Under the pieces are notes generated by a model. It made no database searches and had not been told where the DNA came from. It saw only the letters and a program-made list of their open reading frames with translations. Source: Okamejei kenojei (taxonomy: Eukaryota). Taken from it: DNA of 64,000 nucleotides. The translations under genes and the position numbers were made by a program. Shown in pieces: positions 1 to 64,000 of this stretch. Positions within the stretch are counted from its first letter, which is position 1; the number at the start of each line of letters is the position of its first letter. Where the stretch lies: contig CM069163.1 in assembly GCA_035221665.1 (NCBI GenBank), positions 17,546,001 to 17,610,000 of the forward strand, in the 5' to 3' direction.

Positions 1-380
1 GGGAATGAACTAGGCTAACTGTCCTTTCCAGGAATCACTACTCTGCCTTAGTTTTGATGTGTCTAGCACACCTTGTAGCCTTAATGTTTCTTTCAGTTCC
101 ATTTCCACACCCACCCTCCTCTCATTTTGTCTTTTCTCCTGTTCTGCCCATTTGCTCATGTATGTCTGGCCTCTTTTTGTCTTATTCTCTGTCTTACAGT
201 CGTGTAACTAGCCTTTCTCAATTTGTGCAACGTCCTTCTACACACCATCCCTCTCTCTTTGTCTTCCTGTCCTTAGAACCGGCAGTTTAAACCTTACATT
301 GTACCAGTACCCCTGGGAATCTCGAAGAGCAGAGTAAAAATATAATATGACATCACCAGCTGACCTGCATCCGCACCGCG

Positions 381-404
381 GTGTGTGTGTGTGTGTGTGT
401 GTGT
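381..404. repeat. (GT)n microsatellite
   Basis: About 12 GT units. Confidence 0.95.
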
Positions 405-1159
405 ATTTGCAGTCGCAATAGCCAAACACATCAAATTAGCACAAAGGAATCAAAAGCAATTTCACACAGACAAACCCTCCAGGGCTGGCTAGTAAATTAG
501 GAGCAAACAGAATGAGTTTGGAAAAAAAACTATCACCATGATCATGAGCACTGGCGGGGCTAATTATAAGAATATTTTAACTTTCATGTTATATGAATTG
601 ACTGCTAAACCTCAGTCACATATATAGCAAGGCCACTGCTCCCTCATATACCACACTCACATATTACTGCTCACTACACCACACTCATTCTGTGGAGTAC
701 GCCCCTCATCACACTGTCCAATGCAACATGCCTCCATTTACACCCTAACCTCCAGCTATATTTAAAAAGCCGCTTGAAACTCCTCTTCATGCTGACAAGC
801 ACAGATGCAATATAGTCTGTGGCAAATTCAGATGAGATAATTGAAACAAAATGGCCATGGGACACACTTTGAAGTATTTTTCCCCCACAAAAGACAGTGA
901 CGTATCAAATTTTCCAAAGTGCAAGACAACATGTTACACGGGGGAGTTTTATTTGGGACACATTCTTAGTTATTTGTGACGCCTCATGTTAAAACGTATG
1001 ACAGATACTGGAACATATTCACCTCTCTGCCTTATTGCACCTTGATATATGGGCACTATTTAAGGGCACTAAATAAATGCTGAATAATACCATGTGATTT
1101 GTTGTCTCCTGAGTAATATTTAAAGCATGTTCCTTTATTCCCAAATGCAGGAACATATA

Positions 1160-1312
1160 ACTGCAGATACTGATTTAAACCAAATATAGACATAAAGTAC
1201 TGGAGGAACTCAGCGGGCCAGTCCGAACAAGGGTCACGACCCGAAACATCACCTATCCTTTTCCTCCAGAGATGCTGCCAGACCCACTGAGTTACTCCAG
1301 CTCTTTGTGTCT
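1160..1312. mobile_element. Palindromic Penelope-type element (inverted arms)
   Basis: Arms ctggaggaactcagcggg and cccactgagttactccag surround a degenerate hammerhead core (ccgaacaagggtcacgacccgaaacatc). Confidence 0.7.
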
Positions 1313-1759
1313 ATCTCTCTTTTATTTCTAAGTTGTCTCTTCTGAGTTGCTTAGAGCATTGTTCCAATGATTAATCTTCAAATCCTGGAGACATCAGGAT
1401 ATTCTGTCAACGATTGGCAACCTAACATCTGTGATAGTCAGGCATTGCGAAGGATGGAAAGATAGTGGAGTGGTTTAGTGTGGTTCTGTTGTTGGTGTTT
1501 TACCGTGTCTAGTGAGGCTTTCATGAAGTGCAATATAGCTCTGCATTAAAGCAGTTCGGGGAACATCAATTTGCCTGTATGGAATTCAGAATTCACTTCC
1601 AAAATTATTTACCTTTGTTTTCGTATATTATGGTCACATTTACCGAGATATGGTGAAAAACTGCTTCAGGTGGTACCCAGCCAAGTCACGTTATGAGTAC
1701 AATCATATGGATGTAAACAAGTGGAACAATTGTCGTTGTCAATTGTAGCTGGTAGATCT

Positions 1760-2250
1760 GATGCCTCACAATGCCAGACATCCAGGTTTGATCCTGACCT
1801 CAGATGCTGACTGTGTGGAGTTTGCACGTAACTGCATATCCAGGTTTCTTTCCACGTTCCAAACGATGTGTGGGTTGGTTGGCTAATTCGCTTCTGTAAA
1901 TTGTCCCCTGTGTGGGTGAATAGCAGATTCTGAGGGGCGGGGGGGGGTGGGGGGGGGGGGGGGCGGGCATAGTTGATGAGAATAAGGAGAGAGTTTTGAA
2001 AATGGGATTAATGTAGGATTATTGTAAAGGGGTGATTGATGGTAGGCAGCGATTCAGTGGACAGAAATTGGGAAATTTATAAAAGCCAATTAACCCTCAA
2101 ACTCACTCGTCTTTGGGATGTGCGAGAAAACTGGTGGAAACCTACATGCTCATAAGGAAAACGTGCAAACACCACACAAACAGCACCCGAGGTCAGGATT
2201 GAACCTGAGCAGTGTGAGGTAGCATCTTTACCAGCTGCGCCATTGTGCCA
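1760..2250. mobile_element. Two degenerate SINE pieces in opposite orientation
   Basis: + copy at about 1760-2065 and - copy at about 2075-2250, both similar to 23893-24181. Confidence 0.6.
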
Positions 2251-2653
2251 TTCATTGGATGCTGTATATGCTAACTATTAACAGCAGTTAATACAGTCCA
2301 AAAGTATTTCATTGGTCTAAAGTACTCAGGGACCACCTAAGATAATTAACAATATTTTTTAATTTATGCTCATGTGTACTGTGTGAAAGAGCAACATTTT
2401 AAAAGCAGCTGTGGCCCAACAGTGACACAATTTGCTAGCTTTCGTCCCAAAATTTTGTTCGGCTATGTTCCAAAAAAAAATGTTAAAGTAACTGTTATAG
2501 CCTTGATGTAGTGATGTGCTGGAAGATCCCGTTGAAGGTTTCAGAATATAAATGTCTGGGAACCTGAAGCTTTTCCAATTTTGACGAGTTTTGAATATCA
2601 GAAGTACCTGATACCAGTCTAATTTGAAAAACCTCAACATAGGTTTCCTGTCA

Positions 2654-2962
2654 TTTAGTTAAGTTTAGAGATACAGCGCAGAAACAGGCCCTTCGGCCCA
2701 CCGGGTCCGCACCGACAAGTGATCCCCGCACATTAACACTACCCTACACACGCTAGGGACAATTTTATATTTAGAACCAGGTCAAGTATCCTACAAACTT
2801 GCACGTCTTTGGAGTCTGGGAGGAAACCGAAGATCTTGGAGAAAACTCACTCAGGTCACGGGGAGAAAGTACAAACTCCGTACAGACAGCACCCGTAGTC
2901 AGTTTCGAACCTGGGTCTCTGGTGCTGCAAGGCAATAGCTCTACGGCCACGCCACCGTGCTG
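2654..2962 (-). mobile_element. tRNA-derived SINE (HE1/V-SINE-like)
   Basis: Reverse complement of 23893-24181, with B-box ggttcgaaac. Confidence 0.85.
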
Positions 2963-3330
2963 TTACACAACATCTGGGGTACAGTCTGTCCAGTTTAGGC
3001 ATTTTCCTTTCAGGGCTTTTTGATGTCTATTTAATTTAGAAAATCTCATCAAGTCTAGGACACATCAGGTGTCCAATTTAGGGAATCTCTCAACATCTAT
3101 GGTAAATAATATCCATCAAGTTTAGGCATTTATTTCCAGTGCAGGGGGAACCTTCCAGAACAATTGCCCAGGAGCTCTGGAGTAGTAGTCAGAAATCTTT
3201 AGGACAAGTTGGTGGAACTTACTGAGCCAAGCACATGTTCCAATCCAAATTAACAACAGACAAGCCCAGGTGTTACTTCAAAAAAGGTGCCAAATTATTA
3301 CTAACATCCAGTTTCCCTTGTTTCCTCTAG

Positions 3331-3459
3331 TTTTCAAAGGATAAATATATCCTGGATTCCAGTCCGGAGAAACTGCACAAAGAGTTGGAGGAGGAGCTCA
3401 AACTGAGCAGCACAGACCTGCGGAGTCACGCCTGGTACCATGGGCGCATCCCACGGGAG
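3331..3459 (+). CDS. SH2D3C: SH2D3C internal coding exon (start of SH2 domain); upstream exons lie outside the window
   Basis: cctctAG|...GAG|GTaatg, 129 nt, phase 0/0. Encodes FSKDKYILDSSPEKLHKELEEELKLSSTDLRSHAWYHGRIPRE, essentially the SH2D3C sequence. Confidence 0.95.
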
Positions 3460-3534
3460 GTAATGGAAAACGGCACCTTAAATTGGTTCTCAGTTAACAA
3501 AGGGGCCAATTATATCATGCCAATTTATCCGATT

Positions 3535-3663
3535 TATCATTATTAATGTTTAGTGTTTTCTGAGTCATTCGTAACTGTCACTGTATGTCATGTTGTTACT
3601 TGTGGGCGGAGCACCAAGGCAAATTCCTTGTATGTGAATATTTGGCCAATAAACTTACTTACC
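3535..3663 (+). mobile_element. Short 3' end of the same Rex1/Babar-type LINE
   Basis: Near-identical to the reverse complement of about 25045-25175 and ends AATAAACTTACTTAC. Confidence 0.8.
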
Positions 3664-4531
3664 TATTACATTTTTGTTGGAGCAAAAGTTATTATTACCA
3701 CAAACTATTACTATTGTAACTATTACAAGTGCGTAATATATTGTGCAGATGATAATATTGTAACAAAGGCTGCTACTTATGGAATCGCAGTGTGATTTAT
3801 TAGGCGCAACGTTTCTCAAAAGCCGTTAGTAGAAAATACCTCAAGCTCCCTCGACGTTCTGTGCCTCTTGCATGTTGTGAAGTTGGTGAAGAGAAAAACC
3901 ATTGCTTTCCTGTTTCATTGTCGCTGCTTGGAGAACCACCAATTGATGAATGCTCGGGCTCCCCCTTATGGAGCAGAAATAGTTGAGAGGAGTGACTCCA
4001 AAAAATAGCACAGCCGGCAGGTTTTGTGAATGTAAGAAAATAATGAGATTACTACAATCACTGATAGTTACTTTATTTTTTAAAAAATGTTTGGAAGCCT
4101 TTTATAGCTCTCTTTGAAATGCCTGCTTTTTAAATGTTGTTTGCTGTACCCATGGGACATGGATTGACACTGGCAGTAAAACCTTGCCTGTCTAATACTG
4201 GGGATTTACATGGCATGTTCTGTGCACTAGACTACTGAAGTCAGCATTTCCAAACTAAAAACTCTTTCAAATGCTTTATTAAATTATTTCTATTTTTATG
4301 ATGCAAATCAGTGTTGTAATTTATTCTCTTATTAACACACATCTTCTCCAGGATATCTGCCTGGATTTTCTATTCACATCAGGCTGTCCACAAATATCCA
4401 CAATTTTACACTATGTAAGGTTCCAAAGCTGAACTTCAGCGGTCTGCTTGAGCAAAGAGGCACAGAAGTTGGCATATCATTATCCAATGATAAACAATGG
4501 TTCATCTGTATTTTGGGCCTAATTTAAGAAT

Positions 4532-4830
4532 CAATAGACAATAGATGACAGGTGCAGGAGGAGGCCATTCGGCCCTTCGAACCAGCACCGCCATTCAATG
4601 TGATCATGGCTGATCATCACCAATCAATACCCCGCTCCTGCCTTCTCCCCATATCCCCTGACTCCGCTATTTTTAAGAACCCTATCTAGCCCTCTTTTGA
4701 AAGCATCCAGAGAACCTGCCTCCACCACCCTATGCGCGGCAGAGAATTCCACACACTCACCACTCTCTGTGAGAAAATGTGTTTCCTCGTCTCCGTTCTA
4801 AATGGCTTACTCCTTATTCTTAATCTGTGG
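4532..4830 (-). mobile_element. CR1 LINE 3' fragment
   Basis: Homologous to the CR1 3' ends at 19056, 36538 and 39043 (ggccattcggcccttcga, gaattccaca). Confidence 0.8.
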
Positions 4831-6317
4831 AATCGTATAATATTCTATGAAATGTATATATTTATTTTGTCACTGTTCTACAATAAATAGGTTACTGGTA
4901 AAGACATAAGAGTTCATGTTAAGCGCCTTATGTACAGACTTTTATGTTGTAACTACTTCCAAATGTAGTTCCAGTCACCAAAGCCCATTATTCAGTCACT
5001 GTTTTCAAGGTGTTTGTGGAAGCACTTGACAAAGAAAGCAGAAATTCGGTTACCAGGAATGAATGTAATTTGAAAACAAATTGAAATGTCAAGGTGATAG
5101 CTCCCTCGTGTATTACTATGAATAAAAATGATCAAGAGATATAGCACCTAAAAGCTGGGAAAAACTGCAATAGATCTTCTGCTTTTCCTCTATGCAGGAA
5201 AAGGATTTGACATTTTTACTGCTACAGGCATTAAAAACATAAATATACATCAGAGCACAGTGAGCGGTTGGGGGGGGAGAGTGCAGCTGACAGTCTGATG
5301 AACAGCCAGTCTATGGCCTCTCAGTGTCTTGACACCTTTTCATTAGTTTATTCTGAAAATTTCACACCTGCCTAGTGAGGTGAAGAATGGAGAGTGATCT
5401 TCAGTGCTTTATTTTCGTAGACACATCAATTGAAAAATTATGCTATATTTATCGACAATTTTTTCCCATCAACATGTCCCCTTCCTCTGTTTTGATTCTG
5501 TGCCCAATCAACTTCTAATTTAACAACTAATAAGTAAAAAGGTAAAATCACCACCTGTTATAAATTAAATGTTATTTGAAAAACTAGTTTTTAAACTTTT
5601 TAGAAGATGCTAAAAAAACACCAATGGTGTTTATTTCCAGGATCTCAGGGTTAATGACATGCCTGTCAGGTCAGGTTCAGCCGTTACAAGCACAGTGGAT
5701 CACTTTCATTGGTTTCACCAGGGGTTGCCTCTGTTGCAACTGCAGGAAGTGTACCGTTGTGCAAAGTAGCTACATTGATGGATGGGAAATGGTCCTGTCC
5801 CCATCCATCAATGTGGGTCTTTGCAGAATGATATTCCTACTGCCCAGAGGACCTGCTGGTCAGTGGTCAGGAGCAAGAACATTGGGTGATTTTATCTAAA
5901 TGCCAACCCCTGGGTCAAAGCCGCGTATGTATTGCACAGGCTATAGACAGGGACTCACTTCAATGGCTGGGCGACAAAGGATGTATCAATGGAACTGATG
6001 CTGAGGGATTGGCCGGTAGAATTTATGAAGTACCGAACGGGGTTGAAAATGCAGTATTAAGTTAGAAATCTGGAACAATCTCCTTCAAAAATGCTATTGA
6101 AACTGGGATGGGGAGAGGTAGGGGGCGGTACAGGGTCACCTGAAAGATTCAACACTTTGTTTTAGGTAACTGCATAAAGAGAATCAGAATTATGAAAAGT
6201 GTAAGGAATACAACATAGTTTGTCCCTTATCCAATTGTATGGACGAACAGGCTTGTGGGGACAAATCTGGTTCCTGTGTTCCTCAACAATTTTTTTTAAA
6301 TTCTGATATCTTTTCAG

Positions 6318-6766
6318 GTGTCTGAGAATCTAATGCAGAAAAATGGTGATTTCCTCATTCGAGATTCCCTCACGTGTGTCGGTGATTACGTGCTGACCTG
6401 CCAATGGAGAAATGAACCTCTTCACTTCAAAATCAACAAGGTGATGATCAAACAGAACGAGGCCTTCACCCGCATCCAGTTTCTGTTTGAACGGGAGAGC
6501 TTCGACAACATCCCCGCCCTGGTCAGGTTTTACATCAGGAACCGCAAGCCCGTCTCCGAGCAGAGTGGTGCCATCATCTACTGTCCAATCAACCGCACCC
6601 TCCCCCTCCGATACCTGGAGGCCAGCTACGGGCTGTCCAATGGGAAGTATGGGCTGGCTCACCCCTCAGCAAATCAGAAAGGTGGATACATTAAGCGGAG
6701 GAGTGTGACCATGACGGACGGCCTGACGTCTGACAAGATCATCCGTAGTGACAGCTGTGGTGACAG
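6318..6766 (+). CDS. SH2D3C: SH2D3C exon, SH2 domain core
   Basis: ttttcAG|GTG...GACAG|GTaaat, 449 nt, phase 0/2. Contains GDFLIRDS, SEQSGAIIYCP, PLRYLEASYGL and KRRSVTMTDGL, which are SH2D3C-type rather than BCAR3-type. Confidence 0.96.
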
Positions 6767-8014
6767 GTAAATGTTTGGGTTCTTGAGGGAAAAGGAACTC
6801 TGGTTTCCCTTGTGCTGCAGAAAATTAGTTTCAGATGCTTCTTCTTCTTGCGTATGCCGTGCACAGCCTAAAGGTGTGGGTCAACTTGTTCTATTTGACC
6901 TTGTTTGTGCACGTCGGGTTAATTGCATTAGTCGAAACAGGGTGGACCACATGAAGGTTGCAATCTCCCACGCTCGTTTCAGATCCTCAGACAGCTGTGT
7001 ATCTACGAAGGTGTGATTGGCAAGGGGGTCAAGGGTTATGGGGGTGGGGGGGAAGGCAGGAAAATGGGGTTGAGAGGAAAAGATAGATCAGCCATGATTG
7101 AATGGCAGAGTAAACTTGATGGGCCGAATGGCCTGATTCTGCTCCTACCACTTATGAACATGAACACATGTATTGGGACTAAATGGAATACTCTGTAACT
7201 TGTCAGCATCCTATATATGGTGACTCTTTGTATACTTGTTTTTTGCAAAACGAAGAATCTCACCATGACATGTCACTTGTGATAATAAAGTGTAATTCTT
7301 TCATTGGTTGAATATAGGATCCGGTTCAGTTATGATTTCCATGTGCCCATTCCCCATTATCTTATTGTCTGAGACACTCAAATTACATGCAAACTGTGAC
7401 CTTCTGCTTGAAGATCAGAGAAGCAGGAAAACATTTGGCACCAGGATGGCCGTAATTATGAAAATGGGCTGCACTTGGGGTGGCAGTGCCTTGGAAATGG
7501 ATGGAATAACTTGCCGCTCTCCTCACAGGAGGCTAGGAGTAAGCCAGCTGGCTCTGAACTTCCACAACATTGGGCAGTGGGTTGGCAAGATGATTATTGG
7601 AAGTAGGGAGGATCCTAAAGTGGCAGCACCACTGCTTTGGACTACAGCTGCTTCAGGGAGACTCCCAGAGTCAGGTGGTGAGCCCACTTCACGTTTCAGT
7701 TCAGGGCCTATGCTGTAGCTTAGGTTGCCATTATGTGGGATCCCCAGCAGTTTACTGTCAAGTTGTGCTCTCTTCAATTTGTAAGGCAAGTGAGACAAAG
7801 ATGGTGAGGAGTAACCTGGCAGTCTCCAGGACCACCTAATCTCCATCTATGGCCAGCTGGCACAATATAATTGAATGCTGGTTTTCAAAATGGACTAGGT
7901 TTCACTAGCTACCCAAATTTACTCCTGGACTTTGACACCTAGAGAGTAAGACAGTTAAATGCTAATTGGCAATGCAAAAGAGCTACCATTCAACAGTGTC
8001 TTGCCTTCCTACAG

Positions 8015-8139
8015 CATTCCGTCACCGCATCACAAGGATCCAATCCGCAACTTTGCTCTGAGCATGGATCAGATCAAGGACATTCGCCACGGAATGGGCC
8101 CAGTGAATGAGATCCCTCTCTCTCCAGAGTACAGCACAA
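8015..8139 (+). CDS. SH2D3C: SH2D3C exon (Ser/Pro-rich linker)
   Basis: cctacAG|C...ACAA|GTaagt, 125 nt, phase 2/1. Encodes IPSPHHKDPIRNFALSMDQI...PLSPEYST. Confidence 0.9.
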
Positions 8140-8840
8140 GTAAGTGACGTCAAAATAATACCGTAACTGGCCTTCCAGTAAAATGTTGCCATCTGACACA
8201 ACAAAGCATTTTGCAAAGATCTAAGCAGATCTTGAGCATTTAGAGTCATAGTGGAGCACAACTTGGAAGCAGGCCATTTGGTTCGCCCTGTTTATGCCAC
8301 CAAGTGAGCGTCCTGTTTGCACTTGGTCCATTGCCCTCTAAACATTTCCTATCCTTTCCATCTACAACTCATGCTAGATACGAATTGCCATCCTAGTGAA
8401 AAGGTTACCGTGAATGTCCATCTTAAATCTCTCCTCACTCACCCTCTGCCGATGCCTCTAGTTTTAAAATCCCTCAAAGAAAAACGTCCCAGCCTCTCCC
8501 TAGAACTTAATCCCGCAAGCCCAGGAGACATCCAGATGCATCTACAACCTTTGCAACTTAATAACACCCTTCCTGTAGCTGGGTGACCAGAGTTGAACAC
8601 AGTTTTTTTTTTTAAAGTTCTGCTTCCACAGGTGAGAATCATTGTCAGGGAATCACTTTGGTAGATGCACGTGTTTATGAACCACAGACCCATGTTTCAA
8701 TTTGGGCCCTGGATAATCTCAGGAGCTGGATCTGTACCATTGTCAGCAATATGTCAGTTCCATCCGAAAAGCAAAAGGGCTGGGGGTAGGGGGTAATCCA
8801 AGTAAGGTGCCGGCATCTAATGTTGTTAAATCTTCCACAG

Positions 8841-9505
8841 GCTTGAAGCACAAAAGCCAGCTGGGCCGAGTAGCGAGGATGTCGCCATCATCGCCTGTAC
8901 TCCGGCGATCCAGTGAACCACAACTAAGCCCAACGATCGGTAACAGTCTATGTCAGGAGCCCAACAAGGACAAGGCTCCCGAGGCTTCGAGTGGACCTCA
9001 TTGCACCAGCACACATTCTGCCCAGTCGCACGGCTCCTCGCAGTCAGACCAGAGGGTTGCCTCAGAGAACTGTGGAGTATCAGAACACAGCCACTACTGT
9101 GAGCTGCGGCCATCTTCACCGATCGACTGGGAGAGGCAGCAGCTGGAACTGGCCCTCAAGCAAAGCCAGCTGATGGCAAAGAGCTACGTGGAACGGTTGA
9201 AAGTGGAGGAAAATCCGAACATATCGAGCTTGCAGTCTGAGACGAACTTCGGGTGCCTGGACTCAGAGACGTATCTCAGTCCGTTGCCCAGCTGTGCAGA
9301 GGAGGAGGAGGGACAGCAGTGCCATTGGTTCACAGCCCCGGTTATCGAACTGGAATCTTCCTTTCACCCAAACGGTTATCAGTCTCTGCTCATTCCCTTG
9401 GAGAACAAGCCACTCGAGATGACCGTCCTAAAGAGAGTCAAGGAGCTGTTGGCTGAGGAAGATGCAAAAACTATTGCCAAACATATCACAAAAGTTGACT
9501 GCACG
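8841..9505 (+). CDS. SH2D3C: SH2D3C large exon (linker to start of CDC25-like domain)
   Basis: ccacAG|GC...ACG|GTaaga, 665 nt, phase 1/0. Contains RRSSEPQL, SYVERL, ENKPLEMTVLKRVKELLAE and AKHITKVDCT. Confidence 0.93.
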
Positions 9506-10216
9506 GTAAGAAAATCTAGTTCCAGTGGATTCATCTCAATTACATTTCATTATTTTGCTGAGTTGAGGAAATAGTAAACCTTTCTTATTAACAAGGCTAG
9601 TCCAATCTAAGAAAGTCCCATCTAAGCAGCTTGTTGGCATAAAATGTTCATTCCTGTGTTGCCTTTTCGAATCATCAGAAGCAGACAAAGTCCTTCTCAC
9701 AGAATAAAGACTTGTCATCATTGTAATGTAATAAATGGCAGTAATTGGCACCAGGAAACTCCCATAAACAATAGTGAAAAGAGAACAGGTTAATCTGTGT
9801 GGATGTTTTTAGTCGAGCATTGAATGTTGGGTTCGACAGCCGAGAAGAGGTTCTGACCCTTACTCCACGAGGTCTTGTATATCAGCCTCAAAGAATAGAT
9901 GGAGCTTCAATTTATGGTCTCACACAAAACACTGTATCTTCAGTGATGCAGCATTTCTGTCATATTGCACCAAAGTGCCAGGCCAGATTATACTGCACAA
10001 ATACCTCTGAACCCACAATCTCTAACTCAAAAGTGTAAATATAGAGCAAAACAGGCTCCAGAAAGTCTCACAATCTATGCTGTTGGACAATCTGAGGCAA
10101 GCTGAAGCACACCTGGTAGTTTTCATGTACTGGATCTGGGGAGGGGGCTGTTTTTCCACTGAAGATTGTGAACTCATCAGTTGTCTTACTGGGACAGTTG
10201 GGTAAGGACAGGACCA

Positions 10217-10580
10217 GTACAATACAATACGATATAATATTTTATTCCATGTCATTTGAACCTCTGTGAGGCTCAAACGAAACTCTGTTTCTACAGCCAT
10301 ACAAACAAAGACAATTCCTACAAAACATACAAACAATTCAATTTACACAAACGTCCATCACAGTGAATCTCCTCCTCACTGTGATGGAAGGCAAAGTCTT
10401 TTCTCTCCCCTGCACCATTTCTCTCCCGATGTTGAAGCCCCAGGCGGGCGATGGTAAGTCAGCCATTTAAGGCCGCGCCGGGCGATGTGCGGCCCCGCTC
10501 CGGGTCGTTCCAACCCCGCAACACGGGCTGGAGAAGTTGCGTCGCGGGAGCTCCGAAAAGCGGTCTCCCACCCGGACCAG
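10217..10580 (-). mobile_element. GC-rich retroposon fragment with (ATTGT)n tail
   Basis: CpG-rich body, minus-strand AATAAA and a simple-repeat tail. Family not identified. Confidence 0.55.
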
Positions 10581-11066
10581 TCCCAGTTTTGTTACATGTG
10601 CAGCTGAATATTTATCATGGACAATGTCCTGACTCTCATATTATCTAGGGCCGCTTAGCAGAAGCTGGCTGAGTCCTGGTGAGGCCAGAAGAAGAAATAA
10701 AAGTGGACTTGAATTGCTTGATTTATTCATCTTAAGCACTGTAGTTGGCATTTTACCAGCCTGTTCTAACCACCAAGTTCAATTTGTTCTCTGTCTAAAA
10801 AGCGACAATGTTCCTTAAAACTAAAATTAAGTTAAACATTTTTCAGTGTGTGTATCCACAGTTCCCTTGTCCAATTCTGAGAGACAAATGTGTATCCCAA
10901 ACAGTTGATTGGAAGTCTTGATGTTTCACAAGCGCAAGACAGAGTGTGGAGATCTTTTTGATAAACAGATCGATATTCAGAGGCTGAATGTGATGCTTGT
11001 TACTTGTGGCCATGTATTTGCTGAGAGTGCAAATTGATTAATCTCCTTTATATCCTGTCTCCACAG

Positions 11067-11182
11067 GTTGCTAGGATACTGGCTGTTTCTAAGGAGCTGC
11101 AGAAGCAGATGGGAGTGAGCTCAGGGCTGGAGTTACTTACTCTTCCCCACGGGCACCAGCTTCGACTCGACTTACTGGAACG
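11067..11182 (+). CDS. SH2D3C: SH2D3C exon (CDC25-like domain)
   Basis: ccacAG|GTT...CG|GTgagc, 116 nt, phase 0/2. Encodes VARILAVSKELQKQMGVSSGLELLTLPHGHQLRLDLLER. Confidence 0.95.
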
Positions 11183-12350
11183 GTGAGCGAAACCGAGAGT
11201 CGTGGTGTAAACCACGTCCTGTGTCCTCGGCCGCCTTGCAGCCCAGTTACTTTGAAACAGGGCGGCTTCTAGAGTTGTTTCATAAATGTTCTGGCATCAG
11301 TTTGTAACTTTGGGATAATGTCACTGTATTTGAGCCAAACTGCTTGTTGTAATCAGGTGGCCAATCTCCTGCAGCAAGAATTTGTGCAGAAAATTTCCAT
11401 TTCATTTACTCTTTTGTCCTGTGGGAAGGAAAAGTATGATCATTTCTTCCTATCCTAAAGGTGCTGCCGACTGCTTGGTTTGTTACATTAGGTACGTAAA
11501 ATGAAGGGAGACAAGGCTATTCAACTATAAGAGACATTCACACAACAATCTAGAGCAAGCACGTGTTAAGCACATGTTGATTTTTAGGTCAAAACTCATT
11601 TGTAGGTCAGGAAATTAAAGGGCAGAACTGATGTTCCTACCCATGCTTTAGTCAGCTCTGAGCAACACACAACATATGTTTTTAAGTTCCAATCCAGAAT
11701 GTGGAGCACCATTTCGGCTCTAGCTGAGCTGCTCATTTCAGGAGCAAGTTAAAACAAGGCCCAAGTCTGCTGTTTAAAGTGGTTATTAAAGATGCCAAGT
11801 CTCAGTATTTTGAGACGACCAAGGGTTAACATAAAACATAGAACAGCACAGCACCAGAGCAGGCCCTTCAGCCCACAAAGTCTGCCCTGTTACTTTCAAA
11901 GGCAATGGTTAAATCTTATTTTACCTGCTGGCAATTTTGGAGATTAATTAGAAGAACCTATAGTCTCTGGGGGCTGCTAACTCTATGACATGTTTTACAA
12001 CAGCACAGTGTGATGATGCCCTTACTGAACAGATCTTACTGGGTGCTGAAAAATAATATTTAGCCTGCAGGCAGGTAAAATTAGTGCACAGCTTTATACA
12101 TTAATCTAAAGCAACAAATAGTCGCATGCTAGATTCAATGGCAAAACCTGCAAACACTCTGGGCAGTTTGTAAGTCAATAAAAGTATCTATACAAGAATG
12201 GTCAATGGGGACTTGGAAGCAGGAAGGATAAAGGAAATGGAGAGTTATGGGGCACTCAAAGACAGGATCAGGGTTCGAAGACAGTGAATGGTATTTTATG
12301 GAGTATATATGACTGCATCGTTCTTCCTGAGAACAATTAATGTGTAACAG

Positions 12351-12790
12351 GGATGTTGCCAGGCCTTGAGGGCCTTGAGCTCTAGGGAGATGTTGGGCAG
12401 GATAGGATTTTATTCCTTGGAGTGCATGAGGTTGAAGGGTGATCTTATACAGGTTTATAAATTTATGAGGGGAACAGGTAAAGTGAATGCACATAGTCCT
12501 TTACCCAGAGTAGGCCAATCAAGAACAAGACAATATACGTTTAAGGTGAGAGGGGAAGGATTTAATAGGAACCAAAGGAGAAATGTTTTTCAATCAGAGG
12601 GAGGTAGGTATATGGAACAAGCTGCCCGCGGAAGTAGTTGAGGCAGGTATTATAACAACATTTAAAACATTTTGGACAGGTACATGATTAGGAAAAGGTT
12701 TAGAGGTATATAGGATAATGCAGGCAATGGGACCAATGTAGATGGGACATACTGATTGCCATGGACAAGTTGGGCCATGCTATATGACTT
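12351..12790 (+). mobile_element. CR1 LINE 3' fragment
   Basis: FYSLECMRLKGDLIQVYKFMRG...SRTR...FKVRG, the typical CR1 ORF2 C-terminus. Confidence 0.85.
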
Positions 12791-13192
12791 TAATTGTCCA
12801 CAAATGCATGTGGGAATTTTGACAAGCATCTATCGCTGCAGGACAAGTAGCTGAGCATTCTAAGAGAGTCCCCCAGGCCAAAGTTATTTACTGAACTAAT
12901 TAGACCGGGGTTGAGTACAGTGGGACACAGGGTCTGGAAGACGTAAATGATGGCAGATGCTAGAATCAAGCAACAAACAATCTGCTGGAGTAACTCAATA
13001 GGTCAAGCAGCATCTGAGGGGGAAAGGAATGGTCAATGTTTTGGGTTGAAACCCTGCATCAAATGTTCTGTTATTCTCTGCAATGAAAAGTTCTGACAAA
13101 TAGTCATGATATGTCAGTTTGCTTTATCTACCCACTGAGCATCCCCTGCATTTTCTATATTAACTCTAGGTCTTCTTTACCTTTTTCCATAG

Positions 13193-13364
13193 ATTTAATA
13201 CCATGTCAATCATGATGGCAGTGGACATTCTGGGCTGCACGAGCAGCACAGAGGAGCGAGCCTCCCTCCTGCATAAAACTATACAGTTGGCTGCTGAACT
13301 GAAGAGCAATATGGGAAATATGTTTGGCTTTGCCGCTGTGATGAAAGCTTTGGAAATGCCTCAG
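13193..13364 (+). CDS. SH2D3C: SH2D3C exon (CDC25-like domain)
   Basis: ccatAG|A...CAG|GTaggt, 172 nt, phase 2/0. Encodes FNTMSIMMAVDILGC...MGNMFGFAAVMKALEMPQ. Confidence 0.95.
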
Positions 13365-14624
13365 GTAGGTGCAGGAATCAGTGAGATCTGAAATCTGAAT
13401 TTCTTATCCTTGTTTAATTATTATTATTCCACTATTGGGCCAAGGGTAGCGTGAGATATGTGCTCCTGGAGCAACAGCCAACCAACCGCCTGACTATTCT
13501 GTTGCCCTCCGCCAGGTGAGGCAGCAATGCCTGTTAAACGCCCCAGTCTGACTTCCCCTCTGCCACACTGTGGAAAACGTCTGCTTCCTCACAGAGGGAA
13601 ATGGTTAAACACTCAACAGAGGGGATAGTTGAGGGTAGCAGGCAGTGCAAATCTGGTACCCTCCAGGATATGTGGCATTTGTTCCATCGTTCATCGTAAT
13701 AGCATCCGGTTCCAGTGGGTTTTTTTGTGTTTGAAGGAGGTTTAAGTCACATTCAAAACGACCAAGGAACCATGTTAAATAATTAATTGTATTGTTTATA
13801 CTTAGCATCATTACATTAAAAATATCCACAGGGTATGAATATCAGCAGTGTGCTCTCGCATACTACAGTTGATGTCCCATTAAATATATTAATCCATCAC
13901 CGATGATACTATATTGATCCAAACTCAATTAGCTGGAAATATGAGTGAGGTTTCTCCAGTAAATGTCTTTTGGTGAATTTTTGATTATCGAGCTGGGAGT
14001 TGTTCTCGGAATGTCATTGTCAGCTTCGGCTGGTTTTATTCTTGCTTGGAATCAGTTTTTGTTTGGTTATATTACCGGATAATGCAGCAGTTGTTTACTC
14101 AGGGAACTAGCATGTGTGAATTCAAACTCTACCACTTTCTCCTTATCCATCGTGGTCAGAATATGATGGGTGGTGGATATTGACTGAATAGTTTGAGTTG
14201 GAAGAAGATGTTTGGTTCAGGTGGTGGGGTTCCTTGTATCCCGTGGATCTTCTCACCACTCACCCTCCTGTGGTATTGCTCATCATGATTCATCATTTTA
14301 CAATATGACAATTGGCTGAGAAACTAAACTCCTAATGAGCAAGATTCTGAGGATTTTACTGGTGCTCTGATGATTCCATTTCACGGCTTGTTCCATTATT
14401 CTGTAAAATCTACAAAATCACATCCCTTAAACTTACTGAAGCTCCAAGCAGAAGGGGACCGCGATGCCTTTTCTTTTCATATGCTTATCCAATTGCCAGT
14501 TTAAAGTTACTGTGGAATGTAATACCACTATCCTCTGGCGGTGCTGCAGATCATAATAACCCTCTGAACAAAGACATTTCACCTCAATTGCCAATTATTT
14601 TTAATGTGCAACCTCTGGTCATTG

Positions 14625-14842
14625 ATTTACAAGGAACTGCAGATACTGGTTTACAAAAAAATGACACAAAGTGCTGGAGTAACTCAGGGGGTCAGGCAGC
14701 ATCTCTGGGGAACATGGATTGGTGACATTTCATTTTGGGACCCTTCTTCAGACTCCTGAATCTGAAGGAGGGTTCAGACCCGATACATGATCTTCAGGGG
14801 TGTTGCCTGGCCCATTGTTTATTCCAGCACTTCGTGTCCTTT
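14625..14842. mobile_element. Palindromic Penelope-type element (two inverted copies)
   Basis: gacacaaagtgctggagtaac...ttattccagcacttcgtgtc, with a degenerate hammerhead core on each strand. Confidence 0.7.
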
Positions 14843-14879
14843 CCACATAGGCATGTTAGAGTATTTGGTGACATCTCTT

Positions 14880-15235
14880 TAAACCTCTAAAGCAGAGGCA
14901 TTTGAATTTGAAGCTGCTAACTCTCTCCACCATTTGACCCACCGGTGTGTGGTCTTCCGACTTCCCCATTCTGAAGTCAATGATTAGTTGTTGGATTTTG
15001 TTGATGTTGAGCGAGAGGTTGTTGCTGTGATACTGCTCAACCACCTGTTCTATCTCCTGTATTCTGACTCATCACCACCTGTGATTCAGCCAACAGCAGC
15101 GGGTGCATTGGCAAATTTATAGATGGCATTGGAGCGGGGTTTAGCTACATAGTCGTGGGTGTAGAGAGAAGAGCAGGGGGCTAAGCAGGTAGCCTTGAAG
15201 TACACCTGTGTTGATAGTCAGTGAAAAGGAGATCA
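14880..15235 (-). mobile_element. Degenerate Rex1-type RT fragment
   Basis: NNLSLNINKIQQLIIDFR...VERVSSFKF. Confidence 0.7.
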
Positions 15236-15589
15236 TGACTGTTTTCCTAACGTAATGTGCCTAGCATTATAAACATTACTCCTTCTGAATCTTAAAATGT
15301 GATTTGTGAAGATTAAGAATGCCTCCCTTGCATTTATGATCTACACTATTAAGTATCTCATATGTTTGTTAATTATCACATTAACCTTTCTTGACACCTT
15401 CAGTAATATACAAAATCTCATTTGCTTTTCACTATACCACATCTTCAGAACAATGGCATTTAGTTCATATTTCTGCTCATTTCTCCCTCAGAGACTCGCA
15501 TCACACCAAGCCCAATTAAATAGCATTTGTCATACCTTCTTCCCAGGGAAAAAGTGATTCACAGTCTTTTTCCCAAAACAGAGAACTCT

Positions 15590-15826
15590 GAACCACGAGT
15601 GTAAAGGCTTAAGGCGAGAGAGGAGAGATTTAAAAAGGACCGCAGGGGCAACTTTTTCCACTCAGGGTGATTTGCATCTGGAATGAGCTGCCAGAGGAAG
15701 CTATAGAAATGGATAAAATTACGAGTTTCAAAAGGCATTCAGACAGATATATGGATAGGAAGGGTTTAGATGGATATGGGACAAGGTGGACCGAAGGGCC
15801 TGTTTTGTACTATACAGCTCTATGAC
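15590..15826 (+). mobile_element. CR1 LINE 3' fragment
   Basis: Similar to 12530-12790 and 27440-27720. Confidence 0.7.
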
Positions 15827-16323
15827 ACAAATATTTGCCTTATCATCAGTCTTTATCTTCCTGAACTATGCCACTGCCAGTTCACTGTCTACTATACTAT
15901 ATTATCCTGATCTTTGCCATTAAACTCCTTAAATCCAGCTTCAGTTTGTATCCATAATACCAACCCCAACTTGCTACTTTCCTGCATTCACCGCTCCTCT
16001 TTATTATTAACCATTTGCCTCTAATGTCCACATGGAGTCACCAACTGAAATACCTAAAGCTGCTACTTTGTGTATAAATCTGTAATGTGATACTTTATCA
16101 AATATGTTCTTAAAAATATATACATACATCGATTGCACTGCATTTCTTCACTTCTGTTACCTCAAAAAGTGAATTTAATCAGGCTAAATAAGCAACCAGT
16201 ATCAAAATCCCCTCTGAGACAAAACAGTTTCATGACAGCTTACCCACCGTGAAATAGTCCAATTCATATTAAATCTGTATCTTCCCAGTTGCAACATTTA
16301 TTCACCTCAAGTTTTTATCGTAG

Positions 16324-16435
16324 ATTTCGAGGCTCGAGCAGACATGGATGGCTCTTAGACAGCGACACACTGAGGGAGCGATTCTTTATGAAAAGAAGTT
16401 GAAACCGTTCATGAGGAACATGAATGAAGGAAGAG
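16324..16435 (+). CDS. SH2D3C: SH2D3C exon (CDC25-like domain)
   Basis: tcgtAG|ATT...AGAG|GTaaga, 112 nt, phase 0/1. Encodes ISRLEQTWMALRQRHTEGAILYEKKLKPFMRNMNEGR. Confidence 0.95.
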
Positions 16436-17131
16436 GTAAGACCCAGAAGTTCATCTATCAGACATGTTTGTTATTGAACTGTTTTCATATACTGAAAACA
16501 GTCGAATAAAGGGAAGGTGAGAAAATGATTTTAGTTAAGACAACACACCTTCAATGCTTATCCATGGTGGCAATTTGACCCCTGGCTAATTGTGGGATTA
16601 AGGTCCAACGGTCATTTAGTGCCCCATCTGATGATGCACAAATGAGATGTGAGGGATTATAGATTTGAATGGATACAGATCCAATATCAAGAATATCTCT
16701 TAATATGAAGATAATACCATTATTTGAGCGTTTATGAAATAAATGCCTTTGTAAACAAGCTTCATCCTCAACTGAATTTAAAAAAAGGATATTGGTGATA
16801 GAGGAACAGACCAACAGGATGAAATGCTCCCCTATGCAATGTTAGTGCCCCTGTAAAATAGGTTTGAGACAGGGGAGCTGTTGCTACAAAGTGAATTACT
16901 GAGTCAAAGGTCCAGGGGGAAAAGACATTGACAAATATTTGGTGATTTTTTAAATCTTTTTTTTATGGATCAGAATATTTAGCAACTGATTAAATGAACG
17001 AAGTAGAAATTGTAATTAGGCAGATAGTCTGTGCTAAGAGCAGGATTGATGGAACTTCGTAATCTGCACATCTCATTCTAATTTATTTAGCTTTCGGAGT
17101 TTTATTTAAACAATAACTATCTGCCTTTCAG

Positions 17132-17338
17132 AAGCATCTCCATTGACCAACACCACCTTTCCTCACGTGGTTCCTCTCATCACTTTGCTTGAGCGTAATT
17201 TGGCAACGACTGAGAACATTGAGCCCTGGGAGATCAGTGACAGTGGCGTCGAGGTGGTTATGTCACATCTGGAGGCTGCAAGAACAATTGCACATCACGG
17301 GGGACTATATAAAACCAACGCTGAACTGAAACTACAAG
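17132..17338 (+). CDS. SH2D3C: SH2D3C exon (CDC25-like domain)
   Basis: tttcAG|AA...CAAG|GTaaat, 207 nt, phase 1/1. Encodes TTFPHVVPLITLLER...HLEAARTIAHHGGLYKTNAELKLQ. Confidence 0.95.
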
Positions 17339-18289
17339 GTAAATACTTAGAATACTCTCTCTTGCTGAAACAAAGAGTTATATTTAGCATCCATCAATAA
17401 TCTCTCTCTTCCCAGTTATCCCCTCTTTGTTCTAAAGGCCCTAACATCTGCAGGGTTCAAGCCAAATGCCCACCCAGGTACCAAATCCAATCTTTACATG
17501 AGCTTCCACTGCGACTAGCTGTTTAAACACTGTGCTGGCCTGACCTACGCATCTCCTATTGTTTCCTAGCATTGGGCACTGTCAGGAACCAGTGTTGGAC
17601 TTTTCTTCCTTTACTGCTTTGGCACGGGCTGCTGCATCCAACAGAGTGTGACCGCTGCCACCTGGTTGAGGACAGCTCATGTGGCCTTGGCTAGAGACCC
17701 AAACCGATCAATCCCAACCCAAAACATCATTTGTCCATTCCCTCCACAGATGCTGCCTGACCTGCAGCACTATTGTGTGCTTCTCAAGGTTCCAGCATCC
17801 GCAGTTTCTTGTGCGTTCTCATTGATCTGTTTAGTTCAAAGCCACATTTGCTTTGAAGGGAAAGTGGAAAGCAGATAATGTCATGGGAGGATGTAGCTAC
17901 ACACATTCTGACTGTGTTTGTGCCTTGGTCCAGTATGGGAGGAGGGGCTGGCACTGAACAGATGGTGGTTATTTTGTCATGGGAAAGGAAGGAAACCTCC
18001 ATCACAAGGTTATCCTGCACAAGCCTTTTAGATGGTTACAAAACACAATTGGCATGAAGCCAAGAGCAATTTGTTTGTCTGGTTTGGGGAAATAGTGGAA
18101 GCTGGAGGGGGACTTAAAAGTAAGACAATATGCACACATATTCCATTATTACTGTGTAGCAGCTGTCAATACATTGCAGGTACACTGACCCTCTGAGACT
18201 CGGGTTTGGACATTGTCCAAGCTGATAGGTTTTAATATTGGTGGTAAGGCTTTAGCTAGTTGTAAGCTCAGAGCACAGAGAATGCACTC

Positions 18290-19030
18290 ACTTCAGTCCA
18301 GGGAGATGTGTGTGGTTGTTGGATGTCAATCATCCCAGCCCCAGGACATCACTACAAGAGTTCCTCAGGGTACTGTCCTGGACTCAATCAGCGTCAGCTG
18401 CTTCATCAATGACCTTCCACCACTATAAAATCAAAGGGGATGGAGTGTGGGGATGATCACTGATGCCTGCACAAAGTTCAAGCCCATTTGGAACTCCTCA
18501 ACAAATGAAACAGTACATACTCTCAGGCAACAAATACAGGCTGTTAAGTGGCAAATAGCATTGTTGCTACAAAGTGCCAGGCCCTGACCATCTCTAGCGA
18601 GAGGCAGTCTAACCATTTACTCTTGATATTCAATTAATTTACCAATGCTGCGTCCTCTACCTCAATGTCCCCCGGGTCACCGTTGACCAGAAACTCATCT
18701 GCCCCTCCCTCATAAATAAGACGGCTACAAGAGCAGGATATCCTGTGGTTGGGTATCCTGTGGGGAGTGACTTGCCTGCACCACAAAGCCTTAAACCGTG
18801 TACACAGTACAGTCAAGGGTATGATGGAACATGCTCCTCTTGCCCAGATGAGTGTTGCTCTAACAATACTCAAGAGCACAATCCAGTTGTTTGGAATCAG
18901 ATTCACCAGTCTAAACATTTATTCTCTGCTCTACTGGTGCACAAATCTCAGCAGAATGAATCGATGTTTCTCATTTCTGCTACTCACACAGCACCTCTCA
19001 AACCCACATCTTCACCTACCTAGAAAGAAC
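18290..19030 (+). mobile_element. Old degenerate CR1/L2-group LINE RT fragment
   Basis: VPQGTVLDSISVSCFINDLP motif and downstream remnants of the RT thumb. Confidence 0.65.
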
Positions 19031-19055
19031 GGCCAAGGTCCAGAACCAGAAGCTA

Positions 19056-19347
19056 CAGTCTTAGAATAAAGGGGAGGCCATTTAGGACTGAGGTGAGAAA
19101 AAACCTTTTCACCCAGAGAGTTGTGAAATTGTGGAATTCCCTGCCACAGAGGGCAGTGGAGGCCAAATCACTGGATGGATTTAAGAGAGAGTTAGATAGA
19201 GCTCTAGGGGCTGGTGGAATCAAGGGATATGGGGAGAAGGCAGGCACGGGTTATTGACTAGGGACGATCAGCCATGATCACAATGAATGGCGGTGCTGGC
19301 TTGAAGGGCCAAATGGCCTCTTCCTGCACCTATTTTCCATGTTTCTA
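19056..19347 (+). mobile_element. Young CR1 LINE 3' fragment
   Basis: Highly similar to 39140-39430. Confidence 0.85.
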
Positions 19348-19618
19348 ACTGTTCAACAGATGCAAAGGGATATCACCCCCACTGTTTCCCCAACCACGTC
19401 ACACACCATCATGACTTGTACATCACCGTTCCTTAATCATCACTCGATTAAAATGCCCCAACCTAACTTTCATGGATAATAAAGGTCTTTTGTTTTAAAT
19501 TAGAGCAAGTTGAATGATCTGGAACACCATTTGAAAGGAGATGTTCACACCATCCTAGCTTTGTTTTCATAGCGAGCTCACCACACGGCGGCGTCACATT
19601 CTATTTTTCATCCCGCAG

Positions 19619-19794
19619 GTTTTCAGGAGAATGAGCAAGTTCTCGAAGTCTTCAAGACAGAGTTCCAAATGCGGTTGCTGTGGGGCAGCCGGGGAGCAGG
19701 CGGCAGCCAAGCCGAGCGATACAAAAAGTTTGACAAGGTCCTGTGTGCGCTGTCGAACAAGCTGGAGCCTCCAGTCCGTCACAGTGAATTGTAG
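19619..19794 (+). CDS. SH2D3C: SH2D3C last coding exon
   Basis: ccgcAG|GT, phase 1. Encodes FQENEQVLEVFKTEFQMRLLWGSRGA...KLEPPVRHSEL, stop TAG at 19792-19794. Confidence 0.95.
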
Positions 19795-22100
19795 CATGGA
19801 ACACATATCTTCACAAGCCTGGTTAAGGGGATCACTAAACAGGAACTTCCTAGTATTGTTCTCTTCTCATTCACCTATTTCTAGAAATCCCATCTGTTTA
19901 ATGGGCTATCGTAAGAGTCATTGGTAATTCATGTGTGCACAGATTCATAAATAGAAAGAGATGGGCATGGATTTCAAATGTTGATTAACCGTTATAGATC
20001 TTAGAAACTATGACAATCTCTGACTTAGTGCTTTGATAACGTTCTTAATCATTTATTGCCAAGCAGTATGGATCAGAATAGTCCACAGAAAAGCATGTGC
20101 AAAAAGTAATCTTGTTTCATCAAGGTGAACCTTGAGGTGTTACAGAGGGTGTAAAGGAACTTTTCTTTTAGACTGGAAAAGTGGGGAGAAAACTCAATAA
20201 GCAGTTGCAATCCAGTGAGTTTTACTGGGAAGTGGACCTGCATTTGAAATTGGATGAAGCCAAGATGCTACCAGCTTACTGGGACTGACGGTCAAATCTG
20301 TTTTGAACAACAGTCATGTGGCATAAGGTTCTGGAGCCTGAATTGGCACCTTTTAGAAGAGGAACTCAACCACAGTGGAAAACTGATAAATCTTTCAAAA
20401 GGTGACCAAACCCAAAAAGATTTGCACTTTTTCCCCCCCAAAAAATAACCAACAATATTGCAATATGTAGTTATCCAGCATCTTGAATGTGAGGAAATGA
20501 TAGCTGTGAACGTCATGGTGCTCCACTGCCTAAAGGAAATCTAGCCGAATGATGCCTCCGAGATCTAAATGACAAAACAAAATCAACAAAGTCTTAATGA
20601 AAGATGGCAGGCAGCAACCCTTCAGAGGCAAAACTAGGGTTGTTTGGTTTGTTATCCATAAAAATAACATCTGACTGTCTCACTGTGTTAGCTTACCGGA
20701 AAATATACTGTGAGATAAGTTAGGGGTAAGATGGCACATCAGCACTCGATACCCAATACCACTGTATTGGTGGGGAGGGTAATCCCAGACTAATTGGCAT
20801 CAGTAACACCATGCACCCATGTCAACCCAACCGAGTGCAGTGTGAGAGGCATCTCATTTTTGAGATGGCTTGGAGCCTTCTAATAGCAGAGAGCACAATC
20901 TGCACTCTGAAGGCAATGCTGAGGAACAGAGAGTAAAGATACACACAGATGCTGCCCATTACCCGAGCAACTTGTTAGGATGTTTAGCTTCCAATCTTTG
21001 TTCAGTGACCTTCCCCACATGTGAAACATTGATGCCTTGTATGCTTTCCAACCCTCGACAACTGGACTTCTTTGCTTAAACTACTTTGAAGAAAGTTAAA
21101 CCCAAGGAAATATACGCAAGCACTTTCAAGGAGGGAAAACAGTAGACATGCCATGGGAGGGAAGATTTTGGGGGGGAAAGGGTTGTTGCAAAAACGGAGT
21201 AATTGTACTCGTAAGTATCAGGATACTAACCTTTCCTCGGTCCTGTTGGACTCCTGCACATCAAATTGTCTTTCATTGAGGGAGTAGAGAAACTCAACAA
21301 TCTGGAATAGACTCACTCTTTTGTAGCTTTCTGGTTTAAAATGCAGAATTTAACTTGAAAATATGTCATTACCAGTGTACTTAACAGTGTTAGTGAATAA
21401 GGTTAGGGTTAGACGCATAGGTGGTATCTCCCACTGCTGAAGACAATGAACTCTGTAAAAGCTGAAAACAGGCCTTCACCACAGTGCTAACATTTACTGC
21501 TATTCCCAAGAGGTTCCTTTGGGGGAGGGGCAGGCATTATTCTCTTTCTGAGACAGATGCTGCCAAAACTATGCTTTCCGATTCACATACAACACTCCAT
21601 AAAAATTTAAAAGCACTCCATTTGCCATTGGCCATGTTGAATGGCACAACAAATGGAATGCAGGTGCACAGATCCAAACAGACACAACTGAATAGTAGTT
21701 AATACTGTACATGTCCAAAACCACAATCCTGCATCAATTGCCCAAAAAAGGAACATACCTCATATACGTACTAATGTGGTCCTCAGGCCATCTAATTACA
21801 TTTATGTTTAACCGCAAAACTCTTCAGTGTTCTGCTTTTGCAACAATGGCACAGTGTAAATAGAAACAGATGTATATAATGAATATGTCCTTACATAAAA
21901 TTGTCCCATTTGTTACAGAATATAATCTTGGTTGTTTATGAATGATTTAATTTGTATTAAGATGTGTATGAGCGAAAGTAAGTGATCGTACAGTACAGTA
22001 TGTCATTTCTGACTTCATTGGTGCAATTAAAATAATTTTTTTAAATATACGTTGATTAAAAGTTGAGAAATGCTAATAAATTGAAAAAAATGAGAAAATA
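19795..22100 (+). other. SH2D3C: Probable SH2D3C 3'UTR
   Basis: Follows the stop codon, is largely repeat-free, and becomes AT-rich with two ATTAAA motifs and AATAAA at 22075-22080. Confidence 0.55.
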
Positions 22101-22334
22101 ATTGTTTATGGTTTTTAATAATGAAGGAGTTTATCCTTTGGTTGAAGTTCTTGATTTTTCAATTGGTAGCTGTATTTCCCAACAGTTTAATTCTATGTCT
22201 GTGGTGAATTAGTACATCTTGGAGCACTAATTATTTTGGGAATAATTCCCATTTAGAGTGACAACTTTAGTATGATCACTTGAGGAGCTTTAAAAACCAC
22301 ACCCTAGAGTAATGTGAAAAATATACATCTTCTA

Positions 22335-22830
22335 CATGAGCTGGGACGCATCCTCAGTGATGTGACCTGGGGTCATCGGGTGTTTCGGGTCTCACAACAT
22401 CCGACACCCTCGCCCAGGCGACCCAGCCGGGGTTGATCAGGCCCCGACTTGCGTCCCAGCAGCAACCACCCACGGATCAGCCATCTTAATAACTACTCTG
22501 CAGGGGTTGGGAGACTCTAGTGCGTGGAGGGACTGGGCTCTGTGGGGTGACTCCCGGCCGGGCTCCTCCTGCGTCTCACCAGGTTCAAGGCCTGTGCGCT
22601 GCACCTCTTTCTCCTTCTCCGAGCATTTCATTCTCGCCTGATGGATGTTTAGGTCACGATGGTTCATTAGGCCTTTCCGTATCTTTGTTGGGTGTCTTTC
22701 TCACGAAAGACACAGACTGGGGTGCTAACCCAGCCTTTCCCAGGTGCCGTCTTTCCGTGCCGTCAACGGTCACCAATAAAAACTGACAGGAAGATGAACG
22801 CAGGTATTTCTTTACCAGTCAGATTAGGTT
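22335..22830 (-). mobile_element. Internally deleted HERO-like (RLE-clade) non-LTR element
   Basis: The minus-strand ORF joins an N-terminal remnant (LNIHQARMKC...VQRTGLEPGETQEEPGRESPHRAQSL) directly to a C-terminal remnant (IKMADPWVVAAGTQVGA*), followed by a GC-rich structured 3'UTR. Family recognised from memory. Confidence 0.6.
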
Positions 22831-23892
22831 TATTAGGTTCATTAAGTAATGTAATTACCACCTTTCATAACTGTTACCTCTTTCAGTGACCTTGCAGAAG
22901 CTGTACAACAATTATTGACACCTAGAGTTCGCTGACAGACCATTATTTGACAGAGCAATTCCCTTCAGTTAACACATTCCAAAAGCCACAATTTCTGACG
23001 CAAACTATTGACCTTTACCAGTTGACAGTATTTGAGGGAGGGGGGGAGGATGTTTAGCTTAAGTGATTCTCCACAGACTCTTCTACCTTGATGAATGTTA
23101 GTACAGAGGAACACAAAACTCTTTCTATCTTGGCAACCCGGCACTGAGAGCTCTCAAATCACGCACAGCATAGGTCAAACCACAGAACTGAAACTGTCCC
23201 AAAACACCTTCATGCCCAATCTCCACCATTCCCCTTACTTTTATAAGGTGGTATTGTAAAGTTTTCATACTGCATCTCCTGTGGCTATTCAAAACGTGAC
23301 AGATATGTGTGGTCGAGGCATACACACACACAAGAATGGAGCAAAGAATATAAGCTTTCAATATGCAATTCAAGTCTTAAATCCATCCTCAATAAAGTTA
23401 AGACAACTATAGATTAGGCACCTTTTGCAAAATGTTTCAGAAGATGGTGTGTAAATGTGAAAGCTTTATCCAAAATGCACAGCAGTCCAGTTAGAAAACT
23501 TGAACCGTTTTCTGTGGAATGGAAAGAGATGGAATATATTACATATGGTTTCAATATGTTTCCTTCCAAAGGGGCAGAACTTCAAATATTTCAGTACTGG
23601 TATCATCACTGACCAAAATCAATCCAATGAACAGGCAGCTCCCCCAAGTGCTGAAGCAAATTGCAGTATCCAATGATTCGGTGCACCAGTCGTGGAAACT
23701 ATAAACACAAACATCACTTATGGCTCCGATGAACACAAAGTGCTGGAGTAACTCAGCGGGTCAGCAAGCATCTCTGGAGAACATGGATAGGCGATGTTCC
23801 GTATCAGAACCCTCTTCAGACCTTTTGGCTCCTTGCTGCCTCCCTCCTCTTTTTCAAATAAAAGTCATAATTAATTCCAAAATTAGAGCTTA

Positions 23893-24181
23893 GCGGCATG
23901 GTGGCACAGTGGTAGAGTTGCGGCCTTACAGCGCCAGTGACCCGGGTCCATCCTGACTACGGATGCTGTCTATAGCGAGTCTGTACGTTCTCACCGTGAT
24001 CGCCTGATCCTGTTACCTCCCACGTTTCAAAGACGTACAGGTTTGCAGATTAATTGGCTTTAGTAAAAGATTATAAATTGTTCCTAGTATGTAGGATAGT
24101 GCTAGTACGAGGATCGCTGGTCGGCATGGATTCCATGGGCCGAAGGGCCTGTTTCCGCACTACATATCTAAACTAAACTAA
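23893..24181 (+). mobile_element. tRNA-derived SINE (HE1/V-SINE-like), full length
   Basis: A-box tggcacagtgg, degenerate B-box, CR1-like 3' end gggccgaagggcctgtttcc, and an (aacta)n tail. Confidence 0.85.
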
Positions 24182-25037
24182 AGGAAGTGATAAAGGCAGA
24201 TGCAATTAAATAGCACTTAGATAAACACATAAATTGAAAAGGTTTGGAGAGGATTTGGGCCAGGCATATACAAATGGGATAGTTAGGTTAGGCAACTTGG
24301 GCAGCATGGATAAGTTGGGCTAAGGGGCTTGCTTCTGTGCTCTAGTGGTTGCACCATTGGGAATCTCATGCACATAACCACATTCTTGAAAGGATGGTCA
24401 ATTGGGAATGGCAGAAACACCATAAACTGGACCAAGCCTGCCGGATTTTCCAGCATCTACAGTTCCTTGATTTTCCAGCATCTGCAGTTCCTTAGATTTT
24501 CCTGCATCTGCAGTTCCTTCTTAAACACCAAGCCTGATCCTGCCCTTAGCTTGCCATCAACAACTTCCATTAGTGCATGCCTAACACTGCAAATAAGTGG
24601 AATTTGCAGTTAACTTTCACCACAGCCTGCTTCCACCCTAGTTCAGCCAAGCAATTAAGTATTGTAGCAATGTTGACTTCAATGTTTAGAGCTATAAAAT
24701 ATTATCCAGCTAATTGCATAAACAGACCTGGTATTCTCTATTATCTTGAATGCATCTTAACTTACCCAATATCTTAGTAGTGACAGAAGAAGGCAACATG
24801 GAAATGTGGGCTTTATTCTATATAATATCAGTCATTGAAATGCATTAAAGTGATATCCCTCTCGATCTTTACTCCTACTTTACAAATACTTAGGCTCTGA
24901 ATGCCAGCAGGTACATGGTATACCATCTCTTGCAGATTCCTATCAAGTCACTTATTATCTTTACTTGAAATTCCATTAAGGAATATACAAAATGCTGGAG
25001 TATCTCAGTGGGTCAGGTAGCATCCCAGGAGAACATT

Positions 25038-25670
25038 GAGTAAGTAAGTAAGTAAGTAGGTTTATTGGCCAAGTAGTCACATGCAAGGAATTTGCCTTGG
25101 TGCCCCGCCCACAAGTAATAACATGACATAATGTGACAGTTACAAATGACTCAGAAAACACTAAACATTAATGATAATAAAACATTAATGATAAAACATC
25201 ATTGATCAAGCATGTGAACCAACAAAATGCCAGATCAAAGGGAGGCTACAGATTTTTGACTGTTGAGTAGAGCAACTACTCGTGGATAAAAACTGTTTTT
25301 ATGTCTGGCTGTGGCAGCTTTGACAGTCTGGAGTCGCCTTCCAGAGGGAAGTGATTCAAAGAGTTTGTGGCCAGGGTGAGAGGGGTCAGAGATGATCTTG
25401 CCCGCTCGCTTCCTGGCCCTTGCAGTGTACAGTTCATCAATGGAGGGAAGGTTGCAGCCAATAGCCTTCTCTGCTGATCAGACGATTCGCTGCAGCTTCC
25501 AGGTGTCGTGCTTGGTGGCTGAGCCAAACCAGACCATGATGGAGAAGGTGAGAACAGACTCCACGATGGCCGTGTAGATTTGGACCATCATTACCTGTGG
25601 CAGATTGTGCTTCCTCAGCTGCCGCAGGAAGTACATCCTCGGTTGTGCCTTTTTGACTGTGGAGTCAATG
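25038..25670 (-). mobile_element. 5'-truncated Rex1/Babar-type LINE
   Basis: Minus frame reads KKAQPRMYFLRQLRKHNLP...DPSHPGHKLFESLPSGRRL...KNSFYP, followed by AATAAA and a (TTAC)n tail. Confidence 0.85.
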
Positions 25671-26199
25671 GTAGGTGACGTTTTGGGTCAGAACCCTTCT
25701 TTGATCTCAACCCGAAACGTCAACCCGATCCATATTCCCCAGGGATGCTGCCTGATCCTTCAGTTACTCCACCATTTCGTGTATTACCTTTGCAAGCGAG
25801 CATCCACTGTTTCTTGTTTCTACTAATTGAAATTACACTATCATTGTGGCTCTGAATCCCAGAACCCATTATCTAAAAGATGCGAGCGTCTTCACCAGAG
25901 GGACTGCAATGATTCAAGAAACTCACCACTATTTTCACAGGGAATCCTAGCATTAATCACATCTCTGTATAAATTAAGACATCAGCTATCTAGAATCAGC
26001 TGAAGATAAATGTATTTACAAATGATTGTTGTAAATCTTTTGAAACTTCTATGCCATACACTTTGGACATCAATTACAAAATAAATTCAAGCATGATATG
26101 GATAGATTGAAAGAAATTAAGAGATTGTAAATGAGACAAAAAAGTGAGGTTGATGTAGAATGTTGTCAATGACATTACCAAATCGTAAAACAGGCACAA

Positions 26200-26636
26200 A
26201 GGTGTGCGTGCCTGCGGATTTCACCGTCAATGAGTGCGCAGTTTCAGGGTGAGACCGACGCCGGGAAGCTCCAAAAGCCGCACAATGTCCGACTAGCCAC
26301 GACCCGGGGTAGATCGGGGCAGCTTAAGATTCCTCCCCGATGCAGGAGCTTGATCGCCCCGACGAGGAAGGCCCGCCGCCGGCTATGGGAGTAAGATCGT
26401 CCCGTCAACGGAAGGTTAGAGGCCCCCGACCCCTGGAGGACAAAGAAGGGAGAGATTGAGCTTTCTTCTAGTCTTCTTCACAGTGAGGAATGTGGAGGAG
26501 TCACATTGGTGCATGTTCATGCTGTAGTGTATTTTGTGCGTTCTGTTGCTTTTTATTGGTATGACTGTATGGCCACTGAAATTCCTCTTATGTTGCAAAA
26601 CATACTTGACATAAAATATGATAATGATGATAATGA
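26200..26636 (+). mobile_element. GC-rich retroposon fragment with Rex-like 3' end and (ATG/ATA)n tail
   Basis: CpG-rich body ending gtatgactgtatgg...aaattcc...tatgataatgatgataatga. Confidence 0.55.
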
Positions 26637-27369
26637 GTGGGGGAGGGCATATTTCATTCTCAAATTTAAAGTGGATCTACAACAAATAAAAAATTGGTTG
26701 CATTCCAGTTGGGTATCCAATATTGATTAACGATATAATTAAAAGGATAATTTTTTCTTCTTCCCATTTTTGAACAGATTCTATTCCTGCAGAATCTGAC
26801 AGCCATTGATAAAATGGGTCAATTTTTCATGTGCGACTTTTCAGTGCACCCTGTCTGTCCACACACAAACACTCGGGTACTCATTCGATGGCAGCCAGAA
26901 GTGAAATCATCAACAGATTCCTCCCCACAGACCGAGAAAAATTACATCACTCCTCTCATCGGTCTCACAATACCCATATTGGACTGAGTTTAGGATTGCA
27001 ACCAAACTCATTGTAGGAGCACAAGGAGAATAAAAATGTAATTGTTCCATTTCGATGCATATGACAATTAAATATTCTTGAGTTTGCCACTGGAGTTATG
27101 AATATTAATATGTCAACACTAAAGCTTTTCTTTTGTAACACACTTTTCATATTTTTAATTAAAAGTACATAAAAAGAGCAATTTTGAATTAAAGCTATTC
27201 TCTGACAACTGGAACGACACCCCGTTGAATACAAATCTGGGCCAAAGGCGCACTTATGATTAAATACAAGAATATTTCCATGTAATTTCACATAACACTG
27301 TATGGATTTTAATAAACATCCAATTTTCAATGAAAATTGTCAGCTCAGTTATATAATAATTTCCTACCG

Positions 27370-27722
27370 CTTCGAGATGCAAATTGTGTGGGAAATAGAT
27401 AGGATGATTGCACAGTCTTTTTCCCCAGGGCAGGGGAATCAAGAAACAGAACGTAGGTTTAAGGTGAGAGGGGAAAGATTTAACAGGAACCTGTGGGGCA
27501 ACTTTTCCACTCAGAGGGTGGTGAGTATATGGAACAGATTGTCAAGCTAGAGGTAGTAGTCGAGGCAGGTACAATAACAACACCTAAAAAAGTTTGGAAC
27601 AAGTAAATGGATAGGAAGATTTTGGAAGTATATGGGCCAAATTCAGGCAAATGAGACTAGCTTAGATGAGGTAGCTTGGTTGGCATGTACAAATTGGGCC
27701 GAAGGGCCTGTTTCCGTTCTGC
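27370..27722 (+). mobile_element. CR1 LINE 3' fragment
   Basis: FKVRGERFNRNLWGNFSTQRVVSIWNRL and a gggccgaagggcctgtttcc end. Confidence 0.8.
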
Positions 27723-28417
27723 ATTACTTTATCTTAAGAAACAATAAAAGGGAGATAATCACATAAGTTAACAGTATAATAAGAACCTTCTGTAGTGCTG
27801 GATAGGACAAGGCAACATTAATGCTCGATTTATTATCCATATATTGATATTGAAGCCGTGTAGACTTCAGCAGCTGCATGCTTTCTATTTGGTTAACAAG
27901 CAAGGGCCTGGCTAATCTGGATTGAATGACCACCCCCACCTCCTCAGCCCTCAACAGATGCCTGTCCTGCTGTTGGTCTCATCTGTCATGGAAATAGGTA
28001 TCAGCATGACAATGGCATTAGCCATGCCTCCAGCTGCCACCGGATTCCACTAGTCACTGCGGTGGAATTACTGAGAGATCCCAGTTTGTTCTCTCATCAG
28101 CTTCACATAAGACGAGTTATTGCAATGTGTTACACGGGTGTGGGAGGGGCGAGGACATATTTCGACTTGTCAGTTGGAGATTATTACCACGACAGCAGAT
28201 GGGGACAAAATAACAATGAGCTGCTCCCCATTGGTTCAGTGGATAATTCATCATGTTCTGTGCAACAATGACCAACATCGCAAAGTTATGTCTCTCTTGG
28301 AAAAACATAGCATTCTCTGTATTCTCTCAATAATAATTAAACAAGCCTTTATCATCAATTCAACATTCTTAAATTCTCTAGCACCACTGTAAAAGGCATC
28401 ACGCACAGCACTGACGT

Positions 28418-28700
28418 TTAGTTTAGAGATACAGCACGAAAACAAGCCCTTTGGCCCATTGAGTCTGTGACGACCAGTGATCCCCACCTATTAACACTAT
28501 CTTCACACTCAATTTATAATTATACCAAGCCAATAAGCCTACAAACTGTAAGTGCTGGGAGTGTGGAAGGAAACTGGAGATCCCAAAGAAAAGCCACACA
28601 GGTCATTTGGCGAACGTACAAACTCAGTACTAACAACACCCGTGGTCAGGATGAAACCCGGGTCTCTGGTGCTGTAAGGCAGCAACTCTACCGCTGCTCC
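28418..28700 (-). mobile_element. tRNA-derived SINE (HE1/V-SINE-like)
   Basis: Same family as 2654-2962. Confidence 0.8.
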
Positions 28701-29106
28701 ATTTCATAATTCAAGGAAAAGCTTGGAGTAGCCCAGAGCTACTCACGCCTCTGTTCAATCTGGCACATATTCATTTTGTGCTAGAATTCAACATCTCACT
28801 GATACATCAATACTTGAAGTATCTCGGGTCTAAATGTGTTAATCAATGATTCAGTTAAAATCTCACAAGCTATCAAAACAACATTCTCCAAGCTCTACAT
28901 TTCTGCAATTTCGCTACATACAAACTGAAATTACTTCTTTATAAAGGGTTTATATTTTTTCTAAACTCAAGCTGTATGCATGCAAAGTGTAACGTCGCTT
29001 GCAATCTTAACTTACATTATGTCTACACCGTGGGCTCTGGCCTCGTAATGTTCAAACATTTCTTGGTACACAAAGTCAGTGATCTATCAGGTGTGCAACT
29101 CAGGAG

Positions 29107-29178
29107 TGCTGGAGTGGTCACATGCAAGAACTGAGACCCAACTGCTGGAGTGGTCATATGCAAGAACTGAGACCCAAC
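29107..29178. repeat. 36-bp tandem duplication
   Basis: tgctggagtggtca(c/t)atgcaagaactgagacccaac x2, one mismatch. Confidence 0.9.
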
Positions 29179-29329
29179 AAACTCATCTAAATCTCAATTG
29201 TACAATGGGTTGGCCCAATGTCTTTAATTATACAATCACTACACAAGTGGAACTGGGAGGAATAGGTGTCACAGAGCAAGAATAACCTGACACTGGGTTT
29301 TTAATGATGGTGAAAAGTGATTAGTTATT

Positions 29330-29650
29330 GAGTTGTACAGCAGAGAAACGGATCCTTCGGCTCACTTTGTCCATGCTGACCAAGTTGGCATATTGGCTTG
29401 TCCCATTTGCCTGCATTTAGCCCATATCCTCTAAACTCTTCCTATCCATTTATCTATCCAAATGTCTTTTAAAAGTCATTATTGTATCTGCTTCTCTAGC
29501 CTCCACAGGCAGCTCATTCCAGATATAGATTACCCTCTGTGCAAAAGTTACCCTCTTAAATTTCTCCTCTCTCACCTTAAATCTCTACCCTCTAGTTTTG
29601 CAATCCTTTCCCTGGGAATAAGACTCTGAGCATTCACTTTATCCATGGCC
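29330..29650 (-). mobile_element. CR1 LINE 3' fragment
   Basis: Reverse complement of the CR1 3' end seen at 15590 and 27370. Confidence 0.7.
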
Positions 29651-29985
29651 CAGGAATTTAGACAGGGTAGGGATTTAGGGTGAGATAGAGTGGGGAAGTA
29701 GTATTAAGAGTTCTCCTTGTTCACTAGGCAGTCCAAATACTGTTAAAGACCTGCTTCTGAAAGCAAAGTTTAATTTTAAAGGCCAGCTTCAAGGTGATCA
29801 GTTATTTTAAATTTTACTACATTGTCCTGAATTTCCCATTTATGAGTTTGTTGCTTTGAATGAAATGGTCTTGGATTCAGGATATGGCCTCCACGTAACG
29901 TGGACAGAACCATTCAAACCTGCATGGACCCAATCTATCAAAATTAGCCAATGGACTTGGCAAGGGGTTGATGGTGACTTGAATG

Positions 29986-32900
29986 TTGGAATCAGCCACA
30001 ACTCCTGCTTACGATCACCATTCACTGATGTTAAACTGCATGTGTGGATTTTTTAAATAAGGGCTTCACTCAACCGCTTTGAGCATCAACTGAGGTTGTG
30101 CCAGTGAGTTGGACAGAAATAGGAAAAGGAGCTTCCTTTCAATATCACAGGCTGAATGGTCCAGGACTTCATACTTTGATCTATTTGCATAATATGAGCT
30201 ATGCAGACTGAGGTGTGTATGCTCGCTTTTGTTTTTCTTTTTCTCTCTCTCCCTCTCAATGACGCAGCCTGATCTTGTGTGTTTTGTCTGTCCTGTCTTT
30301 TATGTGTGTGTTTTTGTGTCAATCTGTGCATGTGACTCTCCTGTCCCCTTTCTCATTCTATTTCCCTGCCCCACTCCCCCAACATTATCTACACCCAATT
30401 GATCCATAATTGATACAGCTAAAGGCCTAAAAATCATCCATTTGAACATTAGAAGTCTTTGTCCAAAGATTGTTTTAATTAGAGTTTGGATTGCACAGAA
30501 TAAACCTGACATAATAACATTTTCAGAAACATGGTTACATAGTGAAATTTGTGACAATGATATTCATATTGATAATTTTACATTATATAGAGCAGTTAGG
30601 CCCATGAGAGCTGGAGGTGTGGCTTGTTATGTGTCAACTCGCTTTATATCTGAATCTGTCATCCCTAAAGTAACCTCATCTCTCTTTGAAAGCCTTTTCA
30701 TTAGGCTAAAACTTCATGAGAATAAACATCTAATTATCGGCACTATCTATCGATCCCATCCTGTTGATCCTGACTCAACAAAGTCCCTAATTTCCATTCT
30801 CACCTCTACTGAACACCCATGTGAATTAGTGCTTCTTGGTGACTTCAATAAAAACTGGCTCGATCGCTCCTCTTCTAACGACAAAAACTTGTTTAAAAGT
30901 GTAAACCTGACCCAGTTAATCAACGAACCTACCAGAGTTCATGGCAATTCTACATCACTACTAGATTGGATTCTTGTTACCCATCCTGATCGAATTTTAA
31001 CATCTGGTGTTTTGTCAGATTGCTTTAGCGATCATTCTGCTATTTTCTGTGTGTGGAAGATTAAACCCTCCCATCTCCCTCCTAAACTTATTCGTGTCAG
31101 ACAATGTAGAAAATTTAATTATGATAATTATATGCATGACCTGATTGCAATAAACTGGGACAGGTTTCAACTTATACCAACTGTTGAGGATGCTTGGAAC
31201 TATTTATACACTGAAGTCACAAGAGTTATCGATAAGCATGCCCCCTGGAGAGAAATAAAAGTCAAGGGAAAACATTTACCATGGATTAGTGCTGATTTGA
31301 TCAACCTTTTTTAATGAGCGGGATAAAGTCTGGAAGACTTTCAGGGAAACAAAGGACCCTGCTGATTGGGAAAAATATAGGTCCTTAAGGAATCAGTGTA
31401 CGACAAGAACACGTAATGCTAAATCAAGTCATTTAAAAAAACCATCTTTCTGAAGACATGCATAACCCAAAAAAGTTCTGGAAAAGACTAAATAATGTTC
31501 TTAATAAATCAAATCAAAATATCAGCACTCAGATCGGGTCAACAAAGACATCGTTCAGGCCTGTTATATCCAATGTTTTCAACCATCATTTCTCCACTGT
31601 ATGTAGCTCTACTGTATTTGACTCATCTATTATATGTGACTTTCCAGCTACCTCTACAAGTAGAAGCTCTTTTTCTTTTCAAAAAAAAAACCTGTTGACG
31701 TTCAACATGCTATTAATGAATTAAAGGATGATTGTGGATCTGGACCAGCTGGTATTGAGACTAAATTCATTAAGTTAGGAGTTAATATTCTAATGTACCC
31801 ACTTTGCGACCTGTTTAATTTGTCCTTCTCAACTTGTACCCTCCCTTCCGCATGGAAGTGTGCCAATGTTACTCCACTGCATAAGGGAGGCGACCCACAC
31901 GATATTAACAATTACCGCCCCATCTCAATTATCAACTCGGTGGCTAAAATCCTCGAGAAACTAGTGTTCAACCAGCTATCACATTATGTCTTAACTTTCA
32001 ACATTCTATCTCCATGCCAGTCTGGGTTCAGACCTAATCACTCCACAACTGCAGCTCTGTTAAAGCTCACCAGCGATGTGTTCACTGCTTCTGAGGATGG
32101 TAAACTCACCGGTGCCATCTTTCTTGATTTAACCAAGGCCTTTGATGTTGTTGACCACTACCTACAGCTTGATAAACTTTACTCAATTGGTCTTTCTCAA
32201 AACAATCTACTGTGGTTTAACTCATACCTTCATAACAGACGCCAATGTGTTATCTTTAATGGAAGTCAATCCAATTCCTTAATTGTTGAGAATGGAGTCC
32301 TGCAAGGTTCGTCTTTGGGACCACTCCTTTTCTCTATTTTCATAAACGACCTCCCTAATATTTGTTCTGACTGTCAAACACAACTATATGCTGATGATGC
32401 AGTGCTATATACATCTAGTACTAACAAGTCTGAAATTGAAAGATCCCTTCAATCAGATCTTACTTCTGTTCAGAAATGGCTATTATTCAACAAATTAATT
32501 TTAAATAAAAATAAATCATGCAGTATGTTATTTGGTACCAGACAAGGCCTTGGTAATTCTGTAGATCTGACTATATCATTTAATGAAGGATCACCATTAG
32601 AACAAGTATTGAACTTCAAATATCTTGGTGTTTGGCTCGACCCAACGCTTTCATTTACGCAGCATAGTGAGACGATTACTAAAAAACTTAGCTGTAATCT
32701 AGCTATTCTTTACCGCCATATAAATTGTATCACCTTTCAGATGAGAAAAAGAATCGTCTCTCAACTACTATTACCAACACTGGATTATGCTGACATTGTC
32801 TATCAGAATACATTTGATACACATCTTCAACCCCTCAATGTAGTTTATAATAGTCTCTGCAGATTTATTTTAAGGTGTCCATGTCTAACTCACCACTGTT

Positions 32901-33652
32901 CTATGTACGAAACTCTAAACTGGTTATCCCCCCACGCTCGAAGATGCCACCACTGGTTCCAGTTAATCTTTAAATGCATCCATTTCAATTACCCTTCTTA
33001 TTTAAAACAAGACCTATTACCATACACACCCTCATATTCACTAAGACATATTCAGCAACCCTTCTTTTTCATTCCAAGAACTAACAAAGAAATTGAGAGA
33101 CGTGCATTTAAATTCAAAGCTCCTTCTGACTGGAACACTCTGCCTAGTACCATAAGAACTATTAGCTCATTTCGTCTATTTAAGAAAACACTTTTACCCT
33201 TCCTTATAAAACCATGTACCTGTTTCTAGTATTAGTCTTCGAGCTCCTTTATCTAGCTTGCTCTGTGTGTGATCATTTGGCATAGCTATTGTATATGCAT
33301 TGCCATTACACGTATGTGTTATTGTATTGCATAGTGTAACAATATTATGTCACAATACTATGAAATATATCATGTAATAACGTACGATGTATGATAGGTG
33401 GTATATGGTATTATGCATCAACATTATGCTGTAACACATAACTTATTATTATTGGATATGTAAAGTCAATTAACAATTGTCATAAACTATAACATGTGGG
33501 GATGGAGGGGTTTTGGGATTGGTGTGTGGGTAGGTGTGTCAATGAGAGCCTCTATGTATGTTATGTCTTGTGCTGTATGTTCTACGTTGGACCCCCTTGA
33601 AAACGAGATGACTGTTTATCTCAAGGGGTTATCCATGAATAAACGTGAACGA
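29986..33652 (+). mobile_element. Near full-length non-LTR retrotransposon of the L2/CR1 group with a single APE-RT ORF
   Basis: APE ORF followed by RT ORF and an AT-rich 3'UTR. Terminal hairpin CCCCTTGA...TCAAGGGG, then AATAAA and a TGAA-type tail. Possible TSD acttgaatg at 29977-29985 and 33653-33661, so the 5' boundary is tentative. Confidence 0.85.
30403..33229 (+). pseudogene. LINE ORF2 (apurinic endonuclease plus reverse transcriptase), frameshifted
   Basis: APE motifs HLNIRSL, SETWL, LLGDFN, LLDWIL, SDH. RT motifs NYRPISI, QSGFR, FLDLTKAFD, QGSSLGPLLF, YADD, KYLGV. Frameshifts at about 31312, 31440 and 31690. Confidence 0.92.
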
Positions 33653-36537
33653 ACTTGAATGCGTTGTGATACTGAACCAGCTATCAATGCCATGTAAAAA
33701 TTATCCAGTTTGGGCCTGATCTTTGTAAACATTTCTGTGCTATTCAGCACAATGACTAATGACTCTGTAATCAAGTTTTGTTTAGCAGCAGTGATTAGTC
33801 AAAGTAATGAACAGCTGTACTCTCTTTAACACAGAAAATAGTTAAGTACCCGCTTCAGTCGGGACAAACGGTTCAAAGTATTTACTGTTATTTCAAGCAT
33901 TACCTTCCTCCTATGATAATGCAGACCAGCTTCCCCATCATTGACTCCATCTACACACGGTTGAATAGACAAGTTACAATCACTCTATGTTTGCACATTC
34001 ATTAGCCTCTCTGGGAACGTTATGATCATGGAACTTAATGCCAGCAAGCACCCATGGTCCAGGATAGATTGGGAGAATAACACACTTCCTATTCAAGCTC
34101 CAACTTTACCACCTTTCTCTTTCGTTTAATGCACTGCTTTAAGCACAAAGTCTCCATTGTAATACCTTTTTGCTTTCAGTGCCTCTCTTTCCATCCTTCA
34201 GCCAACAATGCTTTGGATGCCAGCTTCACGTAGTGATTCACTGCAGTCCCATCTGTCCACCGCAGCTGTGTGGCTGCAGCTTAAAGTCCGCTGTCTGTTG
34301 AGGTGTAATGCATCATGTCCAGCATGTCAGTCAGACATTCAAGGGCTTCAGTTACAATTGGGTAGAAAGCTTTCCAAACAACAGATGTGTTAAAACAGCT
34401 CGATGGAGGAGTATCTGGAATGTTCTTCGCAGTCTAGGTTTAACGAAGTTCACCTCACAAAAAAAAATCAAAATGCCAATGTGTTGCTAAACAAGATCTG
34501 GGGTCCTCGCAGAAGGATTGAGCTGCAGGAAAGTATCACAGTGACCAGTTGGGATATTTAATCCCACTGCCATTCATTAAGATCAGTTATCCTGTATCTC
34601 AACTTTGTTTCCTTAGTGCAAATCTCTTGACACAATGACCCAACAAAAAGCTCCATCACTCTCACTCTCAACTCCTTTGAGAGGGGAGGAATCCCAGGTA
34701 TGTTTGGTTAATTGAAAAAAGAAACAGCGTGGAAACAGGCCCTTCGACCCATCAAGTCCACGTCGACCATCGATCACCCTGGTTCTACGTTATCCCACTG
34801 CGATTAACATTTGAAATAGTTTTCAATTATCTAACTCTATCCCTTCCTCACCTGACCCACAATAGCCCTGCGTTGTCATTCAGAAAGTGAACTCTGATTT
34901 GTGCTTCCCTGTCACCAGTGTCATTCAGACTAAACGTTATATCTTTTCCGTCAAATCTGGCTTAGTGGCGACTTGAACAACACATTACCACTGGACTGAT
35001 TCCTTGCCTTTTAACAACCACTCTAGCAATACATTTATAGCTTTTGAGTGCTCATCGCAGACTTTATTACATATTTATTACACTAGCCGCTTCCATTCAA
35101 GTTTCATTGCACTAAAGTAACCGGCACAATAAATGTAAGGAGAAAGCCATGATCTAATCAGGATTAGAACCAGACAACATGTAATGTTTTACACTCTGGT
35201 CTCCGCTGCTGTTGAACAGAGAGGTGACACGGGGACGACACGGAGTCTGAGATCCATGCCCCCTTGTGGTGAGGTATGTGCCAGTTCAACGAAGGGCAAG
35301 AATAAAGGCTCAAACATGAGCTTTGATATTTCATTCTGTACATCTACAATACCCAAGCTCGATTCACATCCACGCATCTGCAGTTATTTTTCCCGTGATG
35401 GTGGAAGGGCAGAATTTGATTTCCATTATTTTCTTTCTCCAGAACAGACTCTGTTCCAAATCACCCTGGACACGTGTGGACACACGATGCTGCTGCTGTT
35501 TTAGTGATCCTGATGGTGACTTGCTTCCAATGGTTCAATGGTTTATTTTACTACCATGTGCACACAGAGAGAGTGCAATGTTTGTTCTGCATGCTATCCA
35601 GTCAAATCATACCATACATGACTTGCTGAAGTTTGAGTAATTACATTGTTTTTGTTACTAAGCTAAGCATCATAAATTGGGCAACTCAAACCCAATTAAT
35701 CTGAATTCTGTTAAAATAAACTGAAACCTGGAAGGTAATTATCTGTAAAAGCAATGTTAGAAATGTCAGATTGTTGTAAAAGCCTCACCAGAGCCCTTTT
35801 GAGAATGAAGCCTGCTTTCCTTACCTGGTCTAGCCTACGTATTTATGTCTCCACACCAGCACGGTTGCCTCTGGACTGTCCTCTGATACTGTTTTCAGGT
35901 TGTGTGGTAACTGGGAGAAAAAAATAAAACATTAATCTCACAATCTCAAGCAACACGAGAAACATCAGAATTTTGAGAAAATATTAAAATAGAAACCAAG
36001 TGATTAAAAGGACATGTTCGTGAAACACAAAGTGCTCGAGGGAGTCAGCGGGTCAGGCAGCATCGGTGGAGGGATGGGATAGGCAACGTATAGAGTTGGG
36101 ATCCTTCAGACTCAAAATCCCGCTCTCAACACAAGTGGGTGCTTTGATTTGCTGCCACCCTGACCCAGGAGACTGTTGGCAGTCTGCTCCTCGATGAATG
36201 TTGGACAATTGTTTTCCTTACACTGAACTCTGAAATATTGCTTGGATTGAATTCATGAAAGTCTTCAACATGCTCCAAAGACTAACAAGTCTGTACATTT
36301 TATCCTTGCAGTTCCCACATATTTAGTGTCCATCCATTGATCCATTAAGAATTACGATAATGATTGTGAAAGGTTTGATACTAACTAAAACTGTCACTCT
36401 CCCAGTCTTTGCTTTGAACCTCGAGTCCATTCTCTATGCACATCAGTTCAATGGCCGAACAGCCGAATCATGCTCCTAGAAACTATGAATGCTGCTTCAG
36501 TGAACCCCCTCATGTTCTATAATGGCAATTTATGGAT

Positions 36538-36758
36538 ACATAGAAAATAGGTGCAGGAAGCCATTCGGCCCTTCGAGCCAGCACCACCATTCATTGTGAT
36601 CATGGCTGATTGTCCCAATCAATAACCCGTGCCTGCCTTCTCCCCATATCCCTTGACTCCACTAGCCCCCCTAGAGCTCTATCTAACTCTCTCTTAAATC
36701 CATGCAGTGATTTGGCCTCCACTGCCCTCTGTGGCAGGGAATTCCACAAATTCACAAA
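36538..36758 (-). mobile_element. Young CR1 LINE 3' fragment
   Basis: Reverse complement of 39210-39430. Confidence 0.85.
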
Positions 36759-37591
36759 TCTGGCATCTACCGTTTTACCTATCTCTCTCTCTCTCTCCAT
36801 ACTGTCACTTTCTTATTTACTTGTTTCACCAAAAGCAAAAACTAAAAATTCTAATTTTTAAAAACGTTGAGAGACACAGGAAAACTACAGATGCTGGAAC
36901 CTTGACCAATATATAAAATGCTGTGGAGGGAATGGACTGGCAATGTTTCAGATCGACCCGAAAAGTCACTTATCCATGTTCTCCAGAGATGCTGCCTGAC
37001 CCGCTGAGTTACTTCAGCATTGTGTCTATTTAAAATAAACTTTAGGACTGATTGTTCGTGAATCAACAGAACGAACAGCCAGCAGGTATCTACAATCTGT
37101 ATAAAAATCATATGAAATATAAAAAAAGTTGTGTTTACATTTGATGTTGTGTAGAGGCAGAGGCGTTAATACTGCAGACCAGTGAATACAGAAACATGAG
37201 AGCTGATGAGAAATTTGAACGGAGTCAATGTGAATTGTTCATGTTTCTGCATCTTGTATTTTGCAAACATTTAACATTTATTTAAAAAAAAAATGTATTT
37301 AACCTGACAGACACAGAATACAGCCTGGGTGTGAAATACTACAGAGGGAAGGTCTTACAACACTTGTTATCCTTCCGCTGTTGTATGTCATCCTTACATT
37401 TGCAAAAGAGTTTCAAAATTCCTCTCTCACTTTGCTCAGGAGTTATCAATTAGTGTTTGGTTAACAAAGTAAAACGTACAAAATTATGACGTTACCATGC
37501 TAGGTTTCAATATAAACTTTAAAATGCAAGTAGCTAAGAAATTTTATGTCCCGGATTTTCATTTATGATTCATAAAGGTACCATTGAATTG

Positions 37592-37729
37592 GTAGACTGG
37601 TCTGAAGAAGGATCGAGACCCGAAACGTCACCTATTTCCTTCGCTCCATAGATGCCACCTCACCCGCTGAGTTTCTCCAGCATTTTTGTCCACCTTCGAT
37701 TTTCCAGCATCTGCAGTTCCTTCTTAAAC
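37592..37729 (+). mobile_element. Short Penelope-type element with minimal hammerhead ribozyme core
   Basis: GGT-CTGAAGA-A-GGATCGAGACCC-GAAAC-GTC-ACC at 37599-37632, with a near-TSD attgaattg/atggaattg. Confidence 0.7.
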
Positions 37730-39042
37730 ATGGAATTGAATCGAATCCCCACCTGCCTGGAATCGCTAATAGCCCAATGCTGCTACCTGCTGGTAATAAA
37801 AAGAAATTGCAACCCCAACTCAGCCTCACCATCAATTACCGTCATAACTCTGCCAATCCACCCAATGACTGTACTAAAACATTGACAAAAAGTGGATTGG
37901 ATGAAAGGCTGTTCCACATTGTCTGATGTTCAGACTTCCGATGCAACACTACTTCAAATGTTAAAAATATTTTGTGAAATGTAGTTTTAAAACCAGGATG
38001 CACTGAACTCAGCCATTGATGGGCGATATTGTTCTTAATGAAGGTCAGCAGGAACCTCTCCACCCCTCCTAAGAGTTCTTCATGGAGATCTATTGCTGTC
38101 CAGACTGAATGATGGGCATAGTACTGATTTAAAAGTTTTTAAAACGTAACTGCTATACAACTGTTATTTCCATATTTTTACACATTATCTTATAACTCTG
38201 ATAAGTATTATGTGCTGCAGGCTCAATGTCCTGAATAAGTCAAAGGCCAGTCAAAATAGAATTGATTAAATAATAATTATCAATTTTCTCTGTAACTGAT
38301 GAAGGCAAAAATGTGTGTATTACGCTGTATTAAACATATCATGGTAGTTTATTACATGTAAAAGTGCTTCACCTGTAATTCAGTAATACAAGGTTTTCTC
38401 CACAATGCATGCCGAGATCAGAGAGCGAAGTGCAGTTAGTGAGCAGAGGCTGTGGACAGAAGTGGAATTGTGCAGTTGATTTGAAAGAGGAAGAGATCAT
38501 CTGTGATGACGAAAGGTTGAATAGGAGGGAGAATTAAGAGCGGCTTCAGTGTTGTGCAAGATTCCAGTGCACTCACAAAACCTTTAATTAACATTAAATA
38601 TGTGAAAGGCGAGTCATGGCCTCAGAAACGACTCTCCAAGTCCCCATGATTAGGGCCAAGACATGCCAAGAAGTTGATATTTGACATGCAAGTTATCCAT
38701 GGCAATGACAGTGATTAAGGCAGCAGCAACTATATTTGTGCTCACTTATTCAGTCAGATGATGTAGTGACATACAAGGCATGTGAGGCTGGCTCCTCATG
38801 GCAAGGATTGTAAATTATGATCGAATAGGAGCAAAAAAAAGGAATATTGAAAATCATGACTGGAGTATGAAGTGTTGAATAGAATGGAACTTTGACAGCT
38901 TGAATCCTACAATTTCTTAGACATCACTGCAACATCATTCACCTGGCAATCTACTACTTCCAGAGTGCTAAGGGATGTTTGTAACCACACCATATGACTG
39001 CACTCCCCTTCCCTCCATTAACTAACAGTGAAGAAAGGAGGG

Positions 39043-39433
39043 AGGGGGTCTTATAGAAACATGTAAAATTATAAAAGGACAGGACAAGCTAGATGCAGGA
39101 AAAATGTTCCCAATGTTGGGCGAGTCCAGAACCAGGGGCCACAGTCTTAGAATAAAGGGGAGGTCATTTAGGACTGAGGTGAGAAAAAACGTTTTCACCC
39201 AGAGAGATGTGAATTTATGGAATTCCCTGCCACAGGGGGCAGTGGAGGCCAAATCACTGGATGGATTTGAGAGAATTGGATAGAGCTCTAGGGGCTAGTG
39301 GAGTCGAGGGATATGGGGAGAAGGCAGGCACGGGTTATTGATAGCGGACGATCAGTCATGATCACAATGAATGGCGGTGCTGGCTCGAAGGGCCGAATGG
39401 CCTCCTCCTGCACCTATTTTCTATGTTTCTATG
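39043..39433 (+). mobile_element. Young CR1 LINE 3' fragment
   Basis: GGLIETCKIIKG...ESRTRGHSLRIKG remnant and a (ttctatgt) tail. Confidence 0.85.
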
Positions 39434-39719
39434 TGAGGGATCAAATGCCAAAAAGGAGATATTTTAATCCTTCAATACTTCCTACATGCTGTGAGGAAAA
39501 TGCCTCTCTCGTCACAAGTTGGCAGAAACAAGTGCAGCTCTGCCCAGTCACAATGCAAAACATTTCATTTCAGAAGGTTTACTCCAGCCTGAGTGAGTTG
39601 ATATTTGCCTAAAAAATCTCAGGTACCGCTTATGTTACACCCTAATATACGATCCTTAACTAGCTCCGGGGATAGTACTGCGAAAACCTCAGATTTGGGA
39701 GAAATTTAAAACCTATGTC

Positions 39720-40110
39720 AAGAATCATGTGTTTAATTGTTTTAGGTGCCGGCAACAGAACAATTAAATTCTTACTTACTGCAGTTTTACAGGCTCGTTA
39801 ATGCAATAATAGAGAAATACATAATAATCAATAATACAATAAACTAATAACTGGAATAGTAGGCTACCACAAACGTGCAAAGCCAAAGTCCGCAGTGCAA
39901 TCATCCATAGAAGATCCTGGTTGCTGAGTTTAGTATTGTGTAGTGTTCAAGAGACTGATGGTTGCTGGGCAGATGCTATTTTGACCCGGAGGTCAGTTTT
40001 TAGTTTTCAGGCTCCTTACCTTCTTCGCGACGACACCATTGAGATGAGAGTATGGCCAGAGATGTGTGGGTCTGATTATAATGGATAACCTTTGATGGAG
40101 CACCTGCTAT
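39720..40110 (-). mobile_element. Degenerate Rex1-type LINE 3' end
   Basis: Its 3' tail resembles the + strand copy at about 60715-60995 (gcagtaagtaagaattt...ttgt). Confidence 0.5.
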
Positions 40111-42499
40111 AGATTCCTTTAACTACCTTCCGTCAAGAATATTCTTCTGACTTAGTGACAACTTTCAGGTCAGAAGGTGTATGGTTCGAATGTTTTTCTG
40201 TAGTTCTGGCAATGGGGACTGGAACACTGGTCCTGATACCTAAGTTGGCATCTTTTAGAACATTCACATCTGCACGAGCATGGCAGCACGGATTAAAAAT
40301 CCAGTTTAATATCCTCATCGATTCCTTTGACTTTGGAGGCCTGCCCTCATCTGCCAGAGCATTGCCAGTCAGAATATTGGGCAAAGTGCCAGGATTTGCA
40401 GATTCAGTGGAGTCTCAGATGGAGACTGATGCCAATAATGGGAGGCAAGAGAGAGAACTGAATAATCATGATGAGAAGAGTCCAGGAGACTAAGAATCTG
40501 TGCTGACCTCACTTTGCCATCATACCTTCCACACTATAGCCTACATCAGGATGGAAAATCTCCTTAGTGCAGTACCTGCTGACTGTATAATCCCTATCAA
40601 ACTAATTAGGGAGCTCACAATTAAACAACACTCGCGATAGTGTACTTAAAGGCTTATAAAGGCTAATTAGCCTGCTCTGTATGAGTGAAACATTTGAAAA
40701 TAATTAAACTGTTTGCTTTAAAGATTTTTTTTCCAGACTATGCATGCTGGAATAATAAATAGGAATACACATGATAAATCTGTGCCATTTCTTCAAACTT
40801 TTTCAGCCGAATGCAGCTAAGGTTTAAAAGACCCTTAATTTGAATGATTAGTAAAAAACTAATTGGGTTAATCATCTGGTGTTAAACAAGTGCAGACTAC
40901 AATACAGACCCAGATAAGCAAACAATGAGCAAATTAAATGAATTCCTAAATCATGCAGCCTGACTTGTGTTGTAGGCACGATACACAGGGGAAGAAGTTG
41001 CCGATCGTATTCCCACATACATGATCTTTCTCCTAAATTGTTCCATCTAAAGGGTCTCTGTTCATTCCCTTTACACATGCTGCCTGACGTACTGAATTCC
41101 TCCCGCACTTTTATTCACTGAAGGAACTCAGCAGGTCAGGCAGCATCTGTGGTATGGGTTGACATTTCAGGGTGACACTCTGCAGCAGAACTGAGAGAAA
41201 ACTGACCTTCCTCTCTGTGGGTACACAAAAGGCTGGAGAAACGCCAGAAAAAGGCCAGTTTCACTTCCTCTCTGTGGCTCCAGATTCAAGTATCTCCAAC
41301 CTCTGTCTACCTTTTACTGCTCCATGCAAAGCTTACTCAAAGTACACCCACTTTGAGGAAGTTCTCCTCCTCTCTCGGACAAGGGTTTTGTGAGACCGTC
41401 TCTCACCGCTCCTCCTCTATGATTCCTCCTGCTCCCCCGCCGGTCTGACCCGGACTCACTATTACAGCCATGTTTAGTCTGAAGAAGAGTCTCAACCCAA
41501 AATGTCATCTGTCCATTCCCCTCCACAAATGTTTCCTGAGCTCGTAGTCACACAGCACGGAAAAGAGGCCATTCGGCCCAACACATCCATGCTGGCCAAG
41601 GTGGCGCATCAAAGCTAGTCCCATTTGCCTGTGTTTGGCCCATATCCCTCTCAACCTTTCCTATATTGCAAGTTCCTCTCGCGCTTTGTTTGTGCTCCTG
41701 CATACTTTACCTGAATATGCCAAGAGCCTTTATCCAAGGGCTTTTGTCACTGCTTCTTAAGAAACCATCAGTCACATTTCTCACATAATGTGGAAAATAT
41801 TGAGGCTGTCTTGAGGGTAATAGTCCAAGATAAACTGACAAATCTGCTTTACTGAAACTGTCAGAGTCTTAAACACAAAATGATACCTAAAACTATCCCT
41901 TGGCAAAGGACTAACACTTTAAACCAGGAAAACACAACCTGATGACTGTGTTTAATCATTGCTATTATGAACATCTTTAAATATGTTATAATATATGCTC
42001 TTTATTTGGATACTACCATTGTGAGTTACAGGGAAAAGTAGTCAATATTCAACACTTTCCTTCCTCCATTCCCCTCCCCGAGTATTTTGTGTAACTTATA
42101 TGGCGGACATTTCTGCTAGGCATTAGTCCTTCAATGGGCACGTTTTAAAGTATCACGACATATATAAGTTGTGTCCTTTTCCTTCTATTTTGATCAGTAC
42201 AATCACTACCTACCTTGACTAGAACACAAAGTGCTGGAGGAACTCAGCAGGTCAGGCAGCATCTGTGGAGGGAATGTTTCAGGTCTGGACCCTTTTTTCC
42301 CCCCAGACAAATCTAGAACATTTCACCAGAAATAATGTTCCATGGAATGAGTCTTTTACTAATAAGTTCTCAGTTGTTCCTAGATGTAAAATAGTAATTC
42401 ACAATTAAAATGTTACATTCTGTAACAATCTGCTTGGGGTTATCGACAAGGTGAAGATCACCACTTCCCTGTTCAGATGATTTCACCACCAGGTTCTAT

Positions 42500-45400
42500 C
42501 ACAGAAGCAAGAAATTAAGTCGACACAACTCATTTTTACATGTTCAAATAAGCTGTTTAATTAAACTTTCAACTTATTTAAAGCCAGGATTTGTTCATTT
42601 AAATCTTTAGAAAGGGAAACTAAAGATGTCGATTTCATGTTTGGCAAACTCAATGAATAATAAAAGAACATTTTGTTAAATCACAAGCTGAAATGCAAGC
42701 TGTTACAGAATGAAATGTCTACTTTTCCATACGTTGCATTTTCCCCCATGAAGGATCGCCGATGCCACAATTTATTCAGTTTTGTTCCATCCTTCCAGAT
42801 GCTAAAGTGCACTCTGATCTTCCAATATCACAATGTTCTTGTTCCATAAGCTCATGCTGATTGATACAGAGCGTTGATAAGTCAACTATGCATCGTATAA
42901 CTTTTCACTCACAGTATCTGCAGTCCAATATTCAGATGCTGGCCACGTTTACCATATCCAAAGCCAGATAAAATGAACACATGATACTTTGGCTCCATGG
43001 CTTCTTTGATGGTGAGGACAATCATTGACAACTTATTAACATCTTCGGATCTCAAAATGCAGAAATGTGCAGAAAAAAAACTATTTCATTGTAAATGCTT
43101 TAGATTTCCTTTTTGTTATCGAATTGCCATTTAGAAACTTCTAGGTAGCTCATTTCAGGTGCAGAGAGTGAGACAATGTGTTGTAAAACCGTTAACATTT
43201 CAAATGCAGTACTTTTATGCAAAAAATATATCTTTTTAACTGTTATATCAGTGCATTGGCCCCATCCTTATAAACTTTTTCCCCCCAGCTCTTTCCTATT
43301 GCAAGCAGACTAAATTCTCTTGAGTTGGCACACTTTACCTCCAAAGATCACTGCAATTCTGATTCTGTAAGAATTCCAGGAATAACATGTTGATATCTGT
43401 CCAGAATTTGCATAAATTTTAAATCCTTTTCAAGCACATATTTTAGCCACCAATTTACTCATTTAAAAAATATACGGTTATTTTTCTCAATGCAATTTTA
43501 TTAAAATAAATTTCAAGTTTACTGGCGTCCCGTTGCATTTGGAATGCTACCATGTCTCACTCACACTGTTACTCAGTCTGCACTCATTGCAGTGAAGTTC
43601 AATAACTTCAGCACTCCCAATTTTTGGATGCCTTTGCTCAGTAATATAAAATAGTTTAATTTATATAATGAGATAAGAAGTAATTTGCCCTCACCACTCC
43701 ACCATTCAGGGTATTACCCTGGATAAATATCCTTTTGACTTGCATGAACCAATTTAAAATTAGATATGGTGGAACATTAAACAAGTTGTTTTTTTTTAGC
43801 TCAGATAAGAAATAATATCAGTGTAAGCAAATACTAAATGTGGACTTAGTATAAGTAATTCTACCCCAGGAACCTACTCCAGTTTGATCTTACTTCTTTT
43901 TACCTTAAGAAGGCTAAAGGAATATCTGTAAAGAGTTTCCTGAACACAATATCACATTATTAAAGGACGACCAGTTTTCTTTAAATATTTCTCAATTTGT
44001 CTCATTCAGATATAAATGAGCATCTTCTGCTTTAAAAAAAAAAAAAATCCAACATTTGTATGTTTGCTTTTAAGCTGATTCCTCTATTGTGGGGGTGAAG
44101 ATTTTGCAAACACAAACACCACAGCATTAAACCGGGTAAATGGAACTTCCAAAATGGCACATTGTACAGGGTAAAATAATCACAACAAACTCAGTGCTCG
44201 GAAACAAGGCATAACAAAAGTGCACAGTTATAATATTTTTGTAAATATAGTTATATATAAAAAATTAAAAAAAAACATTTAGGGTTTAATTGGCTACATC
44301 TGGAGGTCAAAGGTGGCAAGGAAGAAAGCTACACAATATAAAAATAGCAAATACAGTTTTCATGTCTAACCAATGCACAGCTGTAACCTTCAACTTAAGA
44401 AACAACTTTTTCCAGATGGTTTAAAAAAAAAAAAAAATTGTTAACATTTTTCTCCAAAATATTCACACAATGAAAGGGAATAAAACTCAGTAACGTGTAA
44501 CATTCCTAATTCTGGCTCATATTGTACGGCTTACAAGAATTTAAAGGTAAAAAGCAAAATAATTTCTCATGGTTTGCTGTGCGTCAGCAGAACAACCGAC
44601 CTCAGACAGCTTAATCTATAAACTGATGCAAGATCCACGAACTAAAAATAACAGCAGTCATGTCTACAACATTCTGCTCAAGAGGCTCCTCAATTACCAT
44701 CACAGTTTAAGAATATTACAAGGAAAACCTGGCTTTCAGCGGCGCACTGAGATTTATATAAGGAAATCCCATCCACTAACAATCAACCAGCATTAACCTA
44801 CCTTAAATCGCAAACTATGGTTTCAAACTACAAGGTCAGGAGGTTGGATAATTGGCTGGTGTTATAGTGTGTTATAAAAAGATGAGTTTGCGGCAGTTTT
44901 GCGAAAAACTGTTTCTTTGTAAACATGAGTTGTCAGCCATTAGAATAAATTCTCAATACTTGCCATCTTTCCTGAGTTTTTGTATCATAAGATGAATGGA
45001 TGCCACTTTAGTATTTTGGAATGAAAAGTTTTTTGTCTCTATTTGGCGAGTTGTTTGATTAAGCTTGGCAATTGCAATTATAACTATGCAGCTGAGTTTG
45101 AATTATTGTATTATGTTCCCAATGTCATAAATGTGCCTGGGTGCTTCCTTGTCTATGAACATACTAAAGTTTATAGAATGTTAAACCTTAAAATTGAGTT
45201 TAAATTAACTAAGTGGTTACAAAACTGGACTCCTTGCAAAAGCAGCTCACTCTCAAAAACTTTTATCTTCGGGAGACACAACTTTGGACATGATATAGAA
45301 AGTGTAACAAGTACATTTGCCACTCAATAATGAATACTTAAACTTTGTAGATAAAAATCTTTCTTAAAATAGGAAACAAAACCAATCATGAAAGTTCTAT

Positions 45401-46810
45401 AAATGATATGTACTGTATAGTGCTAATAAGTTCTCAATTTTTGTGCATTAATTACAAATAAATACATTAGTAACCACAATCTATAAAATGTTTGAATATA
45501 CGTTTATCACAGAAATTGCAATACAGTTCAAACCAGCACGGGGATTAACGAGATCAGAGTCACCTTTAATCCTTGTATAAACATTTTCATAAAGGCAATT
45601 AAAGGAAAAGTATTTCATATTAAAATAATCACTTTTTATGCAGCGTGCTGAGAAGCCAGCGGGAGAGAGTTCAACAGACAAAAGGTGGCCAAAATAATCA
45701 ACCACTACAAAACAAAAACACATAATCAACTCATTGTCAAAGTCGGCTGCAAGAGACGGAGCGAACAAACTAACCGAGCAAAAACAAACAGAGCAAGTAG
45801 CATTGGGCCGCTGAAAGACGATGTGATGAAGTTCACTTAACTACTTTTTCCTATAGTATCTATTTGAAACTAAATTACTGATATTTGTACTGGAGCAAAT
45901 TCAAGGCAGGTAGCTTTCATTTTTTAACATTATGTTTCTAGGCTGCATAAGAGAGAGCAGGCAGGCAGGAGGATTACCAACATTTTAAACAGCGCTGTCA
46001 GTAACTTTAAGTGTAAACATCGTTTCAAAATTAAATCTTGTAACTTATCAAACTACAATCATTCTAAATACCAATTTCTACTATTAAGCAACATTTTAAA
46101 CACCCAGATGCTGTCACAAGGGCAAAATAAGAACTGAATTCCTCATTGAACCATGTCCTGTACAATTTCTAAATTGTACCACAGACACCTGCGAGTGGGA
46201 TCTATTTTTAAATTGTGTACGGTTGTATAAATCTGTAACTCAATTGCAAAGTGTATATTTGTATGTATAGATCTTTTTTTTTTTTTTTTTTTTTAAGTTT
46301 GAAATATACAACAGAGTGAATTTAACAGTGATGTACATAAGCTGCATGATTAGGATGATATTTGCTAAGGAAAGCTGGCAAGTATAGATCTTTAGATTGT
46401 GGGGGAGAAATAATATGCAAACAAGTGTACAATTCACAACAAAAAGCCATACACAAATGAATTTAAAACTTTACTTCCTTTTCAGTTTTGGCTCTCCTGT
46501 CCCACAGTGTGATAGGCGCGTTCAACCATGATGCACAAAGTTTCATTCTCAATAATTAATTTGAGTTGGTTCATACGAGTTATGAATCAGTTTCACTGAT
46601 AAGTAACTTAAGGAAGTGTCTTAAGAAAATCCCACATTTTACTCCACTCCGACAGAACAGTGTCTAGAAGCCAATGACCCCCGTGCAAACATGCCTCCTC
46701 GTCAGTTCTTCTCACTGTTATATAAAGGCCAGAGGAGAGTCAGGAAAGCTGACTTACAGACACACTGGGCACAATACATTAACAGGAAACTTTCAATTCT
46801 AGAAACAAAT
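42500..46810 (-). other. FNBP1: Candidate distal terminal exon and long 3'UTR of FNBP1
   Basis: Strong minus-strand acceptor (catctttttctgtAG|) at 46810 is in phase with the 57416 donor and would give ...K-DLFLELKVSC*. About 4.5 kb without recognisable transposons, U-runs on the minus strand, and minus-strand AATAAA at 43497-43502 and about 42771. Confidence 0.4.
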
Positions 46811-49800
46811 CTACAGAAAAAGATGTTTTGTTTTTTTGCAATGGCACTTGAATTGAACTCTTGTTAATAAATTAACAATATATTAATTTTTTAATTATTA
46901 TCAAAATCAGGACACGGGCTCTTGCACATCACTGGGGATAGGCAAAGTCCAAAACCAAAAAGCAAACATCACAGCACGTGGAGAGTCCTCTGCTCATCCA
47001 GAAAGGAAAAATTAAAAAAACATTGCGGCTTTTTTTTAATACAACAGGTGCCAAGAGGAAAGCAAAATATTGAGATAAGTTTGTCTTGGTCCTTCCATGT
47101 GCATCATTTCTTTAAGTAAGTTCATTAGGTTTTATTGTTGGTTTTTCCACTCTAAGTGTTCTAACTGCTTGGAGTTGCACATTCTATTTCTGACTATGAT
47201 TCAATATTTTGCTAGGTACTGCCAACTATATTTATGTAGTTCCTTTTTTATTATTCTCTGCATTTAATACCAGACTGTCATGGACCCATTCTATATTTGC
47301 AAACATATTTACTTCTCATCTTCCATTGTCGAGGCAGAAGCAGTTGATAGCAACACATCTAAATACTGAAAGCCATCTCTAGGTTCTTTATCAGTAGAGT
47401 TCCAGCACTGAACAGCACAGAAACAGACCCTTCAGCCCACCTGGATCATGCTGACCATATTGGCAAATTGGACCAATGCTACTTGTTTGGATTTAGCTAA
47501 TATCCCCCTAAATGTTTCCCATCCACATATCTGTCTAAATATATTTTAAAAGTCATAATTGTAAGTTACAACTGAAAGTCAAGAAAGCCATACAATCATT
47601 TTCATCTGGTCAACTAAGTTTTACAGGAGTTAAACTATGTTTATTCAAAAATAATCTTGCTACTGCCAAACTCTGTAACCGTGAGGCTTTCCATCTCCAA
47701 CTGTCTACATAGAGTCGTAGAGTAATACAGTGTGGAAGCAGGCCCTTCAGCCCAACTCGCCCACACCAGCCAAAAATGTCCCAGCTACCCTAGTCCCACT
47801 TGCCTGCGCTTGGTCCCTAACCCTCCAAACCCGTCCTCAACTACCTCCTCTGGCAGCTCGTTCCATACACCCACCACCCTCTGTGTGAAAAAGTTACCCC
47901 TCTGATTCCTATTAATCTTCCATATCCTTTACTCTTCCTATGTAATGACCAAATTCTAAAAATTAAGGAAAAAAAACGACATTATTACTATTACGGGTTA
48001 AAGACTTACTCAGCTCCAATAGTAAAGAGGAGGAAAACCGATAATCTAGCATCACTGTTAAAGCTAGTAAATAAAATTCTTGCAGGGAGGGAGACAATAA
48101 AATATTGCACTATGATTATCTGTGAAGAGAACAAAAATTGAAAGAGGGTGGGGAGGGTTTCCTGGGTAACTGCCATGGAGTGCGAGGTGCCTCCTAATGT
48201 CCCCAGTCATTGGTCCCACCCAACAGCTGGCTTTTAAATTTCTACACATGGGTTTTTATTTCTGTTCTACCATTAGAATGACATTTGCCGTAGGAATGGG
48301 TGGTTAGGATTGGAAGGGAAACAATGTTTTCATTTATTATCTATTGGGACAACTGTTGGGATTACACTGATGGCTTATCCACTCACCCTATGCTCACTGA
48401 GTAAATAAAATGGTGCTCCTCTTGTGATGTGCATGATGCTTAGTTATCTGCATTCCCCTTGTAGGCAACTACGCAGTTTTAAACTTTCTTTTCTAGCTCA
48501 TTAAATAAAATAAACTTATTCCACATGGAACCAAAACTGGAGAAATAACTTCTGAGAAACTCTATTCAACACTATACCTAAATTAACTAAAATCAATTTA
48601 ACATTCTATTGGTAACAATAAAGTATACTATAATCGATGCTTTATTTTCTAGACAAACAGGTGCCAGTATGCATATGAATTAAAAATTAATCTTTATCAA
48701 CTTTTGTTGATCAGGATACCCAACTTTGGCTACATATTAATTGTTCACCAAGTCTTAACAAATAAATGTTCCTTTTCATTCAATTATGCTATCCATTAAC
48801 TAGGCATGATTAATAAACAAACATGTCATGCTAGAGATACTGGTACAACATTCTGATGAACACTGTCACAAATAAAGCATTGGCTATAGCTATCATAATT
48901 GGTAAACCTGGGTGTTTCAAATTGAGAGTCTTGGTTTCTCCTGAATATCCTTTAACAAGCTTCAACAGTCTGATACTCTGAGACTCCAGTTTCTCCACCT
49001 CACCTCATTGCTGTGGCTACACTGGTTGAGTGCAGTTAGTCACCAAGACAAAAGCACTTCATAAATGCCTTACACAAAAATAAACAATAAACCCTGATGA
49101 TTACTGATTAACTAACGAACAAACACACATTTGGAAGGAGTAAGATCAAGGTTTGTGCAATGCAAAACCCAAGCTGGACTTTTGTCTTTTTAAGAAATCA
49201 ATGAGGTATTTGATTTATTTTGCAACTGTTGTATTTATAATACTGACACAAAACACAGGGTTTCAGCTGAATTTTATAAGCATGGTCTCTATTGTGAAAA
49301 TGTATTTCAGAAACATTTAAAAAAAATAACAGAACTACAAATGAGTGTAGTTTTTTTTTCCTGCAGCATAATTGGATTATTTAAAGATAAATGGTTTTCT
49401 GGTTTGGGGAAATTGAGAATTAATATTTTGGTGGGACCTGCACCTTAAAGCAGCTTTGCACTGCATTTCTGATCATCGACGAGAGTGATGACAAACATCA
49501 AATATGTCTGAATAATCAGACAGCCTTTGTAATCCAACCATGGTGACAGGGTGACCAACATGACCAATGCCAGACATTGTGTCCCGTTTGTCAATGTAAC
49601 AATGTTTGCCACTGGTATCAACAAGGAATTACTTTCCACAATAGTGTGACACATTATTTGGTTAATTTTAATATCTGCCAGACAGAACCAGCACACATTC
49701 AACCTCCCACACATGACTTTCCAATCTCAATCATGCCTCATGAGGGTGATAGTTGGTAAGGCACATCCTTACAGAAATCCTAGTGCTTGGTTGCAGAACA

Positions 49801-52800
49801 CAGTTGGCACACATTCGAAGGAAGGATGGCCTCAGGTGGAATAATACCAGTTTTGGACTATTTGTTCACCACAATCCCTTTCTCACATATCTTTCATTAC
49901 TAATTCAACTTCGATTTGCTGTGGGACAATAATGGATCTGGGATTCAACGTGACTGCTTCACAGTACAGTATATGCATATTTAACCATTGAAACAGCAGT
50001 ACTGGGTGGGGGGGGGGGGGGGGAACATTCACCGATAATCGAGAACAGCGGACAGCATGAAACTAAAATCCCTTGCAGAAATGCAAACCAAGCGCTAGAC
50101 GCTTCCTTGGATCGCTCACTCCTGGCTCTCTGTGTGCACAGTTAATGTCAACTATTTCTTCACATTTTCACTCGGACGATGTTAAGTGTACAAGCGATTA
50201 CAAACAGCTGAAACCCCAGCAGTTTAAGCACACAGTGGTTTGTAGGCAGCTTTAGGGAGAGCAGCAGAAACGCCAACAAATACACAGGTGAACATGCAAG
50301 AAAAAAAACGTGTCACACGACCAGCAACTCCACTTCTTAAAGCCAACAAAATAATGATGCAGAAAATGTGACCATAACTTTCATTAAGGTGGGCACAGGC
50401 AGAGCATCAGGGCGAGCATGCAGACTGGAAAAGATGGACTGATGTTGGGCAGTGCTACAAACCAAAATGATAATAATGATGTGATGGTGACAAATAAATC
50501 TACCAAACACCAGATACAGGTACTGCATGACCACAAGTGCTCCACTCTGTCATTCCAGTATCTACATGCTTTCACAATTAAAACTCGATCCACGCTAAAA
50601 ATATTCTACCTTTTCTACTTGGCTAAATGCTCACAAGAAAATGGGACTATGGCAAGCAAACGGGACTATGGCCTTCAAGTATCTTCTTTGCATTTAATGG
50701 GCAAAACCTCAGAAAGTTTCTCTATTTTACCAAGTTATCTCGGCTGGATATGTGTGGAAGAGGTGGAGAAAAATCAAATATAAAACTTAAAAACTCAGTA
50801 GTGCTGAGGATGAATGAAAATTAACTGTACTTCAGTCAATTGTTGGCTGTACTTTTTACAACTTCATATAATTTTATCTTCTGGGAAGATTAACTATGAA
50901 TGCGGTTTGCAATGCAAGTTCATCAAAAGTGAGGTATGTATGTATCTCTCAGGGCTTCTGAAGCCAAGATTATAAGCGTCACAATTTTGACAGGACTAGC
51001 ACTGAAGTGGTGTCATTTCCCTGAACACTGAAAATGCTCTGTGGCAACCCAGATGATCCCTTAACTTCTTATATAGAACAAACTAAACTAAATTAACTTA
51101 CATTGTCAATTACTTCATTTTACTATCCCTCCCCAGCCAAGAACTACCTTTGGCTCAAATAAAGATTTAATGAACAACATCCACCCAGACAATGGACGGT
51201 TACTGTGGTGATGAAGTACATGTATTCTGTAAAGTAGATTTCAAAATTCACATATTTAAAAAAAATTTTAAATGGGCAAAATTTTAGACAGAGGCATGCA
51301 TCAGAAAATTGCATTTTTTGACATTTACGGAGTATCCGACTTAATTAGAGCAATAGATGGCATGCCATGAAATAAGAGCAAGCACTTGCACCTTATGATC
51401 ATATAATTTTTTCATCTCGCTGGTTTTGCTTTTGATTATTAAAAACGAAACCAGTCTGGTTAGTCTTCCATTTTGAATATTGTTAAGCTGAAGAAGGTGT
51501 CCTTGTGTACCAGCTCGCCCGTGATTCATGGACCATGACACCACCTTAGGTACCTAGAGTCCAGAGGGAGAAAGGGACATGGGTTAGTGACAATGACAAA
51601 GTTAAGGGGACAATCAGAAACCTCACAGTTGGCGCAACTAGAAAAGAGCCTACAAGGAAGCATTCAATAATGCTGATGTCGTGAACATGTCCTCCAGTTC
51701 TTAACCTAGCGACACCTTTTTGTATGGTACACCAATAAAATGAACAATTTTGAATATTGTTCATTACAATTTGAGATTGAAGGTATAAACGAACAACATT
51801 AAAAATATTAATAACATTTTTTTTAAATATTCAAAATTTGGCCAGAGGGAAAAGAAAAGAGAAATACAATACAACTCTCGATGAAAGGTGATCCATATTA
51901 ATTACTGTCACATAGACATTCTGAATCAGATATTCCAACAATATTTAGTGGCTGGGCTATAGGTGCCATTGACTTTCAGTGTTAGATCATTAGCAAACAT
52001 TTATTTTATGGAATAAAAACAGAAAACACTGGAAATATTCAGCAGGCCAGGGAGTATATGTGGGAATCAAGAAAAAGCTCAGTTTTCCTTCCCATTGATG
52101 CAGCCTGACCTACTGAGTATTTCCAGCATTTCCTGTTTTATTTTATATTTCTAACATTGGCAGTTTAAAAAAAAAAGATTTTCATACTTTTATGGAATTA
52201 AAAACATCCATATTAAGAGGGGCTCCTTATTCTCCAATTTTAGCAGTTCATAAACATATTGAAGCAATGTTAAATCTTACACTGATACAGCACTATGTTC
52301 TGAATTTAAATATACAGGTGCAAATGTCCGATAACATAGTTAAGGAGACGGCTGGTTTGAATGTAAACTGAAGATTCACCATAATTGCAGATCCAAAAAC
52401 AAAATAATAAATGTAAACCTCCTCTCCAAAATATGACAGATTCAGTGATGTCTCACAAAGCAGTCCGATTTCTGTTCCTTTGCAGAGGGCGTGAATCTCA
52501 GACCCCACTACACATGTTCTGGTGATTACACATTAAACAGCAGTTTGCCAAGCTTTTTGTTTTCACTGCAAATCCATGGTCTAAAACACACTTTCTCCAG
52601 CACAAGCACAAATAGGGCATTACGGCAGAAAATAAGTCATGGCCCCAAAAGACAGAGGAGATTAAAATATTCTCTTTTTAATAAACATTAGAAAGCATTT
52701 GAAATCAGACACTACAAACAACCACACGTCAATTCTAAAATACCGCTTCAAAGAAAGATGTTTCCACTGTGAAAACATCCAATAGGTTGGCAATGATTTT

Positions 52801-53894
52801 ACATCGTTAGATGTGTTTTGTACACCTATGTTCTGATTTTCTTAAAATTATTGCAGATTAAAACAAAAACAGTTCTTTAAACCCTTTTCTTTAAATCATG
52901 CAACCATTACTTTGAAAAGTGATTGGTAATCATAACTGAAGAAAGTTCAATGACAACATTTAAAAGACACTTGGACAGAGACATGGATAGGAAATATTTA
53001 GAGGGAATGTGGATTGAATGTGGGCAAATGGGACTAGCTTCGATGGGCATCCCGGTTGGCATGTAAGAGTTGGGCCAAAGGGCCTGTTTCCATACTGTAT
53101 GGCTCTTTGAGCCTGGCGGGTGGACAATTTCAATGCCTGCATGCTTTTGATATCTGTCATCACTAATCCTCTTCAAACCGTCATGTAATATTATGATTAC
53201 AAACAGCACAATTTACTGAAAGTGAGTCAGAGGTTTATTGTCTCAAGTATCTTCTATGAAGGCACTAAAACAGACCAGTTTTGAGGCCCAAAGTATAAAC
53301 CATGTTAACAAATCAAATCTCAATAACATTCATTTACACAGATGCAACAAATGATGAGATGCCAAATCAGCTCTCTACCCCACTGCTTTGCCAATCTTAG
53401 TTACGCTGCTGTGGGGACATGCCCAAGAGGCAAAGAGTCATCATGTAGATATGAGAATAAGTGGGATTAATGGGCTGTCTTCCTGCACATTTTAACTGGT
53501 TGGTTGACAGAAGCACGAGTGGATGTTTGAAGGCCCAATAGCTGATTGTTCTCTGCAGAAGATGCCAAGTCTGGGGCTAATGGGGATGGAATTAAGAATG
53601 TTTCTAAATAAACAACAACCTATCTTTATATTTCTTTGGAAAGATTTAAAACCATTTTTTCCCATTTTCACTAAATCACATTGCTATAGTTTGATATGCA
53701 ATATGTATACATAGTAAATGTTCCTTGTCTTCATGCAACAACTGGAATATCTACATGATACATTAAAATTGCCACCATTCTGACCAACTAGTAAAAAAGT
53801 TAAATATTTAAAATACATAAGGAGCAAGACCAATACACTTGACTCCTCAGACCTGTTTTGTCACACACCAAGATCATGCCTCAACATAATGTGC

Positions 53895-54021
53895 AGGAAG
53901 GAATGGCAGATGCTGGTTTACACCGTAGATAAACACAAAATGCTGGAGTAACTCAGCGGGACAGGCAACATCTCTGGATTGAAGGAATGAGTGACGTATC
54001 GGGGCGAGACCCTTCTTCAGA
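53895..54021 (-). mobile_element. Short Penelope-type element with degenerate hammerhead core and 16-bp TSD
   Basis: Flanked by cctcaacataatgtgc at 53879-53894 and 54022-54037. Minus strand reads CTGAAGAAGGGTCTCGCCCCGATACGTCAC. Confidence 0.75.
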
Positions 54022-56469
54022 CCTCAACATAATGTGCCACAGCACCGTTTTTCTGCCTTAGAACACAGGAACAGGCCCTTCGGCCCACAATATCTTCTTC
54101 TACCTAGATTCCTTTACTATCAATAAATTATCCCTCTCGGCTTTGAATGCAATTCCAATCCTCAACGGCCTTCCAAGATAGGGAATTCCGCAGATTCACC
54201 TGTCTGAGAAGACATTCCTCATTTCAGTGAATTATAATTCTAGACTCCCGAACCAAGGGCAGTATCTCTCCTGTTTAGCTTTCTGTGTTGAGTTCATGCA
54301 CTTTGCGTACCATAAAAAAAAAACAATTTAACTTTCTGACCTTTCGATTGTTACAAAAATTAAAATTGCACTATTTTTCCATTCTAAATCTATCTCAAGG
54401 TTATTATATTAGATGTTTTCCCCAGAAAACGCATGACATGGGTGAACATTTAGGTATATTTGAAAACTAGGCTATTTGAGGAAGAGAATCTGAAAGATTG
54501 CAGATGATATAGGTTTAAAAGACAATCTTTGATCCCAAGAACAAGATAACAGATTCTATATTCTCCAGCCAGATGAAACAGCTCCCAACATTTCAAGCCT
54601 GCTAAGAAATCTATAAGATCACTTCTAATTCTTACAAAAGACAAAATCTACTGCCTCACAGGACAAACCCAAATCAAAATAGTAAACCTCATCTGTAAGA
54701 ATAGACAAGTTGTGGCATTTGGCAGGAATTTTTAGCCTACGACCTCCCTCGGTACAATCGAGACTGGAAAATAAGACCATCCCAACCAGTCTGGCTCTGT
54801 GACTATACCATCATGTCGATTCAAAATAGGATTTCCTGGTTAGAACAATAAGCTTTGTCTCTTAGGCTAGGGGTGTGCTGACACAATTATATCTACTGTA
54901 TCTGACACTACAACAAAGAAGCTTAAGTATGGAAGAATGACAATATTGTAAAGATCAGGCAGCTTGCCTGATATATAAAATTATATAATATTAACAGTTT
55001 TGTCAGAACCTCAGGGACAACTGAGAGGCTGGGATATCAAGGTACAATGAGGCTGGTTTGCAAAATTAAACCAAGTATTATTTGCTCATAAAGAACTATA
55101 CGATGCGACCTGTAGGTTAGAATTCACAAAGTACAGTTTGGCTTAATGGATATTTTCCCAATAGTGACACCATGAAGGTGCAAAACAAAGGACAGATCAC
55201 TAGAGTGTTAGCAGCTGATGGTTGGTGCTCAGTTCTGCTTTGGTGTTGATGATTCTGCATTCACGTAGGAATATAATGTGGATTTTTATTTTAAGATGCC
55301 AGGAAGGTTGTTTGCTGATGAATTCTCGCGTAGAAGCCGAGCACAGGGACGGGGTATTGTTCTGCTATAAAGAAAAGGTTCCGCGAATTTATCGACCACG
55401 ACTGGCATGGTGAAAAGTGCTCACGGGACAATATTCATACTAATTTATCCTTGGCTCTGTGAGCTATTGATGTAAGGTTCATTTTAAAAATCATCTTATG
55501 TCCTTCATTGCACTGAACACTCTCCTGCATCATATTTGAACTATAAGTATTTTTTTCTTTAAGAGCCATTTCCTTCCAAAACAGACATAACACTTAAGGT
55601 AACTAATAAAATTGCTGTATAAACCAGCTAGCTATTGTAATGTAAAAAAACAATACTGGTAATTGATGGAATGGAGGAGGACATTTCTGGTTGTTGAAGG
55701 AGTTTGCAGTTACAGAAATCTCTACATAAAGGGCTTCTGCACTTAACCGTTTGCGAGTGTTGTACACTGACTTATACAGAGGACAGCTTGCACCAGTGAA
55801 GTGCATGGGAGAGAATTCCACCTCAGCCTCTTGTGCTAAATGCAATTAGACAGGCAGTTTCCATCAGTCACTTCAATGGAACTAAATTGCACAAGGCTAA
55901 CATGTAGCAAGTACTGTATCTGCACCGTTCACCCAAGTACCCAGAGAAGTTTGACCCTGCATTGCATGCAAAGTATGTCACTCAGTCTTCTCGACATCAA
56001 TCAATCTCTCTGCTCATAAATACACAGTAAACAGATGAAGAGGTGGAAAATTGAAACAACACAATGAAACAAATTAAAACTGGTGCAAACAGCTAATAAA
56101 TAACAAACATCTTGTGTACCGAATGGGTACGCTGCTATAATTATAATCAGCCCAGGCAGTCATGCAAATAATATTTTTAAAATTCTCTTTTTCTAAACAA
56201 AAAATTAACAAAAATTATAAAAATGTAAAAACTGTATAATTAGGTACCAGCAAAAATGCAGATGGACCATTATTTAAAAGATTAAATAGTATTGTTAAAC
56301 AATGATATGCAATTCATACAGTTACTTACAAAATTATTTATACAGAGGTTTATGCTGGATGCAGTTCATTGTGGAGAAATATGTAACATGGGTGTTTCTG
56401 TATAACAATTAGCCCTTCAGTGACTTAATCTATCAAATTGGCGCCCACTCAGAACCATTCTTTCAGCAT

Positions 56470-56730
56470 TGAAGAGAAAGATAGAGGGAGAGAGGTGAGA
56501 GAGAAAGAGAGGGGAGAGGGGGAGAGAGGAGAGGAAGGGGGGGGGGGGGGGAGGGGGGAGGGGGAAGAGGGGGGAGAGAAAGAGAGCGACAGAGAGGGGG
56601 GAGAGGGAGGGGTGGAGGGGAGGAGGAGGGGAGGGGGAGAGAGAGACGGAGAGACGGAGGCAAAAAGAGAGCGTACGGGAAGGAAAGCTTGAGAGCAAGA
56701 AGGACAGAGCCCGAGACAGAGAAAAAGACA
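56470..56730. repeat. Purine-rich (G/A) low-complexity tract
   Basis: Almost entirely G and A, with multiple G-runs. Confidence 0.9.
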
Positions 56731-57395
56731 ATATGAGAATAAGAAAAATGCTTTTATATTGCATCTTTAAGGATATCCCAGAATGATTTGGTCAAAATAT
56801 TGTTAATCATTCATTGTCATAATACTGCGTGGTGTCAGCAAAAAAAAGCAGAAATGTACGACCTTGAAAATGACCTGTACTGTGGACAGGATTTCTCTAC
56901 AATGCAGCTGCATCAACTGGATGTGGGCAGAGATTCCTATTGTCATGAAACTCATTATGTACTTTAAATAAAAATAAGCAGCCATTTAATAATATAGAAA
57001 AATGTGCATACATATCGAAGCATTGAAAGCAAATACTTTGTGCATTAGATTTTGTGAAGATGAAATATAAGTTTACAGTTCTATGTACCATGAAGTGATT
57101 TTAGTTTGCAAGAAAACCATATATTGTTTGTATGGACAGAGACAATGGGTGTTGATTTTCACACATAAAACACCAAACACTATAGTCAGTATCAGAAAGT
57201 ACCAGATCCAAACTCACTGATCACAAACTACAATCAGCACGAGAGAGGTTTCCCCATCAGCTCTCCAGCAACATGCAAAGGTCAGTAAGTATAGTGCAAA
57301 ATAAGGAAGTGATGTGACCAGACAGTGTATTGCACTTTGTTGCATTCTCTTGTATGTGTAAAGCAGGTCCTGTCTAACAGAGAGTTTACTTAAAA

Positions 57396-57574
57396 CTAGA
57401 TATAAGTCATTGCACCTTTAACACTTTTGTCCAAATAGACCTCCACATAAGACGTGGGAACATATCCTTCCTCGTCTTCACTTCGTCGAACTCTTGTCCA
57501 CCCATCTCCTTTATCTTCCTCTATCACAGTCAGCGTCTCTCCCTCTGTAATCGTTATAGTTCCTTCATTCTGAC
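57396..57574 (-). CDS. FNBP1: FNBP1 SH3 exon ending ...KGAMTYI* (internal alternative donor after 57416)
   Basis: attcAG|GT, phase 1. Encodes [58 protein letters not shown], stop TAG. Confidence 0.94.
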
Positions 57575-57654
57575 CTGAATTGAAACCAGATTCACAAATC
57601 AGGTTACACCAGACGCGATACAGATAGCACTAGGAAAGACAAACATTGTGTTCA

Positions 57655-57962
57655 TTGGATAGAACAGTACAGCACAGGAACTGTCCCTTTGTCCCACAAT
57701 GTTCGTGCCAAACATGATGTTGTGTTAAACTAACTTCCTCTGCCTGCACGTGATCCGTATCCTTCCATTCCCTGAATATCCATGTGCCTGTATGAAGGCG
57801 TCTTAAATGCCTCTGTCGTATCTGCCTCCACCACACCTGGCAGCACCACGTTCCAGGCACCCACCACCCTCTGTGTAAAAAAAAACTCCTTTAAACTTTG
57901 CTCGTCACCCCTTGAAGCTATGCCCTCTAATCTTTGACATTTCCACCCTGGGTAAAAGGTTC
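57655..57962 (-). mobile_element. CR1 LINE 3' fragment in an FNBP1 intron
   Basis: LLPRVEMSKIRGHSFK remnant and CR1 3'UTR. Confidence 0.75.
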
Positions 57963-58585
57963 ACCCTGCTACATATAAACTCTCTCAATCCACAATTTGG
58001 ATCCTCACTTTGGACAGGGATATAGTTTTCAATGAAATGCTTCAGGTTAGCTGGTTTAGCTCCTTTGAGAGTTTCCTCCACAGTTATTGCTTCATCCCCA
58101 ATTAACCCCTGGAATCCCAATTGAAAAAAGCGGCTCAAAAAGATCCGATTTCAATTTCACTGCACGGTACGACATGTCTTGTTTGCAGCCTCAACCCCAA
58201 TACTGTTCCTGATTATTTGTAGGGAGAAACTGTCTTCTGATTGAAAACATAGAAACAGAGGAATGCATCCTCATCCTGCAACGCCTCGTCAGCGTTAGAT
58301 CTAGGTTTATTACTGCCACGTGTACCGGGGTACAGTGAAAAGCTTTGTTTTGCATGTTATTCAAAAGGATCAGATATACTATACATTAATAAAATCAAGC
58401 CAGTCTCTTTGTTCCAATCATTCCCTTCCATCAACCTGTGAATTACATCCCATTGCTCTAACCAGGTTCCCCATTGCAAAGGCGGCCAACATACTCTTTA
58501 TCTCTCTGAAGGACATACAGCCGGTGTTGCAGGATTTCTAAGGTCTGATTTTAGCTGCTTTATTTTCTCTATGATCTTTATAGTT

Positions 58586-59642
58586 ATGTTACAAAACTTA
58601 TCTTCAGCGGCACTGTAGTTCTGCCACTGGCCGTGTGTGCGACTTTGGTGTCATGGGGGGGGGGGGGGGGGGCAGGGTTAAAATGCGGTGTTTCTCCTAC
58701 CTGACCTAAATATATTTTCTCGGAGTGCAAGCTTTTGCTGAAGAATTGTTCCGACTGCTGTTTTTGTGATTTAAAAAAAAATTTTTTTAAATCGCCCGAC
58801 AAGTTCAGCGCTGGAGTAATTTAAAAATCAGTTTCTAAAGCCATCAACGCCGACAACGGGGACGGATTTCACGTACGGGACAGGTAAAGGAAAGCCGTTT
58901 ATTTTATGTATAAAAGTGCTTCTTAAGATGCCATTAAATCTACATTTTGCGTTGCGAAACGGTGATTTAGGCCCCATACGAACTGGCAGTGTTTTTCCTG
59001 CCAATATGGGGTTCAAATTCACCGCAACCGCAACGTTCCAATCGATCGCGTTCCACAAAATCCCACTCGCAAGATGATTTAAATGCCCATTAATTTACGG
59101 GAATTAAACATTAAATTCCTTCCATTTGGCCTATAAATGCATGACAATGAGATTTAAAAATCATGTTCTATTGTGAATTCTTGTGTGAATGTTATTTGAA
59201 CACTTAGGCTATTTAAAAATGTTAATTTTTTCTTAAGAAATAGATAGATGTTTAGATCTAGTAGTTGAATTTTGTATTTAGCTACAATTGGGTAACTAAT
59301 TATATGCTTTAATTTCAGGTCATCCAAGCAAGATTCTTTCATATTTGTTTCAGAATGCTTCAATCTATAATAACTGAAAATTTCTTTCAGTTCTCTTAAT
59401 TTTTAAGAAAGTTATGGGCTTTTGACTGTCCTTGATCACAGCTTTTGTGTTAAGTCAATGGAAAAGCAATAGGGAACAAGATGCTAATTTCCGAGTATGA
59501 AAATGGCCATAACTTTTTAATACTGAAGATATGAAAATGATTTGGGTGTCAAATTAAACTTCTTTATATGCTTTATCTGATGGGATAAATTGCAGACTTG
59601 ATTTTAAAAATCTCAAAATTTTGTTACAAAATTTTGTAACAT
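58586..59642. mobile_element. ~1.05-kb non-autonomous TIR element in an FNBP1 intron
   Basis: Inverted termini ATGTTACAAAA (58586-58596) and TTTTGTAACAT (59632-59642). No transposase ORF. The left half is CpG-richer than the flanks. Confidence 0.6.
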
Positions 59643-59657
59643 TGCTAGTCTTTATAC

Positions 59658-59797
59658 CTTCAAAGGGATACATGGCCTTGCATGTACCAATTGTTGTCAG
59701 CACCTCTTCATCATCAAACTCATCATCAAACTCGTTTTGGGCTGCAACTTTTAACTGTGGATCTTGGCTTTGTTCTTCGGTATAACTACCATCAGGA
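59658..59797 (-). CDS. FNBP1: FNBP1 exon (tankyrase-binding RESPDG, acidic stretch, start of SH3)
   Basis: gagcAG|T...GAAG|GTataa, 140 nt, phase 2/1. Encodes [13 protein letters not shown]...[25 protein letters not shown]. Confidence 0.94.
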
Positions 59798-60714
59798 CTG
59801 CTCAAGAAAGAAAGAAATACAGTAACTATAGAAATAGTATGTCCCAAATAAACCATAGCAGATCCACAGACCATAGCAGCATAACAGCTGATAGAAACCA
59901 GGCAGTGAAGCAATATCATATGCAGCTACAGCGTAATAACCAGTAGAAATCACCTAGGAAAGCATTAACAAAACCGTGGACTCAATTTATGATAACCTAA
60001 CAGGGCAAGTAATATCAGAGAAGAAGACCACTCTGTCCATCATTTCCATTGCATTTACCGGTGGACTTGGATCTGATTAAACTATCCAATCCCTGGTCTA
60101 TAGTGACACAGGCTTTTAGCTCTTCCAGTGATCACTGGTTAAATGTGGTGATAGTCTCAGGCGCCATCAATCTCTCAAATTGAAAGCTGCACCCAATATG
60201 TAATACCTGACAGTCGCAATTTTGGATTAAAGGCATTGAGTCGATCTGATAGCTTTGTATAACACAGCCATTAATTATCCATGATTTATAAATTGAAACT
60301 ATGCACATAATTGCTAATTCACTTTAAAAAAATGATCAATAATCCAATTTGGACATTGTTGAACAGCAAATATTGAAGTTTATATTGCTGTATTGCACTC
60401 TTGTTTGACACTCAAAATACATTAAGAATAGTTGGCAACTGTTTATTATTTCCACGCGTACCAAGATAGTGAAAAGCTTATCCCTTCACTGTATTGTTTT
60501 CAGTTGTGTTCATTTGTTACAAAGTATACTTTGATGTTTGGCAGAAATTGCAAGATTGTTTCATCAATTGTTTCAATTCCAAGAAGAGATACACTGTGAG
60601 TAAACTCATTAATACTTTTAGATATTATTCAATTAAACAAAAACAGCATGGGGACAACAAAAACAGCTCATTTATTGATTTTACATATTGACCAATTAGT
60701 GCTTTATTTCTATT

Positions 60715-60995
60715 TCCAATCAATGCAATTCTTATTTTACCAACCCCAAACCCCGATCAGCAACTATGATCTTCTATGGACTGTGTCTTTGGTTCCACTA
60801 TTTTGTTCTTTGGCTTAGTTCTATTTTGGCACTATTATGGTTACCTAGTTTTATTGTGATTAATTAATTGTATTATTGATTATAATATATTTAACTGGGT
60901 GTTATTACGTTTATGGGCCTGTTAAGCTGCAGAAGTAAGAAATTCCTTGTTCTGTTGTTGGTGCATGGGACAATTAAACACTCTTGACTCACTCC
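60715..60995 (+). mobile_element. Rex1-type LINE 3'UTR fragment
   Basis: AT-rich 3'UTR ending gtaagaaattccttgttctg...caattaaacactcttgactc. Confidence 0.5.
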
Positions 60996-62284
60996 TGACT
61001 AACTCTCTGCATCAACTACAGCGCATTGAGTGGGGAATTTACAGGGTATGCCAGTTACATATACTTCTGTTAAATTAAATGACTTCACGGCGCCTTGTAA
61101 AATAAATCTGATCGCAACATCCAAAATTAAATTCTCAAGAATAGCAGAAGGACTTAAAGAAACAATTTAATCTAGATTTTAAAACATTTCAAGAAAATGC
61201 ACAGGAATTCACAGGAATTCACAATTTATAAACCGCTGGACAAAATACATCCATCTAATTCATCAGGTCAAACTGAATTCTAATTTATTAATTCTATTCT
61301 ATTTTGTCTATTTTAAATAATAGATAGATTATTCGATGACGAACTTTTGCAAAATAACTTCCAAGAGAAAAGAGTGGTAATCTGCAGATAGGTTCAAATT
61401 GCTCAGATGATATTGTGGAATTTAAATTCAGTTGAAAAATCTAGAATCAATGGCCAATACCTATAATGGTGAGCAAGAAAATATTACAAATAATCGACAA
61501 TTTCACAAACACTCCGTGAGAAGAATTTGAGTCATTTGTGTACAGTAACCTCATTGGCATGGTCACCATGTATTTTCCACACTACCTTCCATTTTCCCCT
61601 ATCGACACATTAGCACTGTTCCATTTAAACACAACTCAGAAAAAGCACCTCAGGATTACAAATCACACGCAATCTTAGAAATGTCTTAAACGTGGGCAAA
61701 TGGGACTAGCTTAGATGTGGCATCCCAGTCAGCATGGGCAAGTTGTGCCGAAGTGCCTGCTTCTGTGCTGTGTTACTCTACGCTACAAATCAAAAAGTGC
61801 CAACTTGGCCAACCAAGTCCATGCTACAACCATTGTACAGAAATCCTGTCAGTTCCAAATCCCAGATTTTGCCACATGGTCATGCACATTGGCTGCGGTC
61901 TGTCAGGCACACGGCAGATGGCGAGAAGAGAAAAAAAAACGGCCTAATTTTCAGAAGTCCATCTGTTCCACATGCATCAATTCACTGGTGACGGGGTGGG
62001 AGATTGCAACCTTCACGTGGTCCGCCCTGTTTCAACAAATGCCATCAACCTGGCGTGCACAATCAAATAAGATCAAACAGAATAAGTTGTCCTACAACTT
62101 TAGGCTGTGCACGCCATACGCAAGAAGAAGAAGATTCATTGGTGACCATCTCAAACACCCAGGAAGATCAGTCCTGTCGCCATAATAAAGATGTTCACAA
62201 TATTGCTGTGTACGTGGGATAGATTTTGAATTGAGTTAGTAGCTCAAAACTGGGCATTCCCTGAAGCAAATTAATGTCACCAGG

Positions 62285-62610
62285 ATCATTGGAGTATCAT
62301 TCCATACACCCACATCTTCTACCATCATCCCCTCTTCTCCCCACCCCTTCATTGTCTCCTTCCACTCACATCCCTCCCTCTGTCTTTCTACCTTATTCCT
62401 TATCTAACACCCGTTTGTTTCCTTTTCATCTCTCACCTCTGTCACTTACTCCATCCATCAGCTATTCACCCCCCCCCCCCCCCTTTACCTCTATCCTATC
62501 ACTTGCCAGGCTTTGTTCCACCCGCACCTCTCTCTTGCAGTTTTCTCCCCCACCCTCAACCCCCACTACAATCAGTCTGAAGAAGGGTCCTGACCCTAAA
62601 TATCATCCCC
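62285..62610 (+). mobile_element. Penelope-type pyrimidine-rich terminal fragment ending in a degenerate hammerhead core
   Basis: C/T-rich tract followed by cagtCTGAAGAAGGGTCCTGACCCtaaatatc. A similar layout occurs at 41370-41530. Confidence 0.55.
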
Positions 62611-62813
62611 CCATCTCCTCTATGATTCGGCCGCAACCAGGAAGGCAGACGTCAGATCAACTCTGTGCTGTCTGACCACATCCTTGTGTGAAGTGGCCAC
62701 AGGTTCAATAACACACAGAGTAGAAAAAGGGAACAGCAATGTCTGCCGCAACCTTCAACTTCTCAACATCCAGCTCAGTCTGCAAGTCTCTGTGACCCAT
62801 AACGGTACCGTAC

Positions 62814-62932
62814 CTCTCTCTATCCTGTGGACAGCTGTTGACGGCGCTGCTCTGTGACTCGTACATTTCACTCTGCCGCCGAGTTTGATCCGACTTTGCC
62901 GGTAAGCGACCTTCCACCTCAGCCAGCCAAGC
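62814..62932 (-). CDS. FNBP1: FNBP1 internal coding exon (end of HR1 region); upstream exons lie outside the window
   Basis: ttttcAG|GCT...AG|GTacgg on the minus strand, 119 nt, phase 0/2. Encodes [39 protein letters not shown], matching FNBP1 ([21 protein letters not shown]). Confidence 0.92.
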
Positions 62933-63202
62933 CTGAAAACCAATGAGAAATGAACGCTGAAGTACACATCAATACTTTGGCACGCTGAGTCCAGAGGTTG
63001 GGTGCAAAAACGCAGAGCTGGAGGAACTCAGTAGGTCAGGCAGCATCTGTAAGGAGCATGGATGGTTGAATCTTCAGGTTGGAACCCTTCTTCAGACCAA
63101 AGAAGCTGAAGGAGGATATACTCCTCAGATGCTTACTGACTTGCTGAGCTCCACCAGCACTGTGCTTTTTTGCATAAGTTACCAGCATCTGCAGAAATTG
63201 GA

Positions 63203-63740
63203 ACGTTATGTTACAGTTGTAGATGACGATGGTGAGGCCACACATGGAGTATTATGTTCAGTTTTGTTCACCCTGGTATAGGACAGATGCCATTAAGCTG
63301 CAAAGGGTGCAGAGAAGATTTATAAGGATGTTGCCACCAGGACTCGAGGTTCTGAGCTATAGAGAGAGGTTGGGCAGGCTAGGATTTTATTCCTCAGAGC
63401 CAACGAGACTGAGGGTAATCTTAGAAGTGTTTAAAATCAGGAGGAGAATACATATAATGAATGTACAGTCTTTTTCCCAGGGTAGGGAAGTCAAAAACCA
63501 GAGGGCAAAGGCATCGGTCTAGTCAGACAGTGGGGAAAGATTTAATAGGATCCTGAGAGACAACTTTTTCACCAGGAGGTTAATGAATGTATAGAATGGG
63601 CCAGCCAGAGGAAAGAGTTGAAGAAGGCATGATAAAAACATCTGCAAACCATTTGGACGGGTACATGGATAGGAATGGTTTAGCGATAATTGAGTCACAT
63701 GCGGGCAAATGGGACTAGCTTAGATGGAGAGTGTTGGTCA
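63203..63740 (+). mobile_element. CR1 LINE 3' fragment
   Basis: TMVRPHMEYYVQFCSPWYRTDAIKLQRVQRRFIRMLP.GLEVLSYRERL. Confidence 0.85.
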
Positions 63741-64000
63741 CCCTGAATGAAATCCACAATGTAACTGTAAACTAATTAGACTTTCTAGCTACCACTTTTG
63801 GGGTCATATTGTATATCTATTTATTTATGGAACCTATCGTTTTATTCCTCCGCCACCTTTCTTCAGTGCTATCAAAACCTTGGAGACAAACTCAGCGGGT
63901 AAGACAGTATCTCTGGAGAAAGGGAATAGGTGACCTTTCGGGTCAAGTCCCTCTTCCTTGCACCTTGCCTCAACATGTACTTTTATAAACTTGCATCTTG

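Follow-up and report, generated by a model that had tools for sequence, protein, structure and literature searches.

The repeat copy at positions 37600-37729 of the window (the whole 64,000-nucleotide stretch of Okamejei kenojei DNA that was analysed) contains the letters of a minimal type-I hammerhead ribozyme. The family to which it belongs is probably one end, the terminal repeat (pseudo-LTR), of a Penelope-like retrotransposon (PLE) that has been highly successful. Its copies are short and decaying, and the hammerhead likely worked in the source element. Because no PLE protein gene could be linked to the repeat, its PLE membership rests on anatomy.

The motif was read on the plus strand between 37599 and 37632, with the letters that the preliminary description of this DNA had given and with the predicted cut, as placed there, after C37629. 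The parts below were read from the sequence; the whole was delimited by its letters and the published PLE consensus.

37599-37632, plus strand: minimal type-I hammerhead, whole
37599-37601, plus strand: GGT, 5' strand of stem I
37602-37608, plus strand: CTGAAGA, first core box
37609, plus strand: extra A
37610-37621, plus strand: GGATCGAGACCC, stem II region, with an A-C mismatch
37622-37626, plus strand: GAAAC, of which 37622-37625 is the GAAA box
37627-37629, plus strand: GTC, predicted cut after 37629
37630-37632, plus strand: ACC, 3' strand of stem I

Positions within the hammerhead follow the usual numbering convention. The assignment to the PLE kind of minimal hammerhead, already proposed in the preliminary description, agrees with the PLE consensus (NNN CUGANGAH G..C GAAAN palindrome NU H NNN), and the loop-less palindrome ACGU that had been described was found in the focal copy at 37625-37628 (positions 15.2-16.2). 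The CUGANGA-H and GAAA boxes and the NUH site are present in the focal copy and in the window majority, and the geometry is that of the Acropora digitifera Neptune hammerhead (PMC4209133). The two stems needed correction. For stem I, the letters GGU/ACC are there, but the third pair (G37599) is not the usual family base: upstream-extending contigs from public sequencing runs read ...CTACAATCA before 37600 in four of four runs, and the usual stem I of the family is therefore 2 bp, like that of Drosophila virilis Penelope (PMC4209133). GGU was thus rejected as the stem I strand of the family, A being the upstream majority and the G of the copy at 54020 belonging to its duplication. For stem II, the single mismatch (A-C) was as stated, but five base pairs around a two-nucleotide loop are impossible, and the family stem consists of 4 bp and a tetraloop.

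Taken by themselves, the two core boxes occur in the window hardly more often than chance would give (12 matches against 6.9 +/- 2.7 expected, a number reached by 5 of 100 shuffles). The full descriptor combined the published PLE consensus with pairing (at least 2 bp in stem I, three of four stem II pairs, and pairing of 15.2-16.2). With its thresholds, which were chosen with the focal copy already known, the focal copy was the sole match in the 64-kb window, and none of 300 resampled (shuffled) windows gave one. The Rfam scan that had been suggested as a check did not recover the hammerhead: no such family reached the gathering threshold, nor E<=10 on 37500-37800, and the search returned three weak matches only (E 2-10), all unrelated to hammerheads. 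Motif scans of viral, metagenome and prokaryote genome contigs gave no matches, as expected for a vertebrate repeat.

A profile built from eight window copies found 28 pieces at E<1, and the 26 pieces at E<0.1 merged into 19 loci; in the reversed window, used as a control, the search gave one match, at E 0.78. The loci cover 2,171 bases, or 3.4% of the window, and the repeat is 100-130 bases long. The family is thus as dense as had been claimed (more than 10 copies per 64 kb), and all 13 other coordinates named in the preliminary description fall on family pieces. Besides the focal insertion, the loci are as follows.

1158-1318, both strands: head-to-head inverted pair, with a tail confined to the minus arm and a mutated core (U4, G8)
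12946-13064, minus strand: single decayed copy with tail, antisense in an SH2D3C intron
14631-14842, both strands: head-to-head inverted pair within an SH2D3C intron, of which only the minus arm has a tail, minus-arm stem II broken
17712-17809, plus strand: copy without the first core box, sense in an SH2D3C intron
23728-23824, minus strand: single copy without tail, with a short abutting duplication of seven exact bases
24440-24527, plus strand: three tandem copies of the ~25-nt tail unit alone, with exact 10-bp direct repeats either side (24431-24536)
24977-25037, minus strand: fragment downstream of the hammerhead, from the profile
25657-25814, both strands: head-to-head inverted pair with a shortened minus arm, from the profile
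36021-36113, minus strand: decayed copy with four core changes, from the profile and core scoring
36876-37030, both strands: head-to-head inverted pair joined at the stem II TCGA palindrome (36953-36956), minus-arm tail seen by eye past an internal deletion
41047-41191, both strands: decayed convergent (tail-to-tail) pair, in contrast to the six head-to-head pairs
41474-41551, plus strand: copy with G12 changed and without the 3' part, from the profile and core scoring
42221-42297, minus strand: copy without the first core box, between 8-bp direct repeats
52016-52164, both strands: two downstream halves as a head-to-head inverted pair, of which only the plus arm has a tail, with a 15/16 direct repeat around it
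53895-54021, minus strand: full short unit with A14 changed, between exact 16-bp target-site duplications (53879-53894, 54022-54037)
62300-62622, plus strand: copy keeping ~280 nt of pyrimidine-rich upstream sequence that ends ...CTACAATCAG, antisense in an FNBP1 intron, G12 changed, left edge approximate
63006-63194, both strands: head-to-head inverted pair within the FNBP1 span, of which only the plus arm has a tail
63881-63956, minus strand: fragment without the first core box, sense in the FNBP1 span

Public data point to the same abundance. The data of all runs consisted of contigs, and one run, X19, is flagged 'probably DNA'. About 53,000 related contigs per run matched 37300-38049 in three DNA runs (organisms A, B and C). 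Summed depth was ~20 on the flanks versus 2-16 million on the element, an element-to-flank ratio that is 1-2 x 10^5 across the hammerhead and peaks at 6-9 x 10^5. Extrapolation of the window density to an assumed genome of 1.9 Gb gives 5.6 x 10^5 copies. The copy number of the family is ~10^5, as an order of magnitude only, depth not being the same as copy number. This density looks far above the 4,000-9,000 motifs of coelacanth and Xenopus, which are counts of intact motifs only (PMC4209133).

The anatomy of the copies is that of PLEs. Published signatures of these elements are 5' truncation, an adjacent inverted 5' copy, a palindromic junction, a 30-40-nt tail at one end, 8-10-bp duplications and solo terminal repeats (PMC8557442, PMC3846280). 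The skate family shows an inverted 5' arm, a one-sided tail and, in some copies, variable duplications. Head-to-head inverted pairs account for 6 of the 19 loci and a convergent pair for one, and the junctions of inverted pairs often lie on short palindromes, such as TCGA at 36953-36956. A tail of ~30 nt is present on exactly one arm in all five pairs in which it could be read (four by profile, one by eye). The 3' ends of the 26 pieces are bimodal (10 at profile positions 95-103, 10 at 119-125 and 6 shorter), which places two shared ends ~30 nt apart, ~60-70 and ~95-100 nt past the predicted cut. Loose contig ends beyond ~37730 are unrelated AT-rich sequence (agreement 0.35), and the flanks of the 3' ends show a slight excess of AT (0.63 versus 0.59 in the window). 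Flanking duplications scored 16, 12 and 10 at three of the 19 loci and below 10 at the other 16, whereas among 150 random intervals one scored at least 10 and none at least 12. Head-to-head inverted terminal repeats, palindromic junctions, a ~30-nt tail on one arm, variable duplications and solo terminal repeats are likewise features of Adineta vaga Penelope (PMC3846280) and of PAc from the anole (PMC11167929), and 3' ends ~100 nt past the hammerhead cut are shared with endonuclease-containing PLEs (PMC3846280, PMC11167929). Unlike those elements (Penelope/Poseidon, Neptune), the family showed no open reading frame, so that a clade is not assignable. No PLE reverse transcriptase or GIY-YIG gene was present among the 177 window reading frames of at least 70 aa, and the longest upstream copy, at ~280 nt, is too short for one. 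Protein searches with translations of the repeat found nothing PLE-like at E<=10; a low-complexity repeat protein (E 2e-4) was rejected as a PLE link.

The two 3' ends also fit the geometry of PAc, by analogy. In that element, copying starts 111-118 nt into the ORF and the hammerhead cuts at +26 (PMC11167929), which by subtraction puts one start site 85-92 nt past the cut. Reverse transcription begins at two internal sites separated by the tail, with uncleaved RNA as its main template, and cleavage by the hammerhead requires protein (PMC11167929). One difference is that the PAc ORF starts at stem II (PMC11167929), where the motif of the skate family is without an ATG. If the skate element behaved likewise, its reverse transcriptase and GIY-YIG endonuclease would nick the target and copy uncleaved RNA from two internal sites, and the optional tail and the duplications would follow from this. 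The tail-only insertion at 24431-24536 looks as if priming at the tail had aborted repeatedly. The inverted arm could then be added by fold-back or template switching at short palindromes. As established for other PLEs, the loop-less stem III of the source element would confine cleavage to dimers or to RNA helped by protein.

The 5' ends of the copies are unusually sharp. Of the 11 arms whose first box can be recognised, 10 match the upstream sequence no further than 1-4 nt from C3, before the core; a uniform fall-off would place ~3% of arms in that window, under a rough model. The one window copy that continues upstream past the boundary is that at 62577. In the contigs, loose ends before 37600 share the ending ...CTACAATCAG in four of four runs, with low overall agreement (0.36-0.38), and hundreds of contigs per run continue upstream in the same family; the long and short forms are therefore one sequence pool. 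Such a pile-up at the hammerhead edge is not described in the available portions of the reports on Adineta vaga Penelope and PAc (PMC3846280, PMC11167929).

We tentatively suggest that the skate genome holds short insertions made by PLEs, on the order of 10^5, each with its 5' end fixed at the first base of a hammerhead. These would be either run-off ('strong-stop'-like) cDNAs of a transcript beginning at the ribozyme edge or a ribozyme-headed SINE-like family that PLE proteins drive. The sharp start points to copies that ran off at a transcription start, or to a short non-autonomous master; it is unlike gradual 5' truncation and fits the short master equally well. Three readings of the boundary fit: an RNA start at an initiator-like TCAGT, a splice acceptor, and the short master. 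The first relies on a short initiator consensus, for which a chance match is about 1 in 20. An initiator-like TCACT has been noted in a rotifer pLTR (PMC3846280). An RNA start of this kind is the simplest account of where copying usually stops: the enzyme would run off 1-4 nt upstream of the core, and a minority of read-through transcripts would give longer copies that reach further upstream, like ordinary 5'-truncated PLE copies. For the second reading, a pyrimidine tract at 62520-62576 (0.76-0.79 C+T) ends in CAG directly before the first stem base of the ribozyme. The sequence reads as a 3' splice site or as the initiator-like TCAGT. Tract and CAG could together form a splice acceptor by which the 5' strand of the ribozyme is exchanged, as in Drosophila virilis Penelope, whose intron extends to the 5' end of helix I (PMC4209133).

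The third reading is the most serious rival to the pseudo-LTR end, although we consider it unlikely as an account of the whole family. One or more masters of ~130 nt, derived from a PLE end, would be transcribed independently and copied in trans by PLE proteins in the manner of a SINE. Such masters would produce the sharp arm starts, the clean unit between 16-bp duplications at 53895-54021 and the very high abundance. Non-autonomous PLE derivatives are known in Chlamydomonas (PMC8557442), and mobilisation of the pLTR alone in trans has been described in a rotifer (PMC3846280). Against them stand the upstream extension of the copy at 62577 and of hundreds of contigs per run, and the fact that no tRNA-like head was seen by eye within the 130 nt.

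Very unlikely is the retrozyme-like family of the preliminary description, that is, a true animal non-LTR retrozyme in which paired hammerheads cut tandems into circular monomers that are reverse-transcribed and dispersed in the window. The family resembles animal retrozymes in being short and non-coding, with a type-I hammerhead and PLE ancestry (PMC7229834; bioRxiv 10.64898/2026.07.22.740005). Retrozymes derived from PLE ends are reported in one chondrichthyan genome, that of the one cartilaginous fish examined (bioRxiv 10.64898/2026.07.22.740005). They differ in forming head-to-tail tandems of ~150-450 bp, delimited by the cut site, with a complete hammerhead per unit and circular RNA (PMC7229834; bioRxiv 10.64898/2026.07.22.740005). 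The skate copies are single or inverted and mostly broken, and no head-to-tail repeat of the unit was found at any of the 19 window loci. The 5' ends of the pieces fall at profile positions 3-26 and 41-81 and none at the cut (~position 35); no piece begins or is permuted there, and the sequence upstream of the core is not the 3' end of the unit. In a few contigs the 3' end does lead back into the 5' end (from 37732 into 37600 in three contigs of X5 and one of X6, and similarly in X19), but these joints are rare beside the loose ends of X5, ~690 of them upstream and ~400 downstream. Moreover, the hammerhead here is of the minimal PLE type, whereas characterised retrozymes are mostly canonical (PMC7229834).

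Most copies of the family are decayed. All 11 scored core positions are kept in only 2 of 12 core-spanning pieces, and the second of these (14751) has a broken stem II. That the core is more conserved than the flank, as had been expected, is borne out overall (134/150, 0.89, versus 964/1228, 0.785; Fisher p=0.001, on pieces that are not independent and of which eight built the profile), but the best downstream block reaches 541/625, or 0.87. The excess fits constraint on the sequence of the source elements followed by drift. In 13 copies, 86.5% of stem II cells are paired, with the G10.1-C11.1 pair and a paired stem II both found, and the window majority is predicted to fold into stems I and II. 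The covariation in stem II by which the earlier proposal was to be judged did not appear: no two-sided change occurred there among the 13 aligned copies, and the two found overall were reached by 168 of 500 shuffles, within one lineage of little depth. One-sided, compatible variation was seen at the first stem I pair (U-A/U-G, from A>G at 37630 in 57% of depth, X5). At the cut base, C>T makes up 38% of depth, which CpG decay also explains, and a second version of stem II was seen in loose ends. The hammerhead likely worked in the source element rather than in the window copies; 'ribozyme-bearing', as the family had been called, suits the ancestral source and not most of its copies.

It is highly improbable that the repeat is the end of another class of retroelement (a LINE tail, DIRS or an LTR piece) whose hammerhead letters are coincidental or vestigial. 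The lack of a linked PLE ORF and of an Rfam match would agree with this, and L2/CR1/Rex dominate the batoid repeat tables, in which, in the portion available, Penelope is unnamed (bioRxiv 10.64898/2026.10.27.761883). Against it, the motif matches the PLE consensus in full, including the extra nucleotide, the G10.1-C11.1 pair and the palindrome; a one-sided tail with inverted arms is described as peculiar to PLEs (PMC8557442); and no poly(A) or simple-repeat tail was seen in the family copies.

The focal copy is most probably an inert relic. Its features are listed here.

37600-37729, plus strand: focal insertion, from the hammerhead 5' edge to the long 3' end, bounded at 37600 and ~37730 by depth and loose ends
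37698-37729, plus strand: optional ~30-nt 3' tail, recognised from the bimodal 3' ends of the family
37594-37599, minus strand: six bases, the reverse complement of the family start CAGTCT, proposed from the sequence
37582-37591, plus strand: left copy of a candidate target-site duplication, 9/10 identical to 37729-37738

The 9/10 duplication does not score above the random control. The six bases before the insertion could possibly be a miniature inverted arm that supplies the G of GGU, to judge from their letters. The insertion is common to organism B, whose contigs span both junctions, and a second sample of organism A has the same hammerhead part; the contigs of organism C (X9) cover the flanks in part only. 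Relative to the majority, the focal copy is changed at 37612 and 37615-37616, in stem II, and at 37656, 37657 and 37691, where another letter makes up 89-97% of depth; the stem II changes are private to it. Its loop GA (37615-37616), where the majority has TC, equals a micro-inversion within the stem II hairpin. With this GA a rival hairpin arises, and because that hairpin captures the stem I strand, the pairing probability of stem II is below 0.01 in the focal copy, against 0.99 in the window majority alone and 0.67 in its whole unit. Stem II costs +3.3 kcal/mol in the focal copy versus -3.4 in the copies at 1223 and 62577, which have intact stems. A focal double hammerhead comes to +2.7 versus -15.2 kcal/mol for the best dimer, in nearest-neighbour energies that ignore core contacts and are of comparative use only. 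The fold of 37592-37729 as a whole is unremarkable (z = -0.21), and no same-strand partner was found within 400 nt. The focal copy is thus predicted not to fold into a working ribozyme. That the host kept it as one, for example in a long 3' UTR or non-coding transcript, is scarcely credible: its standing as the sole full-descriptor match and its presence in other samples would suit such a role, but its base changes, its weakened stem II and its want of a partner do not, and at ~11% change per core position about one in four copies keeps all 11 by chance. In the PLE reading, the focal copy would have kept its core letters by such chance during drift after insertion, while its stem II was damaged.

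Both the minimal hammerhead class and the scattering of its truncated copies, single or on opposite strands, have already been published (PMC4209133). PLE-end hammerheads are known from many animals; as a class they are not novel. The 56 motifs of Fig. S3, as extracted from that paper, include none from a cartilaginous fish (PMC4209133). Our literature searches found no paper describing this skate hammerhead family, and the motif was absent from the supplementary files searched. An automatic repeat-library entry (Repbase/Dfam) probably exists, and the supplements of bioRxiv 10.64898/2026.07.22.740005 may list the family. If the PLE reading holds, cartilaginous fishes join the list with an unusually abundant family, which batoid repeat tables may leave unlabelled. 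Its many copies, with their sharp 5' ends, two 3' ends and fold-back junctions, would then make it possible to test the PLE replication model by computation alone, including its open points of internal priming and the role of the hammerhead. If the short insertions are indeed PLE-made, they would be a genome-scale natural record of where PLE RNA starts, where reverse transcription starts and how the product folds back.

Two host genes lie in the window. The coding exons of SH2D3C map on the plus strand from ~3.3 kb to 19,791, and FNBP1 is on the minus strand (exons 62938-62816, 59802-59635 and 57575-57399), its last exon being 100% identical to a Leucoraja erinacea protein over 59 residues. 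No additional host exons were found among the 177 window ORFs of at least 70 aa, a search that covers neither shorter exons nor long UTRs. The two genes (3322-19791 and 57399-62938) are arranged tail to tail, as, presumably, are the human paralogue pairs of SH2D3C and FNBP1. The preliminary description had placed copies in introns of both genes. Copies do occur in both gene spans, but the focal copy is not in a mapped intron; it lies between the SH2D3C and FNBP1 stops, ~18 kb past the stop codon of one gene and ~20 kb past that of the other. Six loci are between mapped exons or on the upstream side of the mapped exons of FNBP1, and a seventh gene-span locus is 5' of the first mapped SH2D3C exon. 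None of the five sense-oriented arms in the two spans has an intact core, a number without power for a test of orientation. The inverted pairs in the gene spans are predicted to form long hairpins in pre-mRNA (14631-14842, -108 kcal/mol; 63006-63194, -82; 1158-1318, -49), which on this folding would be possible substrates for A-to-I editing or Dicer. Only ~68 nt separate the pair at 63006-63194 from the FNBP1 exon 62938-62816, on its acceptor side.

Other repeats were seen as well. A nearly intact LINE ORF2 (AP endonuclease and reverse transcriptase), which we take to be of the L2/CR1 type, is intergenic on the plus strand at 30403-33229, with open stretches of 303 and 521 aa, and its few breaks suggest a young or horizontally acquired copy. 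Further repeat families of ~300 bp have several copies in the window, at 2651-2960, 4534-4830, 19038-19347, 23896-24185, 27381-27731, 29334-29648 and 39124-39432.
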